Virus record (IMG/VR): IMGVR_UViG_3300025605_000006
DNA from: an uncultured virus (IMG/VR IMGVR_UViG_3300025605_000006)
Lineage: Duplodnaviria; Heunggongvirae; Uroviricota; Caudoviricetes
Reading direction: 5' to 3' (one strand)
Length of the DNA stretch: 64,000 bases
Shown here: positions 1 through 64,000 of the stretch, piece after piece
How the letters are laid out: each line of letters starts with the position of its first letter
Position numbering within the stretch: position 1 is the stretch's first letter
Translations under genes and position numbers: made by a program
Notes under the pieces: generated by a model
Told to the model about the DNA's origin: nothing
Database searches by the model: none
Seen by the model: the letters and a program-made list of their open reading frames with translations, nothing else

Positions 1-39
1 GCCTGCCTACAATCTCGACTACGTTCCCCCCACTGTATA

Positions 40-348
40 ATGGCCGTCGTGGTAGAAAAAGACACTCTTGAGGTAGTCATCTCCGATGATTATCATGTAG
101 CTCGGATCATCATGAAGGATGATTGGCAGTGGACTCCGCAAAGGATAAAGAAGGCTGTGGTGGTGGCCAGGACAGTGGATATTGACAGGTTGAGGAACCT
201 GAATGGAGCCCTGGTTTACTTTGCTGGATACCCGGAATGCTTCGAGTCCATTCTTTCGGCCCTAAACAATGGTTTCTATCCGGTGGGCAACCCCTTCAAG
301 GGTTCTACTGTGGACACTAGTCTTCTAGGTTCTCGAACTGCTCCCTGA
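40..348 (+). CDS. hypothetical protein
   Basis: 102-aa ORF with protein-like composition; no motif recognised. Confidence 0.55.
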   Translation: MAVVVEKDTLEVVISDDYHVARIIMKDDWQWTPQRIKKAVVVARTVDIDRLRNLNGALVYFAGYPECFESILSALNNGFYPVGNPFKGSTVDTSLLGSRTAP

Positions 349-508
349 GCGACTCTAGAGCCTTCGCTAGTCCCCCGTTGACAAACTCGGCTACCATGTC
401 GCCAGGGACAGCCATCTGATCTACGTCGACAGGGATGAGGTTTTCTCCGTCGTCAAGGTACACGATTGGCAACACCAACAGTTGAGCTACTCGCATTTTC
501 TTTGACAT
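317..508 (-). CDS. hypothetical protein
   Basis: 63-aa ORF filling the gap, protein-like composition. Confidence 0.45.
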   Translation of the reverse strand: MSKKMRVAQLLVLPIVYLDDGENLIPVDVDQMAVPGDMVAEFVNGGLAKALESLREQFENLED

Positions 509-523
509 AAGGAGAGCCTACCA

Positions 524-892
524 ATGAAGGAAAAGATCCTGTCATTAACGAAGGACGATTTCGAGTGGAAAGCCATCAGGTCCGGAGGGCCTGGCGGACA
601 GCATCGAAACAAGGTCGCTACAGGCATCAGGGTTTTCCATCGACCGTCTGGAGCTAAGGCTGAGGCCACGGAGGAAAGATCACAGTTCCTCAATCAGCGA
701 AAAGCCTTCCAGCGCATCACGTCGGACCCTACCTTTAAGTTGTGGTTGAAGATAACTGCACAGAAGCTGACGGGGATTCCCACACCTGAAGAGATGGTGG
801 AAAAGTCCTTGAGGCCCGAGAACCTCAAGATTGAGACGAGGAACGACAGTGGGAAGTGGGAGGAAGTGGATGCCGTCGATTTGGGGGTATGA
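524..892 (+). CDS. RF-1 domain peptidyl-tRNA hydrolase (class I release factor / ArfB-like)
   Basis: AIRSGGPGGQHRNKVATGIRVFHRPSG...ERSQFLN with catalytic GGQ; AAGGAG SD upstream. Confidence 0.9.
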   Translation: MKEKILSLTKDDFEWKAIRSGGPGGQHRNKVATGIRVFHRPSGAKAEATEERSQFLNQRKAFQRITSDPTFKLWLKITAQKLTGIPTPEEMVEKSLRPENLKIETRNDSGKWEEVDAVDLGV

Positions 893-1181
893 ATTGACAG
901 CCCCCCTGGCTCCCATCGCTGGGAGGGCAGAGTTCGTTGAATGGCTTGATGTGGTTAGTGATGCAAGCTCTAGGTGTTTCAGCCTAATTCTCAAGAGTAA
1001 TCGTGAGCTTGAGTTGAATCTGTTTGTGGTAGATGAGAACGGGAGGCCCATTTGCCGGGACGAAGGAGAAGGCAGTCCCTCTGCCGTTTCAGAATCTGTT
1101 CTCCTTAAGCTAGACTCAGAACCACCCGCAAGCGTTAGGGAATTTCTTCGTGCAAGCCTGTTTGACGTGCGCCCAACTTAA
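831..1181 (+). CDS. hypothetical protein (start uncertain)
   Basis: ORF tiling between neighbours. Confidence 0.4.
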   Translation: MRRGTTVGSGRKWMPSIWGYELTAPLAPIAGRAEFVEWLDVVSDASSRCFSLILKSNRELELNLFVVDENGRPICRDEGEGSPSAVSESVLLKLDSEPPASVREFLRASLFDVRPT

Positions 1182-1449
1182 GGATAGGGCCTACCTGTCC
1201 ATGATCCACCGGAAGCTGACAAGCATCTTTGAGGCTTCCCCGTGTAGTCTGTGTGGAGAGACGGACGTCAGGCTTCTAGTCTTTGCTGGGGGTTCCAAAG
1301 TCTACGAAATGATAGCGGCTCAAGAACCCTGGGTGCAGGTCAACAGGGAAATTCAGAAGTACGATGTTACCTGCGCCAACTGTTTCCAGATCATGCTGGC
1401 AGAGAAGGTGGGGAGGTGGGGCATCCCATCCCCTGATTCAATCTCGTAG
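1150..1449 (+). CDS. HNH-like zinc-binding protein, catalytic residues degenerate
   Basis: CSLCGETD...EIQKYDVTCANCF pattern of small phage HNH proteins; His residues missing. Confidence 0.55.
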   Translation: MQACLTCAQLKDRAYLSMIHRKLTSIFEASPCSLCGETDVRLLVFAGGSKVYEMIAAQEPWVQVNREIQKYDVTCANCFQIMLAEKVGRWGIPSPDSIS

Positions 1450-1506
1450 ATCGGGGTGCTACACTGTGGTCTTCCCAACTTACACATGACTATTGCGGAG
1501 GTAGAT

Positions 1507-1965
1507 ATGAACGGGAATCTCATCACCCTAGTTGGAAACCTTACGGGGGATCCTGACGTCAGGTTCACGTCAGCGGGGAAGGCTTACGCCAAGTTCTCCA
1601 TTGCTGACAACTTCTCGTACAAGAAGGGCGACGACTGGGAGAAGAAGACATCCTTCTTCGACTGCACTGCCTGGGGCGATATCGCTGAGAACATCGCTGA
1701 GTCTCTGACCCAGGGTGCGCGAGTCATCGCTTGCGGTCGCGTCGAGCAGCAGAACTGGGAGACAGAGGGGGGCGAGCGTCGATCCAAGCTTGCCGTCGAG
1801 ATCGATTCGATCGGTCCTGATCTCCGATTCGCTGTTGCCGAGGTCACCAAGATCGAGCAGGAGGGCTCCCCTGCCCCCAAGCGGTCCAAGAGCGACAGTG
1901 GCAGCAGGGGAACCAAGCGTGGCTCTCGTCGCCAGGAGGAGTACGACGACGAGGAACCCTTCTGA
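1507..1965 (+). CDS. ssb: single-stranded DNA-binding protein
   Basis: TLVGNLTGDPDVRFT...FFDCTAWGDIAENIAESL...IGPDLRFA, acidic tail DDEEPF; GGAGG SD before ATG 1507. Confidence 0.97.
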   Translation: MNGNLITLVGNLTGDPDVRFTSAGKAYAKFSIADNFSYKKGDDWEKKTSFFDCTAWGDIAENIAESLTQGARVIACGRVEQQNWETEGGERRSKLAVEIDSIGPDLRFAVAEVTKIEQEGSPAPKRSKSDSGSRGTKRGSRRQEEYDDEEPF

Positions 1966-1991
1966 GTAGAAGTTAGTGGTGGCGGGGTGCG

Positions 1992-2034
1992 AGTTTAGGG
2001 GGTGGGTTCACTTGGGTGGCCCATCCCCTAAACT
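1992..2034 (+). terminator. stem-loop after ssb
   Basis: AGTTTAGGGGGTGGG...CCCATCCCCTAAACT inverted repeat. Confidence 0.7.
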
Positions 2035-2040
2035 ATTTAC

Positions 2041-2382
2041 ATGGCCACACTTGTCACTCAACAGATTTCTGGAACCGGACTGAGTCCCATTTACCTGGCA
2101 GCTTCCGCATCTGGAGATAAGGTTGCTCCCGATGCACGCACTTTCCTCCATGTGGCTTGTGCTGGCGCTTCAGCTTCAGTTACGGTTACCGTGACGGATA
2201 CGATGACGGCAGAGCCTGCGGGGGCTGCTAGTTTCGATCCCGATCTTCAGGTTGTCATTGAGCCGGGTGGAGGTCGATTCATCGGACCCATTAATGCTGA
2301 AAGGTTCATGAATCAGCTCGGGTTTGCTGACATTTCGTATGACGAAACCTATGGCGTTGAAGTGGCAGCCTTCAGAGTGTGA
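2041..2382 (+). CDS. hypothetical protein, possibly virion-associated
   Basis: 113-aa Ala/Thr/Gly-rich ORF with beta-type composition. Confidence 0.6.
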   Translation: MATLVTQQISGTGLSPIYLAASASGDKVAPDARTFLHVACAGASASVTVTVTDTMTAEPAGAASFDPDLQVVIEPGGGRFIGPINAERFMNQLGFADISYDETYGVEVAAFRV

Positions 2383-2421
2383 ATTATTCCATTTCTGAGC
2401 GTATTCTTGTAAAATGTTCAA

Positions 2422-2730
2422 ATGGAAACGAAGCAGTGTTCAGCTTGCGGGATAGAGAAGGACCTGCTCAGCTTTCACAGGGATTCTAATCGTCCCGATG
2501 GGCGCAGGAGCGCCTGCAAAGATTGTCGGTCACAGAAGAACGCACGGCCAGAGAGGGCCGTTCTCCCCCCTGTTGAACCACCTCCAATGGACAGGGGTGA
2601 CCTGATGAAGCTAGCTAGAGCTAGGGCTATCAAGGATACAGTAGAGTCCAACTTTCCTGAGTTTCAGAGAAGGTACGCTGACCATTTGAGGAAGCTTGAG
2701 CTACAACGGGTTTGGCATTCCTTGAACTGA
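2422..2730 (+). CDS. zinc-finger protein (HNH-associated N-terminal type)
   Basis: KQCSACGIEKDLLSFHRD...DGRRSACKDC. Confidence 0.65.
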   Translation: METKQCSACGIEKDLLSFHRDSNRPDGRRSACKDCRSQKNARPERAVLPPVEPPPMDRGDLMKLARARAIKDTVESNFPEFQRRYADHLRKLELQRVWHSLN

Positions 2731-2772
2731 ACCAGGCCGCTTCTTGAAGAATGAGCTTGTACTCTTTCCCTC

Positions 2773-3324
2773 ATGGCAATCATCGCTCTTTCAGGCTACG
2801 CCCGCAGCGGTAAGGATACTATCGCTGACCATCTTGAGTCCCTAGGGTGGCATCGGGCAGCCTTTGCTCAGACCTTGAGGGCTTCTCTGGAGGCACTAAA
2901 CCCGATTATCACTTCAAGCGACGAGGGGTTTCTTAGGTACAGGGACATCCTTGGACTTGTTGGATATGAGGCAGGCAAGGAGATCTACCCTGAGTTCCGT
3001 GAGCTTTTGCAGCGAATGGGGACCGAAGTGGGGCGCAACCTGTTGGGTCAGAACATTTGGGTGGAGGCAACCATGAAGAGAATTCAGGAGGCACCAAGTG
3101 GAACGTCCTGGGTGCTTACTGATTGCAGATTTCCGAACGAGTTTGAGGCAGTTAAGGCTGCTGGTGGCTCCGTTTGGAGGGTTGTCCGCCCAGGCATAGA
3201 GGCAGCTAACCAGCATCCAAGTGAGGTTGCCTTGGATGCTGCTACATTTGACGCTGTCCTCCTTAACGACAGCACCATAGAGGTTCTGTTTGAGCAAGTC
3301 GACTACTATCTCGGGTTGCTCTGA
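2773..3324 (+). CDS. deoxynucleoside monophosphate kinase
   Basis: IIALSGYARSGKDT P-loop, RELLQRMGTEVGR, LTDCRFPNE, HPSE motifs. Confidence 0.92.
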   Translation: MAIIALSGYARSGKDTIADHLESLGWHRAAFAQTLRASLEALNPIITSSDEGFLRYRDILGLVGYEAGKEIYPEFRELLQRMGTEVGRNLLGQNIWVEATMKRIQEAPSGTSWVLTDCRFPNEFEAVKAAGGSVWRVVRPGIEAANQHPSEVALDAATFDAVLLNDSTIEVLFEQVDYYLGLL

Positions 3325-4658
3325 TGGCCTCAGCCCCCCACGATAAGGATGCGGAGAGGGCTGTCCTGGGAGCTATCCTCGTTTCTGATAGCACCCTACC
3401 GGAGGTAGCGGATTTGGTGGAAGTCGATGACTTCTACATCCCTTCCAACAAGAAGCTCTATTCGTGCATGCTGGATATCTACAAGGCCAGCGGGGACGTC
3501 AATCCCATTACAGTTCACGACGCTTTGAAGTTCGCTGACGCTTCGGATGGTGGTGGTGGGCCAGACTGGCCAAAGGAGCTTGTGGGCCTCCAGACGGCCG
3601 CTCCTGTCCTTTCTCAGGCTTCATCCTATGCCAAGATCGTCCGCAACAAGGCCGTCCTTAGGAGGCTACTGGAGGCGAGTCGGGAGATTCAGGAACGGTG
3701 CCTCTTGAGTCCCTCCCTCATTGATGACCTCGTGCAGGATGCCGAGAGTCTAGTTTTCGAGGCTTCAGCCAGAGTGCAGACCTCCTCGCTGGAGGAAGCC
3801 GGGGATGTTCTAGCCTCCACTTTCGATAACGTCGCTGATTCCTGGTTGTCTCCCGGTGGAGTTGTAGGTGTTCCTACGGGCTACAAGGACATTGACTATA
3901 AATTGAGTGGCCTCAGAAGGGGGGCCTTGGTTGTTCTTGGTGCCAGGCCAGGCATGGGTAAATCTGCCCTAGCTTTGAACATTGCTTCTCACGTTGCCAT
4001 AGACTTGAACCTTCCCGTTCTGTATTTCAGTATCGAGATGCAGAACGAAGAAATCCTCAGTAGGCTTTTGACCAGCATCTCTCACGTCAATTTTTCTTCC
4101 AGGGATGGACGGAAACTCGTTCTTTCCTCAAAGGATTGGATTGACTTGAATGAGGCTGCCCAGAAGGTAGCAGCGGCCCCATTGCTGTTTGATGATTCGT
4201 CTGAACCAACTGTTCTTGATGTCATGTCTAGGGCGAAGAAGGTTCAGGCGAAGTATGGACAGCTAGGATTGATTGTGGTGGACTACTTGCAGCTCATGCG
4301 ATCCTCGGGTCAACGCGAATCGAGGCAGCTTGAGGTTTCCGAGATTTCCAGAAAGCTGAAGACGGTAGCCAAAGACCTGAATTGCCCAGTGCTGGCTCTT
4401 TCTCAGCTTTCTAGAGGTCTTGAAGGCAGGCAGAACAAACGCCCCATGCTCTCAGACCTGAGAGAGTCTGGGGCCATCGAACAGGATGCTGACGTAGTTT
4501 CCTTCCTGTATCGTGACGATTACTACAACGAAGATTCGGAAGACAAGGGTTTTGCTGAGCTGATTATCAGCAAGCATAGGCAGGGCTCCATGGGAACCCT
4601 CAAGCTTGGTTGGCTCCCAAATCAGATGAGATTCGCAACACTGGCGCGTGGCGAGTAG
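3324..4658 (+). CDS. dnaB: replicative DNA helicase
   Basis: PHDKDAERAVLGAIL; GARPGMGKS; IVVDYLQLM; LSQLSR; SDLRESGAIEQDAD. Confidence 0.97.
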   Translation: MASAPHDKDAERAVLGAILVSDSTLPEVADLVEVDDFYIPSNKKLYSCMLDIYKASGDVNPITVHDALKFADASDGGGGPDWPKELVGLQTAAPVLSQASSYAKIVRNKAVLRRLLEASREIQERCLLSPSLIDDLVQDAESLVFEASARVQTSSLEEAGDVLASTFDNVADSWLSPGGVVGVPTGYKDIDYKLSGLRRGALVVLGARPGMGKSALALNIASHVAIDLNLPVLYFSIEMQNEEILSRLLTSISHVNFSSRDGRKLVLSSKDWIDLNEAAQKVAAAPLLFDDSSEPTVLDVMSRAKKVQAKYGQLGLIVVDYLQLMRSSGQRESRQLEVSEISRKLKTVAKDLNCPVLALSQLSRGLEGRQNKRPMLSDLRESGAIEQDADVVSFLYRDDYYNEDSEDKGFAELIISKHRQGSMGTLKLGWLPNQMRFATLARGE

Positions 4659-4703
4659 CTACACTAGGCGTTCGTGATAGCATCGACTAGACGAGAGGTA
4701 AGC

Positions 4704-4988
4704 ATGCCTGAAAGCATAGACTTCTACAAAGAGTCCAGCCTTGAAGCAGGCCGCTCTGGGACACACAACGTGAACGGCTTGGTGGCCCTCCTGCTGGAGA
4801 TGGATGAACCTGAACGGTCCTCCCTGCTCCGGGCGCTGTACGATCCGAAGATTCCAGCCAAGGTCATTTTCCGAGTCCTTCAGAAGAACGGGTATAGCGT
4901 TTCTTACGATCAAGTCAGGCGCTTCGTCAATGCAGAGGCCTGGATACCACCAGAACTACGATTCGAGGAGAGTCATGAGTCTCAGTGA
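4704..4988 (+). CDS. hypothetical protein (possible small helical DNA-binding protein)
   Basis: GAGG SD before ATG 4704; overlaps the next gene. Confidence 0.55.
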   Translation: MPESIDFYKESSLEAGRSGTHNVNGLVALLLEMDEPERSSLLRALYDPKIPAKVIFRVLQKNGYSVSYDQVRRFVNAEAWIPPELRFEESHESQ

Positions 4989-6045
4989 AGACCTAGACCA
5001 GGCCACAGCTGGCCTTGGCGAAGTGCCAGTCGAGAAATTTGAAAAGGTCAAACTGGAAAACAGGAACTTGAAGACCCGAACGGGTCGCCTGGAGAAGCAG
5101 ATTGCCGACCTAGAGGAATTTGTTGACCAGCTGGTCACTATAGATGAGGCTGAGCTGGAAGTTCCGAAGTGGACCCTGCCGAAGGCAAACAAGAATCACT
5201 CCAAAGCTATTGCCACTTTGATGATTTCCGACTGTCACTTTGACGAGGTGGTCAACCCTGACGAGATCGAAGGGCTCAATGCTTACAATCGTGAGATTGC
5301 CCAGCAGCGCCTCAAGAGGTCATTCGAGAAGACGATCATGATGACGGATCGGTACTTCACCGGATTCGATTACGAAGGGCTAAACCTGTTCCTGGGCGGA
5401 GACATGGTCACCGGAACCCTTCACGACCTAGCAGAAACCAATGAAGCTCACCTTCCTGAAACTGTACTGTTCTGGTCAGAGGAGCTGTCTGCTGGAATTG
5501 AGATGATGGTTGAAAGATTCGGGAAGGTTCATGTTTCTGGCGTGGTGGGCAATCATGGTCGCCTGACCTTGAAGCCAAGAACCAAGGGGCGAGTTAGGGA
5601 CAACGTAGATTGGCTCATCTACAAGCTCCTCGAACGTGAGTTCCGCTCCGATGATCGAGTGACCTTCCAGATCCCTGAGTCAGCAGACTGCATGGTTCCG
5701 ATCTACAACACAACCTACAGGTTGACTCATGGTGATCAGTTCAGGGGCGGGAACGGGATTGCCGGTATCGCAACAGCGATGGTGAGGGGAGATGCCCGCA
5801 AGCGCAAGCTTTCAATGGACACCGGACGACATTACGATGTGCTTGTTATGGGGCACTTCCATCAGCTTACCCATTACAAGTCGATCATTGTCAACGGAGC
5901 GAACAAGGGGTACGATGAGTACGCTTACTTGAATGGCTTCGAGTTTGAGCCCCCACAGCAGGCCTTCTGGGTAACGACCCCGACGAATGCCATTGTATGC
6001 AATGCCCCCATCCTCACTATGGACCGAAAGAAGGAAAAGTGGTAG
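4975..6045 (+). CDS. calcineurin-like metallophosphoesterase with N-terminal coiled coil
   Basis: ISDCHFD, GGDMV, GNHG, THGD, GHFH motifs; GAGGAG SD. Confidence 0.88.
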   Translation: MSLSEDLDQATAGLGEVPVEKFEKVKLENRNLKTRTGRLEKQIADLEEFVDQLVTIDEAELEVPKWTLPKANKNHSKAIATLMISDCHFDEVVNPDEIEGLNAYNREIAQQRLKRSFEKTIMMTDRYFTGFDYEGLNLFLGGDMVTGTLHDLAETNEAHLPETVLFWSEELSAGIEMMVERFGKVHVSGVVGNHGRLTLKPRTKGRVRDNVDWLIYKLLEREFRSDDRVTFQIPESADCMVPIYNTTYRLTHGDQFRGGNGIAGIATAMVRGDARKRKLSMDTGRHYDVLVMGHFHQLTHYKSIIVNGANKGYDEYAYLNGFEFEPPQQAFWVTTPTNAIVCNAPILTMDRKKEKW

Positions 6046-6614
6046 ACCCTGATGACGTTGCCTTCATTTGCCTGGATCTAGAAACTACGGGCCTGTCTCC
6101 CGACACGGAATGGATTCTAGAGGTGGGCATTACTGTGGCCGACAAGGAACTACATGAACTTGCATCGTTTGAATCCTTGGTGTGGCCGGGTGATGCTGGC
6201 CCACTGGACAACCTGGACAGGGTTGTTCGATACATGCATCAGGAGAGTGGACTCCTGTCAGAACTACTTGAGGGCGGAAAAGAGGTCCCAACAGCTGATG
6301 TTGTGGAATCGAGAGCCCTGGATTGGCTCAAGTCTTTTGGACTCCCTCCGGGGAAGTTCCCGCTCATGGGAAGCACTGTTCATTTTGACAGAGCCTTTTT
6401 GAAGGTCCACATGCCTGACCTGGAGTCCTTTTTCCACTATAGGAACATTGATGTCTCCTCCATCAAGGAGATTTCCAAGGTCTGGCACCCAAACGATGGA
6501 TGGGTGGGCTCCAAAGAGAAGAGGCATAGGGCCTTGGATGATGTTTCCTCCACCATTGAAGAAGCCTCCTTCTATTATGAGAAGTTCTTCAACGGATACA
6601 GCGAGGGTCAGTGA
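6039..6614 (+). CDS. orn: oligoribonuclease (DEDDh 3'-5' exonuclease)
   Basis: LDLETTGL, MHQESGL, GSTVHFDRAFL, FHYRNIDVSSIKE, HRALDD. Confidence 0.92.
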   Translation: MVDPDDVAFICLDLETTGLSPDTEWILEVGITVADKELHELASFESLVWPGDAGPLDNLDRVVRYMHQESGLLSELLEGGKEVPTADVVESRALDWLKSFGLPPGKFPLMGSTVHFDRAFLKVHMPDLESFFHYRNIDVSSIKEISKVWHPNDGWVGSKEKRHRALDDVSSTIEEASFYYEKFFNGYSEGQ

Positions 6615-6790
6615 TGCCAAGGTATGCCTACATTCTTTCCGCCACGAAGGGCGATGTCCTAGTAAAGGACGAGAATGGCGAGACCTTCGCTGTCGCTTCG
6701 ACTCTAGAAGAAGCACTTGTGAAGCGTGACGAATACGACGCTTTGAGGAACCTTCCCGATCTCAGCGATCGTGTTCATCCTGAGAGATAG
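6614..6790 (+). CDS. small hypothetical protein (58 aa, absent from ORF track)
   Basis: MPRYAYILSATKGDVLV...; ATG overlaps the orn stop (TGATG). Confidence 0.6.
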   Translation: MPRYAYILSATKGDVLVKDENGETFAVASTLEEALVKRDEYDALRNLPDLSDRVHPER

Positions 6791-6899
6791 CTCAGAGCCA
6801 ACATCTCTCCACTTGAAATTGGAGGGTTAGCCAGATTCCTGGAACTCTCCATGCTATAGTCAATTCCTGTCCACCCCCCCCTACCAGATTGAGGTTTCA

Positions 6900-9800
6900 G
6901 TGTCAGAGTTCCTTTCCTTTCGTCTTTCAGATTCCTTTGTTGAGCAGTACGCTAACAAGTCCATTCCGTGGGGGTTTAACATCCACGAAGGCCTGAGCCT
7001 AGGGGAACTGACCTACATCAGCAAGTACTCAAGGATCAAGGATGACGGGACCAAGGAGCGCTGGCACGAAACTTGCCGTAGGGTAGTCGAGGGCATGTTC
7101 TCAATCCAAAAGGATTGGTGCAGGGGTCAGCGGACACCCTGGAATGACCACAAGGCCCAGAAGGCTGCCCAGGACGCTTACGACCGGATGTTCAACTTCA
7201 AGTGGACCCCTCCCGGTCGAGGCATGTGGGCCATGGGCACAGAGATGACTGTTGGAAATTCCAACTCAGCCCCCCTGTACAACTGCTTCGATGGGGAAAC
7301 CCTGGCTTTGACCACTAGAGGCTGGAAGACCCTAAGAAGCCTCTCTGGCACCACGCCCACTCTGTTGAGTAGGGGGGGTAAGTGGATTGAAGCCCCAGTT
7401 TCCTCTTTTGGAGAGGAGGAGCTATGGGAAGTTACGGTCAAGGGGGCGGGAGAGACCCTCTCATTCCTGACTACAGAAAACCACCGTTGGTTCGTCAAGG
7501 GCAAGCAGGAATCAGGTGGTTCCAGCGCTGACTACAGAGAGGTTTCGACTCGCGACCTGAGGCCAGCACATGTACTTCAGGAGGTGTACGAGCAAGGAGT
7601 TAACTCGACTTCGGAGGAATCCTGGACCGTTGTCAATGTTGAGTGCACGGGCAGGAGGGCGGAAGTTTTCTGTGCTACCGTCCCGGATGAAGCTGCATTT
7701 GTAATCGAGGGCAACATTCTCACAGGAAACTGCGCCTGGATTTCGACAGAGAAAATCACTTCGCACTCCAAGTACGAAGCAACCCTTCCATTTGTGAGGC
7801 TCATGGACATGAGCATGAATGGCATTGGGGTTGGGTTCGATACGAAGGGCGCTGGCAACATCACCCTTCATGAGCCGAGTGGCGAGCCTGAAGTTTTTGT
7901 TGTCCCAGATACGAGGGAGGGGTGGGCCGACTCCGTGGGACACCTACTGGTGACATTTTTCTTGGCAGGGCAGAAGCCAGTCGAGTTCGACTACTCCTTG
8001 GTGAGGCCCGCTGGAGCCCCCCTCAAGACCTTCGGAGGTACGGCCTCAGGACCAGGCCCTCTCCAGAGCTTGCACGAATCAGTGAGAAGGCTTCTCTCTG
8101 ATCGCGAGGGGGAACCTCTAACCTCGCGTGACATTGTCGACATTCAGAACCTGATTGGAAAGGCAGTCGTTGCAGGAGGAGCGCGTCGCAGTGCTGAACT
8201 CGCACTCGGGTCACCCGACGACGAGGATTACATCAACCTGAAGAACTGGAATCTTCCAGAGAACGCTGAACGCACTGGCCCGGACGGTTGGAGCTGGAAT
8301 TCCAACAACTCTGTTGCGGCCGAAGTTTCTACTGATCTTTCCCACATCATCGAGTCCAACATCGTGAACGGTGAGCCTGGAATTGTCTGGCTTGACGTTG
8401 CCAGGAGCCGTGGGCGGCTGGCTGATCCTCCCGACAACAAGGACTATAGGGTCACTGGGGTTAACCCTTGCGTGACTGGCGATACATGGGTCCTGACCAG
8501 TAATGGGGCGAGGAAGGTAGTAGACCTTCTGGATTCCCCGTTTACAGCGGTAGTTGATGGTCAAGAGTACGCTTCTCCAACCGGGTTCTGGAAAACTGGT
8601 GAAAAGGATGTGTTCAAGGTCGTGTTCACGGACGGTCGCGAACTCAGGCTGACGGACAATCATCAGCTGCTCCGAGCGGATGGCCAGTGGGTTGAGCTGG
8701 CGGACTTGGAGGCTGGCGATGCCATCAAGGTGCATCGTCACGGGTCTTATTCTTGGGATGGCCCTGGGTCAGAATCGGAGGGCTACATGCTTGGCCACCT
8801 TATTGGTGACGGCACTTTCGATGACGCCAGAGCGTACCTGGCATGCTGGCCAGATCATGACAATGGGTCTGGTGCAGTTATGGCCACTCTCCTTGAGGAC
8901 GTTGAGGCTCTTGGGGTTGGACCGACCTTCAAGGGCTGGGTCAAGACTTCTAACCAGTATCGCTTGGGTACTGCTGGACTGACTAACCTGGCCGACAAGT
9001 TCGGAGTTTTCAGGGGCAACAAGACGATTACAGACAAGATCGAAGAGGGGTCCAGTGATTTCACGGCTGGCGTGCTGGCTGGCCTGTTCGACACGGATGG
9101 ATCAATTCAGGGGACGCAAACTAAGGGTGTTTCCGTTCGCCTGACATCAATTGACAGGGATATGCTCGGGGCAGCTCAAAGGATGCTTGGACGCCTTGGA
9201 ATCAACAGCACGATCTATTTCCGCAGGGAGACTTCTGAGGTCCTCTTGCCTGATGGTCGGGGGGGCAGCGCCCTTTACCAGAGGCAACCCCTTTGGGAAC
9301 TGATTGTATCAAGGGAGAACCTCTCCGTTTTCGCTGATCGTATCCCAATGAGGAACCCAGTGAAGGCAGCCAAGCTTAGGGATAGGCTCGCTGCCTACAA
9401 TCGTCCACTGCACAGGGATTCATTTGAATCGGTTATCGCTGCTATTGACCCAGATGGAACCGAAGAGGTTTACGATGCTACAGTTGAAGGCGTCCATGCC
9501 TTTGATGCTAATGGTCTCTGGGCGCATAATTGCGCTGAGATCCCCCTGGAATCTCATGAATTGTGCTGTGTCTCGGGCGAGACTCGAATCCAGACGAAGA
9601 CTGGAGCCCCCCGCATTGAGGATGTTGTGGATCAGGAGGTCGAGGTCTGGAATGGTGAATCCTGGTCGAAGGTGAGGCCCTTCCTGGCAGCCCACAACAA
9701 GGCTCTCTACAGGGTCACGCTCAGTGACGGCAGCCAGCTCGATGTGACCGATAATCATGAGTGGTCAGCTAAGCGCCCCACCGAGCGCTCATTCAAGAAA

Positions 9801-11468
9801 CTGTCCACACTTGAACTTGAGCCGGGAATGGACCTGCCAAACTTTGCATTGGAGTTCAAGTCAATTGGGGAGCATTTCGAGCATGCCTACCAGTGGGGGT
9901 TCTTCGCTGGAGACGGGTTCATGGATGGAGACCAGGCGCTAGCCCTCGTGCAGGAGCCAGAGTCTGAGGTCCTACTCCCAGCACTAGCGGGAGTAGAGAG
10001 AGCGTGGCAGCACCCAGAGGGTTATTCGCATCCCTTCACGAGGGTGAACGTCTCCGAGTACATTTCCAGTGAAGAGGGCAGACGGCTTAGGAACTCCAGC
10101 GAGGGCCTCCCAGATGAAGTGTTCCAATGGGATGCTGACTCTGTGGCTGACTTCATGGCTGGATGGATCGACGCTGACGGGTCCGTTCGCAGGAACCCAC
10201 GGTCCCAACACCTCATCTTGCATGGTTCCGAGAAGAAGTTGCGAGACGCCCAGATTCTGCTGAGGCGTTGCGGTGTGAACGCTGCCTCAGTACATTTGGA
10301 GGCTCCAGCGGGAGCCATTACCAACAAGGGGAGACGCACGAGGGACCTGTACGCCTTGCGTATTCCAGCTCACGAGTGCGCGATGATTCCGACAAAGTTG
10401 AAGGTTGTCGAGAACCGTCCCGACGTGGGGTCCATGGAAAACAACGCTCACCCTGATGGCAGGCCTATCTCATTGATTCGAAAGCAGAAGGTCGTTTCCG
10501 TTGAGTTGGTCGATGTGGGGAGAGACACATTCTGCTTTACGGAGCCCGTGAAGCACATGGGCGTTTTTGGCAATGCCCTGACCTATCAGTGCCTTGCCGA
10601 GACGTACATCAATAATGCTGAAGGCATGGATGACTGGTTGGCTACATGTAAGGTGGCCATGTTGTACGCCAAGACGGTAACCCTACTCCCCACCCCTTGG
10701 GCCGAAACGAATGAAGTCATTGTCAGGAATCGACGCATTGGCGTCTCGACTACCGGCACTGCTGAGTTTGTTGAGAAGCAAGGTTGGGACACACTCAAGA
10801 ATTACTTGTCCGAGGGGTACGAGTACCTGAAGGAAAAGGACACTCAGTACTCGGAGTGGCTTGGAGTGCGTCAGTCCATTCGCTTGACAACCTCTAAGCC
10901 TGCTGGTTCCACATCCTTGCTTGCTGGCACTTCTCCGGGGGTCCACTGGCCTACGAATGCAGGAGTCTTCTTGCGTAGGATGAGGTTCCATAGGAATGAT
11001 CCGTTGGTGTCCATTCTGGAGAAGTCCAAGTTTCTTGTTGAACCAGACTTGAATGATCCAAATTGGACGGTCGTTGCGGAGTTTCCCGTGGATGGCTTGG
11101 ACATGAGGTCGGAGCATGAAGTTTCGATTTGGGAGAAGGCCGAGTTGGCTGCCTTTGTGCAGATGTGGTGGGCAGACAATGCTGTATCCGTGACCGTGAC
11201 CTTCAGTAAGGATGAGGCAGATCAGATCTACCCTCTTCTCCGTTCAAAGGCTGGACAGTTCAAGACGATCTCCTTCTTGCCGCCACAGGACGAAGGTGGG
11301 TACGCTCAGGCTCCGTTTGAGGTGTTGTCAGCGGAGGAAGCGGAGCGTATACGCAAGGGACTCCGTAAGGTGAACCTGAAGGCCGTCTATGACTCTGGCA
11401 AGACCGCAGATGCTTCAGATAGCCGCTTCTGCGATACTGAGGCATGCGAGATCGACCTGTCTGGCTGA
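6900..11468 (+). CDS. nrdJ: class II (adenosylcobalamin) ribonucleotide reductase precursor with three inteins; spliced product about 678 aa
   Basis: PPGRGMWAMG, FDYSLVRPAGAPLKTFGGTASGP, GGARRSA, NPC/AE, RRIGVS, KPAGSTSLL, C-terminal CDTEAC. Confidence 0.95.
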   Translation: MSEFLSFRLSDSFVEQYANKSIPWGFNIHEGLSLGELTYISKYSRIKDDGTKERWHETCRRVVEGMFSIQKDWCRGQRTPWNDHKAQKAAQDAYDRMFNFKWTPPGRGMWAMGTEMTVGNSNSAPLYNCFDGETLALTTRGWKTLRSLSGTTPTLLSRGGKWIEAPVSSFGEEELWEVTVKGAGETLSFLTTENHRWFVKGKQESGGSSADYREVSTRDLRPAHVLQEVYEQGVNSTSEESWTVVNVECTGRRAEVFCATVPDEAAFVIEGNILTGNCAWISTEKITSHSKYEATLPFVRLMDMSMNGIGVGFDTKGAGNITLHEPSGEPEVFVVPDTREGWADSVGHLLVTFFLAGQKPVEFDYSLVRPAGAPLKTFGGTASGPGPLQSLHESVRRLLSDREGEPLTSRDIVDIQNLIGKAVVAGGARRSAELALGSPDDEDYINLKNWNLPENAERTGPDGWSWNSNNSVAAEVSTDLSHIIESNIVNGEPGIVWLDVARSRGRLADPPDNKDYRVTGVNPCVTGDTWVLTSNGARKVVDLLDSPFTAVVDGQEYASPTGFWKTGEKDVFKVVFTDGRELRLTDNHQLLRADGQWVELADLEAGDAIKVHRHGSYSWDGPGSESEGYMLGHLIGDGTFDDARAYLACWPDHDNGSGAVMATLLEDVEALGVGPTFKGWVKTSNQYRLGTAGLTNLADKFGVFRGNKTITDKIEEGSSDFTAGVLAGLFDTDGSIQGTQTKGVSVRLTSIDRDMLGAAQRMLGRLGINSTIYFRRETSEVLLPDGRGGSALYQRQPLWELIVSRENLSVFADRIPMRNPVKAAKLRDRLAAYNRPLHRDSFESVIAAIDPDGTEEVYDATVEGVHAFDANGLWAHNCAEIPLESHELCCVSGETRIQTKTGAPRIEDVVDQEVEVWNGESWSKVRPFLAAHNKALYRVTLSDGSQLDVTDNHEWSAKRPTERSFKKLSTLELEPGMDLPNFALEFKSIGEHFEHAYQWGFFAGDGFMDGDQALALVQEPESEVLLPALAGVERAWQHPEGYSHPFTRVNVSEYISSEEGRRLRNSSEGLPDEVFQWDADSVADFMAGWIDADGSVRRNPRSQHLILHGSEKKLRDAQILLRRCGVNAASVHLEAPAGAITNKGRRTRDLYALRIPAHECAMIPTKLKVVENRPDVGSMENNAHPDGRPISLIRKQKVVSVELVDVGRDTFCFTEPVKHMGVFGNALTYQCLAETYINNAEGMDDWLATCKVAMLYAKTVTLLPTPWAETNEVIVRNRRIGVSTTGTAEFVEKQGWDTLKNYLSEGYEYLKEKDTQYSEWLGVRQSIRLTTSKPAGSTSLLAGTSPGVHWPTNAGVFLRRMRFHRNDPLVSILEKSKFLVEPDLNDPNWTVVAEFPVDGLDMRSEHEVSIWEKAELAAFVQMWWADNAVSVTVTFSKDEADQIYPLLRSKAGQFKTISFLPPQDEGGYAQAPFEVLSAEEAERIRKGLRKVNLKAVYDSGKTADASDSRFCDTEACEIDLSG
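7284..7730 (+). mobile_element. mini-intein 1 in nrdJ (149 aa)
   Basis: LYN|CFDGETL...TTENHRW...ILTGN|C; no endonuclease domain. Confidence 0.9.
8469..9530 (+). mobile_element. intein 2 in nrdJ with LAGLIDADG homing endonuclease (354 aa)
   Basis: NP|CVTGDT...LTDNH...LGHLIGDG...LAGLFDTDG...VYDATV...WAHN|C. Confidence 0.95.
9567..10589 (+). mobile_element. intein 3 in nrdJ with LAGLIDADG endonuclease and C-terminal Gln (341 aa)
   Basis: ELC|CVSGET...VTDNHEW...GFFAGDG...MAGWIDADG...GNALTYQ|C. Confidence 0.9.
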
Positions 11469-11533
11469 CTTCGCGAAGATCTCGGAAGTAGGATTCGGTA
11501 TCGGAACTTTCTTCGACTAGAGATTGGACACCC

Positions 11534-12016
11534 TTGAGTAATATCACGGTAAGACTTGGAGACTTGTTGGATGTGGAATCTGGAATTCTTGTCCATCAGG
11601 TGAACTGCAAGGGAGTGATGGGCGGGGGAGTCGCTCTGGCACTGAGGAACCGTTACCCCGAGGTTTTCCAGAGCTATGCGAACATGGTTGAGCGAAGCAA
11701 GGACTGCAACTCTTTGCTGCTTGGGAAGATCGACATTGTTCAGATTGAGGATAACCCTGAACTCGTGGTTGTCAATCTGTTTGGACAGAATCGGTATAGC
11801 CGCAATGGTCGAATGACGGAGTATGGGGCTGTTCGATCGGGCTTTTCCAAGCTAAACTCTGTTATCGAAAACTCCAATAGCTTTCCTCTTGCGGGTAGGG
11901 ATATTCATATCCCTTTCCTGATGGGTTGCGGGTTGGGCGGGGGCGACTGGGAGATTTACAGGCGTATCGTCCAGGAGGAACTGGAAGGATGTAGGGTGAC
12001 TGCCCACAAGCTCTAG
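11534..12016 (+). CDS. macrodomain (ADP-ribose processing) protein
   Basis: GDLL, VHQVNCKGVMGGGVA, NLFGQ, IPFLMGCGLGGGDW. Confidence 0.9.
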   Translation: MSNITVRLGDLLDVESGILVHQVNCKGVMGGGVALALRNRYPEVFQSYANMVERSKDCNSLLLGKIDIVQIEDNPELVVVNLFGQNRYSRNGRMTEYGAVRSGFSKLNSVIENSNSFPLAGRDIHIPFLMGCGLGGGDWEIYRRIVQEELEGCRVTAHKL

Positions 12017-12198
12017 TGATTGTTTGCTCGTGTCAAGGTATCACCTCATCAGAGGTAGAAGAGGCCGCTGCTTCCAGTGGTGACTCTCTTGTTGCCTTGT
12101 TGAGGGAGCTGCCCGCATGTCGCGGGTGTGGTTCCTGTGCTCCACTTCTCGTGGAGTTGTTTTCTAACCTGAAAGAGAGTGAAGTTGATAAGTCCTGA
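12016..12198 (+). CDS. BFD-like [2Fe-2S] ferredoxin
   Basis: IVCSCQGIT...CRGCGSC (CxC...CxxC). Confidence 0.8.
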   Translation: MIVCSCQGITSSEVEEAAASSGDSLVALLRELPACRGCGSCAPLLVELFSNLKESEVDKS

Positions 12199-13165
12199 AG
12201 GTCAAAGTGCCATTGACAAGATCCATAAGCAGTTTGGGTCCACTTCTTTGATGCGAATGGGTGACCGCCCAGAGCTAGAGATTGAGTCCCTGTCCACGGG
12301 GAACATTTCTATTGATTTGGCTCTAGGGATCGGTGGGTTCCCGCGTGGGCGGGTAGCTGAAGTGTACGGACCTGAATCCTCAGGAAAGTCCACCCTGATG
12401 CTGCATACCGTTGCGGAGGCTCAGAAGTTGGGCAAGGAAGTTGCCTACATCGATGCTGAACACGCCTTGGACCCCGGATATGCCGAGGCTCTGGGGGTTG
12501 ACGTTGCTTCGATTTTTATAGCTCAGCCGACAACCGGGGAGGAGGGTCTGGAGATTGTGGACTCCTTGGCTGCGACTCGGGATTTTCCTCTGATCGTTGT
12601 CGATTCAGTGGCAGCGCTCACCCCGCGGGCCGAGCTGAAGGGGGAGATGGGGGACTCTCATATCGGTGCCCAGGCCCGTATGATGTCTCAAGCCATGAGG
12701 AAGATCGTCGGCAACGTCCACGAGACGAACACGACTGTCCTCTTCGTGAATCAGCTCCGCGAGAAGGTGGGGGTAATGTGGGGATCCCCAGAGGTAACCC
12801 CAGGAGGTAGGGCTCTAAAGTTCTATTCTTCAGTTCGTATAGATATTCGTAGGATCGAGAATGTGAAGGATGGCAGTGAGGTCCTCGGCTCTAAGGTGCG
12901 TGTGAAGGTCGTGAAGAACAAGGTGGCCCCACCGTTCAAGCAGGCTGAAGTTGATGTCGAGTTCGGTAAGGGATTCCTCCCATCGGTTTCTCTTCTCCGA
13001 GAGGCCTTAAGTCGAGAGCTTGTGCAGAAGAGTGGGTCGTGGTATGCCACTTTGGACGGGGAGAAGATGGGTCAAGGCGAGAGGAATGCTGCTGGATTCT
13101 TGGATGAGAATCCTGAGTTTGCAGCTGAACTCAGGGAGCTTGTTTTGGAGAGGGCTAGAAGCTAG
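12179..13165 (+). CDS. recA: recombinase A
   Basis: GPESSGKST, IDAEHALDP, VDSVAAL, QARMMSQAMRK, NQLREKVG, KNKVAPPF. Confidence 0.98.
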   Translation: MKLISPEGQSAIDKIHKQFGSTSLMRMGDRPELEIESLSTGNISIDLALGIGGFPRGRVAEVYGPESSGKSTLMLHTVAEAQKLGKEVAYIDAEHALDPGYAEALGVDVASIFIAQPTTGEEGLEIVDSLAATRDFPLIVVDSVAALTPRAELKGEMGDSHIGAQARMMSQAMRKIVGNVHETNTTVLFVNQLREKVGVMWGSPEVTPGGRALKFYSSVRIDIRRIENVKDGSEVLGSKVRVKVVKNKVAPPFKQAEVDVEFGKGFLPSVSLLREALSRELVQKSGSWYATLDGEKMGQGERNAAGFLDENPEFAAELRELVLERARS

Positions 13166-13196
13166 ACTGTAGTCGTGTGCACGGAAGTGTCTAGGC

Positions 13197-13631
13197 TTGG
13201 CTAAGCGCCCCTCCTGGAGGAAGAGAAGGCACCTCTACGAGGAGCTTCTCGATAGAGATGGGCCTGTTTGCGCCTTCTGTGGTGTTTTTTTCGAAGAGGG
13301 CCTTCCTAAGCGTCGAATGACCATCGATCACGATGTCCCTTTATCCAGGGGCGGGACCAGCGATTTCAGCAACCTAAAGCTAGCTTGCAGCATTTGCAAT
13401 TCTAGAAAGGGAAGCCGAACGGGTCCCGAGTACCTAAACAGTGATGAACTCAAGGAGAGAGTCGCTTCCATTCAGGGTCAGATGTTGGCGCACAACCATG
13501 CCTCCATCCTCTTCAACAGCACTGGACATTGGTCCTGTCTGTGTGGTGCTGTCGGGGCTGGGTCGGATGACCCGAAGAAGCAGGCATGTAATCTGTACAC
13601 CTATGGAGCTTTCTATCGCCCGACCGGATGA
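13197..13631 (+). CDS. HNH endonuclease
   Basis: CAFCG...TIDHDVPLSRGG...NLKLACSICNSRKG. Confidence 0.9.
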   Translation: MAKRPSWRKRRHLYEELLDRDGPVCAFCGVFFEEGLPKRRMTIDHDVPLSRGGTSDFSNLKLACSICNSRKGSRTGPEYLNSDELKERVASIQGQMLAHNHASILFNSTGHWSCLCGAVGAGSDDPKKQACNLYTYGAFYRPTG

Positions 13632-13956
13632 AGTTCTTTGGTTCGTCCTCCTCTTGGGGCTTGTCTCATACCGTCTCTCGAAGCTTGTAGCGACCGATAA
13701 ATGGTGGGAGCCCCTCAGGGATAGCCTCATCGTCAAGCTTGTCCAGAAGCCCTCTGGGGGCTTCAGGGAGTCAGGAGTGAGGCACGCCCTGTCGTACCTT
13801 CTTGGTTGTCAGGTTTGCGTTGGGGTCTGGGTGTCCTTCCTGTTGGCGGGTCTCTCGCTCGTTGTCGTAGAGATGGACGGGCCACTCACTTTCCTAGTGG
13901 CAGCCTTTGGCATTGCGGGGGCTCAGACCTTCCTGGCGGAGGTGTCAGCACCTTGA
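13603..13956 (+). CDS. membrane protein (DUF1360-like)
   Basis: YRLSKLVATD...PLR...LLGCQVCVGVW; hydrophobic helices. Confidence 0.7.
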   Translation: MELSIARPDEVLWFVLLLGLVSYRLSKLVATDKWWEPLRDSLIVKLVQKPSGGFRESGVRHALSYLLGCQVCVGVWVSFLLAGLSLVVVEMDGPLTFLVAAFGIAGAQTFLAEVSAP

Positions 13957-14510
13957 AGGTCCCAATAATCACTGTTGTTACTCCGGTACTACCTGAACGT
14001 GACCCAAGGCATCTTTTCGAATGTCAACAGTCAGTTCAGGCTCAAACCGTTCCAGTGGACTCACATGAGTTCAAGTTTGATTTTGATCATGATGGCCCTG
14101 GGGCCACACGCAACGCCATTGTTGATTCCGAAGCCTGTAGTGATTCGGAGTGGTTCCTTTTTCTGGACGATGATGATCTCCTTGATGAGGACTTCATTGA
14201 GACTTGCTTGCCTTACTTGTGCGTAAACGACGTCGTATATACGTGGTGTCGCAAGAACTTTGACTACCCAACAGACGTTCCCTTCAATGCTGAAGCCCTG
14301 AAGGGAAACAACTTCATTCCGGTCACATCGCTTGTCCGTGCCAGCAAGTTCCGTGAGGTTGAGGGCTTCGGTGACTCACCTTACGAAGACTGGAAGCTAT
14401 GGTTGAAGCTTCTTGATGCCGGGGCAAGGTTTCACTGCATTCAGCAGAAGAAGTGGACCTACAGGCGAAGTGAGGAAGGACAGAACGCTAAGGACAGGGG
14501 GGTAAGGTGA
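13953..14510 (+). CDS. glycosyltransferase family 2
   Basis: ITVVTP, GPGATRN, FLFLDDDD, EDWKLW; GGAGG SD before TTG. Confidence 0.85.
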   Translation: MKVPIITVVTPVLPERDPRHLFECQQSVQAQTVPVDSHEFKFDFDHDGPGATRNAIVDSEACSDSEWFLFLDDDDLLDEDFIETCLPYLCVNDVVYTWCRKNFDYPTDVPFNAEALKGNNFIPVTSLVRASKFREVEGFGDSPYEDWKLWLKLLDAGARFHCIQQKKWTYRRSEEGQNAKDRGVR

Positions 14511-15241
14511 AGGGCAATCTTACGGTAATCATCCCGTGGCGCGAGGTTTTTCCAACCCTCCCTGAGGAGGTGGAAAAGAACCGCTACCGGAAGAACACAC
14601 TTAACTGGGTTAAGCGTCGTTACGAGATGCTTTTTCCTGATTCGCCCTTCAAGCTGTCCGGCAACCCCGGAGTCGACTTCAATCGCTCCATGTCCATCAA
14701 CCTTGGAGTTGAGTCCACAACTACCGAGTACGTCCTTATAGGTGACGCTGACACCATTCCCCACCCTGAGGCGATCCATGAGGGATTGCGTCTACTGGAG
14801 CTGGGGGCTCCCTGGGTCCTTCCTTACGGTGACGCTGATTACTACAACGCTGATCGGGCCTCATCGGAGTGGATCCTGTCTCTCCCGCCCCACTTTCCAA
14901 TCAACCCCAACAACATAAGTTATGAACATAAGATCAAAGCCTGGTCAGGGCAGGTTCTTTTGAGGGCTAAGGACTTTCTTGATATCGGAGGGTTTGACGA
15001 GAGGTTCGAAGGGTGGGGCTACGAGGACAATGCCTTTACTGTCCAGGCCGACACCCTGTTGGGCGATCACCAGAGAGTTCAGGACGGGTTCGCCATCCAT
15101 ATCTGGCACCCGGTGACGGATCGGACTACGTGGGGGCAGCCACACATTGATAGGAATCGTGCAATGTACCGAGAATATGAGCAATCAGCAGGCAACCCTG
15201 AGATCATGAGGCGGTTGGTTGAGTCGAGGAGGAGAGCATGA
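14507..15241 (+). CDS. glycosyltransferase (GT2 / GT7 C-terminal-like)
   Basis: IIPWR, FNRSMSIN, GDAD, GGFDERFEGWGYED. Confidence 0.85.
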   Translation: MKGNLTVIIPWREVFPTLPEEVEKNRYRKNTLNWVKRRYEMLFPDSPFKLSGNPGVDFNRSMSINLGVESTTTEYVLIGDADTIPHPEAIHEGLRLLELGAPWVLPYGDADYYNADRASSEWILSLPPHFPINPNNISYEHKIKAWSGQVLLRAKDFLDIGGFDERFEGWGYEDNAFTVQADTLLGDHQRVQDGFAIHIWHPVTDRTTWGQPHIDRNRAMYREYEQSAGNPEIMRRLVESRRRA

Positions 15242-16005
15242 GGTACAGCTTTCAGAAGCTAGAGAGTTTCGGAGCCCTGGGTAACCAGCTGTGGCAGATG
15301 GCTGGCACCATTGGTCAGGCCGAGGCTCAAGGGGTCATGCCTGTTTTCCCAAATGATTGGTTCTATAGGCAATTCTTCAGATTCCCTGACAGCTTCTTCG
15401 ACTCCAACTTTGAAGACTGCCTAGACATGGGCGAGGAGTACTTTCAGGACCTGAGTCTCTTCGTCCCCGAAGACATCTCAGGGATGCTGAATCCGAGCCC
15501 CATCACCAGCGATCTCCTGAACTCTATGTACGACATTGAGCTTCCTGAGTTTACAGCTGTCCACGTCCGAAGAGGCAACAACGTCACCCCCCAGTATGCT
15601 TCCCATCACCCTGTGATGCCACTGGAATACTACGAACAAGCCATGGATCGGACGGGTGGCCCATTCATCGTCTTCTCCGACAGCCCTGAGTGGTGCGCTC
15701 AGCAGTCACTTTTCAAGGATTGCCTCTTTGGGGCGGGGCCACCGAAGGGAGTAGATGTCATGTTACTCACCAACGCTCGCCCTCTGGGAAACCAGAACGC
15801 TGTCCTTGACTTGTTCGCCATGTCCTTATGCGACAACATCATCATGTCAAATTCTTCCTTCTCTTGGTGGGCGGCATGGATGAGAGGCCTAGATGGTGAC
15901 CCAACCGTGATCTATCCCAAGAGGTGGTATGGTGAACCCCTTAAGCATATCGATACATCGGTAATGTTTGATAGGTATCACCCGTTAACCTGGACAGCAC
16001 AATGA
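15238..16005 (+). CDS. alpha-1,2-fucosyltransferase-like (GT11)
   Basis: GALGNQLWQ, AVHVRRGN, FIVFSD, IMSNSSFSWWAAW. Confidence 0.88.
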   Translation: MRYSFQKLESFGALGNQLWQMAGTIGQAEAQGVMPVFPNDWFYRQFFRFPDSFFDSNFEDCLDMGEEYFQDLSLFVPEDISGMLNPSPITSDLLNSMYDIELPEFTAVHVRRGNNVTPQYASHHPVMPLEYYEQAMDRTGGPFIVFSDSPEWCAQQSLFKDCLFGAGPPKGVDVMLLTNARPLGNQNAVLDLFAMSLCDNIIMSNSSFSWWAAWMRGLDGDPTVIYPKRWYGEPLKHIDTSVMFDRYHPLTWTAQ

Positions 16006-16649
16006 ATGAATTTTTCGGACTAGGCTTCTTGCTTGAGAACGGTGTCTCCCCCCGCGGCATTCTCCACATTGGGGCGCACTACGGGGAAGAGGCATCACAC
16101 TACAGGGGGTTCGTTGGAGACAACGTAACCTGGGTTGAGGCTCATCCTGATTTTGCTGCCAAGTTGAAGGCCAATCCAGAACTTGGGGGACAGAGGGCGC
16201 ACGAGGCCTGCCTCTTCGATTCAGATGGGGAGGAAGTAGAGTTTTTCGTCACCAAGGACGAGTACGCTTCCTCTCTGTTCAGGCCAGCGTACCACGCTGT
16301 GCAGAACCCGCATGCTCCAGTAACTCATTCGATCAAGGTTTCCACTGTGACGTGGGGATTCTTCTACAACTCCTTGAGCGCAGAAGACCGCGGCGTCATA
16401 GATGGAGCAAACATCCTAGTGCTGGACACTCAAGGGTCCGAGCTTCCCATTCTTCGGAGCATGGAGTCTATCCTCGGCCAGTTTGACGCCATAGTCACAG
16501 AGTATTCCTCAGTTGAGTTTTACCATGGCGGCACTAGACTCACGGAGCTGGATTCTTTCCTGGAAACAGATTGGGTAAGGGTCTATCCTGACGATAGCAT
16601 GACCGAAGCCTTATTTCATGCTGACGCACTTTACCTGAGGCCGAATTGA
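16002..16649 (+). CDS. FkbM-family SAM-dependent methyltransferase
   Basis: ILHIGAHYGEE, LVLDTQGSEL, DALY. Confidence 0.88.
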   Translation: MNEFFGLGFLLENGVSPRGILHIGAHYGEEASHYRGFVGDNVTWVEAHPDFAAKLKANPELGGQRAHEACLFDSDGEEVEFFVTKDEYASSLFRPAYHAVQNPHAPVTHSIKVSTVTWGFFYNSLSAEDRGVIDGANILVLDTQGSELPILRSMESILGQFDAIVTEYSSVEFYHGGTRLTELDSFLETDWVRVYPDDSMTEALFHADALYLRPN

Positions 16650-17521
16650 AGGTCAGGCTTTTCTCGGATTGGGCCTCCTCTAGTACTCTCCTGGAGGAGA
16701 TTTTCGGGCGCTCCCTTTTTGACCCAATAGTCTCCGGGGTGGAGTTCATGGATGGCGGGGACTACGATTTCGCTGTCGTCTTCAATTTCGCTTTCGATGA
16801 GGTGACAACCCCGCCAGAGAGAACAATAGGCTTGGTCCTGGAACCTGAAGAGATCCTGGACGTAATGTATGGAGGCTGGAGGACCAAGGACTTATCGAAG
16901 GTGGGTCAGTACTACAGCTTCACCCCGCTAGATGAACGATTTGACCCTGTCCTTGGCATCGGGGTCCCCTCCGTCCGCCCAGATGTAGCTCTTTTGAGTG
17001 GGTGGGAAGATCGCCCTTATGAAGCATGCTTTATAGCTTCAACGAAGACCTATACGCCTTACCAAAGACTGAGGCGAGAAGTTCTTAGTCTCCTTCTCGA
17101 TACAGACGTAGGTATCCACTTTTACGGGAGGGGGATGACAACGGGAACAGACGAACGCCTTCGTGGCGAGATACCGCCAGGAGGCAAGGGGGAGGTCCTG
17201 AGGAATTACAGGACAGTCATAGATTTTGAAAATTCCCCATGGGCATTGACTGACAAGTTTTTTGATGCTGTCTTCTCTGGGTGTGTCCCGCTGACAAACT
17301 CTTTAGCGGTTCGTGGAATGGGCCTCGATCCAGGGGGGTTCCGGTGGGTTTCCTTCAATGCCACAGCAGGTGAAGTTGTTGATGGTATCCTGGAGGCCCT
17401 TCGTTGCGAGAGGGCTCCTTCTGGGGGCAACTTCCTGAGATTCGCCAGGGGGGATCTCTCGCTTGCTAACTGGATTACTGAAAGGGCTTTAGATGCAGGA
17501 CGTTCTGATCCTTGGAGCTGA
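16646..17521 (+). CDS. glycosyltransferase, GT10 (alpha-1,3-fucosyltransferase)-like
   Basis: KGEVLRNYRTVIDFENS...LTDKFFDAVFSGCVP resembles the GT10 motif. Confidence 0.7.
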   Translation: MKVRLFSDWASSSTLLEEIFGRSLFDPIVSGVEFMDGGDYDFAVVFNFAFDEVTTPPERTIGLVLEPEEILDVMYGGWRTKDLSKVGQYYSFTPLDERFDPVLGIGVPSVRPDVALLSGWEDRPYEACFIASTKTYTPYQRLRREVLSLLLDTDVGIHFYGRGMTTGTDERLRGEIPPGGKGEVLRNYRTVIDFENSPWALTDKFFDAVFSGCVPLTNSLAVRGMGLDPGGFRWVSFNATAGEVVDGILEALRCERAPSGGNFLRFARGDLSLANWITERALDAGRSDPWS

Positions 17522-18344
17522 GGGGCAGGTTGGCTCCGCCTTGACTTCCCACTTGTTGTCCAACGGACACAACGTCGAAGCTTTCGACATGGACCTTGAT
17601 CTTCGTGATGCTGCGAACATCGAGAAGTTGAGCTTCCTGTTGCAGTGGGCTGAGTTCACTTTCTTTTTGGCGTTCGACGTAGGGGGTTCCACCTACCTCA
17701 AAAAGCATCAGTCTTCAGTTGAGTTCCTCGACAACAACGTGCGGATCATGTCCAACTTTGCTGAAGCCCACCAGAGGGCCACGACAGAGGCTGGCAGGCC
17801 CATTCCGTTCATCTTTACATCCAGTCAAATGTCCAGCATGCCATGGTCTCAGTATGGGACCCTCAAGAGGCTGGGGGAGTTTTACACGCAGGCCTTGGGC
17901 GGGTACAATGTTCGTTTCTGGAATGTCTTCGGGAATGAAACTGATCCCGAGAAGTTCCACGTTGTCACTGATTTCATCAACAGCGCCATGAAGGACTATG
18001 TGATCAGGATGAAGACGGACGGGCTAGAGAAGCGTCAGATGCTTCACGCCTTGGACGCTTCCAGAGCCCTGGAGGCACTCATGGAAAATGTTGACAGTCT
18101 GCGGTCGGACCTCTTCTATGATGTCACCAGCTTTGAATGGGTCTCGATTATGGAGATTGCTGAGGAAATCCAGGCCGTGATGGGTCCTGACGTGGTCAGA
18201 GATATCATTGCGGGGGAGGCTTCGGATGAAGTGCAACGCGACTTTGGCAACGAGCCCAGCTCTCCGATTCTGGAGTTCTGGCAACCAACAATGACCCTAA
18301 GGCAAGGCATTGAGGAGGTCCTAAGGGGGGTTGTCCATGTCTAG
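17493..18344 (+). CDS. NAD-dependent epimerase/dehydratase
   Basis: ILGAEGQVG, FTSS, YGTLK (YxxxK), RFWNVFG. Confidence 0.85.
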   Translation: MQDVLILGAEGQVGSALTSHLLSNGHNVEAFDMDLDLRDAANIEKLSFLLQWAEFTFFLAFDVGGSTYLKKHQSSVEFLDNNVRIMSNFAEAHQRATTEAGRPIPFIFTSSQMSSMPWSQYGTLKRLGEFYTQALGGYNVRFWNVFGNETDPEKFHVVTDFINSAMKDYVIRMKTDGLEKRQMLHALDASRALEALMENVDSLRSDLFYDVTSFEWVSIMEIAEEIQAVMGPDVVRDIIAGEASDEVQRDFGNEPSSPILEFWQPTMTLRQGIEEVLRGVVHV

Positions 18345-19305
18345 AATGGTGGCTGTTTCTGGTGGTGGCGGGTTTATCGCTGGGCACCTGATTCGGAGGC
18401 TTCTTGATGAAGGGTTCAGTGTAAGGACCTCTGACATCAAGCCGTTCGAGGAGTGGCATCAGATTCATCCCGATGCAGTCAATGTTGAGAGATCAGACCT
18501 ATCGGTCAGGGAAAACTGCGCTGAGCTTCTAGACGGAGCCAAGGATTGCTACCATTTGGCAGCAGATATGGGCGGGATGTTCTTTCTCGGGACCCACCGT
18601 GTGGACACACTGAACAGTGTCCTCATTACTGGCAACATCTTCAGGGAAGCAGGGGGGCTCGAAAGGCTCCTTTACAACTCAAGCGCATGCGTTTACCGTG
18701 ATGACCTCCAGCAGGAGACTGAGGTTTCCTTGAGGGAGGACGACGCTTGGCCAGCTAATCCTGAGCCTTGCTACGGCCTGGACAAGTTGTACGGGGAGGA
18801 ATACTGCAAGTGGGCTCATTTGGAGTCTGGCCTTGAGACAAGAGTCGCCAGGCTTCATAACGTATTTGGGCCTCACGGGACTTGGACTGGAGGCCGAGAG
18901 AAGGCCCCGGCTGCTATTTGTAGGAAGGTAGCGGAAGCTGTTGTTCTCGGAGGCGACTCCATTGTCATCGGTGGGGACGGGCAACAGACTAGGTCCTTCT
19001 TGTACGTTGACGAGTGCGTTGAGGGGACCAGGAGAATCATGGAGTCCGACTATGGTGGACCCCTGAATCTGGGGTCAGATGAATCCATTTCCATCGAGGG
19101 CTTGGCGCTCATGGTGGAGGACATCGCTGGGGTGGAGTTGAATCACATCTACGACCTTGAAGCCCCCGTGGGGGTGAGAGGTAGAAATTCTGATAACACT
19201 CTCATCAAGGAGACTCTTGGGTGGGCTCCATCCTCCGATCTCCGGTCAGGCATGGAGAGAACCTACGAATGGGTCCTAGAGCAAGTCAGGCGCACTCATG
19301 GCTAA
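18337..19305 (+). CDS. GDP-mannose 3,5-epimerase-like SDR
   Basis: GGGGFIAGH, HLAADMGGM, SSACVY, GGREKAPAAICRK, QTRSF, GVRGRNSDN. Confidence 0.88.
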   Translation: MSRMVAVSGGGGFIAGHLIRRLLDEGFSVRTSDIKPFEEWHQIHPDAVNVERSDLSVRENCAELLDGAKDCYHLAADMGGMFFLGTHRVDTLNSVLITGNIFREAGGLERLLYNSSACVYRDDLQQETEVSLREDDAWPANPEPCYGLDKLYGEEYCKWAHLESGLETRVARLHNVFGPHGTWTGGREKAPAAICRKVAEAVVLGGDSIVIGGDGQQTRSFLYVDECVEGTRRIMESDYGGPLNLGSDESISIEGLALMVEDIAGVELNHIYDLEAPVGVRGRNSDNTLIKETLGWAPSSDLRSGMERTYEWVLEQVRRTHG

Positions 19306-20044
19306 GGTTGTGGTCGGGACTACTCTCCCCACTTTCAAGGCCTTGTCCGGGGAGGACAGAATGTGGCTGTCTCACGCCAGAGGCATGGTCACTGATGCAC
19401 TCGATTACGGGTATGATGAGGTCAAGTTCTTTGCGGCCATAGAGCATGACACTAGAGGAATTGGACCCTTTGACAAGCTTACCAATCTCCTGGGGGAGGT
19501 AGATGCTCTGCCTGGGGCGAGAGGTGAATACTGGGGTTTCTCCATCTCTGACGGAGCTGCCGTCATTGATGGGTGGAACAGACTTCTGCGTATATGTACA
19601 GGCAGGAACCTCATCATCGACTACGCTTTGAGGGACGAGGACGTCGATAAGATCCTTTTTCTGGATTCAGATCTAACGGTACCACCGGAGTCTATTTCTA
19701 AGCTGTCAGAACTTGGCTACCCGTTCACTGGCGGTGATGTCCCTGCTTATTGTCTTGCTGGGAAGCGTCTTGATAACGAGTATCCAACTTTCCCAGTTCA
19801 GGAGCATTGGAATACTGCTGGATTTCTGATGGTCGATAGACACATTTTCCAACGCATCCAATGGCGGGCAGACATTCACCCCCGCGGTGCCGGGATGACA
19901 GATGACCCCACTTACGCTGATGACGTCAGGCAGCTTTTTGGCCTCGAATGCAGGGTTCGCAAAGACCTACAGGGGGTCCACAAGCCTCTTGTTCCCCTGG
20001 AGAAGCGGGGGCATGATCTTTCAACTCAAGGGGTAGTGGGTTGA
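19298..20044 (+). CDS. putative glycosyltransferase (GT-A fold)
   Basis: GRNLI...ILFLDSD DxD motif; cluster context. Confidence 0.7.
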   Translation: MAKVVVGTTLPTFKALSGEDRMWLSHARGMVTDALDYGYDEVKFFAAIEHDTRGIGPFDKLTNLLGEVDALPGARGEYWGFSISDGAAVIDGWNRLLRICTGRNLIIDYALRDEDVDKILFLDSDLTVPPESISKLSELGYPFTGGDVPAYCLAGKRLDNEYPTFPVQEHWNTAGFLMVDRHIFQRIQWRADIHPRGAGMTDDPTYADDVRQLFGLECRVRKDLQGVHKPLVPLEKRGHDLSTQGVVG

Positions 20045-20781
20045 AGGTTGGCATTGGGATAGCTACATTCAACAGGCCTATCGCTTTCGGTCAATGCCTT
20101 GAAAGTGTTCTTGAAAATGCCCCTGATTCGGCCTATCTTTATGTCAGCGATGACGGTTCCGATCTTGATTACGGGGACAGTTTCAGCGCCTTGGAGCCCT
20201 TGGGGGTGAAGCTCTTTAGGGGTGAGCACTCCAATATCGCCACTTCCAAGAACAGGCTCTTGCAAGCCATGATGGACGATGGAGTGGACCACCTCTTTGT
20301 CATAGAGGACGACATTAGGGTTCTTCATCCTGATGCCTTCGTGCGACCCATTGAGGGCTGCGAGCGGTATGGCATGAATCACACGATGTTTGCCCATCAC
20401 GGTTCCAGGAATTCCATGGTGGAAGAGGGGTCTTTCTTCTCGTATCATTACGAGTGCGTTGGAGCCTTCTGCTATTACAGCAGAAAGGCTATCTTTGAGG
20501 TTGGGCTGATGGACACCCATTTCCACAATGCTTTCGAGCATGTCGTTCATACCATGTTGATAGGTGATGCAGGGTTGATGCCTGGTGCTAGATGGAGAAG
20601 GTTCCCTGATGTTGTTGGGTCTACGATGACGTTAGAGGAACTTGATGTCCCGTCTTCTCATCTGGTTACCTCTGAAGAGGATCACATGAAGAAGGAGCAC
20701 GTTCAGTCAGCCTTGAGGTACTGGAAGGAGCACTATCGCTTCCCTTCAGACGTAGAACCCCTCTTGTTGAAGGAGAGCTAA
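20041..20781 (+). CDS. glycosyltransferase family 2
   Basis: IATFNRP, VSDDGS, FVIEDD, VGLMD. Confidence 0.85.
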   Translation: MKVGIGIATFNRPIAFGQCLESVLENAPDSAYLYVSDDGSDLDYGDSFSALEPLGVKLFRGEHSNIATSKNRLLQAMMDDGVDHLFVIEDDIRVLHPDAFVRPIEGCERYGMNHTMFAHHGSRNSMVEEGSFFSYHYECVGAFCYYSRKAIFEVGLMDTHFHNAFEHVVHTMLIGDAGLMPGARWRRFPDVVGSTMTLEELDVPSSHLVTSEEDHMKKEHVQSALRYWKEHYRFPSDVEPLLLKES

Positions 20782-21474
20782 GTGCCCATCTATGCAGTTA
20801 TGCCTTTTCGGGATGAACCAGGGTTGACTCTTAAGGTTCTCGACCTTCTAGCGTTTGAGGAGGTAGATTCCGTTCTCCTTTACGACAACGATTCCACTGA
20901 GGAAACAATGTCGATCATCAGGAAGAGGACATCCGAGATGGATAACGCAAGGGTCCTCTCGGCCCCCACCATGTCCATTTATGAGATGTGGAACCATGGG
21001 TGGTCCACCGCCCTCGACAAGGAGTCTGGAGAGTTCGACATAGCTTTCCTGAACAACGACATAGATTTTTGTCGTGGCACACTTGCCGCCCTGTCTACCA
21101 CATTGAGAGCCATTGGGGATGCCTGGATCACCTACCCTAATTACGACCGGCACACCTCAATGGGGGTGGATGAATCCTTGGGGGTTCGCCCTACTTATGG
21201 AACCAAGAAGGATGGCGGAATGTGTGGCCACATGTTTATGATTCGCGGCGAGATCGCCAGAGAAGGCTTTCCTATGGTGGATGATGGGTTTGAGTGGTGG
21301 TTTGGGGACGATCAGCTGGCTTGGGACGTTAGGGAGCAGGGCGGGTCCCAGTACCGTCTCCTTGGGTGGCCCGTGGATCACTTGAATGAGGCCACAGCTA
21401 GCAATGGGTCGAACGACTGGACGCATAGCGCTAAGGAGCGGGACATCAAGCGCTGGGGGCTCCTGCACGGCTAG
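20782..21474 (+). CDS. glycosyltransferase family 2-like
   Basis: LYDNDS, FLNND, WWFGDD. Confidence 0.8.
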   Translation: MPIYAVMPFRDEPGLTLKVLDLLAFEEVDSVLLYDNDSTEETMSIIRKRTSEMDNARVLSAPTMSIYEMWNHGWSTALDKESGEFDIAFLNNDIDFCRGTLAALSTTLRAIGDAWITYPNYDRHTSMGVDESLGVRPTYGTKKDGGMCGHMFMIRGEIAREGFPMVDDGFEWWFGDDQLAWDVREQGGSQYRLLGWPVDHLNEATASNGSNDWTHSAKERDIKRWGLLHG

Positions 21475-21501
21475 TGCTTGTCCTTCTGGTAGCATTGAGT
21501 C

Positions 21502-22689
21502 ATGGCTACCGAAGTTTCTGGAACCCTAACCCCAAACACTGTGGCATCCGTCACTATTGATCTTCCCGCTGACGTGCAGGTGCCCTACACGAACTACTTT
21601 GGGGACACAGCATACAAGGTTATTCACAACCGAGGGGCAGCCATTCGGGTCGTTAACCTTGATGGAAAAGCCCCAATCTGGTTTACCGTGGACGGAACCA
21701 ACCCTGTTATTGGAAGTCACGGACAGGCTGTAGCAGCAGAAACCGGATCCTTCAACTACATCAGAAAGTACGTTGAAGATAGCGCTGTCGTTAAGCTCAT
21801 CTCAGCCAGCAACACGCAATACACCGTAGAGTTCTTTTCCGGTGACGCCACCGAAGTAAACAACACGGGCGGAGGGGGGACACCCTGCCCTAAACCCTCC
21901 TACAGCGCAGAGGGTGGCAACAGCGAATACCACGATGGAGGATACCACTATCACGTTTTCACTTCAAGCGGAACTCTTACCTTTGTGGATGGCGACAACA
22001 GCCCGACTCTTGAGGTCCTTCTCGTTGGTGGCGGGGGAGCCGGGGGCCGTGACGCTGGTGGAGGTGGAGGAGCTGGAGGTATAGCCGTTGTCTCCATCAT
22101 GCCAGCTTATGAGGACCTTAAGATCACCATTGGAGCTGGTGGCGTAGCTGGCAGTAGTGTTGGCCCAAGCGGGGGGTTCACCACCCTAACGGGAGAAGAC
22201 ACGGGAACTATTGGTGCCCCCGGTGGGGGCGGTGGGGGCTCCTGGTTCGGAGACCTGGGGCTCGTTGGTGGAAGCGGTGGAGGAGCGGGGGCTGGAGTTG
22301 TTCAGTCCGGCAAGCAAGGTATCAGTGGGTTCGGTAACCACGGAGGAGCTTGCACTCAACTAGGTGGAGCCATCGGATGCGGTGGAGGTGGAGGCTTTCT
22401 GACTGCCGGAGCCGACGGTGGGCCTCTAATTGGAGGCAACGGAGGAGATGGAACCACCATTTGGGGATTTCCTGTCGGAGGTGGCGGGGGTGGAGGCTCC
22501 GCCAACGGATGGGCCAATACTTCTGGGGGTGTTGGGGGCGGAGGTAGAGGTCAGGGTGTCAGTGGAGCTGCTGTAGCTGGAACCGCCAACACTGGTGGTG
22601 GGGGTGGAGGAGGCCACGGTGGATATGGCGGAACTGCTGTCGGGGCCAGCGGGGGCTCAGGTCTCTTGGTGATAAGATACCTGATCTGA
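21502..22689 (+). CDS. glycine-rich domain protein, probably virion-associated
   Basis: HVFTSSG, VLLVGGGGAGG, ANTGGGGGG, GGSGLLVIRY glycine-rich module. Confidence 0.75.
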   Translation: MATEVSGTLTPNTVASVTIDLPADVQVPYTNYFGDTAYKVIHNRGAAIRVVNLDGKAPIWFTVDGTNPVIGSHGQAVAAETGSFNYIRKYVEDSAVVKLISASNTQYTVEFFSGDATEVNNTGGGGTPCPKPSYSAEGGNSEYHDGGYHYHVFTSSGTLTFVDGDNSPTLEVLLVGGGGAGGRDAGGGGGAGGIAVVSIMPAYEDLKITIGAGGVAGSSVGPSGGFTTLTGEDTGTIGAPGGGGGGSWFGDLGLVGGSGGGAGAGVVQSGKQGISGFGNHGGACTQLGGAIGCGGGGGFLTAGADGGPLIGGNGGDGTTIWGFPVGGGGGGGSANGWANTSGGVGGGGRGQGVSGAAVAGTANTGGGGGGGHGGYGGTAVGASGGSGLLVIRYLI

Positions 22690-22788
22690 AGATCGACACT
22701 GTAGGCTGCTTGTCAGTCGAACCGAAAGGAGGGTCATGTTAACTACTAGTCATAGTGAATGTTAGGTTCACTTATGAAAGGAGATAAC

Positions 22789-23568
22789 ATGACTTACGCG
22801 GTTAACAAGCGACGAAACATCGCTCGCGACTCCCTTGCCTCCCCGCGTCAGTCCTACGCCAAGTTCGCTAAGGCCGACGCGAATCGACGCAACCGACACA
22901 CGGTTAAGGCTGCTTTGTCCTCCCATCGGGAGGAGTTCAAGGATGAGGCCTTGAACCCGGACTCTGATTTCGATGCAGAGAACTACGGGTACGCCAAGAT
23001 GGCTCGCTCCGATCTTCGTTACAAGGAGGAGATCAAGGAGGCCATGTGGGACCGTCGTCACGACAATCTTGGATGCGTCTTCCGCTACGGAAGCCGACAC
23101 CTGGAGAACGTCCCCAACGAGAACTTGGCGACGGAAGTCTACAAGCTTTTCCCTGACAACGTGGCCGGAAGGCACGCAGCAGGGCACCTGTTCTTCCACG
23201 TCACTCACGAGCGAGGCTGGTCGGAGTACTCGCCCTGCTGGGGCTCACCTGCTGCGGTCAAGGCTCGTGCTGATCGTCGTTGGCTCTTGAATTGTCTCGC
23301 TGCACGTTACTTGGAGTGCCTGACTGAGGTGGTGGATTCCGGGAGGGCGAGAGAGTTCAATGTCCGGATGGGCTGGGAGTACGCCACAGATCGACTCTAC
23401 TTCACGAAGTTCGGTGGATCGAGGCTGACGACCAGGAATTCCATCCAGAGGGTCTTCTTGTCGAACTGTGGAGCACTGCCGCCAGGATTCAGGCAGACCC
23501 GATTCAGGGGCGGACCTCTTTACGAGGTCCTCACCCAGATGGGGTTCTCTTTGCCTGAGGAGGTGTAG
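22789..23568 (+). CDS. hypothetical protein
   Basis: AAAGGAGA SD before ATG 22789; long ORF. Confidence 0.7.
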   Translation: MTYAVNKRRNIARDSLASPRQSYAKFAKADANRRNRHTVKAALSSHREEFKDEALNPDSDFDAENYGYAKMARSDLRYKEEIKEAMWDRRHDNLGCVFRYGSRHLENVPNENLATEVYKLFPDNVAGRHAAGHLFFHVTHERGWSEYSPCWGSPAAVKARADRRWLLNCLAARYLECLTEVVDSGRAREFNVRMGWEYATDRLYFTKFGGSRLTTRNSIQRVFLSNCGALPPGFRQTRFRGGPLYEVLTQMGFSLPEEV

Positions 23569-23611
23569 ACTTCGGGGGTAGAATCCATTCAACTCAAACT
23601 TAAGGCCAACC

Positions 23612-24106
23612 GTGGAAAGCGTCCTACTGCTTAATGCTTCATTTGCACCGTTGAGAACGATCCCGATGAAGCGCGCCATGGTTCTCTTGCTCCAAGGCAA
23701 GGCTGACATGCTTGAAGCTGCCGATGGGGTGATTTCCTCTGCCTCAGAGGACTTCCCTAGGCCTTCGGTGGTGAAGTTGAACTACTTCGTGACTGTCCCA
23801 TTTCAGGCTCGCGTGGCCCTAAATCGTCGTTCACTTATGGCTAGGGATGGGGGCATCTGTCAGTACGGTTGTGGCCGCAAGGCTTCGACCATAGATCACG
23901 TTTTTCCGCGCTCCCGTGGAGGTAAGCACGAGTGGACCAATGTCCTTGCCTGCTGCCCGAGGTGCAACCTCAGGAAGGCTGACAACACCCTTGAGGAGAT
24001 CGGGTGGGAGCCCCTTAAGCAACCTCACGTTCCGACTACGAATATTTGGCTGATGTCTAATGTAGAATCGCGTCCAGAGTGGAAGCCCTACTTGGAGATG
24101 ATTTGA
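23612..24106 (+). CDS. HNH endonuclease (McrA-like)
   Basis: VLLLNAS, RDGGICQYGC, TIDHVFPRSRGG, CCPRCNLRK. Confidence 0.92.
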   Translation: MESVLLLNASFAPLRTIPMKRAMVLLLQGKADMLEAADGVISSASEDFPRPSVVKLNYFVTVPFQARVALNRRSLMARDGGICQYGCGRKASTIDHVFPRSRGGKHEWTNVLACCPRCNLRKADNTLEEIGWEPLKQPHVPTTNIWLMSNVESRPEWKPYLEMI

Positions 24107-24107
24107 C

Positions 24108-24602
24108 GTGGACCTGTACACTTACACCATCTCCGGGATAGTCCTCCCTGATGACACCGCTGGACTGTTGTTGATCTCCCCTTCCGGCATGTCTGGCTTC
24201 AGAAGATTCAGGATTGTTGATGTTCATCTCGGGTTCCATGGAGCCTTTGACCCTGAATCCCGTGAAGTTGGCGACCCTCAGGATGTCGATTGTATCATTT
24301 GGAGATTCGACGCTTCCGGGATGATCTCTGCCCATCCTTGGAGACCAGAACCTCTTGATCCGAGTGCTCCAGTACCGCCCATTTTTGCTCTAGAGATCCT
24401 CACCCTCGATGATGCACCGGCTCCAATTGTCGACAGCTCAGTGTTTGCTCCAAACATGAAGAATGTTGATAGTCTTCGGTGGACCTTTGGCTCAGGGGAG
24501 GAAGTTATTGGCGGTGGTGATGTTGGAGTTACAGTTATGGCTGGTAACCAAAACTATTATTACCCTGTGGAATACTGCCTCTCGGTTGTTCTTTCCATCT
24601 GA
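24108..24602 (+). CDS. hypothetical protein
   Basis: ORF with GGAG upstream. Confidence 0.6.
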   Translation: MDLYTYTISGIVLPDDTAGLLLISPSGMSGFRRFRIVDVHLGFHGAFDPESREVGDPQDVDCIIWRFDASGMISAHPWRPEPLDPSAPVPPIFALEILTLDDAPAPIVDSSVFAPNMKNVDSLRWTFGSGEEVIGGGDVGVTVMAGNQNYYYPVEYCLSVVLSI

Positions 24603-24651
24603 AGCCAAGCTCGGCACTCCGCTAGAATAGAACTCAACGAAAAGGAAATCT

Positions 24652-25062
24652 ATGGGCTCAGCAACCGACTACTTCGAAAACATAGTTCTGGACTCCATCC
24701 TAGGGGACAACTGTGGCGCTAATGTTCCTTCTTCTGTTTGGGTGGGTCTCCTGACCTCCTCTCCTAGCGACGCCTCCGGGGGGGTTGAGGTCTCCACTTC
24801 CGGCACGGGGTATGCCAGGGTGCTTGTACTCAACGACACGGACCATTGGCCGGATGCCGTTTCTTCCACGAAGCAGAACGCAGCTCCTATTCAGTTTGCC
24901 ACAGCTACAGCTGCCTGGGGGGCTGTATCCTATGTTGGGATATACGACTCGGACACGGGAGGTAATCTGCTACTATGGGGAGAGTTGTCCTTTCCTGTGT
25001 CGCCAGTAGTTGGCAACGCCCCCTACTTTGCACCAGGATCACTCAACATAACTTGCGACTAA
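24652..25062 (+). CDS. phage tail/virion structural protein
   Basis: TDYFENIVLD...GLLT...EVS...GYAR...F.TAT.AWG...GGNLLLWG pattern of phage tail proteins. Confidence 0.75.
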   Translation: MGSATDYFENIVLDSILGDNCGANVPSSVWVGLLTSSPSDASGGVEVSTSGTGYARVLVLNDTDHWPDAVSSTKQNAAPIQFATATAAWGAVSYVGIYDSDTGGNLLLWGELSFPVSPVVGNAPYFAPGSLNITCD

Positions 25063-25072
25063 GGATCAAATC

Positions 25073-25516
25073 ATGGCTGACGTCTATTCGATAACTACAA
25101 CCTCAACAGCAGTAGCCATAGCTACTCCCCAAACTCTTCTCCAGCTGGAGGCCCCGTCCGACAAGAGGGTTAGGCTACAGTTTTTGAGTGTAAGCTTCGA
25201 TGGGGCGGCCTCTGCTACCCCCGCGAAGGTTCATCTTTTGCGCCAGACTACTGCGGGTACAGCCACGACGGATACGGCCACCCCGCTAGACATGGATGCC
25301 CCAGCGGCAGGCACGACTTGCAGGCGTCTCTACACAGTCGAGCCCACGGATGGGGACATTCTCTTCTCCTGGTTTGCTACCCCTAGCGGGTCAGCGTTCT
25401 CCATCTCGTTTGCCCCAGGGGAAGAGCCTGTTATTCCCGAGAGTGGCCGTTTGGCCGTTAAGGTGGAATCGCAGGTGGGCCTCAATGCTTTCGCTTCAAT
25501 GCAATTTGCTGAGTGA
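25073..25516 (+). CDS. putative virion structural protein
   Basis: Thr/Ala-rich ORF, AAGGA SD, structural-gene context. Confidence 0.6.
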   Translation: MADVYSITTTSTAVAIATPQTLLQLEAPSDKRVRLQFLSVSFDGAASATPAKVHLLRQTTAGTATTDTATPLDMDAPAAGTTCRRLYTVEPTDGDILFSWFATPSGSAFSISFAPGEEPVIPESGRLAVKVESQVGLNAFASMQFAE

Positions 25517-25528
25517 GTTGGAGGGTTT

Positions 25529-25882
25529 ATGCCCTATGTGCAATCCAACTCCAACGTAAGAAAGCGCAGGGCTCCCCGAAGGTTCACTCGTCTTGATGTC
25601 AGGAGTGGCGAATGGATCACCCTCACTCCCCTTTCCCTAAGTGGTGCCGCCTCCTTCAGTCTGGGCACGCGGGAAGGCTGGGTGGATCTAACTCAGTCTG
25701 ATGCAGCCATGCGCACGCCCGTCGAGGAAACGGATCGCCCAGTTCGCTTCAAGCTCTTCTTTACCGGGTACCTTGATGTTGCCGTTGAACCTGTTGACCC
25801 TGCCAGTCGATTTGTTATGCTTAAGCGTGTCAGTCCGGTGATGACTGACCCAATCATAAACGAAAATGGAAAACCAGAATGA
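25529..25882 (+). CDS. hypothetical protein
   Basis: GGAGG SD; stop overlaps the next start. Confidence 0.6.
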   Translation: MPYVQSNSNVRKRRAPRRFTRLDVRSGEWITLTPLSLSGAASFSLGTREGWVDLTQSDAAMRTPVEETDRPVRFKLFFTGYLDVAVEPVDPASRFVMLKRVSPVMTDPIINENGKPE

Positions 25883-28818
25883 CTTGGGAAGCTTCCAGTG
25901 TCGTAACTGAAGACTGGGGAAGACTTCAGGTTGTCATTGGCAACCAGGACCTTTCCTTCTATCGTGGGCAACCAACAATTGTCCACGGGTGGGGCTCCGC
26001 TGAGCCATTTGACGACAAGGCCTGCACTCTAGAGTTCCCTGGCATCACTTCCTATGAAAGCGTTGAGGATTTACCTTTCAAAGAGTTCGATAATGTCGAC
26101 ATCTATCAGGTCGACAAGAACAACCAGAAGGTTGGCAAGGCTCTGTGGGAGGGGTTCATTGGGTCCCTAGATGACGTAATGGACGGCTCGAACAATTCGC
26201 TTACCATTGGGTGTGTTGGGGCGCTGTACCAGGCAGACTTGTTCCTCAAGGCCCCCAGTTTTGGGTTCCCAGTCGAGGATGCTGGAATTTCCATCGCTAC
26301 GGAAATGAATCTAAGGGCTCGCTATTACGGCCTCAGAACGAAGCAGATGAACTGGTTGACGTGGATGTCTGTCCCTCATCGCAATCGCGGCTCCTGGAAT
26401 CCTCTGTTGACGGGGTGGATTCAGGAATTGCTTAGCCAGGCTTACTCTCCGGCTTACTTCAGGGATGATGAAACAGCTGTGGCTGTGGCTGCTGGAAATG
26501 GTGGGTACGTGGCCCTGGGCGACCACGCCACGTTCTCTTCATTCGGGGAAAGGTTCCCCAACTATGGTTCTGCAACTTGGTGGAATGCCATCTTCATTCA
26601 CCTTTTCAAGGATGAAGGCTTGCGCGTCACGGACATGTGGTACGACAAGACCCGCAAGGAGATCTACTATCTCTCCAAGGGCGGGCATGTTGGGCGTAGA
26701 ACCAAGAACAAGACAGATGAACCAGGGTGGGACCCGTGGTTTGGGGATGCCGCCAACCACCCAGAGTTGAACTACCACGCTATCCACGGCCTTGACGGGA
26801 TGACTGGCTATCGGATCATGAACATCTTCGGCCAAGTCAAGTGTTATGGGGCTGCCACACACTACGGTGATGGGCCTGCGCTCAGCGTTAAGCACTACTC
26901 TGCCACCCCTTACAGTCTCAATGACATCTATATTGACATGGCTCGTACTCCGTCAGGCAACGGGTACTGGTTGCTTTCGTGGGGAGGAGAGATCCATGCG
27001 TTTGGTGACGCTACCTCCTTTGCGAATGTGCAGATCATCGACACCCCCATGCTCGCTATCGAAACCTCACCTACCGGAAATGGTATCTATGTCCTAGATG
27101 CCGCTGGGCGAATCTTCACGCAAGGGGACGCTGTTCATCGCGGTCAGCCTGGTCCTATTGACTACACCCACTATGGGTATAGGGATATGAGCATGACTGA
27201 GTCTGGGGAGGGTTATGTTCTTGTTCGCTCAGATGGAAAGATCAACACTTACGGTGACGCCACCTACTACGGAACTGCTGAATTCTCACTGGATCCTTCA
27301 TCGGGAGGCAAGGTCAATCAGTACACGTTGATGAAGATCGATGGCCGCAGACCTGTCGTGAGAACCAAGGACACCTGGACAGCGGATTGGACGGTTTCCA
27401 CTGGACAGCCCGGTGTGGCTTTCAGCTTGAACCGTGATGCTACTCAGAATCCCAACACGTTCTATGGAGAGGGTACTGATACAGGAAACTGCAAGTGGAG
27501 AAACACCAAGTACCCAAACTTTAACCCCGGAAGCCCACCTCCTCTCTGGCCCGGATACTACATGTCAACGACGACGAACGCTAACGCTCCTGGAGTCAGC
27601 GTTTGGCAGCAGAGGATGAAGGATTGCGGTTGGCCCATCACGGTCGATGGATATTTTGATGTCTACGATCGCAACATTTGCAAGTGGTTCCAGTCCTTGG
27701 CTGGAATCCTCGTGGATGGGGTCATCGGCCCTCAGACGTGGACAGCCACTTTCCAGCCAGGGTCTTCTGGCGGGGACCTCTCCTCTGCCTACATAGCCCC
27801 ACTGGCCATTGATCCCAGGGTTGAGCCCTTCATCTACAACGCAAACGGAGCCTCCATTGGAGACAACCCTAGCTTTGACCGAAGTATCATGCGGATCGAG
27901 TCTTTCGCTTCGCACGGGGAGCATTCTTCGTTGAGGGAGGCCACCATTGCGGCCCAAAATGAAGCAAAGAGAAACGTCACCCCAGGGTGGGCGGGAACAG
28001 TCACCCTTAGTATTGACCCGGAGGAAGGTTCAAGATTCAGGATCAAGGCTGGTGACAACCTTCTCTTGAGGAACTACAGGGGCGAAGACCTGATGCTTCA
28101 TATCGCTGGAGCTGATATCGACATGGTTGGGTTGTCCGTTACGCTCACGGTGGACTCGAAGGCGCGAGACTTGATGTCTGTGACCGCTATGATCGAGAGG
28201 GATAGAACAATCGGAGACTGGGCTTTACAGCCCACAAGGCCCTCCAATAACTCCTCCAAGCAGGTGAACGACAGTGTTGTCTTCGACTGTGAATCGAAGG
28301 CCGGTTATATCCCTTATTTCGTGAGCCCAGGTGGCCTCTGGAATGTCATCAAGATTCCCGTAGGGGAACTTGGGACGGTGGTGAAGACTGAATTCCAGTC
28401 CTTTGCTCCGGCTTCCACCTACTCTGTGGCCATGTTTGATCGCCACATCACGGCCAACAAGTTGCAGTCGCTTGGCTCCCCAATGGATGAAGATTTCTGG
28501 AAGAACTTCCCTGAGGATTTGGGGTTGATGATCTCTTGGGGTGACGCTGATCAGATGGCCGGGTACTTCCCTGGGGCTCAGAGTGATGGTGACCCCGCCA
28601 CGGGACGTATGGTCGATTCAAGCAGTTGGAACTTCTGGTCTTCTGAACCACCTTGGATTTATGTTGCCTTCTGGGTAACTCAGACATGTGCCATTTCAGG
28701 GCGTCTCTACCCTGGACCAGACGCTGGGTTCAACTTTGCGTCCACTGACGCCATCGCCAACCCTATGGAGATTCGCGCTGAGCCGCAACGTACTCCTGCT
28801 GACTTTGGGCCTGACTGA
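25879..28818 (+). CDS. minor tail protein with beta-propeller-like repeats and a peptidoglycan-binding domain
   Basis: repeats GYWLLSWGGEIHAFGDA / GIYVLDAAGRIFTQGDA / GYVLVRSDGKINTYGDA; WQQRM...VDGYF...FQSLAGILVDGVIGPQTW. Confidence 0.75.
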   Translation: MTWEASSVVTEDWGRLQVVIGNQDLSFYRGQPTIVHGWGSAEPFDDKACTLEFPGITSYESVEDLPFKEFDNVDIYQVDKNNQKVGKALWEGFIGSLDDVMDGSNNSLTIGCVGALYQADLFLKAPSFGFPVEDAGISIATEMNLRARYYGLRTKQMNWLTWMSVPHRNRGSWNPLLTGWIQELLSQAYSPAYFRDDETAVAVAAGNGGYVALGDHATFSSFGERFPNYGSATWWNAIFIHLFKDEGLRVTDMWYDKTRKEIYYLSKGGHVGRRTKNKTDEPGWDPWFGDAANHPELNYHAIHGLDGMTGYRIMNIFGQVKCYGAATHYGDGPALSVKHYSATPYSLNDIYIDMARTPSGNGYWLLSWGGEIHAFGDATSFANVQIIDTPMLAIETSPTGNGIYVLDAAGRIFTQGDAVHRGQPGPIDYTHYGYRDMSMTESGEGYVLVRSDGKINTYGDATYYGTAEFSLDPSSGGKVNQYTLMKIDGRRPVVRTKDTWTADWTVSTGQPGVAFSLNRDATQNPNTFYGEGTDTGNCKWRNTKYPNFNPGSPPPLWPGYYMSTTTNANAPGVSVWQQRMKDCGWPITVDGYFDVYDRNICKWFQSLAGILVDGVIGPQTWTATFQPGSSGGDLSSAYIAPLAIDPRVEPFIYNANGASIGDNPSFDRSIMRIESFASHGEHSSLREATIAAQNEAKRNVTPGWAGTVTLSIDPEEGSRFRIKAGDNLLLRNYRGEDLMLHIAGADIDMVGLSVTLTVDSKARDLMSVTAMIERDRTIGDWALQPTRPSNNSSKQVNDSVVFDCESKAGYIPYFVSPGGLWNVIKIPVGELGTVVKTEFQSFAPASTYSVAMFDRHITANKLQSLGSPMDEDFWKNFPEDLGLMISWGDADQMAGYFPGAQSDGDPATGRMVDSSSWNFWSSEPPWIYVAFWVTQTCAISGRLYPGPDAGFNFASTDAIANPMEIRAEPQRTPADFGPD

Positions 28819-29159
28819 TGGTGAAGGTTTGCTTTGGCCGACTTCCCAACGGTACGATTAGGGTGCGCAATTTCCATTTGCTGAAACCTCCTAGCTTGGA
28901 TGGAGCTAGGAGGTTTTACCCTAACCCACATTCGAACCTGTACATTTCACCGCCAGGTGTTAGATGCGAGCTGCATGCCGACGGGTACGATTTGTTTGCA
29001 GTTCAGTTAACGGGGTCAAAGACTTGGTTCTTTGATGGAGCTTCGCCTGTTATACTTCAAGCTGGCATGAGTCTATTTGTTCCCGTCGGGACCAGGCACC
29101 TCACTTTGAGTGGACCTAAAGGGTCTGTTCATCTGTCGGTAAGGAGCGGAGACATCTGA
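28818..29159 (+). CDS. cupin / JmjC-like protein
   Basis: NLYISP, LHADGYDLFAVQLTGSKTW, LFVPVGTRH, SVHLS. Confidence 0.75.
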   Translation: MVKVCFGRLPNGTIRVRNFHLLKPPSLDGARRFYPNPHSNLYISPPGVRCELHADGYDLFAVQLTGSKTWFFDGASPVILQAGMSLFVPVGTRHLTLSGPKGSVHLSVRSGDI

Positions 29160-29929
29160 TGTGCTGGGATGTCACTTCTTGGAACAGGGAGAATCTAGAT
29201 GACTCACAGGTTGCTATTGGGTCTGGATCGTCCGAAATGTTCTATTGGGCTGGGGTCTACGACACCATGTCCTATGGTATCCATAGGGTTGATCCTGACG
29301 TTGCTTCGAGCGACGGGTCGGGCGATGTCAGCCTTTTCGACCCCATGGATACCATTCCCGACGCTGCGGATTACTGGTTTACCAGGAACTTTACCTTGAA
29401 TAGGACGAGCGGGGGTTTCGTGTTGGGAAACTCCAGGGACCCGGACACGGCAGTGACCGGATTCTACTTGACGCACGTGAACGATAGCGGCACCCTCCAA
29501 AGCATCAATCTAGTCGATGCCCTGTCGGGGATGGATAGCTGGGGGTTTGACTTCCTCCACTGTCTCAATACTTCATACAAGTATTTAGCTAACCTTTACG
29601 CCTACAGGTGGGATTTGGATTCAGGCGAGTTTCTAGGCAAGGGGGCCATTGTGTTGGTTGAATCAGATTTTTCTGATGTGGATTTTGTTGTCCCCTGGAC
29701 AGGAGAGAGCGTGTCTTTCTCCGAAAGGAACCCTAAGACTGTTGCCGCCAAGGATGGATCCTTTTGGACTCTAGAATGGCTTAGTGTGGCCGAACAAGAA
29801 TTGTCGTTGTGGTCACCGGATGGAATTCTCATAGACAGCACTACGGATCTTGGCCCCGACTTCATCGTTGACATTGGGATAGATTGTGATGGTTCTTCTG
29901 TGGTGTTGGAAACAGGGGGAGGTAGTTAG
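29159..29929 (+). CDS. hypothetical protein, possibly virion-associated
   Basis: 256-aa acidic ORF coupled by TGATG. Confidence 0.6.
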   Translation: MCWDVTSWNRENLDDSQVAIGSGSSEMFYWAGVYDTMSYGIHRVDPDVASSDGSGDVSLFDPMDTIPDAADYWFTRNFTLNRTSGGFVLGNSRDPDTAVTGFYLTHVNDSGTLQSINLVDALSGMDSWGFDFLHCLNTSYKYLANLYAYRWDLDSGEFLGKGAIVLVESDFSDVDFVVPWTGESVSFSERNPKTVAAKDGSFWTLEWLSVAEQELSLWSPDGILIDSTTDLGPDFIVDIGIDCDGSSVVLETGGGS

Positions 29930-29934
29930 GTATC

Positions 29935-30249
29935 GTGCCTACACTTAAGATGACCAAGGGTTTCGTTTTGTTGACCGGGAGCTGCGATACTTCCGAGGCT
30001 CTAGCGATTTCAGACAATGGGAAGATTGTGGCTAAGAGAGTTTACGGTGGGGATGGGCCTTCCTCGGCCCTGTTCCTTACCTGTTCAGGGACCCCACCGC
30101 TGCGTCAGAGGCAGCGCGACGATGCCTTTAATGCCCCCCGCGTGAACAGGGGGCCTGGGCACAATCATCCCCGCAGCCTTCAGTATTCGCAACGTTCCAG
30201 TTGGACCTCCAACACGTACCTACAAGAGCAAGAACTCGAACCTGTGTAG
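29935..30249 (+). CDS. hypothetical protein
   Basis: ORF directly after the previous gene; GGAGG upstream. Confidence 0.45.
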   Translation: MPTLKMTKGFVLLTGSCDTSEALAISDNGKIVAKRVYGGDGPSSALFLTCSGTPPLRQRQRDDAFNAPRVNRGPGHNHPRSLQYSQRSSWTSNTYLQEQELEPV

Positions 30250-30295
30250 ATTCAGGTGGTAGGGTTCTCTTTCCTTCGAGCAATCGAGTGCTGCT

Positions 30296-31063
30296 ATGAC
30301 TAGAATCCTATTCGCTGGAGACATCCACGCTGATCGCAGCCACCTGGAGTATCTGTTCCGTGTGGCCAAGCGATTTGACGTTGATGTCCTGTTCGCCCTT
30401 GGGGATTTTGGGTATTGGCCAAGGAATGCAGGAGGGCAGAGGTTCCTGAAGGGGGCAGTGAAGCTTACTGAGGACTCTGGGATCCCCCTTTACTGGATTG
30501 ACGGAAACCACGAAGACCATTGGGCTTTGGGCAACCTAACAAGGGGCGTTAGGGGTGCCTTCATCCCCACCAAGGTCCCCTATTACGACCACCATGACAA
30601 CTCCAACCTCCTGTACGTCCCCCGCGGGCATTCATGGACCTGGGATGGGGTTTCGTTTATGGCGATGGGAGGGGCGTACAGCGTTGACAAGCCCTCTCGT
30701 ACGATGGGGCAGGACTGGTTCCCAGAGGAGTCGTTGTCTGATGACGATGTTGCCTACGGTAAGGCTGTGGGGAAGGTCGATGTCATGGTCACTCACGACG
30801 TCAGTTCCGTAGCCCCCATCCTTGAGAAGCTTTTACTCATGAAGGGAAGAAGCTATAAGTTGATCCCTGAGGCCGACGCTAACCGTCGGGCCTTGGAGGA
30901 GATTCGCTTAGCGGTTCGTCCTGACGTCATGGTGCATGGACACTACCACGTTGACTACAAGGAGATCGTGGATGGTACTATCTTCCGCGGCTTGGACTGC
31001 AACCTTTCTGGCGATGGATTCAGCTGGACCATCATGGATACTAGAGACTTCAAGGATGTTTGA
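30296..31063 (+). CDS. calcineurin-like metallophosphoesterase
   Basis: AGDIH, LGDFG, DGNHE, VTHD, HGHYH. Confidence 0.92.
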   Translation: MTRILFAGDIHADRSHLEYLFRVAKRFDVDVLFALGDFGYWPRNAGGQRFLKGAVKLTEDSGIPLYWIDGNHEDHWALGNLTRGVRGAFIPTKVPYYDHHDNSNLLYVPRGHSWTWDGVSFMAMGGAYSVDKPSRTMGQDWFPEESLSDDDVAYGKAVGKVDVMVTHDVSSVAPILEKLLLMKGRSYKLIPEADANRRALEEIRLAVRPDVMVHGHYHVDYKEIVDGTIFRGLDCNLSGDGFSWTIMDTRDFKDV

Positions 31064-31653
31064 TGGAGAAGATTTCCACCCTGTTCACCCGTGCTAAAAA
31101 TGGTCGAGTGACCGACATATTGTCGGATCATGTCACCCCGCCATCCGTCGAATGGCTGGCCACGGAGAAACTGGATGGGGCGAATGTTCGCTTGACGGTA
31201 AGGTCTGGTCAGCTCGTGCGTCTGGAAGCACGTCGCAACCCGACGCGTATCCAGAAGGAAGACGGGATCGTCCACCCCTGGTACCGTGACGCTCAGCCGG
31301 AAGAGCAGCGAAACTCGGACTATTGGCTCTGGAATGCTGCCCGGAACACACCCCTGATGGGCGTTCCTGATGGTGAGTGGTCGGGGGAGGCTGTTGGCCC
31401 TAAGATTCAAGGTAATCCTCTCGGGCTGAAGGAGCACGTTGTCTTCCTCTTCTCGTTGCTTCCATGGAGAGAGACCTTGTCGTCCACCATTCCGCTTCCT
31501 CCTGTAATCGAAAACGCTCCTCTTTCCTTTGATGAATTGGCGGACTGGCTGCCAGGTCAACGTTCACAGGTAAACAAATCCGTAAACATCGAAGGGGTAG
31601 TGTGGTGGTTTTTCGATGAGCCTGTCGCCAAGATCAAAGTTAAGGATTTCTGA
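31063..31653 (+). CDS. RNA ligase-like nucleotidyltransferase
   Basis: ATEKLDG (motif I), GEAVGPKIQGNP, EGVVW, AKIKVKDF. Confidence 0.8.
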   Translation: MEKISTLFTRAKNGRVTDILSDHVTPPSVEWLATEKLDGANVRLTVRSGQLVRLEARRNPTRIQKEDGIVHPWYRDAQPEEQRNSDYWLWNAARNTPLMGVPDGEWSGEAVGPKIQGNPLGLKEHVVFLFSLLPWRETLSSTIPLPPVIENAPLSFDELADWLPGQRSQVNKSVNIEGVVWWFFDEPVAKIKVKDF

Positions 31654-31886
31654 TGGCAAAGAAGAACGAGAAGGCCCCCAATGCTGTAGACATCGATCTG
31701 CGTGGCGGGCCGAGAGATGGAGAAACTCTTAGAGTTTGCATTCCTCCACCTTCAAGGTTGAGGTTGGGCTTCCCTGAGTGGGCCAATTACTACCAAGTCG
31801 GAAGCTCCACTGTTTACGAGTTCGACAATCAGAAACCTTGGGTTTCGTTGAATGTCATAACACCGACGGGAGATAGCCTTGACTGA
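31653..31886 (+). CDS. hypothetical protein
   Basis: coupled ORF; LRGGPRDG. Confidence 0.6.
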   Translation: MAKKNEKAPNAVDIDLRGGPRDGETLRVCIPPPSRLRLGFPEWANYYQVGSSTVYEFDNQKPWVSLNVITPTGDSLD

Positions 31887-32310
31887 CTACGTGCATGTTG
31901 TTGAGCTGACATCCGAGGGCACTTTCTGTAAGGATTGCGGGGTTGGCATTCCTCTGGAAGTTGGATCTATGGATTCAGAAGTTGTTTCAATGGGCGGTGG
32001 AAATGTTCATTGGATCCCAGCGTTTGCCTACGATGGCAAGACACGCTCCTGCTTGCGTGCCACTGGAGCCGTTGACGACTCCGTTCTCCTGGTGTGTTCT
32101 TCTTGCGGGGGCGAGGGATGTGATGACTGCGGTAACTTTGGAGTGATCGGAAGTCAAGGCTCTCTTGTGGTAACCGAGAGGCCCCCTGCTGAGGGCGGAG
32201 AGACGCTGGAGGTGGCTCCCCCTTTGACAGAGGTTGAGAAGATGGCCGGGAGGGCTGGATTCCAGAACTTCCTGATGATGAGAGAGACTTTGAATCCAGA
32301 TGGATCTTAG
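31879..32310 (+). CDS. hypothetical Cys-rich protein
   Basis: CxxC and CxxCGGxGCxxC. Confidence 0.55.
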   Translation: MTDYVHVVELTSEGTFCKDCGVGIPLEVGSMDSEVVSMGGGNVHWIPAFAYDGKTRSCLRATGAVDDSVLLVCSSCGGEGCDDCGNFGVIGSQGSLVVTERPPAEGGETLEVAPPLTEVEKMAGRAGFQNFLMMRETLNPDGS

Positions 32311-32533
32311 GTCAGAGTTGCAGGAATGGGTCGAGAGTCATTCCGAGTTGAAACCCGAGGAAGCTGAGGTCTTCACGGAAGAACTTTGGGGGTTTCTCGA
32401 AGAAAAGGTCGGGGCAGTTCAGGAGAAGCTACTGGATGACCTTCAATTGACGAGGGCAAGGTTAGCTTCAGCTGAGAGAAGAAGGGATTGGTTTCAGGGT
32501 GAGCTTGCTAGAGTCACATCCGCTGATGGTTGA
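32300..32533 (+). CDS. hypothetical coiled-coil protein
   Basis: overlapping ORF in operon. Confidence 0.55.
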   Translation: MDLRSELQEWVESHSELKPEEAEVFTEELWGFLEEKVGAVQEKLLDDLQLTRARLASAERRRDWFQGELARVTSADG

Positions 32534-32948
32534 GGAGGCAGTGGAGACACTTCTGGCTCAGGCGTCTCAGAAGTTCCCCTTTGAAGCCGTGGAGGGTACT
32601 ATCAATGCATCGAAGATGAAGGAAATCTGCTCCATCTTGGGGGTTTCTCCAGACTTGATCAAAAGGTTTCAACGGGAAGGCCTTTCTGTTGACGAGGCCG
32701 ACAAGGTAGCTTACAAACTGGGGGAGCATCCTTCTGCCATTTGGCCAGAGTGGAGTGATATCCCGCTCCTTCCTGAGTCGTTGTTGGATGCCGCTGAGGA
32801 CTTCATGAGGGCCAACAAGAGGTGTGGAAAGTGTTTGGCCTGGGTGGATCGGGAGAAGTTCCATCGTCGCAGGGCTTCCACGGATGGGCGTGCAAGGTAC
32901 TGCATGATGTGCACTAAAAAGTACGAGGAGGCCAAGCGTGGCAGATAA
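32526..32948 (+). CDS. putative HTH plus zinc-finger DNA-binding protein
   Basis: ADKVAYKLGEHPSAIWP; CGKC...DGRARYCMMC. Confidence 0.6.
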   Translation: MVEEAVETLLAQASQKFPFEAVEGTINASKMKEICSILGVSPDLIKRFQREGLSVDEADKVAYKLGEHPSAIWPEWSDIPLLPESLLDAAEDFMRANKRCGKCLAWVDREKFHRRRASTDGRARYCMMCTKKYEEAKRGR

Positions 32949-33492
32949 GAACACTCTCCTGTCCAAGATTTCAGAGGTCACTACGGATGTCGATTCCTTG
33001 GTGAACTCGATTCTTGAGTACGTCATGGATAAGGATCAGCTCATGTCTGAGGTGGCCGAGGTTCTTCTCGCCTTGCGTGATCTCACGGGGGCACTTTCTT
33101 TGGGTTCCTCCGAGATCGAGAAGCTTCTGGCTATCCTTATGGCTGATGGGGAAATTCTGGAGGTTCCCAACTCCGGGGTGGCGATCGAACGCAGGACGGG
33201 TTCTAGTAGGGTGCAGTGGAACCATCAGGCTCTCCGGTCAGCTGCCGCTGAGAGGCTCGTTGATCGACATCTAGATTCGAAGACTGGAACCCTAGACTGT
33301 TCTCCTGTTGTGCTGATAGAGGAAGCCTTGGAGACGACAAGCTTGTCTTGGAAGTTGACTGAACTAAGGGCGCTTGGCTTGAATCCTGATAGCTTCTCTA
33401 CTAAGAAGCCGGGTAAGGTTAGCTTCAAGATCACTTCTGTTGGTGCCGTGAAGACTGAGGAAAAGGAAGACAATGACGACGACTTCATCTAA
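32938..33492 (+). CDS. hypothetical protein
   Basis: GAGGAG SD; adjacent to the annealase gene. Confidence 0.6.
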   Translation: MADKNTLLSKISEVTTDVDSLVNSILEYVMDKDQLMSEVAEVLLALRDLTGALSLGSSEIEKLLAILMADGEILEVPNSGVAIERRTGSSRVQWNHQALRSAAAERLVDRHLDSKTGTLDCSPVVLIEEALETTSLSWKLTELRALGLNPDSFSTKKPGKVSFKITSVGAVKTEEKEDNDDDFI

Positions 33493-34114
33493 GGATCATT
33501 TCAAGGCTTTGGGTTATGACTTCCCTGAGGAGAATCTGAGGGAGGTCAAGAAGGGTGGGGCTAGACTCACCTATATCCCAGTAAGCGAGGTAATTGCCAG
33601 GATGAATGGCGCTTTGGGTGTTGACGGATGGCGCATTTCGTCTTCAGATGCCTGGATCGATTCCTCCAACCCTGATTGGGTTATCGCCAAGGTTGTGGTG
33701 GAGATTTTTTCCCATGACCGGGATTGCTGGGTACCCAGGATTGGATGGGGTGGTCAGAAGATCAAGCTGTCAAAGGGTGATGGAGCACCGTTAGATCTGG
33801 GCGATGAGTTCAAGGGTGCTTCCTCTGACGCTTTCAAGAAGGCTGTTCAGGCTTTTGGGGTGGGGCTGAGTTTGGCCCGTTCGGAGGAGGCAATCGAAGC
33901 GGAGCTGAACGCTCTTGCTGAGAAGGCTTCTCCAGTCCAACATAAGCTGATTCATGAAGCCCTGGGGGGTCTCCCTGAGGAGGATAAGGCTGCCCTCCTC
34001 GATTGGTGGAAGGCTAATCTTTCGAGCCAGAGCCTCAAGCATGGCACGATGACTCTGGAGGGGTTCCGGCTGGCTTCAGAGTTCCTAGGCTTGGAGAATC
34101 CTGATGAGCTATGA
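33473..34114 (+). CDS. Rad52/Rad22-family (Sak-like) ssDNA annealing protein
   Basis: LTYIPVSEVIARMNGALGVDGW...KGASSDAFKKAVQAFGVG. Confidence 0.85.
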   Translation: MTTTSSKDHFKALGYDFPEENLREVKKGGARLTYIPVSEVIARMNGALGVDGWRISSSDAWIDSSNPDWVIAKVVVEIFSHDRDCWVPRIGWGGQKIKLSKGDGAPLDLGDEFKGASSDAFKKAVQAFGVGLSLARSEEAIEAELNALAEKASPVQHKLIHEALGGLPEEDKAALLDWWKANLSSQSLKHGTMTLEGFRLASEFLGLENPDEL

Positions 34115-34433
34115 GTGGACCGAGGATGGCCACAAGCTGAACTTTGAAATCGACGGTGATGAAATTTCTATTTCTCACGTTGATTGCCCCATGACGGGCT
34201 CTTCTGCTTTTTGCAATAGACGTAGGAACTTTTGCGTGGTCCAACGTTTCGTTGGCATCTTTGGGCCAGAGTGCAATATTGGGCAGTCACGAATTCAGGG
34301 GCCTGTGGAGATTGCTTGGATTGGGGTTCCTGGGGACAGTGATTTGGATGACGAGTTTGCTCAAGTGTGGGTTACTCCAATAAACGATCCAGAGTATCAG
34401 AGTTCGAAGATCTCCATCATGGGGGAGCTGTAG
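34104..34433 (+). CDS. hypothetical protein
   Basis: GGAG SD; overlapping ORF. Confidence 0.6.
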   Translation: MSYEWTEDGHKLNFEIDGDEISISHVDCPMTGSSAFCNRRRNFCVVQRFVGIFGPECNIGQSRIQGPVEIAWIGVPGDSDLDDEFAQVWVTPINDPEYQSSKISIMGEL

Positions 34434-34458
34434 TTGGCTTGACGTGTAGTGTATATAC

Positions 34459-35142
34459 ATGGCACGTCTTCCTGAAGCTGTAATCATTGAACGTGACGCC
34501 ACCATCTTCGAACTGAAGAAGGCTGGCAAAAACTTCCGAGTCATCGGGAAAGCCTTGGGGGTTAGCGAAAGCGCAGCCTACAAGGGGTACAAGCGTCACG
34601 TCGACAGGATGATGCGTCACCTGGCGATTGATTACGCTGCGGAACTAGTCACCGACTATCAGCGACTAGAGGCCCTCTGGGATTCATACTCTCCATACAC
34701 TAGGCCCCAGAAGTTGGAAAATCCTGATGGGGGAGAGGATCTCGTGATCCCCCCTTCACCGGACGCTGCCAAGGTTTGTCTTGCCATCATGGACAAGAAG
34801 CACAAGCTCCTGAAGATGGATGAAGCCGAGGTCAACACTGGTGGCCGTGGGGGTCAGGGGGCTCCTCCCGTCAATCCTGATGATGAAACCGTCGCTGAGC
34901 GTACCCCCGAAATCGAGGCAAGGGAGTTGCTCAAGATTTTCCATGAGTCTGGCATCATTGACGATCAGATCTTCACTAGGCTTCGCGAGGTGGCGAACCT
35001 GGACGACATCGTGGATGCTGAGGTCGTTGATGATGGTGATGACATTCAGTCTCCTCTTGAGATTTCGATGGCCGAGGCCCCTGCTTTCGTTGACGATTAT
35101 GATGAGGAACAGCCGGATGTGAAGTGGAGGCCAGAGTTGTGA
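34459..35142 (+). CDS. HTH protein, possible terminase small subunit
   Basis: N-terminal HTH (FELKKAGKNFRVIGKALGVSESAAY), acidic tail DIVDAEVVD. Confidence 0.55.
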   Translation: MARLPEAVIIERDATIFELKKAGKNFRVIGKALGVSESAAYKGYKRHVDRMMRHLAIDYAAELVTDYQRLEALWDSYSPYTRPQKLENPDGGEDLVIPPSPDAAKVCLAIMDKKHKLLKMDEAEVNTGGRGGQGAPPVNPDDETVAERTPEIEARELLKIFHESGIIDDQIFTRLREVANLDDIVDAEVVDDGDDIQSPLEISMAEAPAFVDDYDEEQPDVKWRPEL

Positions 35143-35366
35143 GCAGCACCCCCCACATGTCTATTCGGGTGCAGCCAGACCAGCTGGCTTCTTGGCGCGC
35201 TGCTTGCGCCAAATCTGGCGTTGATGTGAGTAGCAAGATTCGGTTGTTGATGGATGCTTGGGTGGCCTTCGAGTCTCAACGTGAGGAGCTTGAGCGTTCG
35301 GAGTCTGAGATGGCTGCCGCTGAGGCTTTGAAGCTCATAGAGGAAGCTTTGATTTCTCTCAGCTGA
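35139..35366 (+). CDS. ribbon-helix-helix-like protein
   Basis: HMSIRV...WRAAC...VSSKIRLLM. Confidence 0.55.
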   Translation: MSSTPHMSIRVQPDQLASWRAACAKSGVDVSSKIRLLMDAWVAFESQREELERSESEMAAAEALKLIEEALISLS

Positions 35367-35391
35367 AGAAGAGCCCGATATAGTTTCTGTC

Positions 35392-37371
35392 ATGCAGGTC
35401 TCCGAAGTTCCATTTTCTGTCGACCAGATGACGCCAGTGAGTCTCGTCTCTCACGAGTTCATGACGTCATCTCTGGAGGAGTTCTCCAGGGATTTTCTCA
35501 GGGTCAGCTATCAGTCGACTCTCTCTCACACTGAAGCCACAAGGGCCATTATGGAGATGAACCCTACGATGGCAGCTTCAGAGAAGGGGCATGGATTCGG
35601 TGGAGTCTTCAAGATGCCATCAAATGATGGTGTTCAGGCTGTTGTTGGAGTCTTTGCTGTCAGACTAACCAATTCTACGAACTTCCAGTTCTGGGTTAGC
35701 GGAGAGATGGAAGACATTCAGGCTAGGGTGCTTCCCCGTTTGGCGGAAATCTTCCCAGAAGAAGGGAAGGAAACGATCGAGGAAGATAAGGTTCTGGTAA
35801 GGTTTTGGACAGCCGGGAGCTACGGACCGATTCCGACTAGCCGCGAAGTGGAGTTCAACACTTGGGATGACATCTCCATGAACTACCCGAAATCCATTAG
35901 GGGATCCCTGGAGGACCTGATGGGGCGTTCAGCCCCAGATTCTGGTGGGAAGCTGATCCTGTGGCATGGGCCTCCAGGAGGGGGTAAGGGATTGCCCTTG
36001 GAAGCAAGAATTTGCACTCCCGATGGTTGGCGTACCATGGGCGAGCTTGAAGTTGGAGACTTTGTTGTCGGAAGTGATGGCGACCCGGTTGAAGTAACCG
36101 AGATTTTCGACAGGGGGATCCAGCCCCTTTATCGAGTCGTGTTCAGCGATGGGGCTGAAACAATCTGTGATGGGGATCACCTATGGGGTGTTCGGGAAGC
36201 TGACCCCGTAGCGACAACGGAGAACCTTAGCGTCATGTCGACAGAGGAGTTGGCTTCAGGCGCAGATGCTAGCGGGTCATTAGTTGAAGACGGGGAGTTC
36301 CGTTGGTTTGTGCCACTTCCATTCCCAGTTCAATACGGGGGGGTCCCTCTTCGGGAGATTCCATATCAGGTTGGTTTGCAGTTCACCGAAAACTCATCCT
36401 TTGAGCACCTTTTGATTTCGGATGAGGCCCAAAGAAAGGCTCTCCTGGCGGGGTTGCTCGATGGTCGCCCAGCTAAGACAGATGAAGGGCTGCCTCTCTT
36501 TGAGACAAGTTCCTTGGAGGTGGCTGAGGATGTCATCTCTTTGGTTAGATCTTTAGGGGGGGTGGCCTCACTTGTCGTTGAGGTGAATCAGGAGCCCACC
36601 CCTACTGCCTACGGGGTGGTTATTGAACTTGCTTTCAACCCTTACTTCTCGGAGAGAGGCCGTTCTCTTGGAACGTTAACGAGGGCACCGTTTCGTGCCA
36701 TTAGTTCAATAGAAGAAGTTGGCCATGGGGAGACTCGATGCATTAAAGTGGATGCCCCTGATGAACTTTTCGTGATTGATGACTATGTCGTGACTCACAA
36801 CACCAATGCGATCCAGGCGCTATTGAAGGAGTGGGAGCCGTGGTGCGATGTTGATTACATCGTAGATCCTGAGAACTTTTTTGGTGACCCAAACTACCTG
36901 ATTCAAACCTTGACCTACGTTCCTCATTCAGTGAACTTCAATGAATTGAGCGCCCTGGATCCGATGGACTCCAAGGTGGCCGTGGAGGATGCTCTAGAGG
37001 AGGCAGCGGAACGATGGAGGCTCATCGTCGTGGAGGATGCGACTCGATTTGTTCGCTCTGACGCTGACGCCAAGTCTGGTCAGGCTTTCGGTCGACTGCT
37101 GAACGTGACGGATGGTCTTCTGGGTCAGGGGCTCAAGGTGATGGTGCTCATAACCACCAATGAACCCATCAAGGAGCTTCATCCGGCATTGCAGCGACCT
37201 GGAAGATGTTTGGCAGATGTGGAGTTTTCTCCGTTTCCAGCGAGTGAAGCTTCTGAGTGGTTGGGCTACCCAGTCAGAGAGGAAAAGATGCTGGCGGAAC
37301 TCTTCGCCATGGGGGAGGAGTTTTCAGGCAGCTTGACGTCGAAGTCACAATCAATAGGCCTTTACCTTTAG
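35392..37371 (+). CDS. AAA+ ATPase precursor with intein; spliced product about 388 aa
   Basis: LILWHGPPGGGK/T Walker A, LIVVED Walker B, LLNVTDGLLG, TTN, ALQRPGR. Confidence 0.88.
   Translation: MQVSEVPFSVDQMTPVSLVSHEFMTSSLEEFSRDFLRVSYQSTLSHTEATRAIMEMNPTMAASEKGHGFGGVFKMPSNDGVQAVVGVFAVRLTNSTNFQFWVSGEMEDIQARVLPRLAEIFPEEGKETIEEDKVLVRFWTAGSYGPIPTSREVEFNTWDDISMNYPKSIRGSLEDLMGRSAPDSGGKLILWHGPPGGGKGLPLEARICTPDGWRTMGELEVGDFVVGSDGDPVEVTEIFDRGIQPLYRVVFSDGAETICDGDHLWGVREADPVATTENLSVMSTEELASGADASGSLVEDGEFRWFVPLPFPVQYGGVPLREIPYQVGLQFTENSSFEHLLISDEAQRKALLAGLLDGRPAKTDEGLPLFETSSLEVAEDVISLVRSLGGVASLVVEVNQEPTPTAYGVVIELAFNPYFSERGRSLGTLTRAPFRAISSIEEVGHGETRCIKVDAPDELFVIDDYVVTHNTNAIQALLKEWEPWCDVDYIVDPENFFGDPNYLIQTLTYVPHSVNFNELSALDPMDSKVAVEDALEEAAERWRLIVVEDATRFVRSDADAKSGQAFGRLLNVTDGLLGQGLKVMVLITTNEPIKELHPALQRPGRCLADVEFSPFPASEASEWLGYPVREEKMLAELFAMGEEFSGSLTSKSQSIGLYL
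35989..36801 (+). mobile_element. class 3 intein (271 aa) in Walker A with degenerate LAGLIDADG remnant
   Basis: GK|GLPLEARICTPDGW...DHLW...LLAGLLDG...TRCIKV...VTHN|T; WCT triplet. Confidence 0.88.
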
Positions 37372-37380
37372 GAGAACAAA

Positions 37381-38781
37381 TTGAAGACAACACCCGAAGC
37401 TCACGTCGTCAGGGATAGCATCGACCCCACCACAGGGGTTCGCTTGACAACGGTTCAAGCCACTATGCATCGATTTGTCTTGGCGGAATTGAACACCCAC
37501 AGAGTTTTCTGTTTGTCTGGGGAGTCTGAGGTGTGGGCCGAAGCACCTAATGGCACTTCCAGAAAGTATCAGCTGTCGTACCTCTACGACAAGTGGCACA
37601 ACGGAGCAGTCTGGGCCGAGAGCCTGGCTCCGACGGCCAATCATCAATCAATGCGAGACAGATTGGCATCCATCGCCATTCGACAGGTCTCAGAAGAAGA
37701 CCTAGAACCATCCCTGACGCGCATCACAGACGTGATCTACTCTGGGGAAAAGGAAACCTTCACCGTCAAGGTGGGAAGTAGGTCGATTCGAACATCCATC
37801 GATCACTTGTTCCTTACCCCTGACGGGTGGCGACGACTTGGCGATCTGACGGCTGGAAGTAAGGTGGTCGTGGCGCTCCGAGGAAACCCGGAGCTAAACA
37901 GGTTTGTCGACTACGACTTCAAATCGATCGACTCCATCGAGGCTCACGGGCTAGAGCATACGTTTGACCTTTCGGTGGAGGGCGACTACCCCAACTTTGT
38001 AGCGAACGGGTTCGTGGTGCACAATTCACGCAATTCCGCTAGCTCTAGAGCTATCCCCGTCAAGAAGCAGCTCGCTAGGGTTCAAACGGATACAGCTATG
38101 CCAGTTGAGTTCGGTGTCAACAAGCCCGGCATGCAGGCCTCAGAGGCCCTGAGTGGACAGGAGTTGGCAGCGGCCAGGTACGCTTGGATCAAGGTCAAGG
38201 ATGCCGCTGTGGAGGAATCTAGGCGGCTCTCAGAGGAATTGGGGGTTCACAAGCAGGTGGCCAACAGAATTCTTGAACCTTGGATGTGGCACACTGTCAT
38301 CATCTCCTCAACGGAGTGGAACAACTTCTTCTCCCAAAGGTGCTCCCCCCTCGCTCAGCCAGAGATCAGAGTGGTAGCAGAACTCATTCGGGAAGCCCGA
38401 GAAAGCTCCACCCCAATGGAGCTACATGAAGGAGAGTGGCACACTCCGTACATCCAGCCAGACGAAGAGACACTCGACCTAGAGGTACGCAAGAAGGTTT
38501 CTGCTGCCAGATGCGCCAGGGTTTCCTACCTCACGCAAGAGGGGGTTAGGGATCTCAATGAGGATTTGAATCTCTTCGAGAGGCTGGCGGGAGCCAACCC
38601 TCCCCATCACAGCCCCATGGAGCACGTAGCCACCCCTTACCCTGAGAACTTCGCTGTCTACACCAGCGAGAGGGGTGACGGATCGGTGGATCGGGTGGAG
38701 GTTCCTGTTATCGGGAACTTCCTCAAGTATCTTCAGTTGCGCCATGCTTTCAACAATTCTCGTCTGTCAACGGAGCGATAG
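37381..38781 (+). CDS. thyX: flavin-dependent thymidylate synthase precursor with intein; spliced product about 294 aa
   Basis: AELNTHRVF/SRNSASSRAIP, HKQVANRILEP, SAARCARVSY, HSPMEH. Confidence 0.92.
   Translation: MKTTPEAHVVRDSIDPTTGVRLTTVQATMHRFVLAELNTHRVFCLSGESEVWAEAPNGTSRKYQLSYLYDKWHNGAVWAESLAPTANHQSMRDRLASIAIRQVSEEDLEPSLTRITDVIYSGEKETFTVKVGSRSIRTSIDHLFLTPDGWRRLGDLTAGSKVVVALRGNPELNRFVDYDFKSIDSIEAHGLEHTFDLSVEGDYPNFVANGFVVHNSRNSASSRAIPVKKQLARVQTDTAMPVEFGVNKPGMQASEALSGQELAAARYAWIKVKDAAVEESRRLSEELGVHKQVANRILEPWMWHTVIISSTEWNNFFSQRCSPLAQPEIRVVAELIREARESSTPMELHEGEWHTPYIQPDEETLDLEVRKKVSAARCARVSYLTQEGVRDLNEDLNLFERLAGANPPHHSPMEHVATPYPENFAVYTSERGDGSVDRVEVPVIGNFLKYLQLRHAFNNSRLSTER
37510..38025 (+). 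mobile_element. mini-intein in thyX (172 aa)
   Basis: VF|CLSGES...TSIDHLFLT...TFDLSV...NFVANGFVVHN|S. Confidence 0.92.
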
Positions 38782-38783
38782 CG

Positions 38784-39176
38784 ATGACCACGAAGCCCAA
38801 GAAGCCAGTTAGGCTGACTCGTAAACAGTGCGACGAGAAGGCCGTCAAGGCAAGGAAGCTCACCCTGGAGATCACTGAAGGTATCGGATATCGAGGGCTT
38901 TATTTCAGGAGCCTTGAGGGCCTAGTTTCTGAGTTCGCCAAAAGTCAAGGGGTTGACGTCGAAGATGTCAAATTCTACGGGATGGTCTCAACTAGACGCA
39001 AGGAAACGCCCGCTGAGGCAGGCAAGAGGCTGTATGGTCAGGCTGCAGCCAAACACCGTCAAGAGATGCGGGAATACTCAAACGCCATGCGGGAATGGCA
39101 GCTGGAAAGAGCTAAGGAAGCCGAACGAGGCAAGCCATGCCAATGCGACTGCTGTTGCTGCAAGGATAGGAAGTGA
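38784..39176 (+). CDS. hypothetical protein
   Basis: basic ORF with Cys-rich C-terminus. Confidence 0.6.
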   Translation: MTTKPKKPVRLTRKQCDEKAVKARKLTLEITEGIGYRGLYFRSLEGLVSEFAKSQGVDVEDVKFYGMVSTRRKETPAEAGKRLYGQAAAKHRQEMREYSNAMREWQLERAKEAERGKPCQCDCCCCKDRK

Positions 39177-39177
39177 A

Positions 39178-39375
39178 TTGAACGATCTCTGCCCTAAGTG
39201 CTTCCAGCCTTCCAGCACCACGGTAGCGTTCGGTTCTTGGCCAAGATGTCGATTCATCCTAGATGGCAGAGATTGGGATCCGAACGCCCAATGCGTGTTT
39301 CGGAACCGGCACGTTGGATGCCACAAAATGGAGTACCCGGAGACAGAAATTTGGGTCTGCAGCCCTCAAGGCTAG
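39178..39375 (+). CDS. small Cys-containing hypothetical protein
   Basis: TTG start after AGGAAG; fills the gap. Confidence 0.35.
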   Translation: MNDLCPKCFQPSSTTVAFGSWPRCRFILDGRDWDPNAQCVFRNRHVGCHKMEYPETEIWVCSPQG

Positions 39376-39427
39376 CGTGGCAGAATAGGGGAATCCCAGC
39401 CCCGATGGGCCACAACAAGGAGCAGCT

Positions 39428-39601
39428 ATGGCTAAGCGCAAGACCTCCGACGATCCACGTTCCCGCCAAGTAGAACTGGCACTAGAGGAATGCAGAGACG
39501 CCCTAAAGGCCATAGCCGCATACGGGGACAACTCTTCAGCTTGGGCGGCTAGGAAGGCTCTCAATTCGACTAGCTCGAAGTTGCGTAGGGCGAACGTCTA
39601 A
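39428..39601 (+). CDS. small hypothetical protein (57 aa, absent from ORF track)
   Basis: AAGGAG SD, MAKRKTSDD... Confidence 0.65.
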   Translation: MAKRKTSDDPRSRQVELALEECRDALKAIAAYGDNSSAWAARKALNSTSSKLRRANV

Positions 39602-39650
39602 CCTCCCCCTGTTGGGTACAATACTCCTGACATTAAACCAAAGGAACCCA

Positions 39651-40151
39651 ATGGTAGATCAGGATTTGTACGACATCTCTGTCGCTGAGGTCAGAGGCGA
39701 GGCCACCCCCGACGAGTGCGCTCGTTTGAGTTCAAACGTCTTCGCTTGGAGGGATGCGCTGCAAGCTGTTGTTGACAATGTTGACTCTCAGAGAGATGAG
39801 AACGAACAAGAGTTCAGGTATGCTCTCAAAGAGGCCATGGAGGCAGACGATCAATCCAGCCTTCAGGGCATTCAGGATTCTCACAATTTGTGGAAGTCTC
39901 GTGTCAGCGTTTTCCGAAAGCACGTCAACGCCAGACTTCTGGCAGTCAAGCGCATGTGCCAGGAGCAAGTAGCTGAAGATCCCACCAAAGGGGGAGGCAA
40001 CTTGGAGCTAGCAATGGGGGTCGTGACATGCGCTATGGAGTTGATGGGGCTCCCCCACGACTGCGATGTTGACGAATGGCAGGATGGGTTGGATCAGCTT
40101 GAAATTGCTGTTCTAGCCTACGAGGAATCGGTGTCTCGGCCGGGGGTATGA
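39651..40151 (+). CDS. hypothetical protein
   Basis: AAAGGA SD before ATG 39651. Confidence 0.65.
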   Translation: MVDQDLYDISVAEVRGEATPDECARLSSNVFAWRDALQAVVDNVDSQRDENEQEFRYALKEAMEADDQSSLQGIQDSHNLWKSRVSVFRKHVNARLLAVKRMCQEQVAEDPTKGGGNLELAMGVVTCAMELMGLPHDCDVDEWQDGLDQLEIAVLAYEESVSRPGV

Positions 40152-40158
40152 TGTCATC

Positions 40159-40488
40159 ATGGCTCTACTGGAAAACGACACAACCACCAAGGCTAGGGTC
40201 GGATTTTCAAAGAATGGGGATGTCTCTCACATCATTGATGATTGGGCTCCAGAGACAGCGCGAAGAGTGAGTGATGTAGCCTTCTGTGGAACAAGAGTTG
40301 TTGAATCTATCGGGGTTCCAGAGGTTTTCTGTAGACGATGTGTGGCCATCGTTCGCAACTACGACCGGGAACTGCGAAGGAAACAGCAGCTCCCCAACCA
40401 GAAAGCAATCAACGCATGTCTGTCATTGATCCAAGAGGCTTCTACAGTGGAGTTGGCGAAGGTGATTCCACTGATCCCTCGACGCTGA
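40159..40488 (+). CDS. hypothetical protein
   Basis: TATGAT 6 nt before ATG; H...C...CxxC. Confidence 0.6.
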   Translation: MALLENDTTTKARVGFSKNGDVSHIIDDWAPETARRVSDVAFCGTRVVESIGVPEVFCRRCVAIVRNYDRELRRKQQLPNQKAINACLSLIQEASTVELAKVIPLIPRR

Positions 40489-40744
40489 CCGCAGCAGACA
40501 TCCTGGCTCTTCACATCATGAAGGCTATCGCTGTGGCTGCCTTCCGTAGAGATGGGGATGTGGATGTTCCTTCTCTGATCTGGAAGGAATTGATGGCCTC
40601 CACAAACGCTCTCAGTGGGGGGTCGAATGTTTCCCCTTGGCTGTGCATCAACCTTGAAACAGGAGAGTTGGCTCGTGCGACTCACGAGGGCGGGCTTTTT
40701 GGCATCAAGGCAGCAGAGCTGACTCCAGAAGCCTTCAACTAACG

Positions 40745-40918
40745 ATGGAAGAACCTATCTACACCTCAACGAGAGTGACGCCCGTTGCCGAGACACCCAA
40801 TGAGCGTTTACGTCGCGATCTCAACAGTTTCCGTTCCCGTGAGGAGAGGATTGCCAAGAAGGCCAAGAAGGCCAGGAAGACAGCGAAGGCTTCTAGGCGG
40901 GCCAACCGCAGAAGGTAG
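40745..40918 (+). CDS. small basic hypothetical protein (57 aa, absent from ORF track)
   Basis: MEEPIYT...AKKAKKARKTAKASRRANRRR. Confidence 0.5.
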   Translation: MEEPIYTSTRVTPVAETPNERLRRDLNSFRSREERIAKKAKKARKTAKASRRANRRR

Positions 40919-40920
40919 CT

Positions 40921-41232
40921 TCAGGCCAGCGGGTCTTCGTCTATCGCTTCGATCACTCCACCCAAAGCACCTTTGAGGTTGTCGAGTTTGCGATTAGCGG
41001 GGGGAGGAATGTGAGCTGGCGGGATGGCCCCCTTAGCCTCAGCAAGTTGATCCTCTAGTTCGTTGATCCTCTGAATGTACGGGTCGAGGAGCAGGGGTGC
41101 AGCGGTCTCAATGACTTCCCTTATCAGGCGTTCCCTGAACAGGTACATAACGCTGCTCCGAGTGTTTCTCTCAAGGGCTTTGCGTATGGCTTTCTCTATA
41201 GCTTCTTGTGTGTGGAGTGGATCACTTTCCAC
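40921..41232 (-). CDS. hypothetical protein
   Basis: last gene of the tiled - strand block. Confidence 0.6.
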   Translation of the reverse strand: MESDPLHTQEAIEKAIRKALERNTRSSVMYLFRERLIREVIETAAPLLLDPYIQRINELEDQLAEAKGAIPPAHIPPPANRKLDNLKGALGGVIEAIDEDPLA

Positions 41233-41497
41233 TTAGGATCCTTTGTTCTCGTCGGGCAATCCTCTTCCTTGAGTGATTGTACAACACGCAGCCCATAGCG
41301 TAACCAGCTATAGCTGCCGTCAAAAGGAACCCAGCGTGTTCAAAGACTCCGACTTCGAGGATCCCAGCAACGAAGGCACCGATTCCAATGATCCACCCCC
41401 AAGTGTTGTTGAGCTTAGGGATGGGGGCTGTTGCCGCGAGCACGATCATCCAGATCAACACAGCTTGGATTGTTAGGATGATGTCAAGAGAAGGCAC
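41222..41497 (-). CDS. hypothetical membrane protein
   Basis: three hydrophobic segments, basic tail. Confidence 0.65.
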   Translation of the reverse strand: MPSLDIILTIQAVLIWMIVLAATAPIPKLNNTWGWIIGIGAFVAGILEVGVFEHAGFLLTAAIAGYAMGCVLYNHSRKRIARREQRILSGK

Positions 41498-41506
41498 TTG
41501 AACAGT

Positions 41507-41737
41507 TTAGTCTGTCGAACTTTCTCTTGGCTCAGAGAAGGCCTGAAGGGCTGCGGCTTCAGCAGCGACCTTCATCAGATCATCCAGGGGGCCGTTCAGA
41601 ATCCTGTTTCTGTCACCTTTGGTGCAGCACCCGTCATCTAGTCGAAGCTTTCGCAACACTTGCTGTGGGGTGAGGTTGCGATCCTCTTCTTCAGAGATAC
41701 TGAGAGCGTGTTGGCCAGCGGGTTGGGGGTTCCTCAT
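41507..41737 (-). CDS. hypothetical protein
   Basis: AAGGAG SD; ATGA coupling. Confidence 0.55.
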   Translation of the reverse strand: MRNPQPAGQHALSISEEEDRNLTPQQVLRKLRLDDGCCTKGDRNRILNGPLDDLMKVAAEAAALQAFSEPRESSTD

Positions 41738-42222
41738 CTTCGCTCCTTGAGGGGGGCAGGAGCCTGGAATTGTCTGAATCCAGACAGTTCAAGCACCAGG
41801 AAGGATTCAATGTATCGCAAGTGGTCAACAATGTGCTGTGCTCGCCTGCCTATTTCAACGACTGAGGCCTTGTCGGTCAAAGGATCCAGCACAGCTGCCT
41901 TCTTGACGTCATCTACATAGGATTCCATGTAGATGAGTACGTCGCTCATGGTGGAGAGGTCTAGGGTGGTGGGCAATTCCACTTCCTCTAGAAGTTCGGA
42001 CTTCGTGGCGATTTGACGCGTCTTCTCGTACATGGAGATGGCGATGTCTGCACAAACGAGGTCGACTAGTTGAGAGAGGTTCGACTTGAGGTCTTCGGCC
42101 CCAAAGCCGAGCAGGTTTCCCAGCTCGGAGTAGGCCTTGGAGCCTACTTCTCCAGCGAACAGCGTTTGCAACAGTAGACGCTGTTCGACGGGTTGAGTCA
42201 CTGAGGTTCCAGTAGTTGCCAT
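41734..42222 (-). CDS. hypothetical protein
   Basis: tiled ORF. Confidence 0.6.
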   Translation of the reverse strand: MATTGTSVTQPVEQRLLLQTLFAGEVGSKAYSELGNLLGFGAEDLKSNLSQLVDLVCADIAISMYEKTRQIATKSELLEEVELPTTLDLSTMSDVLIYMESYVDDVKKAAVLDPLTDKASVVEIGRRAQHIVDHLRYIESFLVLELSGFRQFQAPAPLKERR

Positions 42223-42626
42223 GGGGAAAGCTTCTCTCCAGGTTCTTGAATAGTGGGCCTGTACCATTCCATCAGTGAGATTCGCGCCCAGCTCAAGTCG
42301 AGGGCGATTTGTTCTACCTGCTCACTGAATGGCCACGGTAGCTGGTATGCCACGCTAGCAGCAGCTTCTTCGAGCTTCCGAAGGTCTTCCAGTTCGGTGT
42401 CGGGATTGTAGGAGGAGTCAAGCTCTAGTCGCGGCACGGGGATGATGGTTCCGTCGGAGAGGAAGGCATTGGTGACGATGGCCTTGATGACCTCGGAGAT
42501 GCTTTCGGTTACCAGCGTCAACTGATTGCAGGTGTCGGCAGCCCGCCCCTCTGTTCCTTCTATGAACTCAAAGAGGATGACTCCGATGGCTGTCAGTTGG
42601 TGAACTTGATGCTTGAGGTTCTTCAC
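42198..42626 (-). CDS. hypothetical protein
   Basis: tiled ORF. Confidence 0.55.
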   Translation of the reverse strand: MKNLKHQVHQLTAIGVILFEFIEGTEGRAADTCNQLTLVTESISEVIKAIVTNAFLSDGTIIPVPRLELDSSYNPDTELEDLRKLEEAAASVAYQLPWPFSEQVEQIALDLSWARISLMEWYRPTIQEPGEKLSPWQLLEPQ

Positions 42627-42635
42627 GGTTGAATG

Positions 42636-43067
42636 TTAGCTCAGGGGGCGAAGCTTGCCACCTTTGAATTTGCGATCGAAAAGCCCAGCCTTCCTCTGTG
42701 CTGCCGTCACTTCTAGGTGGCATTCCCTACAGAGGCATTCCAGGTTGCTTGTGTGGTGGGCGCAGGAAGCTTTGTTGTGCGTTCCGAGTGCGGCTTTCTT
42801 GTGGTTGACTTCGATCTTCACGGGGGGGCCGCTGAGACTCTTGCCTTCTTTGCGTGAACACTTCACACACGTCTTGGAGTCTCTGGAGAGTACCCGTATC
42901 TTCGCCCAACTGAAGTTGTGTTCTGTGAAGGCTTCGTCTCCGCAGAACACGGAACACCAACGTCGTTGCCTTCCGGTGAGTTCTTTGTTGCACCATCTGC
43001 ATCGACTGGTGTCGCCTGCCCATCTGCTGAGGGGGCATCTTTTCATCATGTTGTCGGTGACGGCCAT
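42636..43067 (-). CDS. HNH endonuclease-like protein
   Basis: CRWC...CSVFC...RDSKTCVKC...EVNH...NLECLCRECH. Confidence 0.8.
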   Translation of the reverse strand: MAVTDNMMKRCPLSRWAGDTSRCRWCNKELTGRQRRWCSVFCGDEAFTEHNFSWAKIRVLSRDSKTCVKCSRKEGKSLSGPPVKIEVNHKKAALGTHNKASCAHHTSNLECLCRECHLEVTAAQRKAGLFDRKFKGGKLRPLS

Positions 43068-43475
43068 GTCGGAAGTGTACACGATGAGTGCTCCTCGTAG
43101 GTTTGCGTGTAAGCCTTCAACTTGAGGGGGGCGCCCCATGTGTACCTGAGGGCTGTTAGCTCGTCTCCTGGGGGCTCCTGGGGGGTTGTGGTGTAGTTTG
43201 GTGCATGGGGAGCGACCCAAGAAGGCTCCAGATTGGCGTAATACGCCCCAAAGCTCATGTATTACGACCCGAAGGGGAGGGCACCCCTCCCCAGCATTAC
43301 GTCAGATCGAAGGCTAGGAACTGAGAAAATCCTCAGGAAGAGGGAGGAAATGGGGGCCACGGAGACCCCTTTCAGCTAATACAACCCAGAAACCCCCCCT
43401 TTACACAACACAAATACCTGTATATACAAAAGTTGACAACCCCCAACTCAACCTAAGGTTTATTGGAAAGCTGGC

Positions 43476-43781
43476 TTAACACTCAGAGGTGGCGAAGATT
43501 TCAACAACAGCAGCTGTGAGTTCCGCTGCCAACTGTTCGTTGGCTTCCAAACAGGAGACTGTGAAGGGCCTGTAGAGAACGACGGGGGGGTCGAGTTTTA
43601 GTCGGAACAGGTTTCCGGGAGGGGAATCCAACACTAGTTCCCTTACTTTCCCTTCTTGTAGGGATTGCAGGTCTGTCGCCCAGGTTTCTAGACGTTCAGC
43701 CCCCCAGTGGAATGTGGGGGCGAGGAGTTCAGCGAGGGCGTCGGCCAGGTCATTCGTCAAAGTCGTGTACTTCCACGTCAC
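43476..43781 (-). CDS. hypothetical protein
   Basis: tiled ORF. Confidence 0.5.
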   Translation of the reverse strand: MTWKYTTLTNDLADALAELLAPTFHWGAERLETWATDLQSLQEGKVRELVLDSPPGNLFRLKLDPPVVLYRPFTVSCLEANEQLAAELTAAVVEIFATSEC

Positions 43782-43944
43782 TCAAGCCTAGGGAAGCCAT
43801 GAGGATTGCTTCTTCTTCGGAGCGGAAGATCATCGGTGGGGTTGTGGAGTCGAGGGGGATCGTTTTTCTCACCACCCAGGATTCCTGGATGACGTATTCG
43901 ACTGGTAGACCCTTTTGGTTTTTACCGTAGACACGTTTGCTCAT
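43750..43944 (-). CDS. hypothetical protein
   Basis: tiled ORF. Confidence 0.5.
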   Translation of the reverse strand: MSKRVYGKNQKGLPVEYVIQESWVVRKTIPLDSTTPPMIFRSEEEAILMASLGLSDVEVHDFDE

Positions 43945-43953
43945 GGTGGCAGG

Positions 43954-44295
43954 TTAGCTGGTGTGGGCGGGGCAGAGGGTTCTGATCCAGTAGGTGTCGG
44001 TGGGGGTTCCTGGTTCTCCGCACACTTCGCAGGTTTGAAAGGAAAGCATCTCGTATTTGCGAAGGATGGGGTTGGTGATTTCCCAGTCGTCGGAGTTGAT
44101 GTAGAAGCGGAGCCCCCCGAACTTCTCTTTGATTTGCACGATCTCCCAGGAGATGGGGAGGGCGGAGAGTTCTGTTGCGAGGTCTCGGATGAGGTCGTTC
44201 CACCCGTCGCCTGTGTCGATGGAACGCCACACCGGGTGTTCTGACCACAGGGGGTCTAGGAGTTCTTCTAGTTGTTCACGTGTTGTTTCAATCAC
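43954..44295 (-). CDS. conserved phage hypothetical protein
   Basis: GDGWNDLI...QIKEKFGGLRFY...TCEVCGEPG...WIRTLC; AAGGAG SD. Confidence 0.8.
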   Translation of the reverse strand: MIETTREQLEELLDPLWSEHPVWRSIDTGDGWNDLIRDLATELSALPISWEIVQIKEKFGGLRFYINSDDWEITNPILRKYEMLSFQTCEVCGEPGTPTDTYWIRTLCPAHTS

Positions 44296-44430
44296 TGGTT
44301 TGCTCCTTGTTGATTTCGAGTAGCAGTTCTCGTATCCCTAACAGGATTGGGGTTAGGCTTTTGGGTGGGGTTTCGTTTCTGTCGATGATGGTGACGAGAT
44401 TGTCGAGGATATGCGCTGCTTGCAGAGGGG

Positions 44431-44700
44431 TCATAGTTGGAAGCTTTCATCGGGGAGATGATAGGTGTCCTGGAGTTGTTGAGCTTTCCAGATGATCCAG
44501 TCGAGTTGCATGGCGTAGGGGTCGCGTAGGGGTGTTGAGTGTAGAAGCGTGAGGGCTTCTTGGAGTTTCATTGAGGCTAGTGAGATTTTTTCGTACAGGG
44601 CGGGGGCTACCTGTGGGTTGTCTCCAATGCGTATCGTGGCGAGTTCCAAAGCTACGAACATGTTGAGCATGGAATCCACAAGGATTTCTTCTTGTCTCAT
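44431..44700 (-). CDS. hypothetical protein
   Basis: MRQEEILVD...; ATGA coupling with the upstream ORF. Confidence 0.55.
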   Translation of the reverse strand: MRQEEILVDSMLNMFVALELATIRIGDNPQVAPALYEKISLASMKLQEALTLLHSTPLRDPYAMQLDWIIWKAQQLQDTYHLPDESFQL

Positions 44701-44885
44701 GTGGTTTCTCTGATGGTGTAGGTGGGGGCTATGTGTCGAAAGAGTGTTGTGCGTTGATGTTTGCACAGGTCGACAGCGAAAGGGGAGAGGGGGTTGACGC
44801 GATGCCAGGTTCCTTCAGAGGAAAGGATTTCAAGACGATCTTGTTCAAGGAGCGCTCTTACTTCCCCGACAGTCATGTTGTTCAC
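44697..44885 (-). CDS. hypothetical protein
   Basis: first gene of the - strand block. Confidence 0.5.
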   Translation of the reverse strand: MNNMTVGEVRALLEQDRLEILSSEGTWHRVNPLSPFAVDLCKHQRTTLFRHIAPTYTIRETT

Positions 44886-45018
44886 GTGTTTGAGGGTAGC
44901 AGGGTGTTCTTCGTTCCCCCCGGAGGGGGGTTAGGGGGGAGGGGAAGGGATTCCAGCAGGCAAACGAGAGGATCTCAACCTTCTAGGTCTTCTACATATT
45001 GGAGGGATACGTGAGACT

Positions 45019-45108
45019 CGAAAACCAAGGCCCGAAAACCAAGACCCAAAACCCCCGTAAGGCCCGAAAACCAAGACCCAAAACCCCCGTAAGGCCCGAA
45101 AACCAAGA
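45019..45108. repeat. 32-bp direct tandem repeat (about 2.5 copies) with four CGAAAACCAAG cores
   Basis: CCCGAAAACCAAGACCCAAAACCCCCGTAAGG at 45031 and 45063, partial copy at 45095. Confidence 0.95.
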
Positions 45109-45229
45109 GTACGGGGCTTCGCCTGTGTGTCTTCTTGGGTTTGTAAGTCGCTTGTTTTGGCCTGGGTCGTTTGTTTCGAGTTGATTCCTTTCCAAATCAC
45201 CCCCGCAACCATGTAGAAAACGATGATTA

Positions 45230-45700
45230 GAGGGGTTTTGAAGGGTTAGAAGAGGTTTTTTAGAAGGTTAGTGTAGAGGATCTTCACCTCGATGAGGGGG
45301 GTGACAGGGAGCCCCCACGTTGTGTGTTGTTCACGTTTTTTACGTTGTCGATGTTGTTGTTGTGTGTTCTTCCTTCTCTGCTTCTCCTTTCTAGATGTCG
45401 TCTGTGACCCCTCTGTGTTGCCCTGTGTTGAGAGTTTTGTGGGTGGGTGGGGGGGTTGGTGCGGAGAGGGGGGTTCTCGTCTCTGAGGGGCCTTGTGTGC
45501 CGTCTGAGGGGATTTGGTGTTTTGGGGTGTTGTGGGACTTTGGGACTTGCGTCTCGAAGTGGGGTAGAACGTGTTCTAGTTTTGGTTTGGGGGTTGTGTG
45601 GGTTTCGGGGGTGTTTTTGGGGAAAACGTTGATTTTCCGGGGTTTTTGGGTTTTGGGGGGTTCATTTCGTAACATTTGGAGGCCCGGTTTTGGGGTAAGT
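45230..45700. other. low-complexity G/T-skewed non-coding region
   Basis: runs of TTTTGGGG / GTGTT with very few A; no credible ORF. Confidence 0.75.
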
Positions 45701-45827
45701 TCAAAAAATGAACTTGTTGTAAATAAAGGGCAAAGTCATGGTCGCCCACCAGTCCCAATACCGACTGTGGGGAGCCTCTTTTTTTGTAACATTACTCCCG
45801 ATTTCTGTAACGGAACCGTAACAATTC

Positions 45828-46055
45828 TCAGAAGAGGGACTCCTGACCCTTCACACCCATCACCCGATCAGCCCCACACTTCGCGCAAATCACACGCCCA
45901 GTCCACTTGTTCCAACGAAGATTGTTCGTCCCCCCAATCTTCCCACGATAAACAGCCCACCCGCGAGTCTCCAAATAACACCCCAACTCCTTCGGATCAC
46001 ACATCTTCCCGCAATCCACACACTTAGCAACGTTCCTGTCAGGAGTAGTAGGCAT
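45828..46055 (-). CDS. small zinc-binding hypothetical protein
   Basis: CVDC...CAKC. Confidence 0.55.
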   Translation of the reverse strand: MPTTPDRNVAKCVDCGKMCDPKELGCYLETRGWAVYRGKIGGTNNLRWNKWTGRVICAKCGADRVMGVKGQESLF

Positions 46056-46176
46056 AGAAGAAGAAGATACAGGAGAGATCTTCACTTTGGCAGCGCAGTG
46101 AGGGGAAGTGAGGCCCGCCCCGTTGTCGTAGATTCGACTTGTAGCATTGGGACTGTAGGACTTTCAAGGAGTTGTG

Positions 46177-46482
46177 ATGTCACGTTCACAGATGGTGAAC
46201 TTCAGGTTGCGTGAGGAGGATGTACCTCGCCTGGATGCTGCTGCGAAGCAGGCTGGGATGTCCCGGTCGGATTTCATTCGTGAAGCTGTTGCTCGTCTTG
46301 TAGCAAGCTATACGTCGGACCGTAAGTCACCTGTTGAGATGCGGCCCGCTGACGGGCGTGGCCCTGCTGTGGAAAAGGTGCGCACCCCGTTCCCTGACTG
46401 CCCGAGGTCTTCGCAGTGCAAGATTCAGAAGACGACGACTGGAGTGAAGGCCTGTTTGACTTGTCAGGCAAGGTTCGCTTGA
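46177..46482 (+). CDS. CopG-like ribbon-helix-helix protein with C-terminal Cys cluster
   Basis: VNFRL...LDAAAKQAGMSRSDFIREAV; AAGGAG SD. Confidence 0.8.
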   Translation: MSRSQMVNFRLREEDVPRLDAAAKQAGMSRSDFIREAVARLVASYTSDRKSPVEMRPADGRGPAVEKVRTPFPDCPRSSQCKIQKTTTGVKACLTCQARFA

Positions 46483-46549
46483 GGACTTTCGGACTTCCGG
46501 ACTGTGGGACTCTTGGACTGTGGGACTTCCGGACTTTCGGACTTTTGGA
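46483..46549 (+). repeat. (GGACTNNN)8 phased array
   Basis: eight consecutive 8-bp units starting immediately after the RHH stop codon. Confidence 0.95.
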
Positions 46550-46560
46550 AGAGATCGCAG

Positions 46561-47076
46561 ATGAACATCAGGAGAAAGTTGATGTCTTGGATGCCTGAGG
46601 ATTGGATGCCTCAATGGTTGGAGGAGTCAGGGTATGTGGGGGGCTGTGATGTCGATGAGGAGGCAGCTAGCCCGCCCCAACGTTTCCACCTGGAGGAACG
46701 TACCTCGATTGAACGTGACTTGAATCACCTGGATAACCGTTATCTGGTTCGAAAGGGGGATGAGGAGACTCTTGAGGCTCTGGTTCAGGGCTACGAGTTC
46801 GCTTTGAAGGCTTTCGAGGCGGGGCGTACTCGATGGGTGAAGAAGCGTGGCAACAGTCACTTCGATGTGGCTCATCAGTTGGAGTTGGAATCCGTGGAGC
46901 TTCTCTCGCTGTGGCTCTGCTTGGATGACCTGAGGGAAGCCTGCCTACACCTCAAGGATTTCCTCAACGAACTGGCAACCCTGGGGGCTGATAGAGCCCC
47001 GGAGCACATCAAGGCCAGGAAACGCCTGGAGGACCAGGAAACCACCCAAGTTTTAGGGCCTTCCGACCCTTTTTGA
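46561..47076 (+). CDS. hypothetical protein
   Basis: ORF after the array; upstream extension is repeat-derived. Confidence 0.6.
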   Translation: MNIRRKLMSWMPEDWMPQWLEESGYVGGCDVDEEAASPPQRFHLEERTSIERDLNHLDNRYLVRKGDEETLEALVQGYEFALKAFEAGRTRWVKKRGNSHFDVAHQLELESVELLSLWLCLDDLREACLHLKDFLNELATLGADRAPEHIKARKRLEDQETTQVLGPSDPF

Positions 47077-47272
47077 GTTTCCCGAAACCCCCAAGAAGAC
47101 GTCCGTAAGACGGTTTTTGTGTTTCTGAGGGGCAACCAGAGCCCCCCCTAGCACCCCCGGACTACTCCAAACGTCCAGTATTAGGGCTTGTCCTTATAGG
47201 AGTCCGGACGCATCTGATCTTAGGGCTATATCGTCCCGTCCAGTCCTGTCCTAGCTCTCTCTCAGCTTCTCT

Positions 47273-47301
47273 CGAACGTCCGTTCCTCGAACACTTGTTC
47301 G
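47273..47301. promoter_or_regulatory. tandem LexA (SOS) boxes
   Basis: CGAACGTCCGTTCC-T-CGAACACTTGTTCG against the CGAAC-N4-GTTCG consensus. Confidence 0.7.
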
Positions 47302-47503
47302 GTCGGACCTGCCAATGAGTGAATCTACCCAGTGGGTGATTCTGAGATTTCCTCTTGACTTCGAGGGCGACATGAGCTAGGAGCACTCTAGCAGCCCGAT
47401 CTCCGCATGTCTAGATTGGGTAGTGTTACCTACTTGACGTGTGGGGGTGCTGGCTATACGGTAGGGGTCGAATCTTCGGGAGGAAGAAAGTTCAGATTTC
47501 CTC

Positions 47504-47532
47504 TTGACAACAAGAAGGAGACAAGGTAAGGT
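47504..47532 (+). promoter_or_regulatory. housekeeping-sigma promoter (leaderless gene)
   Basis: TTGACA-17-TAAGGT-6-ATG. Confidence 0.85.
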
Positions 47533-47538
47533 GACGTC

Positions 47539-47721
47539 ATGAGATTCAGCGAGGAAGTCAACAGGAAGACAGCAGCCTTCGTGGAGGATGTTGTGGCAGC
47601 CGTCATTGACGACTGTCTGGAATCCGTGGCGCTGGCCTTGGAGGCCGGGGTGCGGGACCAGGACATGAGGACTGCGGTACTGGACACCGTGAAGGACTAC
47701 TTGTCGAGAGAGTGGTTCTAG
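47539..47721 (+). CDS. hypothetical protein
   Basis: ATG at the predicted +1. Confidence 0.7.
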   Translation: MRFSEEVNRKTAAFVEDVVAAVIDDCLESVALALEAGVRDQDMRTAVLDTVKDYLSREWF

Positions 47722-47762
47722 TGAACGTGTCGTATGTCACGTTGGATGGGAAGAAAAACCAC

Positions 47763-47791
47763 TTGACAAGCGACAGGAAAGCCGGTAAGGT
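47763..47791 (+). promoter_or_regulatory. promoter (leaderless gene)
   Basis: TTGACA-17-TAAGGT-6-ATG. Confidence 0.85.
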
Positions 47792-47797
47792 GAACCC

Positions 47798-48031
47798 ATG
47801 AGCAGCTACTACATAGCGGGGGCCTACAACCTCCCCGGAACAGGAGTCCCCGGTAACGTGATGGGGGACTGCGGACACCGCCACAGGACCGAGGACACCG
47901 CTTGGGACTGCCTCGCTAGGACTACCCGAAAGGTCAAGAGGCTCTACGGGGAGGATGCGTTCTGCGACAGGCAGGTGCTCCTCGTCGTGGATGGAGTGAA
48001 AACTCGACCCCGGAGAAAAGAAATCTTCTGA
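47798..48031 (+). CDS. hypothetical protein
   Basis: ATG at the predicted +1; CGHRHRT...C. Confidence 0.7.
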   Translation: MSSYYIAGAYNLPGTGVPGNVMGDCGHRHRTEDTAWDCLARTTRKVKRLYGEDAFCDRQVLLVVDGVKTRPRRKEIF

Positions 48032-48037
48032 AAGCAC

Positions 48038-48066
48038 TTGACAAGCCGACCAACCCGTGTTAGCTT
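48038..48066 (+). promoter_or_regulatory. promoter for rIIA
   Basis: TTGACA-17-TAGCTT, then AAAGGA SD. Confidence 0.75.
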
Positions 48067-48099
48067 GTATCACACACCACAGGAAAGGAACCCAACACC

Positions 48100-50016
48100 A
48101 TGAAGATCACCACCACACGCAGCGTCACCAACAACTTCGCTGGTCTCGAAACCCACAAGGTCGGGATCGCGGCCAACGGGAAGGCCTTCTCGGGTCTCGT
48201 CAAGGGGATCTACGAGAACAAGATCCAGGCCTTCGTGCGGGAGCTTTCCACCAACGCTCTCGACGGCCACATCGTTGCAGGCGTGGAGGATCAGCCCTTC
48301 CACGTCAGCTTCCCCGACCTCTTCGACCCCTACTTCCGGGTGCGTGACTACGGATGCTCCATGGATCACGAGCACGTCGTCAACATCTTCGGAACCCTCT
48401 TTGAGTCGAGCAAGGATCAATCCAACGACGTTGTTGGGGCCTTCGGTCTGGGTAGCAAGTCGCCCCTGGCCTACGCTGACTCGTTTGAGGTGCGGGCCTT
48501 CCTGAACGGGGAGGAGCGGATCTACCTTGTCACGATCGGTGACGACGGAGCGCCCCAGATCACCGTACTCGGCAAGGTTGCCACCGACAAGCCCAACGGC
48601 ATCGAGGTGGCAGTGCCCATCGAGGAGGTTCACTTTACCCGAGTGTTGGAGGAGGGCCGCAAGGTTCTGCGGGCGTTCGACGTTCTCCCTACCACTAACG
48701 GGGTGGAGATTCAGCCCATGAAGCGTTACGTGGATGTCGACCTGGGCGGGGGAGTGAAGGCCTTCGTGATCGACTCCAAGGAGTCATCCCTGTTCGTTCG
48801 TCAGGGGTGTGTCATGTACCCGGTGGATGACTTCACGCTGACCCAGCACACCCGCGGTATTGCTTACGACAACGCCTTGGTGCTGGATGTTCCCATCGGA
48901 ACCTCCTCCGTCACTCTCTCACGAGAGGCCTTGGAGTTGGATGAGAACGCTCGCCAGAAGATCGCTTCCCTGACGGGTGAGGCCATGAAGGTCATCGAGG
49001 TCAAGATTGAGGCCGATCTCGCCAAGTTCCCCAATCGCCTCAAGGCCGTGGAGGCCTACACTGAGGGCAACCTTGGTGGCTTCTGGATCAAGCCCCTCAA
49101 GTTCCGCGGGGAGAGGCTTGACAACTGGCTTCACTTGACGGGCAATCCTAACCGCTCTGGAGATGCCATCAGCGTCAAGGTCGGCACTAAGCGAGGTGTG
49201 TCGGTGCTTCAGCAGATGTGTTGGAGTGATGCCAGGCAGGCTCTGTTCGTCACCGAGTACCCGGAGCGCGACGCCCACCTGAAGCTGAAGCGCACCATCA
49301 TGCGGTACCGGAAGGTCGTGGAGGAGCGAGGAGACAAGCTCACCTACCTGTTGACCAATCCAACACCGCGCACCTTGGAGCGTTTGACTCGACTTCTGGG
49401 TCTTCGATCCGACCAGATCGTTTGGGTCGGGTCACTTGAGGATCCCGGCCCCCCTCAGAGCGACAAGGTGTCGACTGTCGACGGGTACGTTCCTGGCGTC
49501 ACCACCCCCAACAGTCGCAACAACAAGGTCAAGGCTGAGGATATGGCCGAGGAGTTCTACTGGATCGCGGCGACTCGCCCCAACATGAACGAGCGGTGGG
49601 AGTTCCGACAGATGGCTTACCGAGTGCGCTCAGCGGGAGGGCGGGCCATCCCCGTCTACGTGCTCAACAAGCAGGCCGTCAAGAATCTCAAGCCGAACCC
49701 GGAGTTGGAGTTGCGCCACGCCTGGAAGCTCATCATGGACAGCCACGTGGATGCTCTCAAGGAACGCCGACTCTATCGGATGCTTCTGGAGCGGCTCCCG
49801 CTTGAGGCGAGGTTCCTGGTGGATCCCCCCGAGTCGACGGTTCCTCAGGCGATCGTGGATGTCGGGGAGTTGACATCCGAGGAGTTGAGCGAGCTTGCCG
49901 AGGAGGCTCAGCGCCAGGTAGCCGACTGGAAGGCCAAGTACCCTCTCATGATCCGCCCGACGGATCAGGAGTTGAGGGCTTACGTCGCCCAGTGTGACGA
50001 GGCTGCTGAAGCCTGA
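48100..50016 (+). CDS. rIIA: RIIA-like protein (N-terminal GHKL/HATPase domain)
   Basis: IYENKIQAFVRELSTNALD, VRDYG, GAFGLGSKSP, NGIEV; followed by rIIB. Confidence 0.88.
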   Translation: MKITTTRSVTNNFAGLETHKVGIAANGKAFSGLVKGIYENKIQAFVRELSTNALDGHIVAGVEDQPFHVSFPDLFDPYFRVRDYGCSMDHEHVVNIFGTLFESSKDQSNDVVGAFGLGSKSPLAYADSFEVRAFLNGEERIYLVTIGDDGAPQITVLGKVATDKPNGIEVAVPIEEVHFTRVLEEGRKVLRAFDVLPTTNGVEIQPMKRYVDVDLGGGVKAFVIDSKESSLFVRQGCVMYPVDDFTLTQHTRGIAYDNALVLDVPIGTSSVTLSREALELDENARQKIASLTGEAMKVIEVKIEADLAKFPNRLKAVEAYTEGNLGGFWIKPLKFRGERLDNWLHLTGNPNRSGDAISVKVGTKRGVSVLQQMCWSDARQALFVTEYPERDAHLKLKRTIMRYRKVVEERGDKLTYLLTNPTPRTLERLTRLLGLRSDQIVWVGSLEDPGPPQSDKVSTVDGYVPGVTTPNSRNNKVKAEDMAEEFYWIAATRPNMNERWEFRQMAYRVRSAGGRAIPVYVLNKQAVKNLKPNPELELRHAWKLIMDSHVDALKERRLYRMLLERLPLEARFLVDPPESTVPQAIVDVGELTSEELSELAEEAQRQVADWKAKYPLMIRPTDQELRAYVAQCDEAAEA

Positions 50017-50020
50017 GGCT

Positions 50021-50080
50021 GGGGGGGGGTCAGGAAATCTCTGGCCCCCCCTTGACAACGAAGACAATCCATAGTACAGT
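50021..50080 (+). promoter_or_regulatory. hairpin plus promoter for rIIB
   Basis: GGGGGGGTCAG/CTGGCCCCCCC stem abutting TTGACA(50052)-17-TACAGT. Confidence 0.8.
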
Positions 50081-50112
50081 ACCTACAAGCAACCCGAAAG
50101 GAACCCACCACC

Positions 50113-51090
50113 ATGATTCCCTATCAGAACACCGACCGCAGCGTCACCGTCGTTCTCACCACCGATACCGGCACGGAGGTCCACAACCTGCTCAAGGATG
50201 ACAACGGCATCGCTGAGCAGGCGCTGGATCTCCTGACGACCGAGGTGCACGACGAGGCGCTGGTCGCCACGCTGGCCCGCCTCCTCAACCCCGCCTCGGC
50301 TCTGGCCGAGGTGGACGACGACCGGGTGACCGTCGAGGGTCGCACCGTGCTGTTCGACGGAGAGGGCGTGCCGAGCGCACTGACCAGGAAGCTGCTCACG
50401 GTCGCCCGCGAGGGCCTCGACCTGAAGCCGTGGAAGCGGTTCGTGGTGCGGCTGTTCAGCAACCCCAACCGGGCCGCTCAGGCCGAGTTGAACGAGTTCT
50501 TGGAGGCTGGCAACCTGCCCATCACTGAGGATGGCTGCTTCCTGGCCTACAAGCGGGTGTGTAGCGACTACCGTGACTGCTACTCGGGCAAGTTCGACAA
50601 CTCCGTCGGCCAGGTCGTGGAGATGGAGCGATCCGACGTGGATGCCGACCGCAACCGCACGTGCTCGCGGGGCCTGCACTTCTGCTCGCAGGAGTACCTG
50701 AAGCACTTCTACGGGGGCCGCGGTCGCATCGTGGTCGTCAAGGTCGATCCCGCTGACGTCGTGTCCATCCCGATCGACTACAACTACACGAAGGGCCGGA
50801 CGTGGCGCTACGAGGTCGTCGGTGAGGTCGACGTGAGCACCGAGGATGTCGCCCAGGAGTGGGGAGTCTACGCCTTCGACTTCGACGCCTTCGACTCCGA
50901 CTACGAGGAGTGGGATGATCCCCTCGACTACGAGGATGAGGATGAGGATGACCCATTCGACGGAATGGATGAGGATGAGGAGGCCAGCGACGAGGTTATG
51001 AGCGACTTCGGGCAGGTCTACGCTCCTGCCACCAAGCCGAGCAAGTTCAGTTCCTGGTGGAACAAGAACCTTGTTCTCTTCGGTCGCTGA
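50113..51090 (+). CDS. rIIB: RIIB-like protein
   Basis: NP...EL..FL....LPITEDGCFLAYKRV...DNSVG...CSRGLHFCS...VKVDPADVVSIPIDYN..KGR. Confidence 0.92.
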   Translation: MIPYQNTDRSVTVVLTTDTGTEVHNLLKDDNGIAEQALDLLTTEVHDEALVATLARLLNPASALAEVDDDRVTVEGRTVLFDGEGVPSALTRKLLTVAREGLDLKPWKRFVVRLFSNPNRAAQAELNEFLEAGNLPITEDGCFLAYKRVCSDYRDCYSGKFDNSVGQVVEMERSDVDADRNRTCSRGLHFCSQEYLKHFYGGRGRIVVVKVDPADVVSIPIDYNYTKGRTWRYEVVGEVDVSTEDVAQEWGVYAFDFDAFDSDYEEWDDPLDYEDEDEDDPFDGMDEDEEASDEVMSDFGQVYAPATKPSKFSSWWNKNLVLFGR

Positions 51091-51108
51091 CGCAAGGAAG
51101 CGTTGGCC

Positions 51109-51183
51109 GGGAGGGCTGAGGGTTGTGGTGTTCCCCCAGCCCTCCCGAAGCACTTGACAACCAACACCATTTCATGGTACAAA
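51109..51183 (+). promoter_or_regulatory. hairpin plus promoter
   Basis: GGGAGGGCTG/CAGCCCTCCC stem; TTGACA(51154)-18-TACAAA. Confidence 0.65.
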
Positions 51184-51214
51184 GAAACCCCAACAACGAA
51201 AGGAACACCAAACC

Positions 51215-51370
51215 ATGACCAAGTACAAGGCAACCATCACCGTGGAGGGCGAGGCCGAGGATCCTGATAGCATGTTGAGTGACGGCACGTCGCTCCTTCT
51301 GGCCTATCTGGCCCACGAGGGAGAGAAGGTCGTTGTCGACTGGAAGCTCCACGAGGATGATGACGAGTGA
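51215..51370 (+). CDS. small hypothetical protein (51 aa, absent from ORF track)
   Basis: AAAGGA SD; MTKYKATITVEG... Confidence 0.65.
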   Translation: MTKYKATITVEGEAEDPDSMLSDGTSLLLAYLAHEGEKVVVDWKLHEDDDE

Positions 51371-51567
51371 CAGCAACGCTTGAAGCTGAGCCGGAGGCCA
51401 TCAGGGAGGACGGACTGGACTCCCTGGTAAGGGAACTGGATGGGCAGGTCGCTGGCCTCCCTAAATCGGACCTAATAGCGAGAAGCGTTGTCGTGGATGC
51501 TTTCCTGGATCTCAGGAATGTGATGACCGCCACGGTTTTTTCGACGGGGCCAGGGGTTTGCAACTGA
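51367..51567 (+). CDS. hypothetical protein
   Basis: GTGA coupling. Confidence 0.55.
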   Translation: MTATLEAEPEAIREDGLDSLVRELDGQVAGLPKSDLIARSVVVDAFLDLRNVMTATVFSTGPGVCN

Positions 51568-51787
51568 CAACCATGTCGTTGGGGATAGCTACACCACTGG
51601 CGACATGAGCATCCGATAGGTTGAGGGCCACCACATGGTGGCCCTTCTTCCTGTTTGGGAGCAGCCACCCTACCGTGCTGACTAGGTATTCGGAGTTGTC
51701 GGTGGGGGCCTCTAGGTCTTCCCAGGATGTGAGGGTGTCGTGAGCGTCTTTCCAGGTGATGATGACTGGGTGAGGGAGTGAGGGCAT
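51512..51787 (-). CDS. conserved phage hypothetical protein
   Basis: IITWKDA...STVGWL...IPNDMV pattern. Confidence 0.65.
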   Translation of the reverse strand: MPSLPHPVIITWKDAHDTLTSWEDLEAPTDNSEYLVSTVGWLLPNRKKGHHVVALNLSDAHVASGVAIPNDMVVSCKPLAPSKKPWRSSHS

Positions 51788-51839
51788 GAGGTGATTTTAC
51801 CTCTTGACATGGCCCCTTGTATCAGGTAAAGTGTCACAC

Positions 51840-52001
51840 ATGGAAGACATCAAGGAGTACCAAGTGTCAATCGAGTTCACATGCGGGGCAGCCACCCCAG
51901 AGGAGGCAGTCGACCAGTTCCGAGACTGGCTAGCCGAGGGATCGAGAACCATCGTCGTTCACGACCTCGCCAGGCACATCGACCACGAAATCAACCTCTG
52001 A
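51840..52001 (+). CDS. hypothetical protein (leaderless)
   Basis: TTGACA(51804)-17-TAAAGT-7-ATG. Confidence 0.65.
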   Translation: MEDIKEYQVSIEFTCGAATPEEAVDQFRDWLAEGSRTIVVHDLARHIDHEINL

Positions 52002-52013
52002 GGGGAGTCCGCC

Positions 52014-52373
52014 ATGGGAATGGATCTGATCGTCGCAGTCTGCCACCAGCGTCACCCTGAACGCACCTGGGAAAACTTGCAGCAGCGTGTCAGCCAGATA
52101 ACATACGAGGAGGCCGAGCGCCTGTTCGTCGAAGTGGAAGGGGCCGGACCGGACCAACTGATGGACAATCCCGAGGATGACCTCCTGGGCTACGTCAAGG
52201 ACAAGATCACCGAAGGGCTGGAAGTTGGCTGCCTGGGGGCCTGGGACAGCAGCATCCTCCCCATTGAGGATCTAGCCGGGAACACCATCCTTGTCGGAGG
52301 AGGCAACTCCTGGGGAGACACCCCCGACGGGTACGCTGCCGTCATCTACCTGGAAGCATGGGGGGAGTGGTGA
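52014..52373 (+). CDS. hypothetical protein
   Basis: GGAG SD; GGGNSWGDTP. Confidence 0.7.
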   Translation: MGMDLIVAVCHQRHPERTWENLQQRVSQITYEEAERLFVEVEGAGPDQLMDNPEDDLLGYVKDKITEGLEVGCLGAWDSSILPIEDLAGNTILVGGGNSWGDTPDGYAAVIYLEAWGEW

Positions 52374-52426
52374 AACTTTTCAAGAAACCCCTTGACAACC
52401 AGCGATACTTGGCGTAAAGTGAACCC

Positions 52427-52816
52427 ATGAGCAGCAGATCAGAGGTTTACCGTAATCTCCACACCGGCACCTGGAGCCTCCGGGAATCCGTGTGGGATAC
52501 GTCGACTGCCACCTGGAAGAAGCGTGTCGTCGGGCACCCCACTCAGGTCACCTTGCGTGATGCCACCATGGTCGTTCAACCTGGAGGTAACCGCAGAGTC
52601 CGAGAGGAGGTCCGCAAGAACGTGCATGCCTTCATCAAGGGCAAGGTCACCAGATTCGACTTCGATCCTGCCAGCCTCCAGGAAGGGGAGTGGCGTCAAC
52701 TCACCTACAACCCCTACGAGCGCACAACGTTCGTGGATACTGAGACCGGAGAGCCGGTACTCACCGCCTCCGCAGTGCAGATGGATTCCAACCTCGGAGT
52801 CTTCTACACCCCCTGA
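52427..52816 (+). CDS. conserved phage hypothetical protein (leaderless)
   Basis: VYRNLH...WS...RKNVHAF...YNPY; TTGACA(52392)-17-TAAAGT-6-ATG. Confidence 0.8.
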   Translation: MSSRSEVYRNLHTGTWSLRESVWDTSTATWKKRVVGHPTQVTLRDATMVVQPGGNRRVREEVRKNVHAFIKGKVTRFDFDPASLQEGEWRQLTYNPYERTTFVDTETGEPVLTASAVQMDSNLGVFYTP

Positions 52817-52836
52817 ACACCACAAGGAGAACAGAA

Positions 52837-53379
52837 ATGCAACTACTAGACGACATCAACGACGAGATCGCAGCCTGCGAGAAGGCCCAGAGTTGGACTT
52901 CCGGGGTCGCCACCCGCTCAGGGTGGGTGGGGGAACTGAAGGGGCTTGCTGTTGGGGCGGAAGCCTTGGAGACCGCTATCCAGTTCAGGGATGAGGCTTC
53001 CGACTACGAGGAGTGGGCGGAACGCCAGATCGCTTATGACTTGACGTTGACTGACTTCGTGGAGGCTGCTCGGGTAGCAACAGACAAGCAGTACGAGCTG
53101 ACTGAGACAGTGGCACGGAGAGCAAACATCTTCGATGCCCGAGAAGCCATCATCAACAAGTACAACGTCGAACCCAACGCTGAGACCATCGAACAGCTCC
53201 TGGAAGAGGTCCGCAACTTCGGGTGGAACGTCGATGACACCATCAATGGGAACCGTGACGGGATCGTACTCAACGACCAGGAAGCATACTCCTACGCCAC
53301 CTGCCGACGATTCGACTCATACGAGGATCCTGGATACGTGACGTTCGACCTGGAGACCGGGGAGGTTCAGAGATGGTGA
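52837..53379 (+). CDS. hypothetical protein
   Basis: AAGGAG SD. Confidence 0.7.
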   Translation: MQLLDDINDEIAACEKAQSWTSGVATRSGWVGELKGLAVGAEALETAIQFRDEASDYEEWAERQIAYDLTLTDFVEAARVATDKQYELTETVARRANIFDAREAIINKYNVEPNAETIEQLLEEVRNFGWNVDDTINGNRDGIVLNDQEAYSYATCRRFDSYEDPGYVTFDLETGEVQRW

Positions 53380-53618
53380 ATACGCTCGCTTCCTACAAGA
53401 GAGACCAGATTGACAAACTGGTCAAGTACGCCATGCTGAGAGCAGAAAGCTACGACTACGAAGTCAATGAAACCACCGTCATGTGGTGGGATCCGGACTT
53501 TCCGGACTTCCTGCACCTCTCTTTCCAATCCCAGATGGAAGACATGGAGGAATCAGGAACGGTGACCCCTGTCATCATGGCAACCTTCTACCATATCGGC
53601 CCTCTTCGAAACTGGTAG
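53373..53618 (+). CDS. hypothetical protein
   Basis: GGAGG SD. Confidence 0.6.
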   Translation: MVNTLASYKRDQIDKLVKYAMLRAESYDYEVNETTVMWWDPDFPDFLHLSFQSQMEDMEESGTVTPVIMATFYHIGPLRNW

Positions 53619-53619
53619 A

Positions 53620-54033
53620 ATGGGGGCCAAGATGGGCCTCAAAAGAACAACGCCACTGAAGCGCACCCAGTTAACCAGTAGAACCAAGCCGGAGAGCAGG
53701 AAGCAGCTTCAAAGCCACAAACGGATACCTGCAAGATCCAAAAAGGCAGAGAGGCTGTACAGGGAGAAGCGACGACCGCTAGTCGAAAAGCTCCTTAGCG
53801 AAAGGCCCTGGTGTGAAGCCTGTGCGTTGTTTGCTGAACTAGACGGCCACACCTTCTACAGGGTGCGCCCAGCTTCCGACTTGCATGAAGTACGAACCAG
53901 AGGGCGAACGGGTGGAATCCACTCCACTGAGTGGCTCGATCCCGACAACATCAAATGCCTCTGTCGGCCCTGCCACCAGAGGGTAACGGAAGACCGAGAC
54001 GGTGAAGCTACCGCTCTCGGACTTTTAGCTTGA
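53620..54033 (+). CDS. HNH-like nuclease
   Basis: KRTTPLKR, CEAC, DLHE..TRGR.GG, NIKCLCRPCH. Confidence 0.7.
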   Translation: MGAKMGLKRTTPLKRTQLTSRTKPESRKQLQSHKRIPARSKKAERLYREKRRPLVEKLLSERPWCEACALFAELDGHTFYRVRPASDLHEVRTRGRTGGIHSTEWLDPDNIKCLCRPCHQRVTEDRDGEATALGLLA

Positions 54034-54081
54034 CAAACCTCGAAAAAGCTGGTACCATCCAGCCCAAACCAAAGGAACCAC

Positions 54082-54612
54082 ATGAAACTGCTAGAGAAGT
54101 ACGAGACCCGCGCCCGAGAATACGGGTGGGAATTCGAAGCCACGCACACGATCGACGGAGTCGCTATCAAAGTCTGGAACGATGAGTTCTTCGGAGCCGG
54201 ATACCCCCATCTCATGACTGGGGTCATCGTTGGGGGCACGAAGTTGGAGCAGGGGAGGATCTTCATCTCTTACGGCAGCAAGGTCGAGGAGCACAAGGTC
54301 AGTCAGCGTTACCACCTTGACGTTATGGCAAACCACGAACACCCTATTCGATACAAGGTGTTCTACGATGCCTTCCTTGCCACCAACCCGATGGAGCGAT
54401 CGGAGAAGGTCATGGCGTCACGAGCCTCCAGTGAGGCCTTCCCTATTTCGGAACGCCAGGTTCGTAAGGCTCGCATCTGTGGGTTCACCGACGACTACAC
54501 GATGGATCAACTCTGCTGCAGGCTTCTCTCCAGACACCCTGGTGAGATTTACGGATACCTCAAGTGGGAGCACGGAGTTGACATCAGTGAAGGAGTCGAG
54601 GTTGAGGCCTGA
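54082..54612 (+). CDS. hypothetical protein
   Basis: TTGACA(54030)-17-TACCAT promoter, AAAGGA SD. Confidence 0.7.
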   Translation: MKLLEKYETRAREYGWEFEATHTIDGVAIKVWNDEFFGAGYPHLMTGVIVGGTKLEQGRIFISYGSKVEEHKVSQRYHLDVMANHEHPIRYKVFYDAFLATNPMERSEKVMASRASSEAFPISERQVRKARICGFTDDYTMDQLCCRLLSRHPGEIYGYLKWEHGVDISEGVEVEA

Positions 54613-54985
54613 CGACGAGTTCACGGAATCCCTCCTAAACGACCCGACGTGCCGTCGCTGCGGGGGAGCCCTTCCTCCAGCGGAGAACGACGAGTTCCCC
54701 CTTCAGAGAGAAGGAGGACTGGTCGTAAGACTCGACGGGGGCTACGGAATGTTCCACGACTTCATCGACAGTCAGTGCAGGATCAACATCTACTTGTGTC
54801 ACCACTGTGCTGTCGGACTCATGGACTTCATGGGGTTCAACCCCAACTACGATCAGGAGTTCCGGGGTCTACACCCTTACGATGAGCCAGGAAGCCCTTG
54901 CTGTGACTACGGTTGGACTTCTGGCGGTCAGGGGATCGTCTTCGGGCACGAAGATCCGGACTCCCGGACTCCCGGACCCACCTGA
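54602..54985 (+). CDS. hypothetical zinc-binding protein
   Basis: CRRC...GGYGMFHD...LCHHC. Confidence 0.6.
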   Translation: MRPDDEFTESLLNDPTCRRCGGALPPAENDEFPLQREGGLVVRLDGGYGMFHDFIDSQCRINIYLCHHCAVGLMDFMGFNPNYDQEFRGLHPYDEPGSPCCDYGWTSGGQGIVFGHEDPDSRTPGPT

Positions 54986-55025
54986 GGACTTCTGGACTGT
55001 CGGACTGTCGGACTGTCGGACTGTA
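54958..55025 (+). repeat. (GGACTNNN)n array, 3+5 units
   Basis: GGACTCCC x2, GGACCCAC, then GGACTTCT, GGACTGTC x3, GGACTGTA. Confidence 0.92.
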
Positions 55026-55085
55026 GCAGCACATTGCTAACCTTCAAGTGGATAAACTTGATAACGCACGAATAGTGTTCGACAA

Positions 55086-55766
55086 ATGAAGGTGAAGACA
55101 TCTCAAGTGGCTCAAGAGGCAAGACATCCAGCCAAGTTCTCCGACGTCATCCTTGACGAAATCGAGATGATGCTCAAGAAACGAGAGTTCGAGGGGCGGA
55201 TCCTTGACCCCTTTGCTGGAACAGGCAAAATCCACAGACTATCTAGCCTTGAGGGGGTTGAAACAGTTGGCCTTGAAATCGAGCCTGAGTGGGCTGAAAT
55301 GCATCCAGGAACCGTTGTAGGAGATGCCCTGTGCCCTCCGTTCGAGCCTCGTAGCTTTGAAGCGATAGTCACCTCCCCGGTGTACGGGTCGAGAATGTCA
55401 GACCATCACAACGCTAGAGACAACTCCGCACGGAACACCTACAAGCATTGCCTGGGGAGAGACCTGCATCCGAACAATTCGGGGCAGTTGCACTTCGGGG
55501 AACAGTACAAAGAGTTCCACCTAAAGGCCTGGGGGGCTCTACTTCCCCTCATTGACGTCGGAGGGATCTTCATCCTCAATGTCTCAAACTTCATCAAGAA
55601 GGGAGAGGAAGTGGATGTGGTGGGGTGGCATCGAGCCGCAGTGTCCGGACTTGTCGGTTCTTTACCTTTAGAGGTCCGGACTGTCGTTACTCCTAGATAT
55701 AGGAGGGGGTCCAACTCGTCCTTGCGTGTGCCGTCCGAGGTCGTCCTGTTGTGGGACCTCAGCTGA
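55086..55766 (+). CDS. amino-DNA methyltransferase (N4-C/N6-A type)
   Basis: HPAKF, ILDPFAGTG (motif I), IVTSPVY (motif IV variant). Confidence 0.8.
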   Translation: MKVKTSQVAQEARHPAKFSDVILDEIEMMLKKREFEGRILDPFAGTGKIHRLSSLEGVETVGLEIEPEWAEMHPGTVVGDALCPPFEPRSFEAIVTSPVYGSRMSDHHNARDNSARNTYKHCLGRDLHPNNSGQLHFGEQYKEFHLKAWGALLPLIDVGGIFILNVSNFIKKGEEVDVVGWHRAAVSGLVGSLPLEVRTVVTPRYRRGSNSSLRVPSEVVLLWDLS

Positions 55767-56005
55767 GGTCCTGTGGCCGTTCACAGGCATGACGATACGT
55801 AGGTGGTTCCCCACTCATGCCTTCCAGTATGGCAGATGGATCTCCACACGTCAAGGGCAATATCACCCACTTGACAGCCTTGACTTTTCTGTGCAACACT
55901 ATGGATGGTGGAAAAGGTGCGAGTCCCGGACGGGACTAGGACTCAGGGGACGATTTCTCGAAGAAATCGCTTGACACCCGGAGCGGGCGCTGATACCATG
56001 GCCCC

Positions 56006-56167
56006 ATGAGCTTGAACGAGACAGTCGAGGAAGCACAGAAGGCCCTCCGTCAGGAGGGGTTGAAGGGGCGCACGAAGATCATTCGAGTGGCTCACCTCAT
56101 GAGCACTCAGGGTGTCACGGCACAGGAAGCTGTGTCGACTCTCTACCCGCGAACGGTCGACCTGTGA
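56006..56167 (+). CDS. small hypothetical protein (53 aa, leaderless, absent from ORF track)
   Basis: TTGACA(55971)-17-TACCAT-6-ATG. Confidence 0.7.
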   Translation: MSLNETVEEAQKALRQEGLKGRTKIIRVAHLMSTQGVTAQEAVSTLYPRTVDL

Positions 56168-56394
56168 AGCGGTTCGACAACGTTTGCGACGACATCCCGA
56201 CGTGGGAGCTTGTGTGGACCACCAAGAAGGGGAGGACTCGACATCTTGAGTACCTGTCGGAACCTAGCCACCCCCAACAGGCTCTCGTGGTCCGCAAGAG
56301 TCTCCTCAAGGAGAGCGACGTCCCTGCGGGGAGCAACGGGCTCGCCCTTGTGGATGAAAACGGAGGGGAACGGGCATGGATCAGCTTGCACTAG
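56164..56394 (+). CDS. hypothetical protein
   Basis: GTGA coupling. Confidence 0.55.
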   Translation: MKRFDNVCDDIPTWELVWTTKKGRTRHLEYLSEPSHPQQALVVRKSLLKESDVPAGSNGLALVDENGGERAWISLH

Positions 56395-56558
56395 GCAAGG
56401 CCTTGGAGTACCTGCGGTCCCTGGAGGACGATGGGGTGGTCCGAATCGACGGATGGGGTCCGGGGTGGGTCGCTATCACCGCACTCCGTCAAGACTGGGC
56501 AGCGGTAGCTGGGGCCTACCTGGAAAACTTACTTGACATCGATGTGATCGTCAAGTAA
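56376..56558 (+). CDS. hypothetical protein
   Basis: overlapping ORF, GGAGG upstream. Confidence 0.5.
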   Translation: MDQLALGKALEYLRSLEDDGVVRIDGWGPGWVAITALRQDWAAVAGAYLENLLDIDVIVK

Positions 56559-56819
56559 GCTACTGTCAGCGTCAATAGAACGTTTGACTATCGAGGGAAG
56601 CGCCCTGAGAGGGTCGTACTTCCCGAAGAAACCGAACAGGTGTCCTGTGATGAACCCCCAAGCGAGGACGACAGGCCACCTTTTTCGTGGGTGACGGACA
56701 GCGGACGAGAACGCTGTGGACATGGTGTCCTTGCGTGTAGCGACAGCAAACCCATCGTATCCGACGACATAGGCTGTCAGTCCTAGCCAGGCTGCTCCGC
56801 CTGGGGTGATACGAGCCAT
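56529..56819 (-). CDS. small membrane-associated protein of actinophage type
   Basis: AWLGLTAYVVGYD...TMS......HP..RW......GHL. Confidence 0.65.
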   Translation of the reverse strand: MARITPGGAAWLGLTAYVVGYDGFAVATRKDTMSTAFSSAVRHPRKRWPVVLAWGFITGHLFGFFGKYDPLRALPSIVKRSIDADSSLLDDHIDVK

Positions 56820-56867
56820 TCGGACATGGTAGCAGGGGGCCGGGACTCGACCCCCTGCTGCACCGTC

Positions 56868-57080
56868 CTAGCTCTCTCCGCGGTCATCGTGGAGGAGGTA
56901 TCGCACGTCCTCGTGCGTGCACCAGACGCCCCCGTGGGGGAGCGAGTAGAGCTGACGCTCGTCGTCGCTGTAGACGGTGGCGAACTTGGCGTCCGTCCAT
57001 CCTTCCTGGCTCCAAAACAGCGGGTACCCCTCATCGGAGGTGTCTGCCGCAGCGGTGCTGGCGATGTAGTGCTTAGCCAT
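56868..57080 (-). CDS. hypothetical protein
   Basis: - strand TTGACA(57138)-17-TACAGT; LFWSQEGW...ATVY. Confidence 0.7.
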   Translation of the reverse strand: MAKHYIASTAAADTSDEGYPLFWSQEGWTDAKFATVYSDDERQLYSLPHGGVWCTHEDVRYLLHDDRGES

Positions 57081-57198
57081 GTGGGTTTCCCTTTCGTCGT
57101 TGTGAGTGCACTGTAGCAAGGGCGGCTTCACTTGTCAAGCGAAAAGTTTTAGAAAATAGGGGTTGACGATAGCGGGGGGTTCCTGTATTGTCTAAGGC

Positions 57199-57960
57199 AT
57201 GACAACGAACACCGCCACCGAAACCCTCTCGACTGATCAGGTTCTCGTCGGGATGCTGACTGAGAACACTGGGAGCCACTTCCTCGACTCAGGGGGAGCC
57301 TATGGTCGTCACTGGGAGCGAAATCAGGGGATGACTGTCGAGTCGGCCCTGGCAGCCCCCGCGGCTTCCTGGGGATATAACGGGGAGTACGTCGTTCTCG
57401 ACGTGTTCCACTTCCTCCGGGAGCGTGTCGACTTCGATGCTGAGCTTCAGGCTGAGTTCGACGCCTTCACCGACCAGCGTGAGGATGCCGGAGAGTCGTG
57501 GGAGAGTGTTCTCTCCGCGTGGCTGGAAGCCAGCCCCCATCGCCATGTTGAGGGTGGGTACACCTACAACTTCGACAACTCCCTCTCACAGGATGTCGTC
57601 TATGACATCCTTGAGGATGAGTGTGGCGAGTACATCCTGATCCTCCGCATCCACAACGGATGCGATGCCCGCGGGGGGTTCACTTCCCCCAAGTTCTTCC
57701 GGGGAAGCCTGAGCTTCCTGTATGACTGCAACGACTTCAGCGTCTACTGTGAGGGCCAGGAGCCTCCGCAGCGGGAGACCCTACCGGGGTTCCCTGACGC
57801 TGAGCGTCAGACTCACTCCTGGCACTTCTACGGGGGCGATGCATACGATCAGGAGGGCACGAGTGCCGATGTCGACTTCTCCATGAATGACGACGACATC
57901 GTGGAATGCCCCACCTGTGGGGCGGCCTGCCAGATTGAGGCCCCCTACCCCTCTGACTGA
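57199..57960 (+). CDS. conserved hypothetical protein (leaderless)
   Basis: MLTENTGSHFLDSGGAYGRHWERNQ, HNGCDARGGFT; TTGACG(57163)-17-TATTGT-7-ATG. Confidence 0.8.
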   Translation: MTTNTATETLSTDQVLVGMLTENTGSHFLDSGGAYGRHWERNQGMTVESALAAPAASWGYNGEYVVLDVFHFLRERVDFDAELQAEFDAFTDQREDAGESWESVLSAWLEASPHRHVEGGYTYNFDNSLSQDVVYDILEDECGEYILILRIHNGCDARGGFTSPKFFRGSLSFLYDCNDFSVYCEGQEPPQRETLPGFPDAERQTHSWHFYGGDAYDQEGTSADVDFSMNDDDIVECPTCGAACQIEAPYPSD

Positions 57961-57970
57961 GGGGTAGGGG
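57942..57970 (+). terminator. perfect 12-bp hairpin
   Basis: CCCCTACCCCTC-TGACT-GAGGGGTAGGGG spanning the stop codon. Confidence 0.7.
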
Positions 57971-58035
57971 TAGCCCCCGGCAAGTTTCTCGAAAAATCCC
58001 TTGACAGAACACTCAGGCGGAGGTACAGTTACAGC

Positions 58036-58182
58036 ATGCTCACCGAAACCAACCAGAACACCGGCCACCCCCTCACGCTGGATAACGGGGCCACCGTGCT
58101 CGGGTATACCGAGTTCGGCCCCTACATGGGATTTTTCTCTTATGTAGATTTGGAGAACGCATACAAGGAGGAAATGCAATGA
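58036..58182 (+). CDS. small hypothetical protein (48 aa, leaderless, absent from ORF track)
   Basis: TTGACA(58001)-17-TACAGT-6-ATG; ATGA coupling to the next gene. Confidence 0.7.
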   Translation: MLTETNQNTGHPLTLDNGATVLGYTEFGPYMGFFSYVDLENAYKEEMQ

Positions 58183-58391
58183 CGACTCTTGGATACGAGA
58201 TTCGTGGGAAGGACGGGTTTTATGTCCGTCGCCAGATTTCATCCAATACTTTGCAGTTGGTTGTCGGCCACGATAATGTTGCTGGGGGATTGTGGGTCGA
58301 GTGGGCTGAGAATGAGAATGCCCACGAAATTCACAATCACGCCCGACGAATGATTCGCCAGGCACGAAAGGAAGGATTCGCAGATGCTTGA
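58179..58391 (+). CDS. hypothetical protein
   Basis: AAGGAGG SD. Confidence 0.65.
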   Translation: MTTLGYEIRGKDGFYVRRQISSNTLQLVVGHDNVAGGLWVEWAENENAHEIHNHARRMIRQARKEGFADA

Positions 58392-58764
58392 CCCAAGAAT
58401 CCACTACACGCAATTTCCGTGGGACCGATTCAAAGAATGTGTCCGTGCTACGAACGCTGAACTTTGGAACGGTCCATTCAGTCCAGGTTACTGGACCGAG
58501 GTAGATCCTCTGGAGAGTTATGAGTGGAGAGGGTTTCAGAAGGCTCTCGATGATATTCGAGAGATGCTGGAGGATTTGCCTTCCACGATTTACGTCGATG
58601 AGGACGACGAAATCATTGGAGAACTGGACCCGTATGAGAATCCCAACAACTGGGAGGACGATCCCGAACGAGAGGGAGAGTACCTTTACTACGGTCCGTG
58701 GGATTACTCTGCTGTAAACGTAGCAGAAATTCTGCTACCCCGAGAAGTTTACACCCTGATCTAA
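58384..58764 (+). CDS. hypothetical acidic protein
   Basis: AAGGA SD. Confidence 0.65.
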   Translation: MLDPRIHYTQFPWDRFKECVRATNAELWNGPFSPGYWTEVDPLESYEWRGFQKALDDIREMLEDLPSTIYVDEDDEIIGELDPYENPNNWEDDPEREGEYLYYGPWDYSAVNVAEILLPREVYTLI

Positions 58765-58774
58765 GGAGCAAAGA

Positions 58775-59116
58775 ATGCAACGAATCAACATCTTCGGAGC
58801 CAAGGGAGGGGTTGGTTGCACGACCCTCTCCGTAATTCTTGGATACGAAATCTCCAAGTCTGGCGAGAGCGTGTATCTGAATGGTGGGACATACCATACC
58901 GCCAACGTCGAAATGAATCGGGACCTACAAGCCGTGGCAGGAATTCCTGCAATGGTGCAGGATGCGAAGATTTCGGACGGAGCTACTGTTTCGTACAGCC
59001 TTGAAATCCCCGATGATGCATGGCGCATCATTGATAGGGGAACGAACTACGCTGTCATCTTCGACACCCCGAGAGTCCGAGTGCAACGCAACCCGGAACC
59101 CTCAGACCTCAACTAG
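58775..59116 (+). CDS. truncated ParA/MinD-like P-loop protein
   Basis: INIFGAKGGVGCTTLS deviant Walker A; AAGGAG SD. Confidence 0.55.
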   Translation: MQRINIFGAKGGVGCTTLSVILGYEISKSGESVYLNGGTYHTANVEMNRDLQAVAGIPAMVQDAKISDGATVSYSLEIPDDAWRIIDRGTNYAVIFDTPRVRVQRNPEPSDLN

Positions 59117-59321
59117 GGCGGGATGTGCTTGCCCTCATGCCTGACGGGCTCATGGTCTGCGTGGCTGAAACCCAAGACACTCAGGCTGCAATGGTCGCAG
59201 CTCAAGCGGTGGAGGACACACTGGGACGCATCTTGGGGGACCTGAGGTCGTCCGTCCCTCGTCCGTCCGCTTAGGACTGGACGTGGGACAACCCCCCCCA
59301 GAGGGGGCCATCCCTGTCCTC

Positions 59322-59468
59322 TCAGTCCTCCGGGTCGAAGGGGAGGAGCTGAAGGTCCTCACCGACGACCTTGTTGGTGAAGATGAGGAGCTGTCCTTCG
59401 TAGTCCTCCAGCAGCTCTGCTTCTGGGAGGAGGCCAAGGATTGCGTTGCGGAGTTCGGTGTAGGTCAT
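59322..59468 (-). CDS. small hypothetical protein (48 aa, leaderless, absent from ORF track)
   Basis: - strand TTGACA(59503)-17-TATAGT-6-ATG; MTYTELRNAILGLLPEA... Confidence 0.7.
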   Translation of the reverse strand: MTYTELRNAILGLLPEAELLEDYEGQLLIFTNKVVGEDLQLLPFDPED

Positions 59469-59510
59469 GACTTCACTATATCTGAGCAGTTGCTGCTTGT
59501 CAAGCAGTTT

Positions 59511-59609
59511 CTACTCATCCTCGCAGTCGTGACCGTAGGCCCATTCTTCCGCGTCGGTCTCGTCGGTGAGGTCGAAGATTCGGTTGCATTCGGTACATGT
59601 TGCGTTCAT
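59511..59609 (-). CDS. 32-aa zinc-finger-like microprotein (leaderless)
   Basis: - strand TTGACA(59645)-17-TATTGT-7-ATG; CTEC...GHDC. Confidence 0.7.
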   Translation of the reverse strand: MNATCTECNRIFDLTDETDAEEWAYGHDCEDE

Positions 59610-59705
59610 GGCTTGCACAATACAGGAGGGGGAGCCTTCTGTCAACAGGAAAATCTTTTCCAAAAACCCCTTGACAGGGAACCTAAACCTCCCTATAGTG
59701 AAGGC

Positions 59706-60560
59706 ATGAGCAAGCGAGACGCCTACCAAGCAGTCACCGACCGAGTGCTGGCACTCATTGACGAGGGCGTCGCCCCATGGCGCAAGCCGTGGGCCGACCA
59801 GATGCCCCGATCCATGAGCACCGGCAAGACCTACCGTGGGATCAACCTGTTCCTCCTGGATTCCGGGTGGTGGGGAACCTACAAGAAGATCGCAGAGATG
59901 GGCGGTCAGGTTCGCAAGGGGGAGAAGGGGAGCGTTGCAGTGTTCTGGCGCTTCATCGACTCCACCGATGCCGACGGCAACGAGAAGAAGATCCCCCTCC
60001 TGAGGTACTACCGTGTGTTCCGGCACACTCAGGCCGACTGGGCCGACGGGATGCCCGAGAAGTTCAGTCAGTCGAACCTGCCCGGCACCGACAACGAGAG
60101 GATCGTGGCCGCTGAGCAGATCGTCACGACCTATCGCAAGTCGGAGAACGCCCCCCGGTTCGACGCTGAGGGGTGGGATCGTGCCTGCTACATCCCCAGC
60201 ACCGATGCCATTCAGATACCTGCACTGGAACAGTTCGAGGCTTCCGAGCACTACTACTCGACCATGTTCCACGAGATGGGCCACTCCACGGGTGCAGCCT
60301 CTCGACTCAACCGAGAGGGCGTCACCGATACGGTGATGTTCGGGAGTCACCGCTACGCACGGGAGGAACTGGTAGCCGAGATGACCGCTGCCATGCTCAT
60401 GGGGCAGTGCGGGATTGAGGATGCCACCATCGAGTCGTCAGCGGCCTACCTGAAGCATTGGCGAGACCAGATCGAGGCCGACCCCCGGCTCATCGTCAAA
60501 GCCGCAGGGGAGGCACAGAGGGCGGCAGATCACATCCTGGGAGTCACCTGGGATGACTGA
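59706..60560 (+). CDS. ardC: ArdC-family antirestriction protein (ssDNA-binding plus zincin-like domain)
   Basis: GVAPWRKPW, TGKTYRGIN, GGQVRKGEKG, FHEMGHSTG...RLNR, YAREELVAE; TTGACA(59671)-17-TATAGT-6-ATG. Confidence 0.92.
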   Translation: MSKRDAYQAVTDRVLALIDEGVAPWRKPWADQMPRSMSTGKTYRGINLFLLDSGWWGTYKKIAEMGGQVRKGEKGSVAVFWRFIDSTDADGNEKKIPLLRYYRVFRHTQADWADGMPEKFSQSNLPGTDNERIVAAEQIVTTYRKSENAPRFDAEGWDRACYIPSTDAIQIPALEQFEASEHYYSTMFHEMGHSTGAASRLNREGVTDTVMFGSHRYAREELVAEMTAAMLMGQCGIEDATIESSAAYLKHWRDQIEADPRLIVKAAGEAQRAADHILGVTWDD

Positions 60561-60638
60561 GGGAGCGCCCCCCGGAAAGATGAAACTTTTCGGGGGGAAC
60601 CCCTTGACAATCGAACCCAACTGCCCTACCATAACCTC

Positions 60639-61079
60639 ATGGCACTACAGGAACCAGAGGCTATCGGTCGAACCGGCTTTCTGGATGAAAGTCCGTACAT
60701 CGAGACAAAGTTCCAGGACTTCGGACGACAGGACTGGGAGTCCTGGTTCACAGAAGGGCAATGCCACGCCCTAGCCATCGCCATCCATGAAGTCACCGGG
60801 TGGCGAATCTGGGCGGTAGGCACTGACGACTCGTTCGACTGTGACCTATGGGCGGGCCACCTGTTCATCCAGACGCCTACAGGCCACGCCCTAGACATCA
60901 CCGGCATCCTCTCCATGGATGAGATGACCCAACGCTGGGATGACTACATCCCTATCCCCACCTATTCCTTCCCTACCGACCCGGATGCCATCCTTGACTA
61001 CTGGCCGGAACCCCTCATGGGGGTAGCAGAAGCCATGGTGAACTACACGCTCGCGAACGCTGGGCTAGAAAGGGCTTGA
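60639..61079 (+). CDS. hypothetical protein with putative Cys-His-Asp triad (paralogue 1)
   Basis: FTEGQCHALAIAIHEVTGW...GHLF...LDITG; TTGACA(60604)-17-TACCAT-6-ATG. Confidence 0.75.
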   Translation: MALQEPEAIGRTGFLDESPYIETKFQDFGRQDWESWFTEGQCHALAIAIHEVTGWRIWAVGTDDSFDCDLWAGHLFIQTPTGHALDITGILSMDEMTQRWDDYIPIPTYSFPTDPDAILDYWPEPLMGVAEAMVNYTLANAGLERA

Positions 61080-61110
61080 CATGCCGACCCATATGACGTA
61101 CCATGAGTTC

Positions 61111-61518
61111 ATGTCAAACCCCACCCCGGAACTACTGGAAGCCTTCGGATGGTGGGGAGTAGACGACTGGGAAACCTACTTCACAGAGGGCGAATGCCAC
61201 GCCCTAGCCATCGCCATCCACGAGGCAACAGGATGGGATATCTGGGCAGTGGGCACGGGGCCGGACTTCAGTGTAGAGCACTGGGAGGGCCACGTTTTCA
61301 TCGCTACCCCCGACCTGCTCGCACTAGACATCACCGGACTTTCCACGTTTGAGGATCAGGAGCTACTGTGGTCGAACCTGGAACACGCCCCCTTCCTTAC
61401 CTCGGTGGGGGTACTGGAAGCAGTATGGGATCCCCCAGACCTGGAAACTGCTCGCAGCATGGTCGAATGGACTCTATCCAACGCTGGCCTGGAAGTCCCC
61501 GCCCAAGCCGGTCCGTAA
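61111..61518 (+). CDS. hypothetical protein with putative Cys-His-Asp triad (paralogue 2)
   Basis: FTEGECHALAIAIHEATGW...GHVF...LDITG; TTGACA(61076)-17-TACCAT-6-ATG. Confidence 0.75.
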   Translation: MSNPTPELLEAFGWWGVDDWETYFTEGECHALAIAIHEATGWDIWAVGTGPDFSVEHWEGHVFIATPDLLALDITGLSTFEDQELLWSNLEHAPFLTSVGVLEAVWDPPDLETARSMVEWTLSNAGLEVPAQAGP

Positions 61519-61531
61519 GACTCCAAAGGCT

Positions 61532-61571
61532 GGACGCTCGGACTTGCGGACTCTCGGACTCTCGGACTTGC
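61532..61571 (+). repeat. (GGACTNNN)5 array
   Basis: GGACGCTC GGACTTGC GGACTCTC GGACTCTC GGACTTGC. Confidence 0.9.
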
Positions 61572-61628
61572 GAGAAAAACTTCAAGAAACCCCTTGACAA
61601 TCGCAGCAATCCACGGTAAGGTACACAC

Positions 61629-62204
61629 ATGAACATCACGACGAGCCACACCACCACCATCACCTTGGAGCACGAGAAGGTCGGGAAGGTCATCCTGCCC
61701 TACGAGCCCACCGACCCCGACGACGTTATCATCTCCGACGACGGCAACACGATCACCTACGCTACCTTCGACCCGTGGCAGTTCGACTACGAGTTTCCTG
61801 AGGGCGTCGACTTCGTGCAGGGGAACCCCGGCTACATCCACTACTGCAACAACGTGCAGGAGTGGATCGACTCCATCCACGAGACCCCCCACATGAACAT
61901 CTTCCCAGTGGGCGTCTACGAGCACGGGAACATCGAATACTCCCTGGCGGGGGAGTCGATGTTCTCCTCCGACCAGTTCGACTACTGTGTGGGAGCGGCC
62001 ATCGCCATCCCCGGAGGCCCCGAGGGCTTCACCGACCCGGAGGGGGCGGCACGGGCCATCCTGAGGGAGTACACCGACTGGTGCAACGGGGAGACCTACT
62101 CGATCGTCACCCTCACCCGCAACGGAGACACCTGGGAGAATGACACCGACAGGGGAGTCATCGGATACCGCAACGCCCTGGAGGAGGTGGGAGCGGGGGC
62201 CTAG
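61629..62204 (+). CDS. conserved hypothetical protein (leaderless)
   Basis: VYEHGNI...EYTDWCNGETY; TTGACA(61594)-17-TAAGGT-6-ATG. Confidence 0.75.
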   Translation: MNITTSHTTTITLEHEKVGKVILPYEPTDPDDVIISDDGNTITYATFDPWQFDYEFPEGVDFVQGNPGYIHYCNNVQEWIDSIHETPHMNIFPVGVYEHGNIEYSLAGESMFSSDQFDYCVGAAIAIPGGPEGFTDPEGAARAILREYTDWCNGETYSIVTLTRNGDTWENDTDRGVIGYRNALEEVGAGA

Positions 62205-62317
62205 CCCCCTCCCCTTCCCCGAAGGTCCGGACTGACCCTGGATCTACTTACTTAGTCCCGTCGTCCGTCCCGTCCCCAGGACCTCCTGTTGTCCGGTCCT
62301 AGGGTCCTGTCATCCAT

Positions 62318-62346
62318 CGAACGTCCGTTCCTCGAACAGGTGTTCT
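62318..62346. promoter_or_regulatory. tandem LexA (SOS) boxes
   Basis: CGAACGTCCGTTCC-T-CGAACAGGTGTTCT. Confidence 0.65.
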
Positions 62347-62510
62347 GTCCGGTGGGACGCCCTCTCTCCCGACGTCTCCCTCAGTGGGGACTGTGTGTCG
62401 GTGGTTCCTGTGGATAACTCATCGGGTAGACCTTACCATGAGGCTACTTCGTGGCGCAATAGGCAAAATAACCTATTGCGTAGATGCTCTCCAGCTTGTA
62501 TAGTGAAGCC

Positions 62511-62801
62511 ATGAACAACGCCTTGAGCAGCAACCATTTCAGCACAGACATCCAGACCGGGGATGCGATGGAGTGGCTGAGGATCACTCACCCGGCCGAG
62601 TACCGCGGCATCCTTCAGGAGTTCCCCGAGTACGAAACCCGCGTCATGAGCGGGGCGTGGTGGGACACCGACGAGATGGGAGTTGACTTCGAGTGGGGAT
62701 CCTGGCTTACCGATGCCGTCGAGGCCACCGGGCTCGTGTTCTGGGAGGAGGGCGAACCCTTCGCTCTCACCCGAGACGAGGAGGGGTCCCCGACCTTCTA
62801 G
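62511..62801 (+). CDS. hypothetical protein (leaderless)
   Basis: TTGCGT(62476)-17-TATAGT-6-ATG. Confidence 0.7.
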   Translation: MNNALSSNHFSTDIQTGDAMEWLRITHPAEYRGILQEFPEYETRVMSGAWWDTDEMGVDFEWGSWLTDAVEATGLVFWEEGEPFALTRDEEGSPTF

Positions 62802-62924
62802 TTGACAGGACCGGACAAGTGTGCTAGGTGTCCGGTCCCCATAGGACCTCCTTGAGGCTAGGTTGTTTCACCTAATCTCAAGAAACCACTTGACACACCC
62901 GCCCGACGGAGGTAAGGTGAACAC

Positions 62925-63128
62925 GTGAGCACGACACGTCAAGCCGTCAACAACGCGATCCTCCGACTGGAGCACACCCTTGACGCCCTCGGGGTGCAGC
63001 TAGTGGAGTTTCACACAGAGGATGGTAACCAGTGGTCAGAGATCTACCACGCCCTCCGAGACATCACCTACCGGATCGAGAACCTCTCCAGCCGGATGCT
63101 CGATATGGAAGACGAGCAGCAGGAGTGA
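62925..63128 (+). CDS. hypothetical protein (leaderless, GTG start)
   Basis: TTGACA(62890)-17-TAAGGT-6-GTG. Confidence 0.7.
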   Translation: MSTTRQAVNNAILRLEHTLDALGVQLVEFHTEDGNQWSEIYHALRDITYRIENLSSRMLDMEDEQQE

Positions 63129-63199
63129 GGGGGGCCGGGCGTCCAGTCCGAATGGGACAGGATGCTTGACAAGTGAAGATCCCTCGTGTAATGTGGGCA

Positions 63200-63400
63200 T
63201 CAATATTATATTGAGCCCTCCCGCAAAAGTGGGGAGGGGACGGCATGGCGTTAGGTGTCATGCGCCTCTGAAGTGGCGAGAACTTCCCCTAGGGGTCTCA
63301 GTTTCTGTTCGCAGAACCTGAGACCCCTTGATCGAGGGTGGCGGTACCCTGGTGCAACTGTCGGGGGGTGGCAAGTTCGAGGCCCCCACCTGGCCGGAGG
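63200..63400 (+). ncRNA. candidate structured non-coding RNA of unknown class
   Basis: TTGACA(63166)-17-TAATGT promoter not followed by a start codon; at least five consecutive hairpins including a long UUCG-capped stem. Confidence 0.6.
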
Positions 63401-63451
63401 ACTGACAACCTGACACCTTCATAGAGTGATGCTGTCCGGAAGGTAGACTGA

Positions 63452-63637
63452 GTGACGGTGGACGCACACTCTTACCGGGTCCGTTTCCAGGACGGGAGAG
63501 AGGTGTCCTTCGGGACGGACTATCTGTCCGCTGTCCGGTTCGTTTGGACTGTGCGGGGCACACTGTCGGAGTTCGACGAGGACGGGTGCCTGGTCGCTTC
63601 CTACGACTACAGTGTCAGTCCTCTCCCCCTAGGATGA
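63452..63637 (+). CDS. hypothetical protein
   Basis: 61-aa protein-like ORF; start uncertain. Confidence 0.45.
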   Translation: MTVDAHSYRVRFQDGREVSFGTDYLSAVRFVWTVRGTLSEFDEDGCLVASYDYSVSPLPLG

Positions 63638-63767
63638 CGACCACCGGCTCGTCGGGGTCGGTATTGGGGATGGGGATGTTGCCTTCCAGTTCGGTCAGCA
63701 TGGCGGTCATCTCCGGGGTGATGTCGTCGCAGCGGTCGACGTGGTCGAAGTGGTCTGTGTTCTGCAT
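63615..63767 (-). CDS. small acidic hypothetical protein
   Basis: - strand TTGACA(63803) promoter, ATG near the predicted +1. Confidence 0.55.
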   Translation of the reverse strand: MQNTDHFDHVDRCDDITPEMTAMLTELEGNIPIPNTDPDEPVVVILGGED

Positions 63768-63865
63768 GTGTCTATTGAACATCATGGTGGGGGAGCGTGT
63801 CAAGTGGGGTTTTTAGGTGATATAACCCACTTGACAGGAGTTGCTCATCTAGTATCATGGGGCAC

Positions 63866-64000
63866 ATGAAGAAGCGAAGCCCCGCCCGCGAGACGCCCCG
63901 ATCCACGGGCAACATGCTGCGTATCAATCAGCGTGCTCACACGTTCAAGGATCGGAAGAAGGACGCGAGCCGCAAGGCTTGCCGAGGAAAGGTGTACGCA
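63866..64000 (+). CDS. small basic protein, runs off the window end
   Basis: TTGACA(63831)-16-TATCAT-7-ATG; MKKRSPARE... Confidence 0.55.
   Translation, partial: MKKRSPARETPRSTGNMLRINQRAHTFKDRKKDASRKACRGKVYA

Follow-up and report, generated by a model that had tools for sequence, protein, structure and literature searches.

Structured leaders and stem-loop cassettes in phages

Early leaders processed by RNase III are known from phages such as T7, and small RNAs may derive from 5′ UTRs or arise as products of attenuation. The put RNA of phage HK022 is an antitermination RNA that renders RNA polymerase resistant to downstream hairpins. PeSL (promoter-early stem-loop) regulatory cassettes of T4-type phages were reportedly described by Comeau et al. 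in 2014 (PMC4122927). The stem-loops of T4-type PeSLs proved to have terminator or attenuator activity (Arbiol et al., 2010, PMC2839356). The phage region described here resembles the T4-type units, as they are characterized there (PMC2839356), in its strong promoters of the sigma-70-like type and its GC-rich stem-loops with G/C tracts and G-U (G-T) pairs, in the frequent overlap of the stem-loops with the -35 box, in the position of the units ahead of ORFans in a variable early region, and in the insertions, deletions, and replacements between close relatives that fall at the units. At the locus studied, a near-consensus promoter, a hairpin at the -35 box (63136-63168), and break points at the units were found. 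There are also differences. The genes here are mostly leaderless, whereas PeSLs have a Shine-Dalgarno site plus a start codon at their end (PMC2839356). A second hairpin of the locus (63291-63328) has no attached promoter and lies inside the transcript, and a terminator role would be assigned to it by analogy.

The DNA analyzed is a window of 64,000 nucleotides from an uncultured phage-like genome (IMG/VR record IMGVR_UViG_3300025605_000006) with a G+C content of ~54%. The phage, from wastewater or activated sludge, is roughly 150 kb in size and encodes DnaB, RecA, a class II ribonucleotide reductase with an intein, ThyX, Rad52, and an ArdC-like protein. No match of 62800-64000 to cultured phages was obtained by blastn, one large ORF of the window reached at most 39% identity to cultured phages in tblastn, and no relationship to T4 was found in the DNA and tblastn searches. 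The nearest relative is another IMG/VR contig, G001 (148,553 bp).

The first-pass annotation had described 63166-63405 as a single promoter-driven, highly structured RNA of ~200 nt. We found that the supposed RNA combines three things: an early promoter, a non-coding leader with a strong hairpin, and the remnant of a gene tail. The stretch 63201-63451 is most likely an ordinary untranslated leader.

Promoter and organization of the early region

An early-type promoter (TTGACA-17 nt-TAATGT) was identified by pattern search on the + strand at 63166-63194, with the -35 box at 63166-63171 and the -10 box at 63189-63194. The TTGACN-16..18-TANNNT pattern occurs at 25 sites in the window, 23 of which lie within 47.4-64 kb; the initial impression that this promoter is of the same type as those of neighboring cassettes was therefore correct, the pattern being common to 24 other sites. 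Sixteen of the 25 sites have an ATG or GTG 6-7 nt past the -10 box (5 nt at one), which is a leaderless arrangement. No start codon was found at this spacing after the 63166 promoter, where, as had been noticed before, stems follow instead. Based on the 6-7 nt spacing at the 16 leaderless promoters, we infer that transcription from the 63166 promoter starts at ~63199-63203. A stricter sigma-70 scan of 52-64 kb returned 17 promoter-like sites versus 3.9 +/- 1.7 in shuffles; the 63166 site was not listed because TAATGT agrees with TATAAT at only three of six positions.

The -35 box is overlapped by a GC-rich hairpin on the + strand (63136-63168, local fold of -21.1 kcal/mol), which stands after the stop codon of a 67-codon gene (62925-63128). 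Together, this hairpin and the 63166 promoter are a stem-loop/promoter unit like the neighboring ones. The genes adjoining the 63166 cassette each carry a promoter of their own, according to the pattern search of the window.

The non-coding leader

The transcript would open with a non-coding leader (63199-63290, + strand). The codon-usage score of 63201-63290 is negative in all three frames and GC by codon position is flat, in keeping with the earlier view that the promoter is followed by structure rather than by a gene. The predicted fold of the + strand consists of a small A/U hairpin (63200-63214), stem S1 (63219-63234), and a closing helix (63235-63240/63285-63290) enclosing stem S2 (63242-63263) and a 3-bp stem. 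An 8-codon mini-ORF (63245-63271) is located behind a GGAGG-like motif. Two further reading frames were considered. Translation of the leader in the frame of an ORF at 63022-63321, with TTG 63211 or GTG 63229 as possible starts and a frame that is open into the downstream gene ORF69 in G001, was rejected because the codon score is negative, GC3 is ~0.5, and the frame is closed in the window. A 52-codon ORF (63255-63413) was discarded as well; it has no counterpart in G001.

The segment 63199-63332, which includes the strong hairpin, folds with an MFE of -61.4 (z -5.42), and none of 200 shuffles folded as well. In a scan of both strands of the 64 kb, the 130-nt segment at 63211 ranked second among 4258 for structure after GC regression, a rank that is unusual for a passive UTR. 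Nearly all of the structure signal of 63199-63332 rests on the one hairpin at 63291-63328. The leader without the hairpin (63199-63290) gave a z of -1.78 on the + strand, with 8/200 shuffles as good, and -1.58 on the - strand, with 13/200 as good; the stems upstream of the hairpin are predicted structures only marginally better than chance. The following stretch, 63333-63451, showed no structure signal at all (z +0.89, 167/200 shuffles folding at least as well). Over 226 nt (63195-63420), the + strand folds at -107.1 kcal/mol (z -3.97) and the - strand at -95.3 (z -3.44), and four G-U pairs are predicted on the + strand. Of the stems listed in the first-pass annotation, those at 63219-63234, 63242-63263, and 63291-63328 were reproduced in the fold, whereas the one at 63335-63350 and a 3′ element around GTTCGA lie in the part that folds at chance level. 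The proposal of RNA-level structure on the + strand is supported by the hairpin, by the G-U pairs and the more stable fold of this strand, and by the natural variants described below.

Compared with G001, the stretch 63199-63332 contains two base differences and one single-base indel. The 63290 T>G change is located at the end of the closing helix, and 63323 A>G turns a U-A pair of the hairpin into U-G, giving an A.C mismatch on the - strand. A further change, 63263 C>T, was found in runs X4 and X21, the latter of which also contains a variant ~93% identical to the window over 62861-63317, with 29 differences; it converts a G-C pair of S2 into G-U and keeps the pairing. Both natural variants in predicted pairs (63263 and 63323) thus keep pairing on the + strand only, which is weak evidence for RNA pairing on that strand. 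With two distinct sequences only, none of 45 predicted pairs shows a double change and one shows a one-sided change that is kept. The identity of the leader to G001 equals that of the flanking sequence (97.9%), so its near-identity is no sign of selection. With a covariance model of the leader, neither the window nor G001 yielded a second copy; the only extra matches were to the hairpin locus on the reverse strand.

Rfam 15 gave no match at the gathering threshold over the 64 kb, in line with the earlier statement that the RNA could not be assigned to a known family. At E values up to 10, the only matches in 62800-64000 were three to miRNA hairpins, at 16-20 bits versus gathering thresholds of 52-64; all three fall on the 63291-63328 hairpin and are due to chance. 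A promoter-proximal structured leader that ends in a long hairpin before early genes resembles the T7-type processed leaders and UTR-derived small RNAs, but no sequence or model similarity of the leader to these was found in the Rfam searches. Contigs over parts of the region are present in two RNA-library runs, X21 and X23, including an exact 151-nt contig (63083-63233) that runs across the promoter. These data are contigs from libraries that possibly contain DNA, in which transcript starts and ends are not readable, and they are neutral on a discrete RNA.

The leader could be a specific cis-regulatory RNA, either a put-like antitermination RNA or an attenuator that works via translation of the mini-ORF at 63245-63271. 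Its place, between an early promoter directly upstream and a terminator-like hairpin, would suit either role, three C-blocks and three G-blocks could pair alternatively, and the mini-ORF is accompanied by an SD-like GGAGG motif that would be sequestered in S1. However, the leader has no homology or model match to a known leader, the mini-ORF is too short to score and has one codon altered by 63263 C>T, and antitermination is not obviously needed where the neighboring genes have their own promoters. We consider such a specific role very unlikely.

The hairpin at 63291-63328

The strongest structure of the locus is a hairpin on the + strand (63291-63328) that starts 97 nt downstream of the 63166 promoter. 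It has 17-nt arms of 94% complementarity with one U.C mismatch, a UUCG loop, and a predicted stability of -27.4 kcal/mol. In G001, a one-base deletion turns the mismatch into a bulge. Like an intrinsic terminator, the hairpin is GC-rich and stable (~-27 kcal/mol) and lies on the transcribed strand; unlike one, it lacks a U-tract, which was sought in the 7-9 nt directly after the stem. The sequence that follows is UUGAUCGA (TTGATCGAGGGT), and the hairpin was not in the list produced by the terminator scan. A requirement for the U-tract is reported for mycobacterial RNA polymerase (PMC3993855), a requirement that may not apply to the host of this phage.

Eleven local folds of -27 kcal/mol or below were detected in 47-64 kb, and the 63291-63328 hairpin belongs to the same strength class. 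Of the 11, at least four adjoin the next TTGACA or overlap it (50010-50053, 51108-51147, 57924-57969, and 60560-60604). Another extends across a gene end (62179-62221), one is found in the spacer between minus-strand genes (56823-56867), and two are located within ORFs (50291-50335 and 59765-59807). No promoter adjoins the hairpin at 63291-63328, which is at most an orphan stem-loop. By analogy with the systems described above, it may be an attenuator or may influence processing or stability of the transcript. Two forms of the locus part at the 3′ edge of this hairpin, the break point between them.

Short and long forms of the locus

Over 60424-63330, the relative G001 and the window share 97.9% identity; 141 additional nt follow in G001, and identity over 63334-64000 is 89.4%. 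Contigs from two wastewater DNA runs (X4 and X7) bridge this long form, with 195 letters in place of 54 in the window. Bridging was checked in four runs (X4, X7, X21, and X23), and runs X5, X6, and X8-X19 (share 0.47) were not counted as long-form. In the RNA-library runs X21 and X23, loose ends at 63372 read like the long form. The bin 63318-63354 was uncovered in all four runs, which indicates divergence or the long form rather than absence. The short form is letter-identical over 60925-64000 in two public assemblies of JGI metagenomes (L006 and L007), and runs X1-X3, which may be the source sample, contain all sampled words of the window. The occurrence of the long form in X4 and X7 and of the short form in L006 and L007 shows that neither is an assembly artefact. 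The long form is the commoner variant of the phage. Few other relatives were found: protein-guided searches for the locus in IMG/VR gave only G001 and one weak partial match (L004), the JGI metagenome search gave only L006, L007, and one weak match (L008), and two degenerate DNA patterns retrieved from IMG/VR only G001 and an unrelated chance match (L010).

In G001, the extra stretch contains GAGAGAGGA-N8-ATG, which opens a 69-codon gene (ORF69); the gene is intact in runs X4 and X7 as well. The Shine-Dalgarno site lies 35 nt past the hairpin; the same stems are predicted in a fold of the long form, and the Shine-Dalgarno region is open in the centroid. ORF69 has a codon score of 0.241, versus 0.40 +/- 0.11 for 69-codon pieces taken in frame from long genes and -0.07 for the off-frame 95th percentile, and its GC by codon position is 0.52/0.54/0.78. 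To judge by its codon statistics and by the ATG with its Shine-Dalgarno site, ORF69 is probably coding. No Pfam or PHROG family matched it; in two very large protein searches only the protein itself, carried by 22 contigs, was retrieved (99%), and tblastn against cultured phages gave nothing. Its Atlas model is poor (pLDDT 0.48), and the structural matches (scores of at most 0.84, TM below 0.5) are leads only. ORF69 is an ORFan, an observation that we counted against reading the stretch as a leader.

Alignment to G001 identified 63328-63429 as the remnant of about the last 33 codons of ORF69. Missing from the window are 141 nt that carry the Shine-Dalgarno site and ATG of the gene along with about 42 of its codons. 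Codon 26 of the remnant is an in-frame TGA (63403-63405) where G001 has TGT, and the original stop of ORF69, a TGA at 63427-63429, is common to the window and G001. No Shine-Dalgarno site or ATG of an intact gene is present at 63328-63429, the only candidate start being a TTG within the hairpin. In the frame of ORF69, the remnant has a codon score of 0.144 and GC by codon position of 0.62/0.50/0.76. It differs from the ORF69 tail at 26 of 99 sites, distributed 10/7/9 by codon position (pN/pS 0.85), and evolves neutrally. A deletion in the short form appears to be a more economical reading of these sequences than an insertion in the long form, because the remnant keeps the reading phase, composition, and stop codon of ORF69.

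The 3′ 100 nt of the supposed ~200-nt element are thus the truncated tail of a small protein gene with a chance-level fold, and the view of the whole as one element is not supported. The GTTCGA hexamer (63375-63380), which had been likened to a tRNA T-loop and is the only resemblance to a tRNA, tRNA-like, or Y-RNA-like molecule, falls in Lys-Phe codons of the remnant. G001 reads GTTCGC at this place, and adjoining bases also differ; in the alignment read by eye, the inner predicted pairs of the stem around the hexamer read differently in G001. By eye, too, the flanking bases form no 5-bp stem of the kind that, with a 7-nt UUCRANY loop, makes up a T-arm, and ARAGORN found no tRNA or tmRNA gene in the window. 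The related suggestions of a tRNA mimic, a protein sponge, or an anti-defence decoy met with no such feature in the sequence and no Rfam or ARAGORN match.

Comparison of the window with G001 over 43.6-64 kb revealed three structural differences, and every one of them coincides with either a promoter or a hairpin's 3′ foot. At promoter 55971 there is a whole extra leaderless cassette, a replacement begins at the 3′ foot of a hairpin at 58087-58122, and the 141-nt deletion begins at the 3′ foot of the hairpin at 63291-63328. This distribution would also fit a stretch that has no RNA function and is debris of cassette shuffling (a promoter without its leaderless ORF, a gene-end hairpin left orphaned, and an ORF cut short), tolerated as long as the next gene, ORF61, is still expressed. 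The neutral remnant, the near-chance structure of the leader without its hairpin, and the lack of a promoter at this hairpin, in contrast to four or more of the strongest 11 local folds, point in the same direction. Against this, every assembly seen and both diverged forms retain the promoter, the leader, and the hairpin in this order, the leader bears no trace of a former reading frame, and the promoter is still a full TTGACA-17-TANNNT match. On balance, we regard mere debris as quite improbable.

Dependence of ORF61 on read-through

The first intact CDS downstream of the promoter in the short form is a 61-codon gene on the + strand (ORF61, 63452-63637) with a GTG start and a Shine-Dalgarno site, GGAAGG, upstream at 63438-63443. 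No match to ORF61 was found by tblastn against cultured phages. The comparison with G001 gave a pN/pS of 0.26, with 3/2/9 differences by codon position, and indicates that ORF61 is under purifying selection. A pattern search for TTGACN-16..18-TANNNT between 63195 and 63452 found no promoter, and none was seen by eye between the hairpin and ORF69 in G001. The closest candidate for an internal promoter of ORF61, CTGACA (63402-63407) with TAGAGT (63422-63427), was rejected; the two boxes are only 14 nt apart and the pair is absent in G001. With no promoter after the hairpin, ORF69 and ORF61 depend on read-through of the hairpin.

The 3′ end of ORF61 is overlapped by 23 nt by a convergent small gene on the - strand (63615-63767, pN/pS 0.43), which is apparently leaderless. 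Judging from its putative promoter, the transcript of this gene would run towards the hairpin. It might be supposed that the hairpin serves the - strand or the DNA, either as a bidirectional stop for a convergent transcript from near 63800 or as a hot spot of recombination or a cruciform. Its two arms come close to a palindrome, the covariance model of the leader scores 29 bits on the reverse strand, no strong hairpin stands between the minus-strand gene and the hairpin at which it points, and two of the three break points relative to G001 are at the 3′ feet of hairpins. However, on the - strand the G-U pairs and the 63323 A>G change of G001 become A.C mismatches, the more stable fold is that of the + strand, and ~290 nt separate the end of the minus-strand gene from the hairpin beyond it. 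The least probable of the explanations considered is therefore a role on the - strand or in the DNA, to which we give hardly any credence.

Proposed working of the locus

We propose that gene-cassette turnover in an early, ORFan-rich region made this composite stretch. The host-type promoter at 63166-63194 would start a transcript at ~63201, the first ~130 nt of which would be non-coding and end in the 17-bp hairpin at 63291-63328. In the long form, the hairpin would be followed by the Shine-Dalgarno site and ORF69, and then by ORF61. In the short form, a deletion of 141 nt from the 3′ foot of the hairpin would have taken away the start of ORF69 with its ribosome-binding site and about 42 codons, and the tail of the gene (63328-63429) would have been left with a premature TGA, drifting neutrally. 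The stretch 63201-63451 would then form a ~250-nt 5′ UTR of ORF61. By analogy, the hairpin might act in cis as a partial terminator (attenuator) that throttles the near-consensus promoter, as a processing or stability element, or as both, and any ~130-nt RNA ending at the hairpin would be a product of attenuation and not of a dedicated RNA gene.

An untranslated leader of the 63452 gene is favored because the promoter of the long form must read through the hairpin to ORF69 and ORF61. The first-pass annotation had proposed a novel discrete RNA and had itself named the 5′ UTR of the 63452 ORF as the alternative; it is the latter that has the better support. We judge the chance that the stretch is a ~250-nt 5′ leader in which the hairpin attenuates, processes, or stabilizes the transcript to be somewhat better than even.

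The outline from promoter to hairpin is that of a neighboring cassette with an RNA in place of the ORF, and we counted this against an untranslated leader, since it fits a small RNA gene. The stretch ~63201-63330 would then be an early trans-acting phage sRNA, working by base pairing or protein binding, with the hairpin as its terminator and residual read-through supplying the downstream genes. The promoter, the missing ORF, and the strong hairpin match this arrangement, as do the z of -5.42 and the second rank for structure, the lack of a coding signature in 63201-63290, the two variants that keep pairing on the + strand only, and an element that is unchanged while the adjoining downstream sequence has been deleted and has diverged. 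On the other side, the body of such an RNA without the hairpin is barely above shuffles (z -1.78, 8/200), no U-tract follows the hairpin, and transcription can get to ORF69 and ORF61, neither of which has its own promoter, only by passing the hairpin. There is likewise no Rfam family and no second copy in the window or G001, the near-identity to G001 is that of the flank and no sign of selection, and the RNA-library contigs run across the promoter (63083-63233) and show no transcription start. A trans-acting sRNA is unlikely in our estimation, if not to be neglected.

A related and slightly more doubtful possibility is that the ~130-nt unit from promoter 63166 to 63328 is an early sRNA carried as the cargo of a PeSL-like mobile cassette among leaderless ORFan cassettes. 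If this were true, an RNA gene would be shuffled by the same promoter and stem-loop modules as the ORFans, and it would possibly act on host or defence functions beside the ArdC-like anti-restriction gene.

Implications for phage early regions

As regards RNA, the outcome of our analysis is mostly deflationary: an apparent new class of structured RNA resolves into a leader, a hairpin of the gene-end type, and the tail of a pseudogene. This case should help to keep similar composites off lists of candidate new RNAs. The surrounding PeSL-like array of leaderless cassettes is a more interesting object than the RNA. In this early region, consensus promoters drive leaderless ORFans and are punctuated by stem-loops with G/C tracts. 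By analogy, the region looks like the modular shuffling of the PeSL type known from T4-type phages, here in an unrelated phage and with a different mode of translation start. If confirmed, this would suggest that PeSL-like cassette turnover is a general solution and not a peculiarity of T4.

Early gene cassettes

A pattern search for TTGACN-16..18-TANNNT promoters returned 25 matches across the whole window, 23 of them in 47400-64000, and we read the latter segment as an array of early-type cassettes. At 16 of the whole-window matches an ATG or GTG lies 6-7 nt past the -10 box (5 nt at one site), an arrangement referred to here as leaderless. The array resembles the promoter-early stem-loop (PeSL) modules of T4-type phages; however, its genes are leaderless and the phage is unrelated. 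Several GC-rich hairpins were observed at gene ends in 47400-64000, some of them overlapping the next -35 box. The early region also carries a gene with an ArdC-like N-terminal domain and a zincin metallopeptidase domain, of the anti-restriction type (59283-60557).

Two adjacent leaderless genes of about 145 codons each are paralogues: 60732-60904 and 61165-61337 share 73-74% DNA identity (blastn). The pair looks like a tandem duplication inside the cassette array. The start codon of a leaderless 67-codon gene at 62925, located 6 nt past the TAAGGT -10 box, is GTG in the window and ATG in the closest relative (G001, an IMG/VR contig) as well as in contigs from two wastewater DNA runs (X4, X7) and one RNA-library run (X21).

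An inverted repeat at 63796-63838, containing TGTCAA and TTGACA, appears to represent two divergent back-to-back promoters, the first serving a leaderless gene on the minus strand, with its ATG at about 63767, and the second a gene on the plus strand that begins at 63866. At 56533-56561, promoter-like matches on both strands stand face to face inside a palindrome located where ORF 56376-56558 ends. The plus-strand match is directed into convergent minus-strand genes, so it may either drive antisense transcription or have arisen by chance.

A second non-coding stretch was found at 62205-62483, where about 280 nt without a long ORF separate a 191-codon gene from a 105-codon gene; non-coding length of this order is thus not unique to the promoter, leader and hairpin element under study. 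Short repeats of GTCC/CGTCC occur in this stretch, and a hairpin of 9 bp (62455-62480) lies immediately upstream of the ATG. The promoter consensus has no match there.

Inteins

An intein carrying a LAGLIDADG domain splits the class II ribonucleotide reductase gene (6900-11468). A ThyX-like ORF (37381-38781) also matches an intein-splicing domain.

Structural differences from the closest relative

Structural comparison of the window with G001 (L014/L015) covered 43.6-64 kb and revealed three differences. One is an additional leaderless cassette, about 363 nt long, at promoter 55971 (55957-55976). The other two lie at 3' hairpin feet: a replacement of about 1 kb (58122-59173), which starts at that of hairpin 58087-58122, and a 141-nt indel (63330-63334) at that of hairpin 63291-63328. 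The location of all three at a promoter or a hairpin foot suggests that such sites are hot spots for recombination or deletion.
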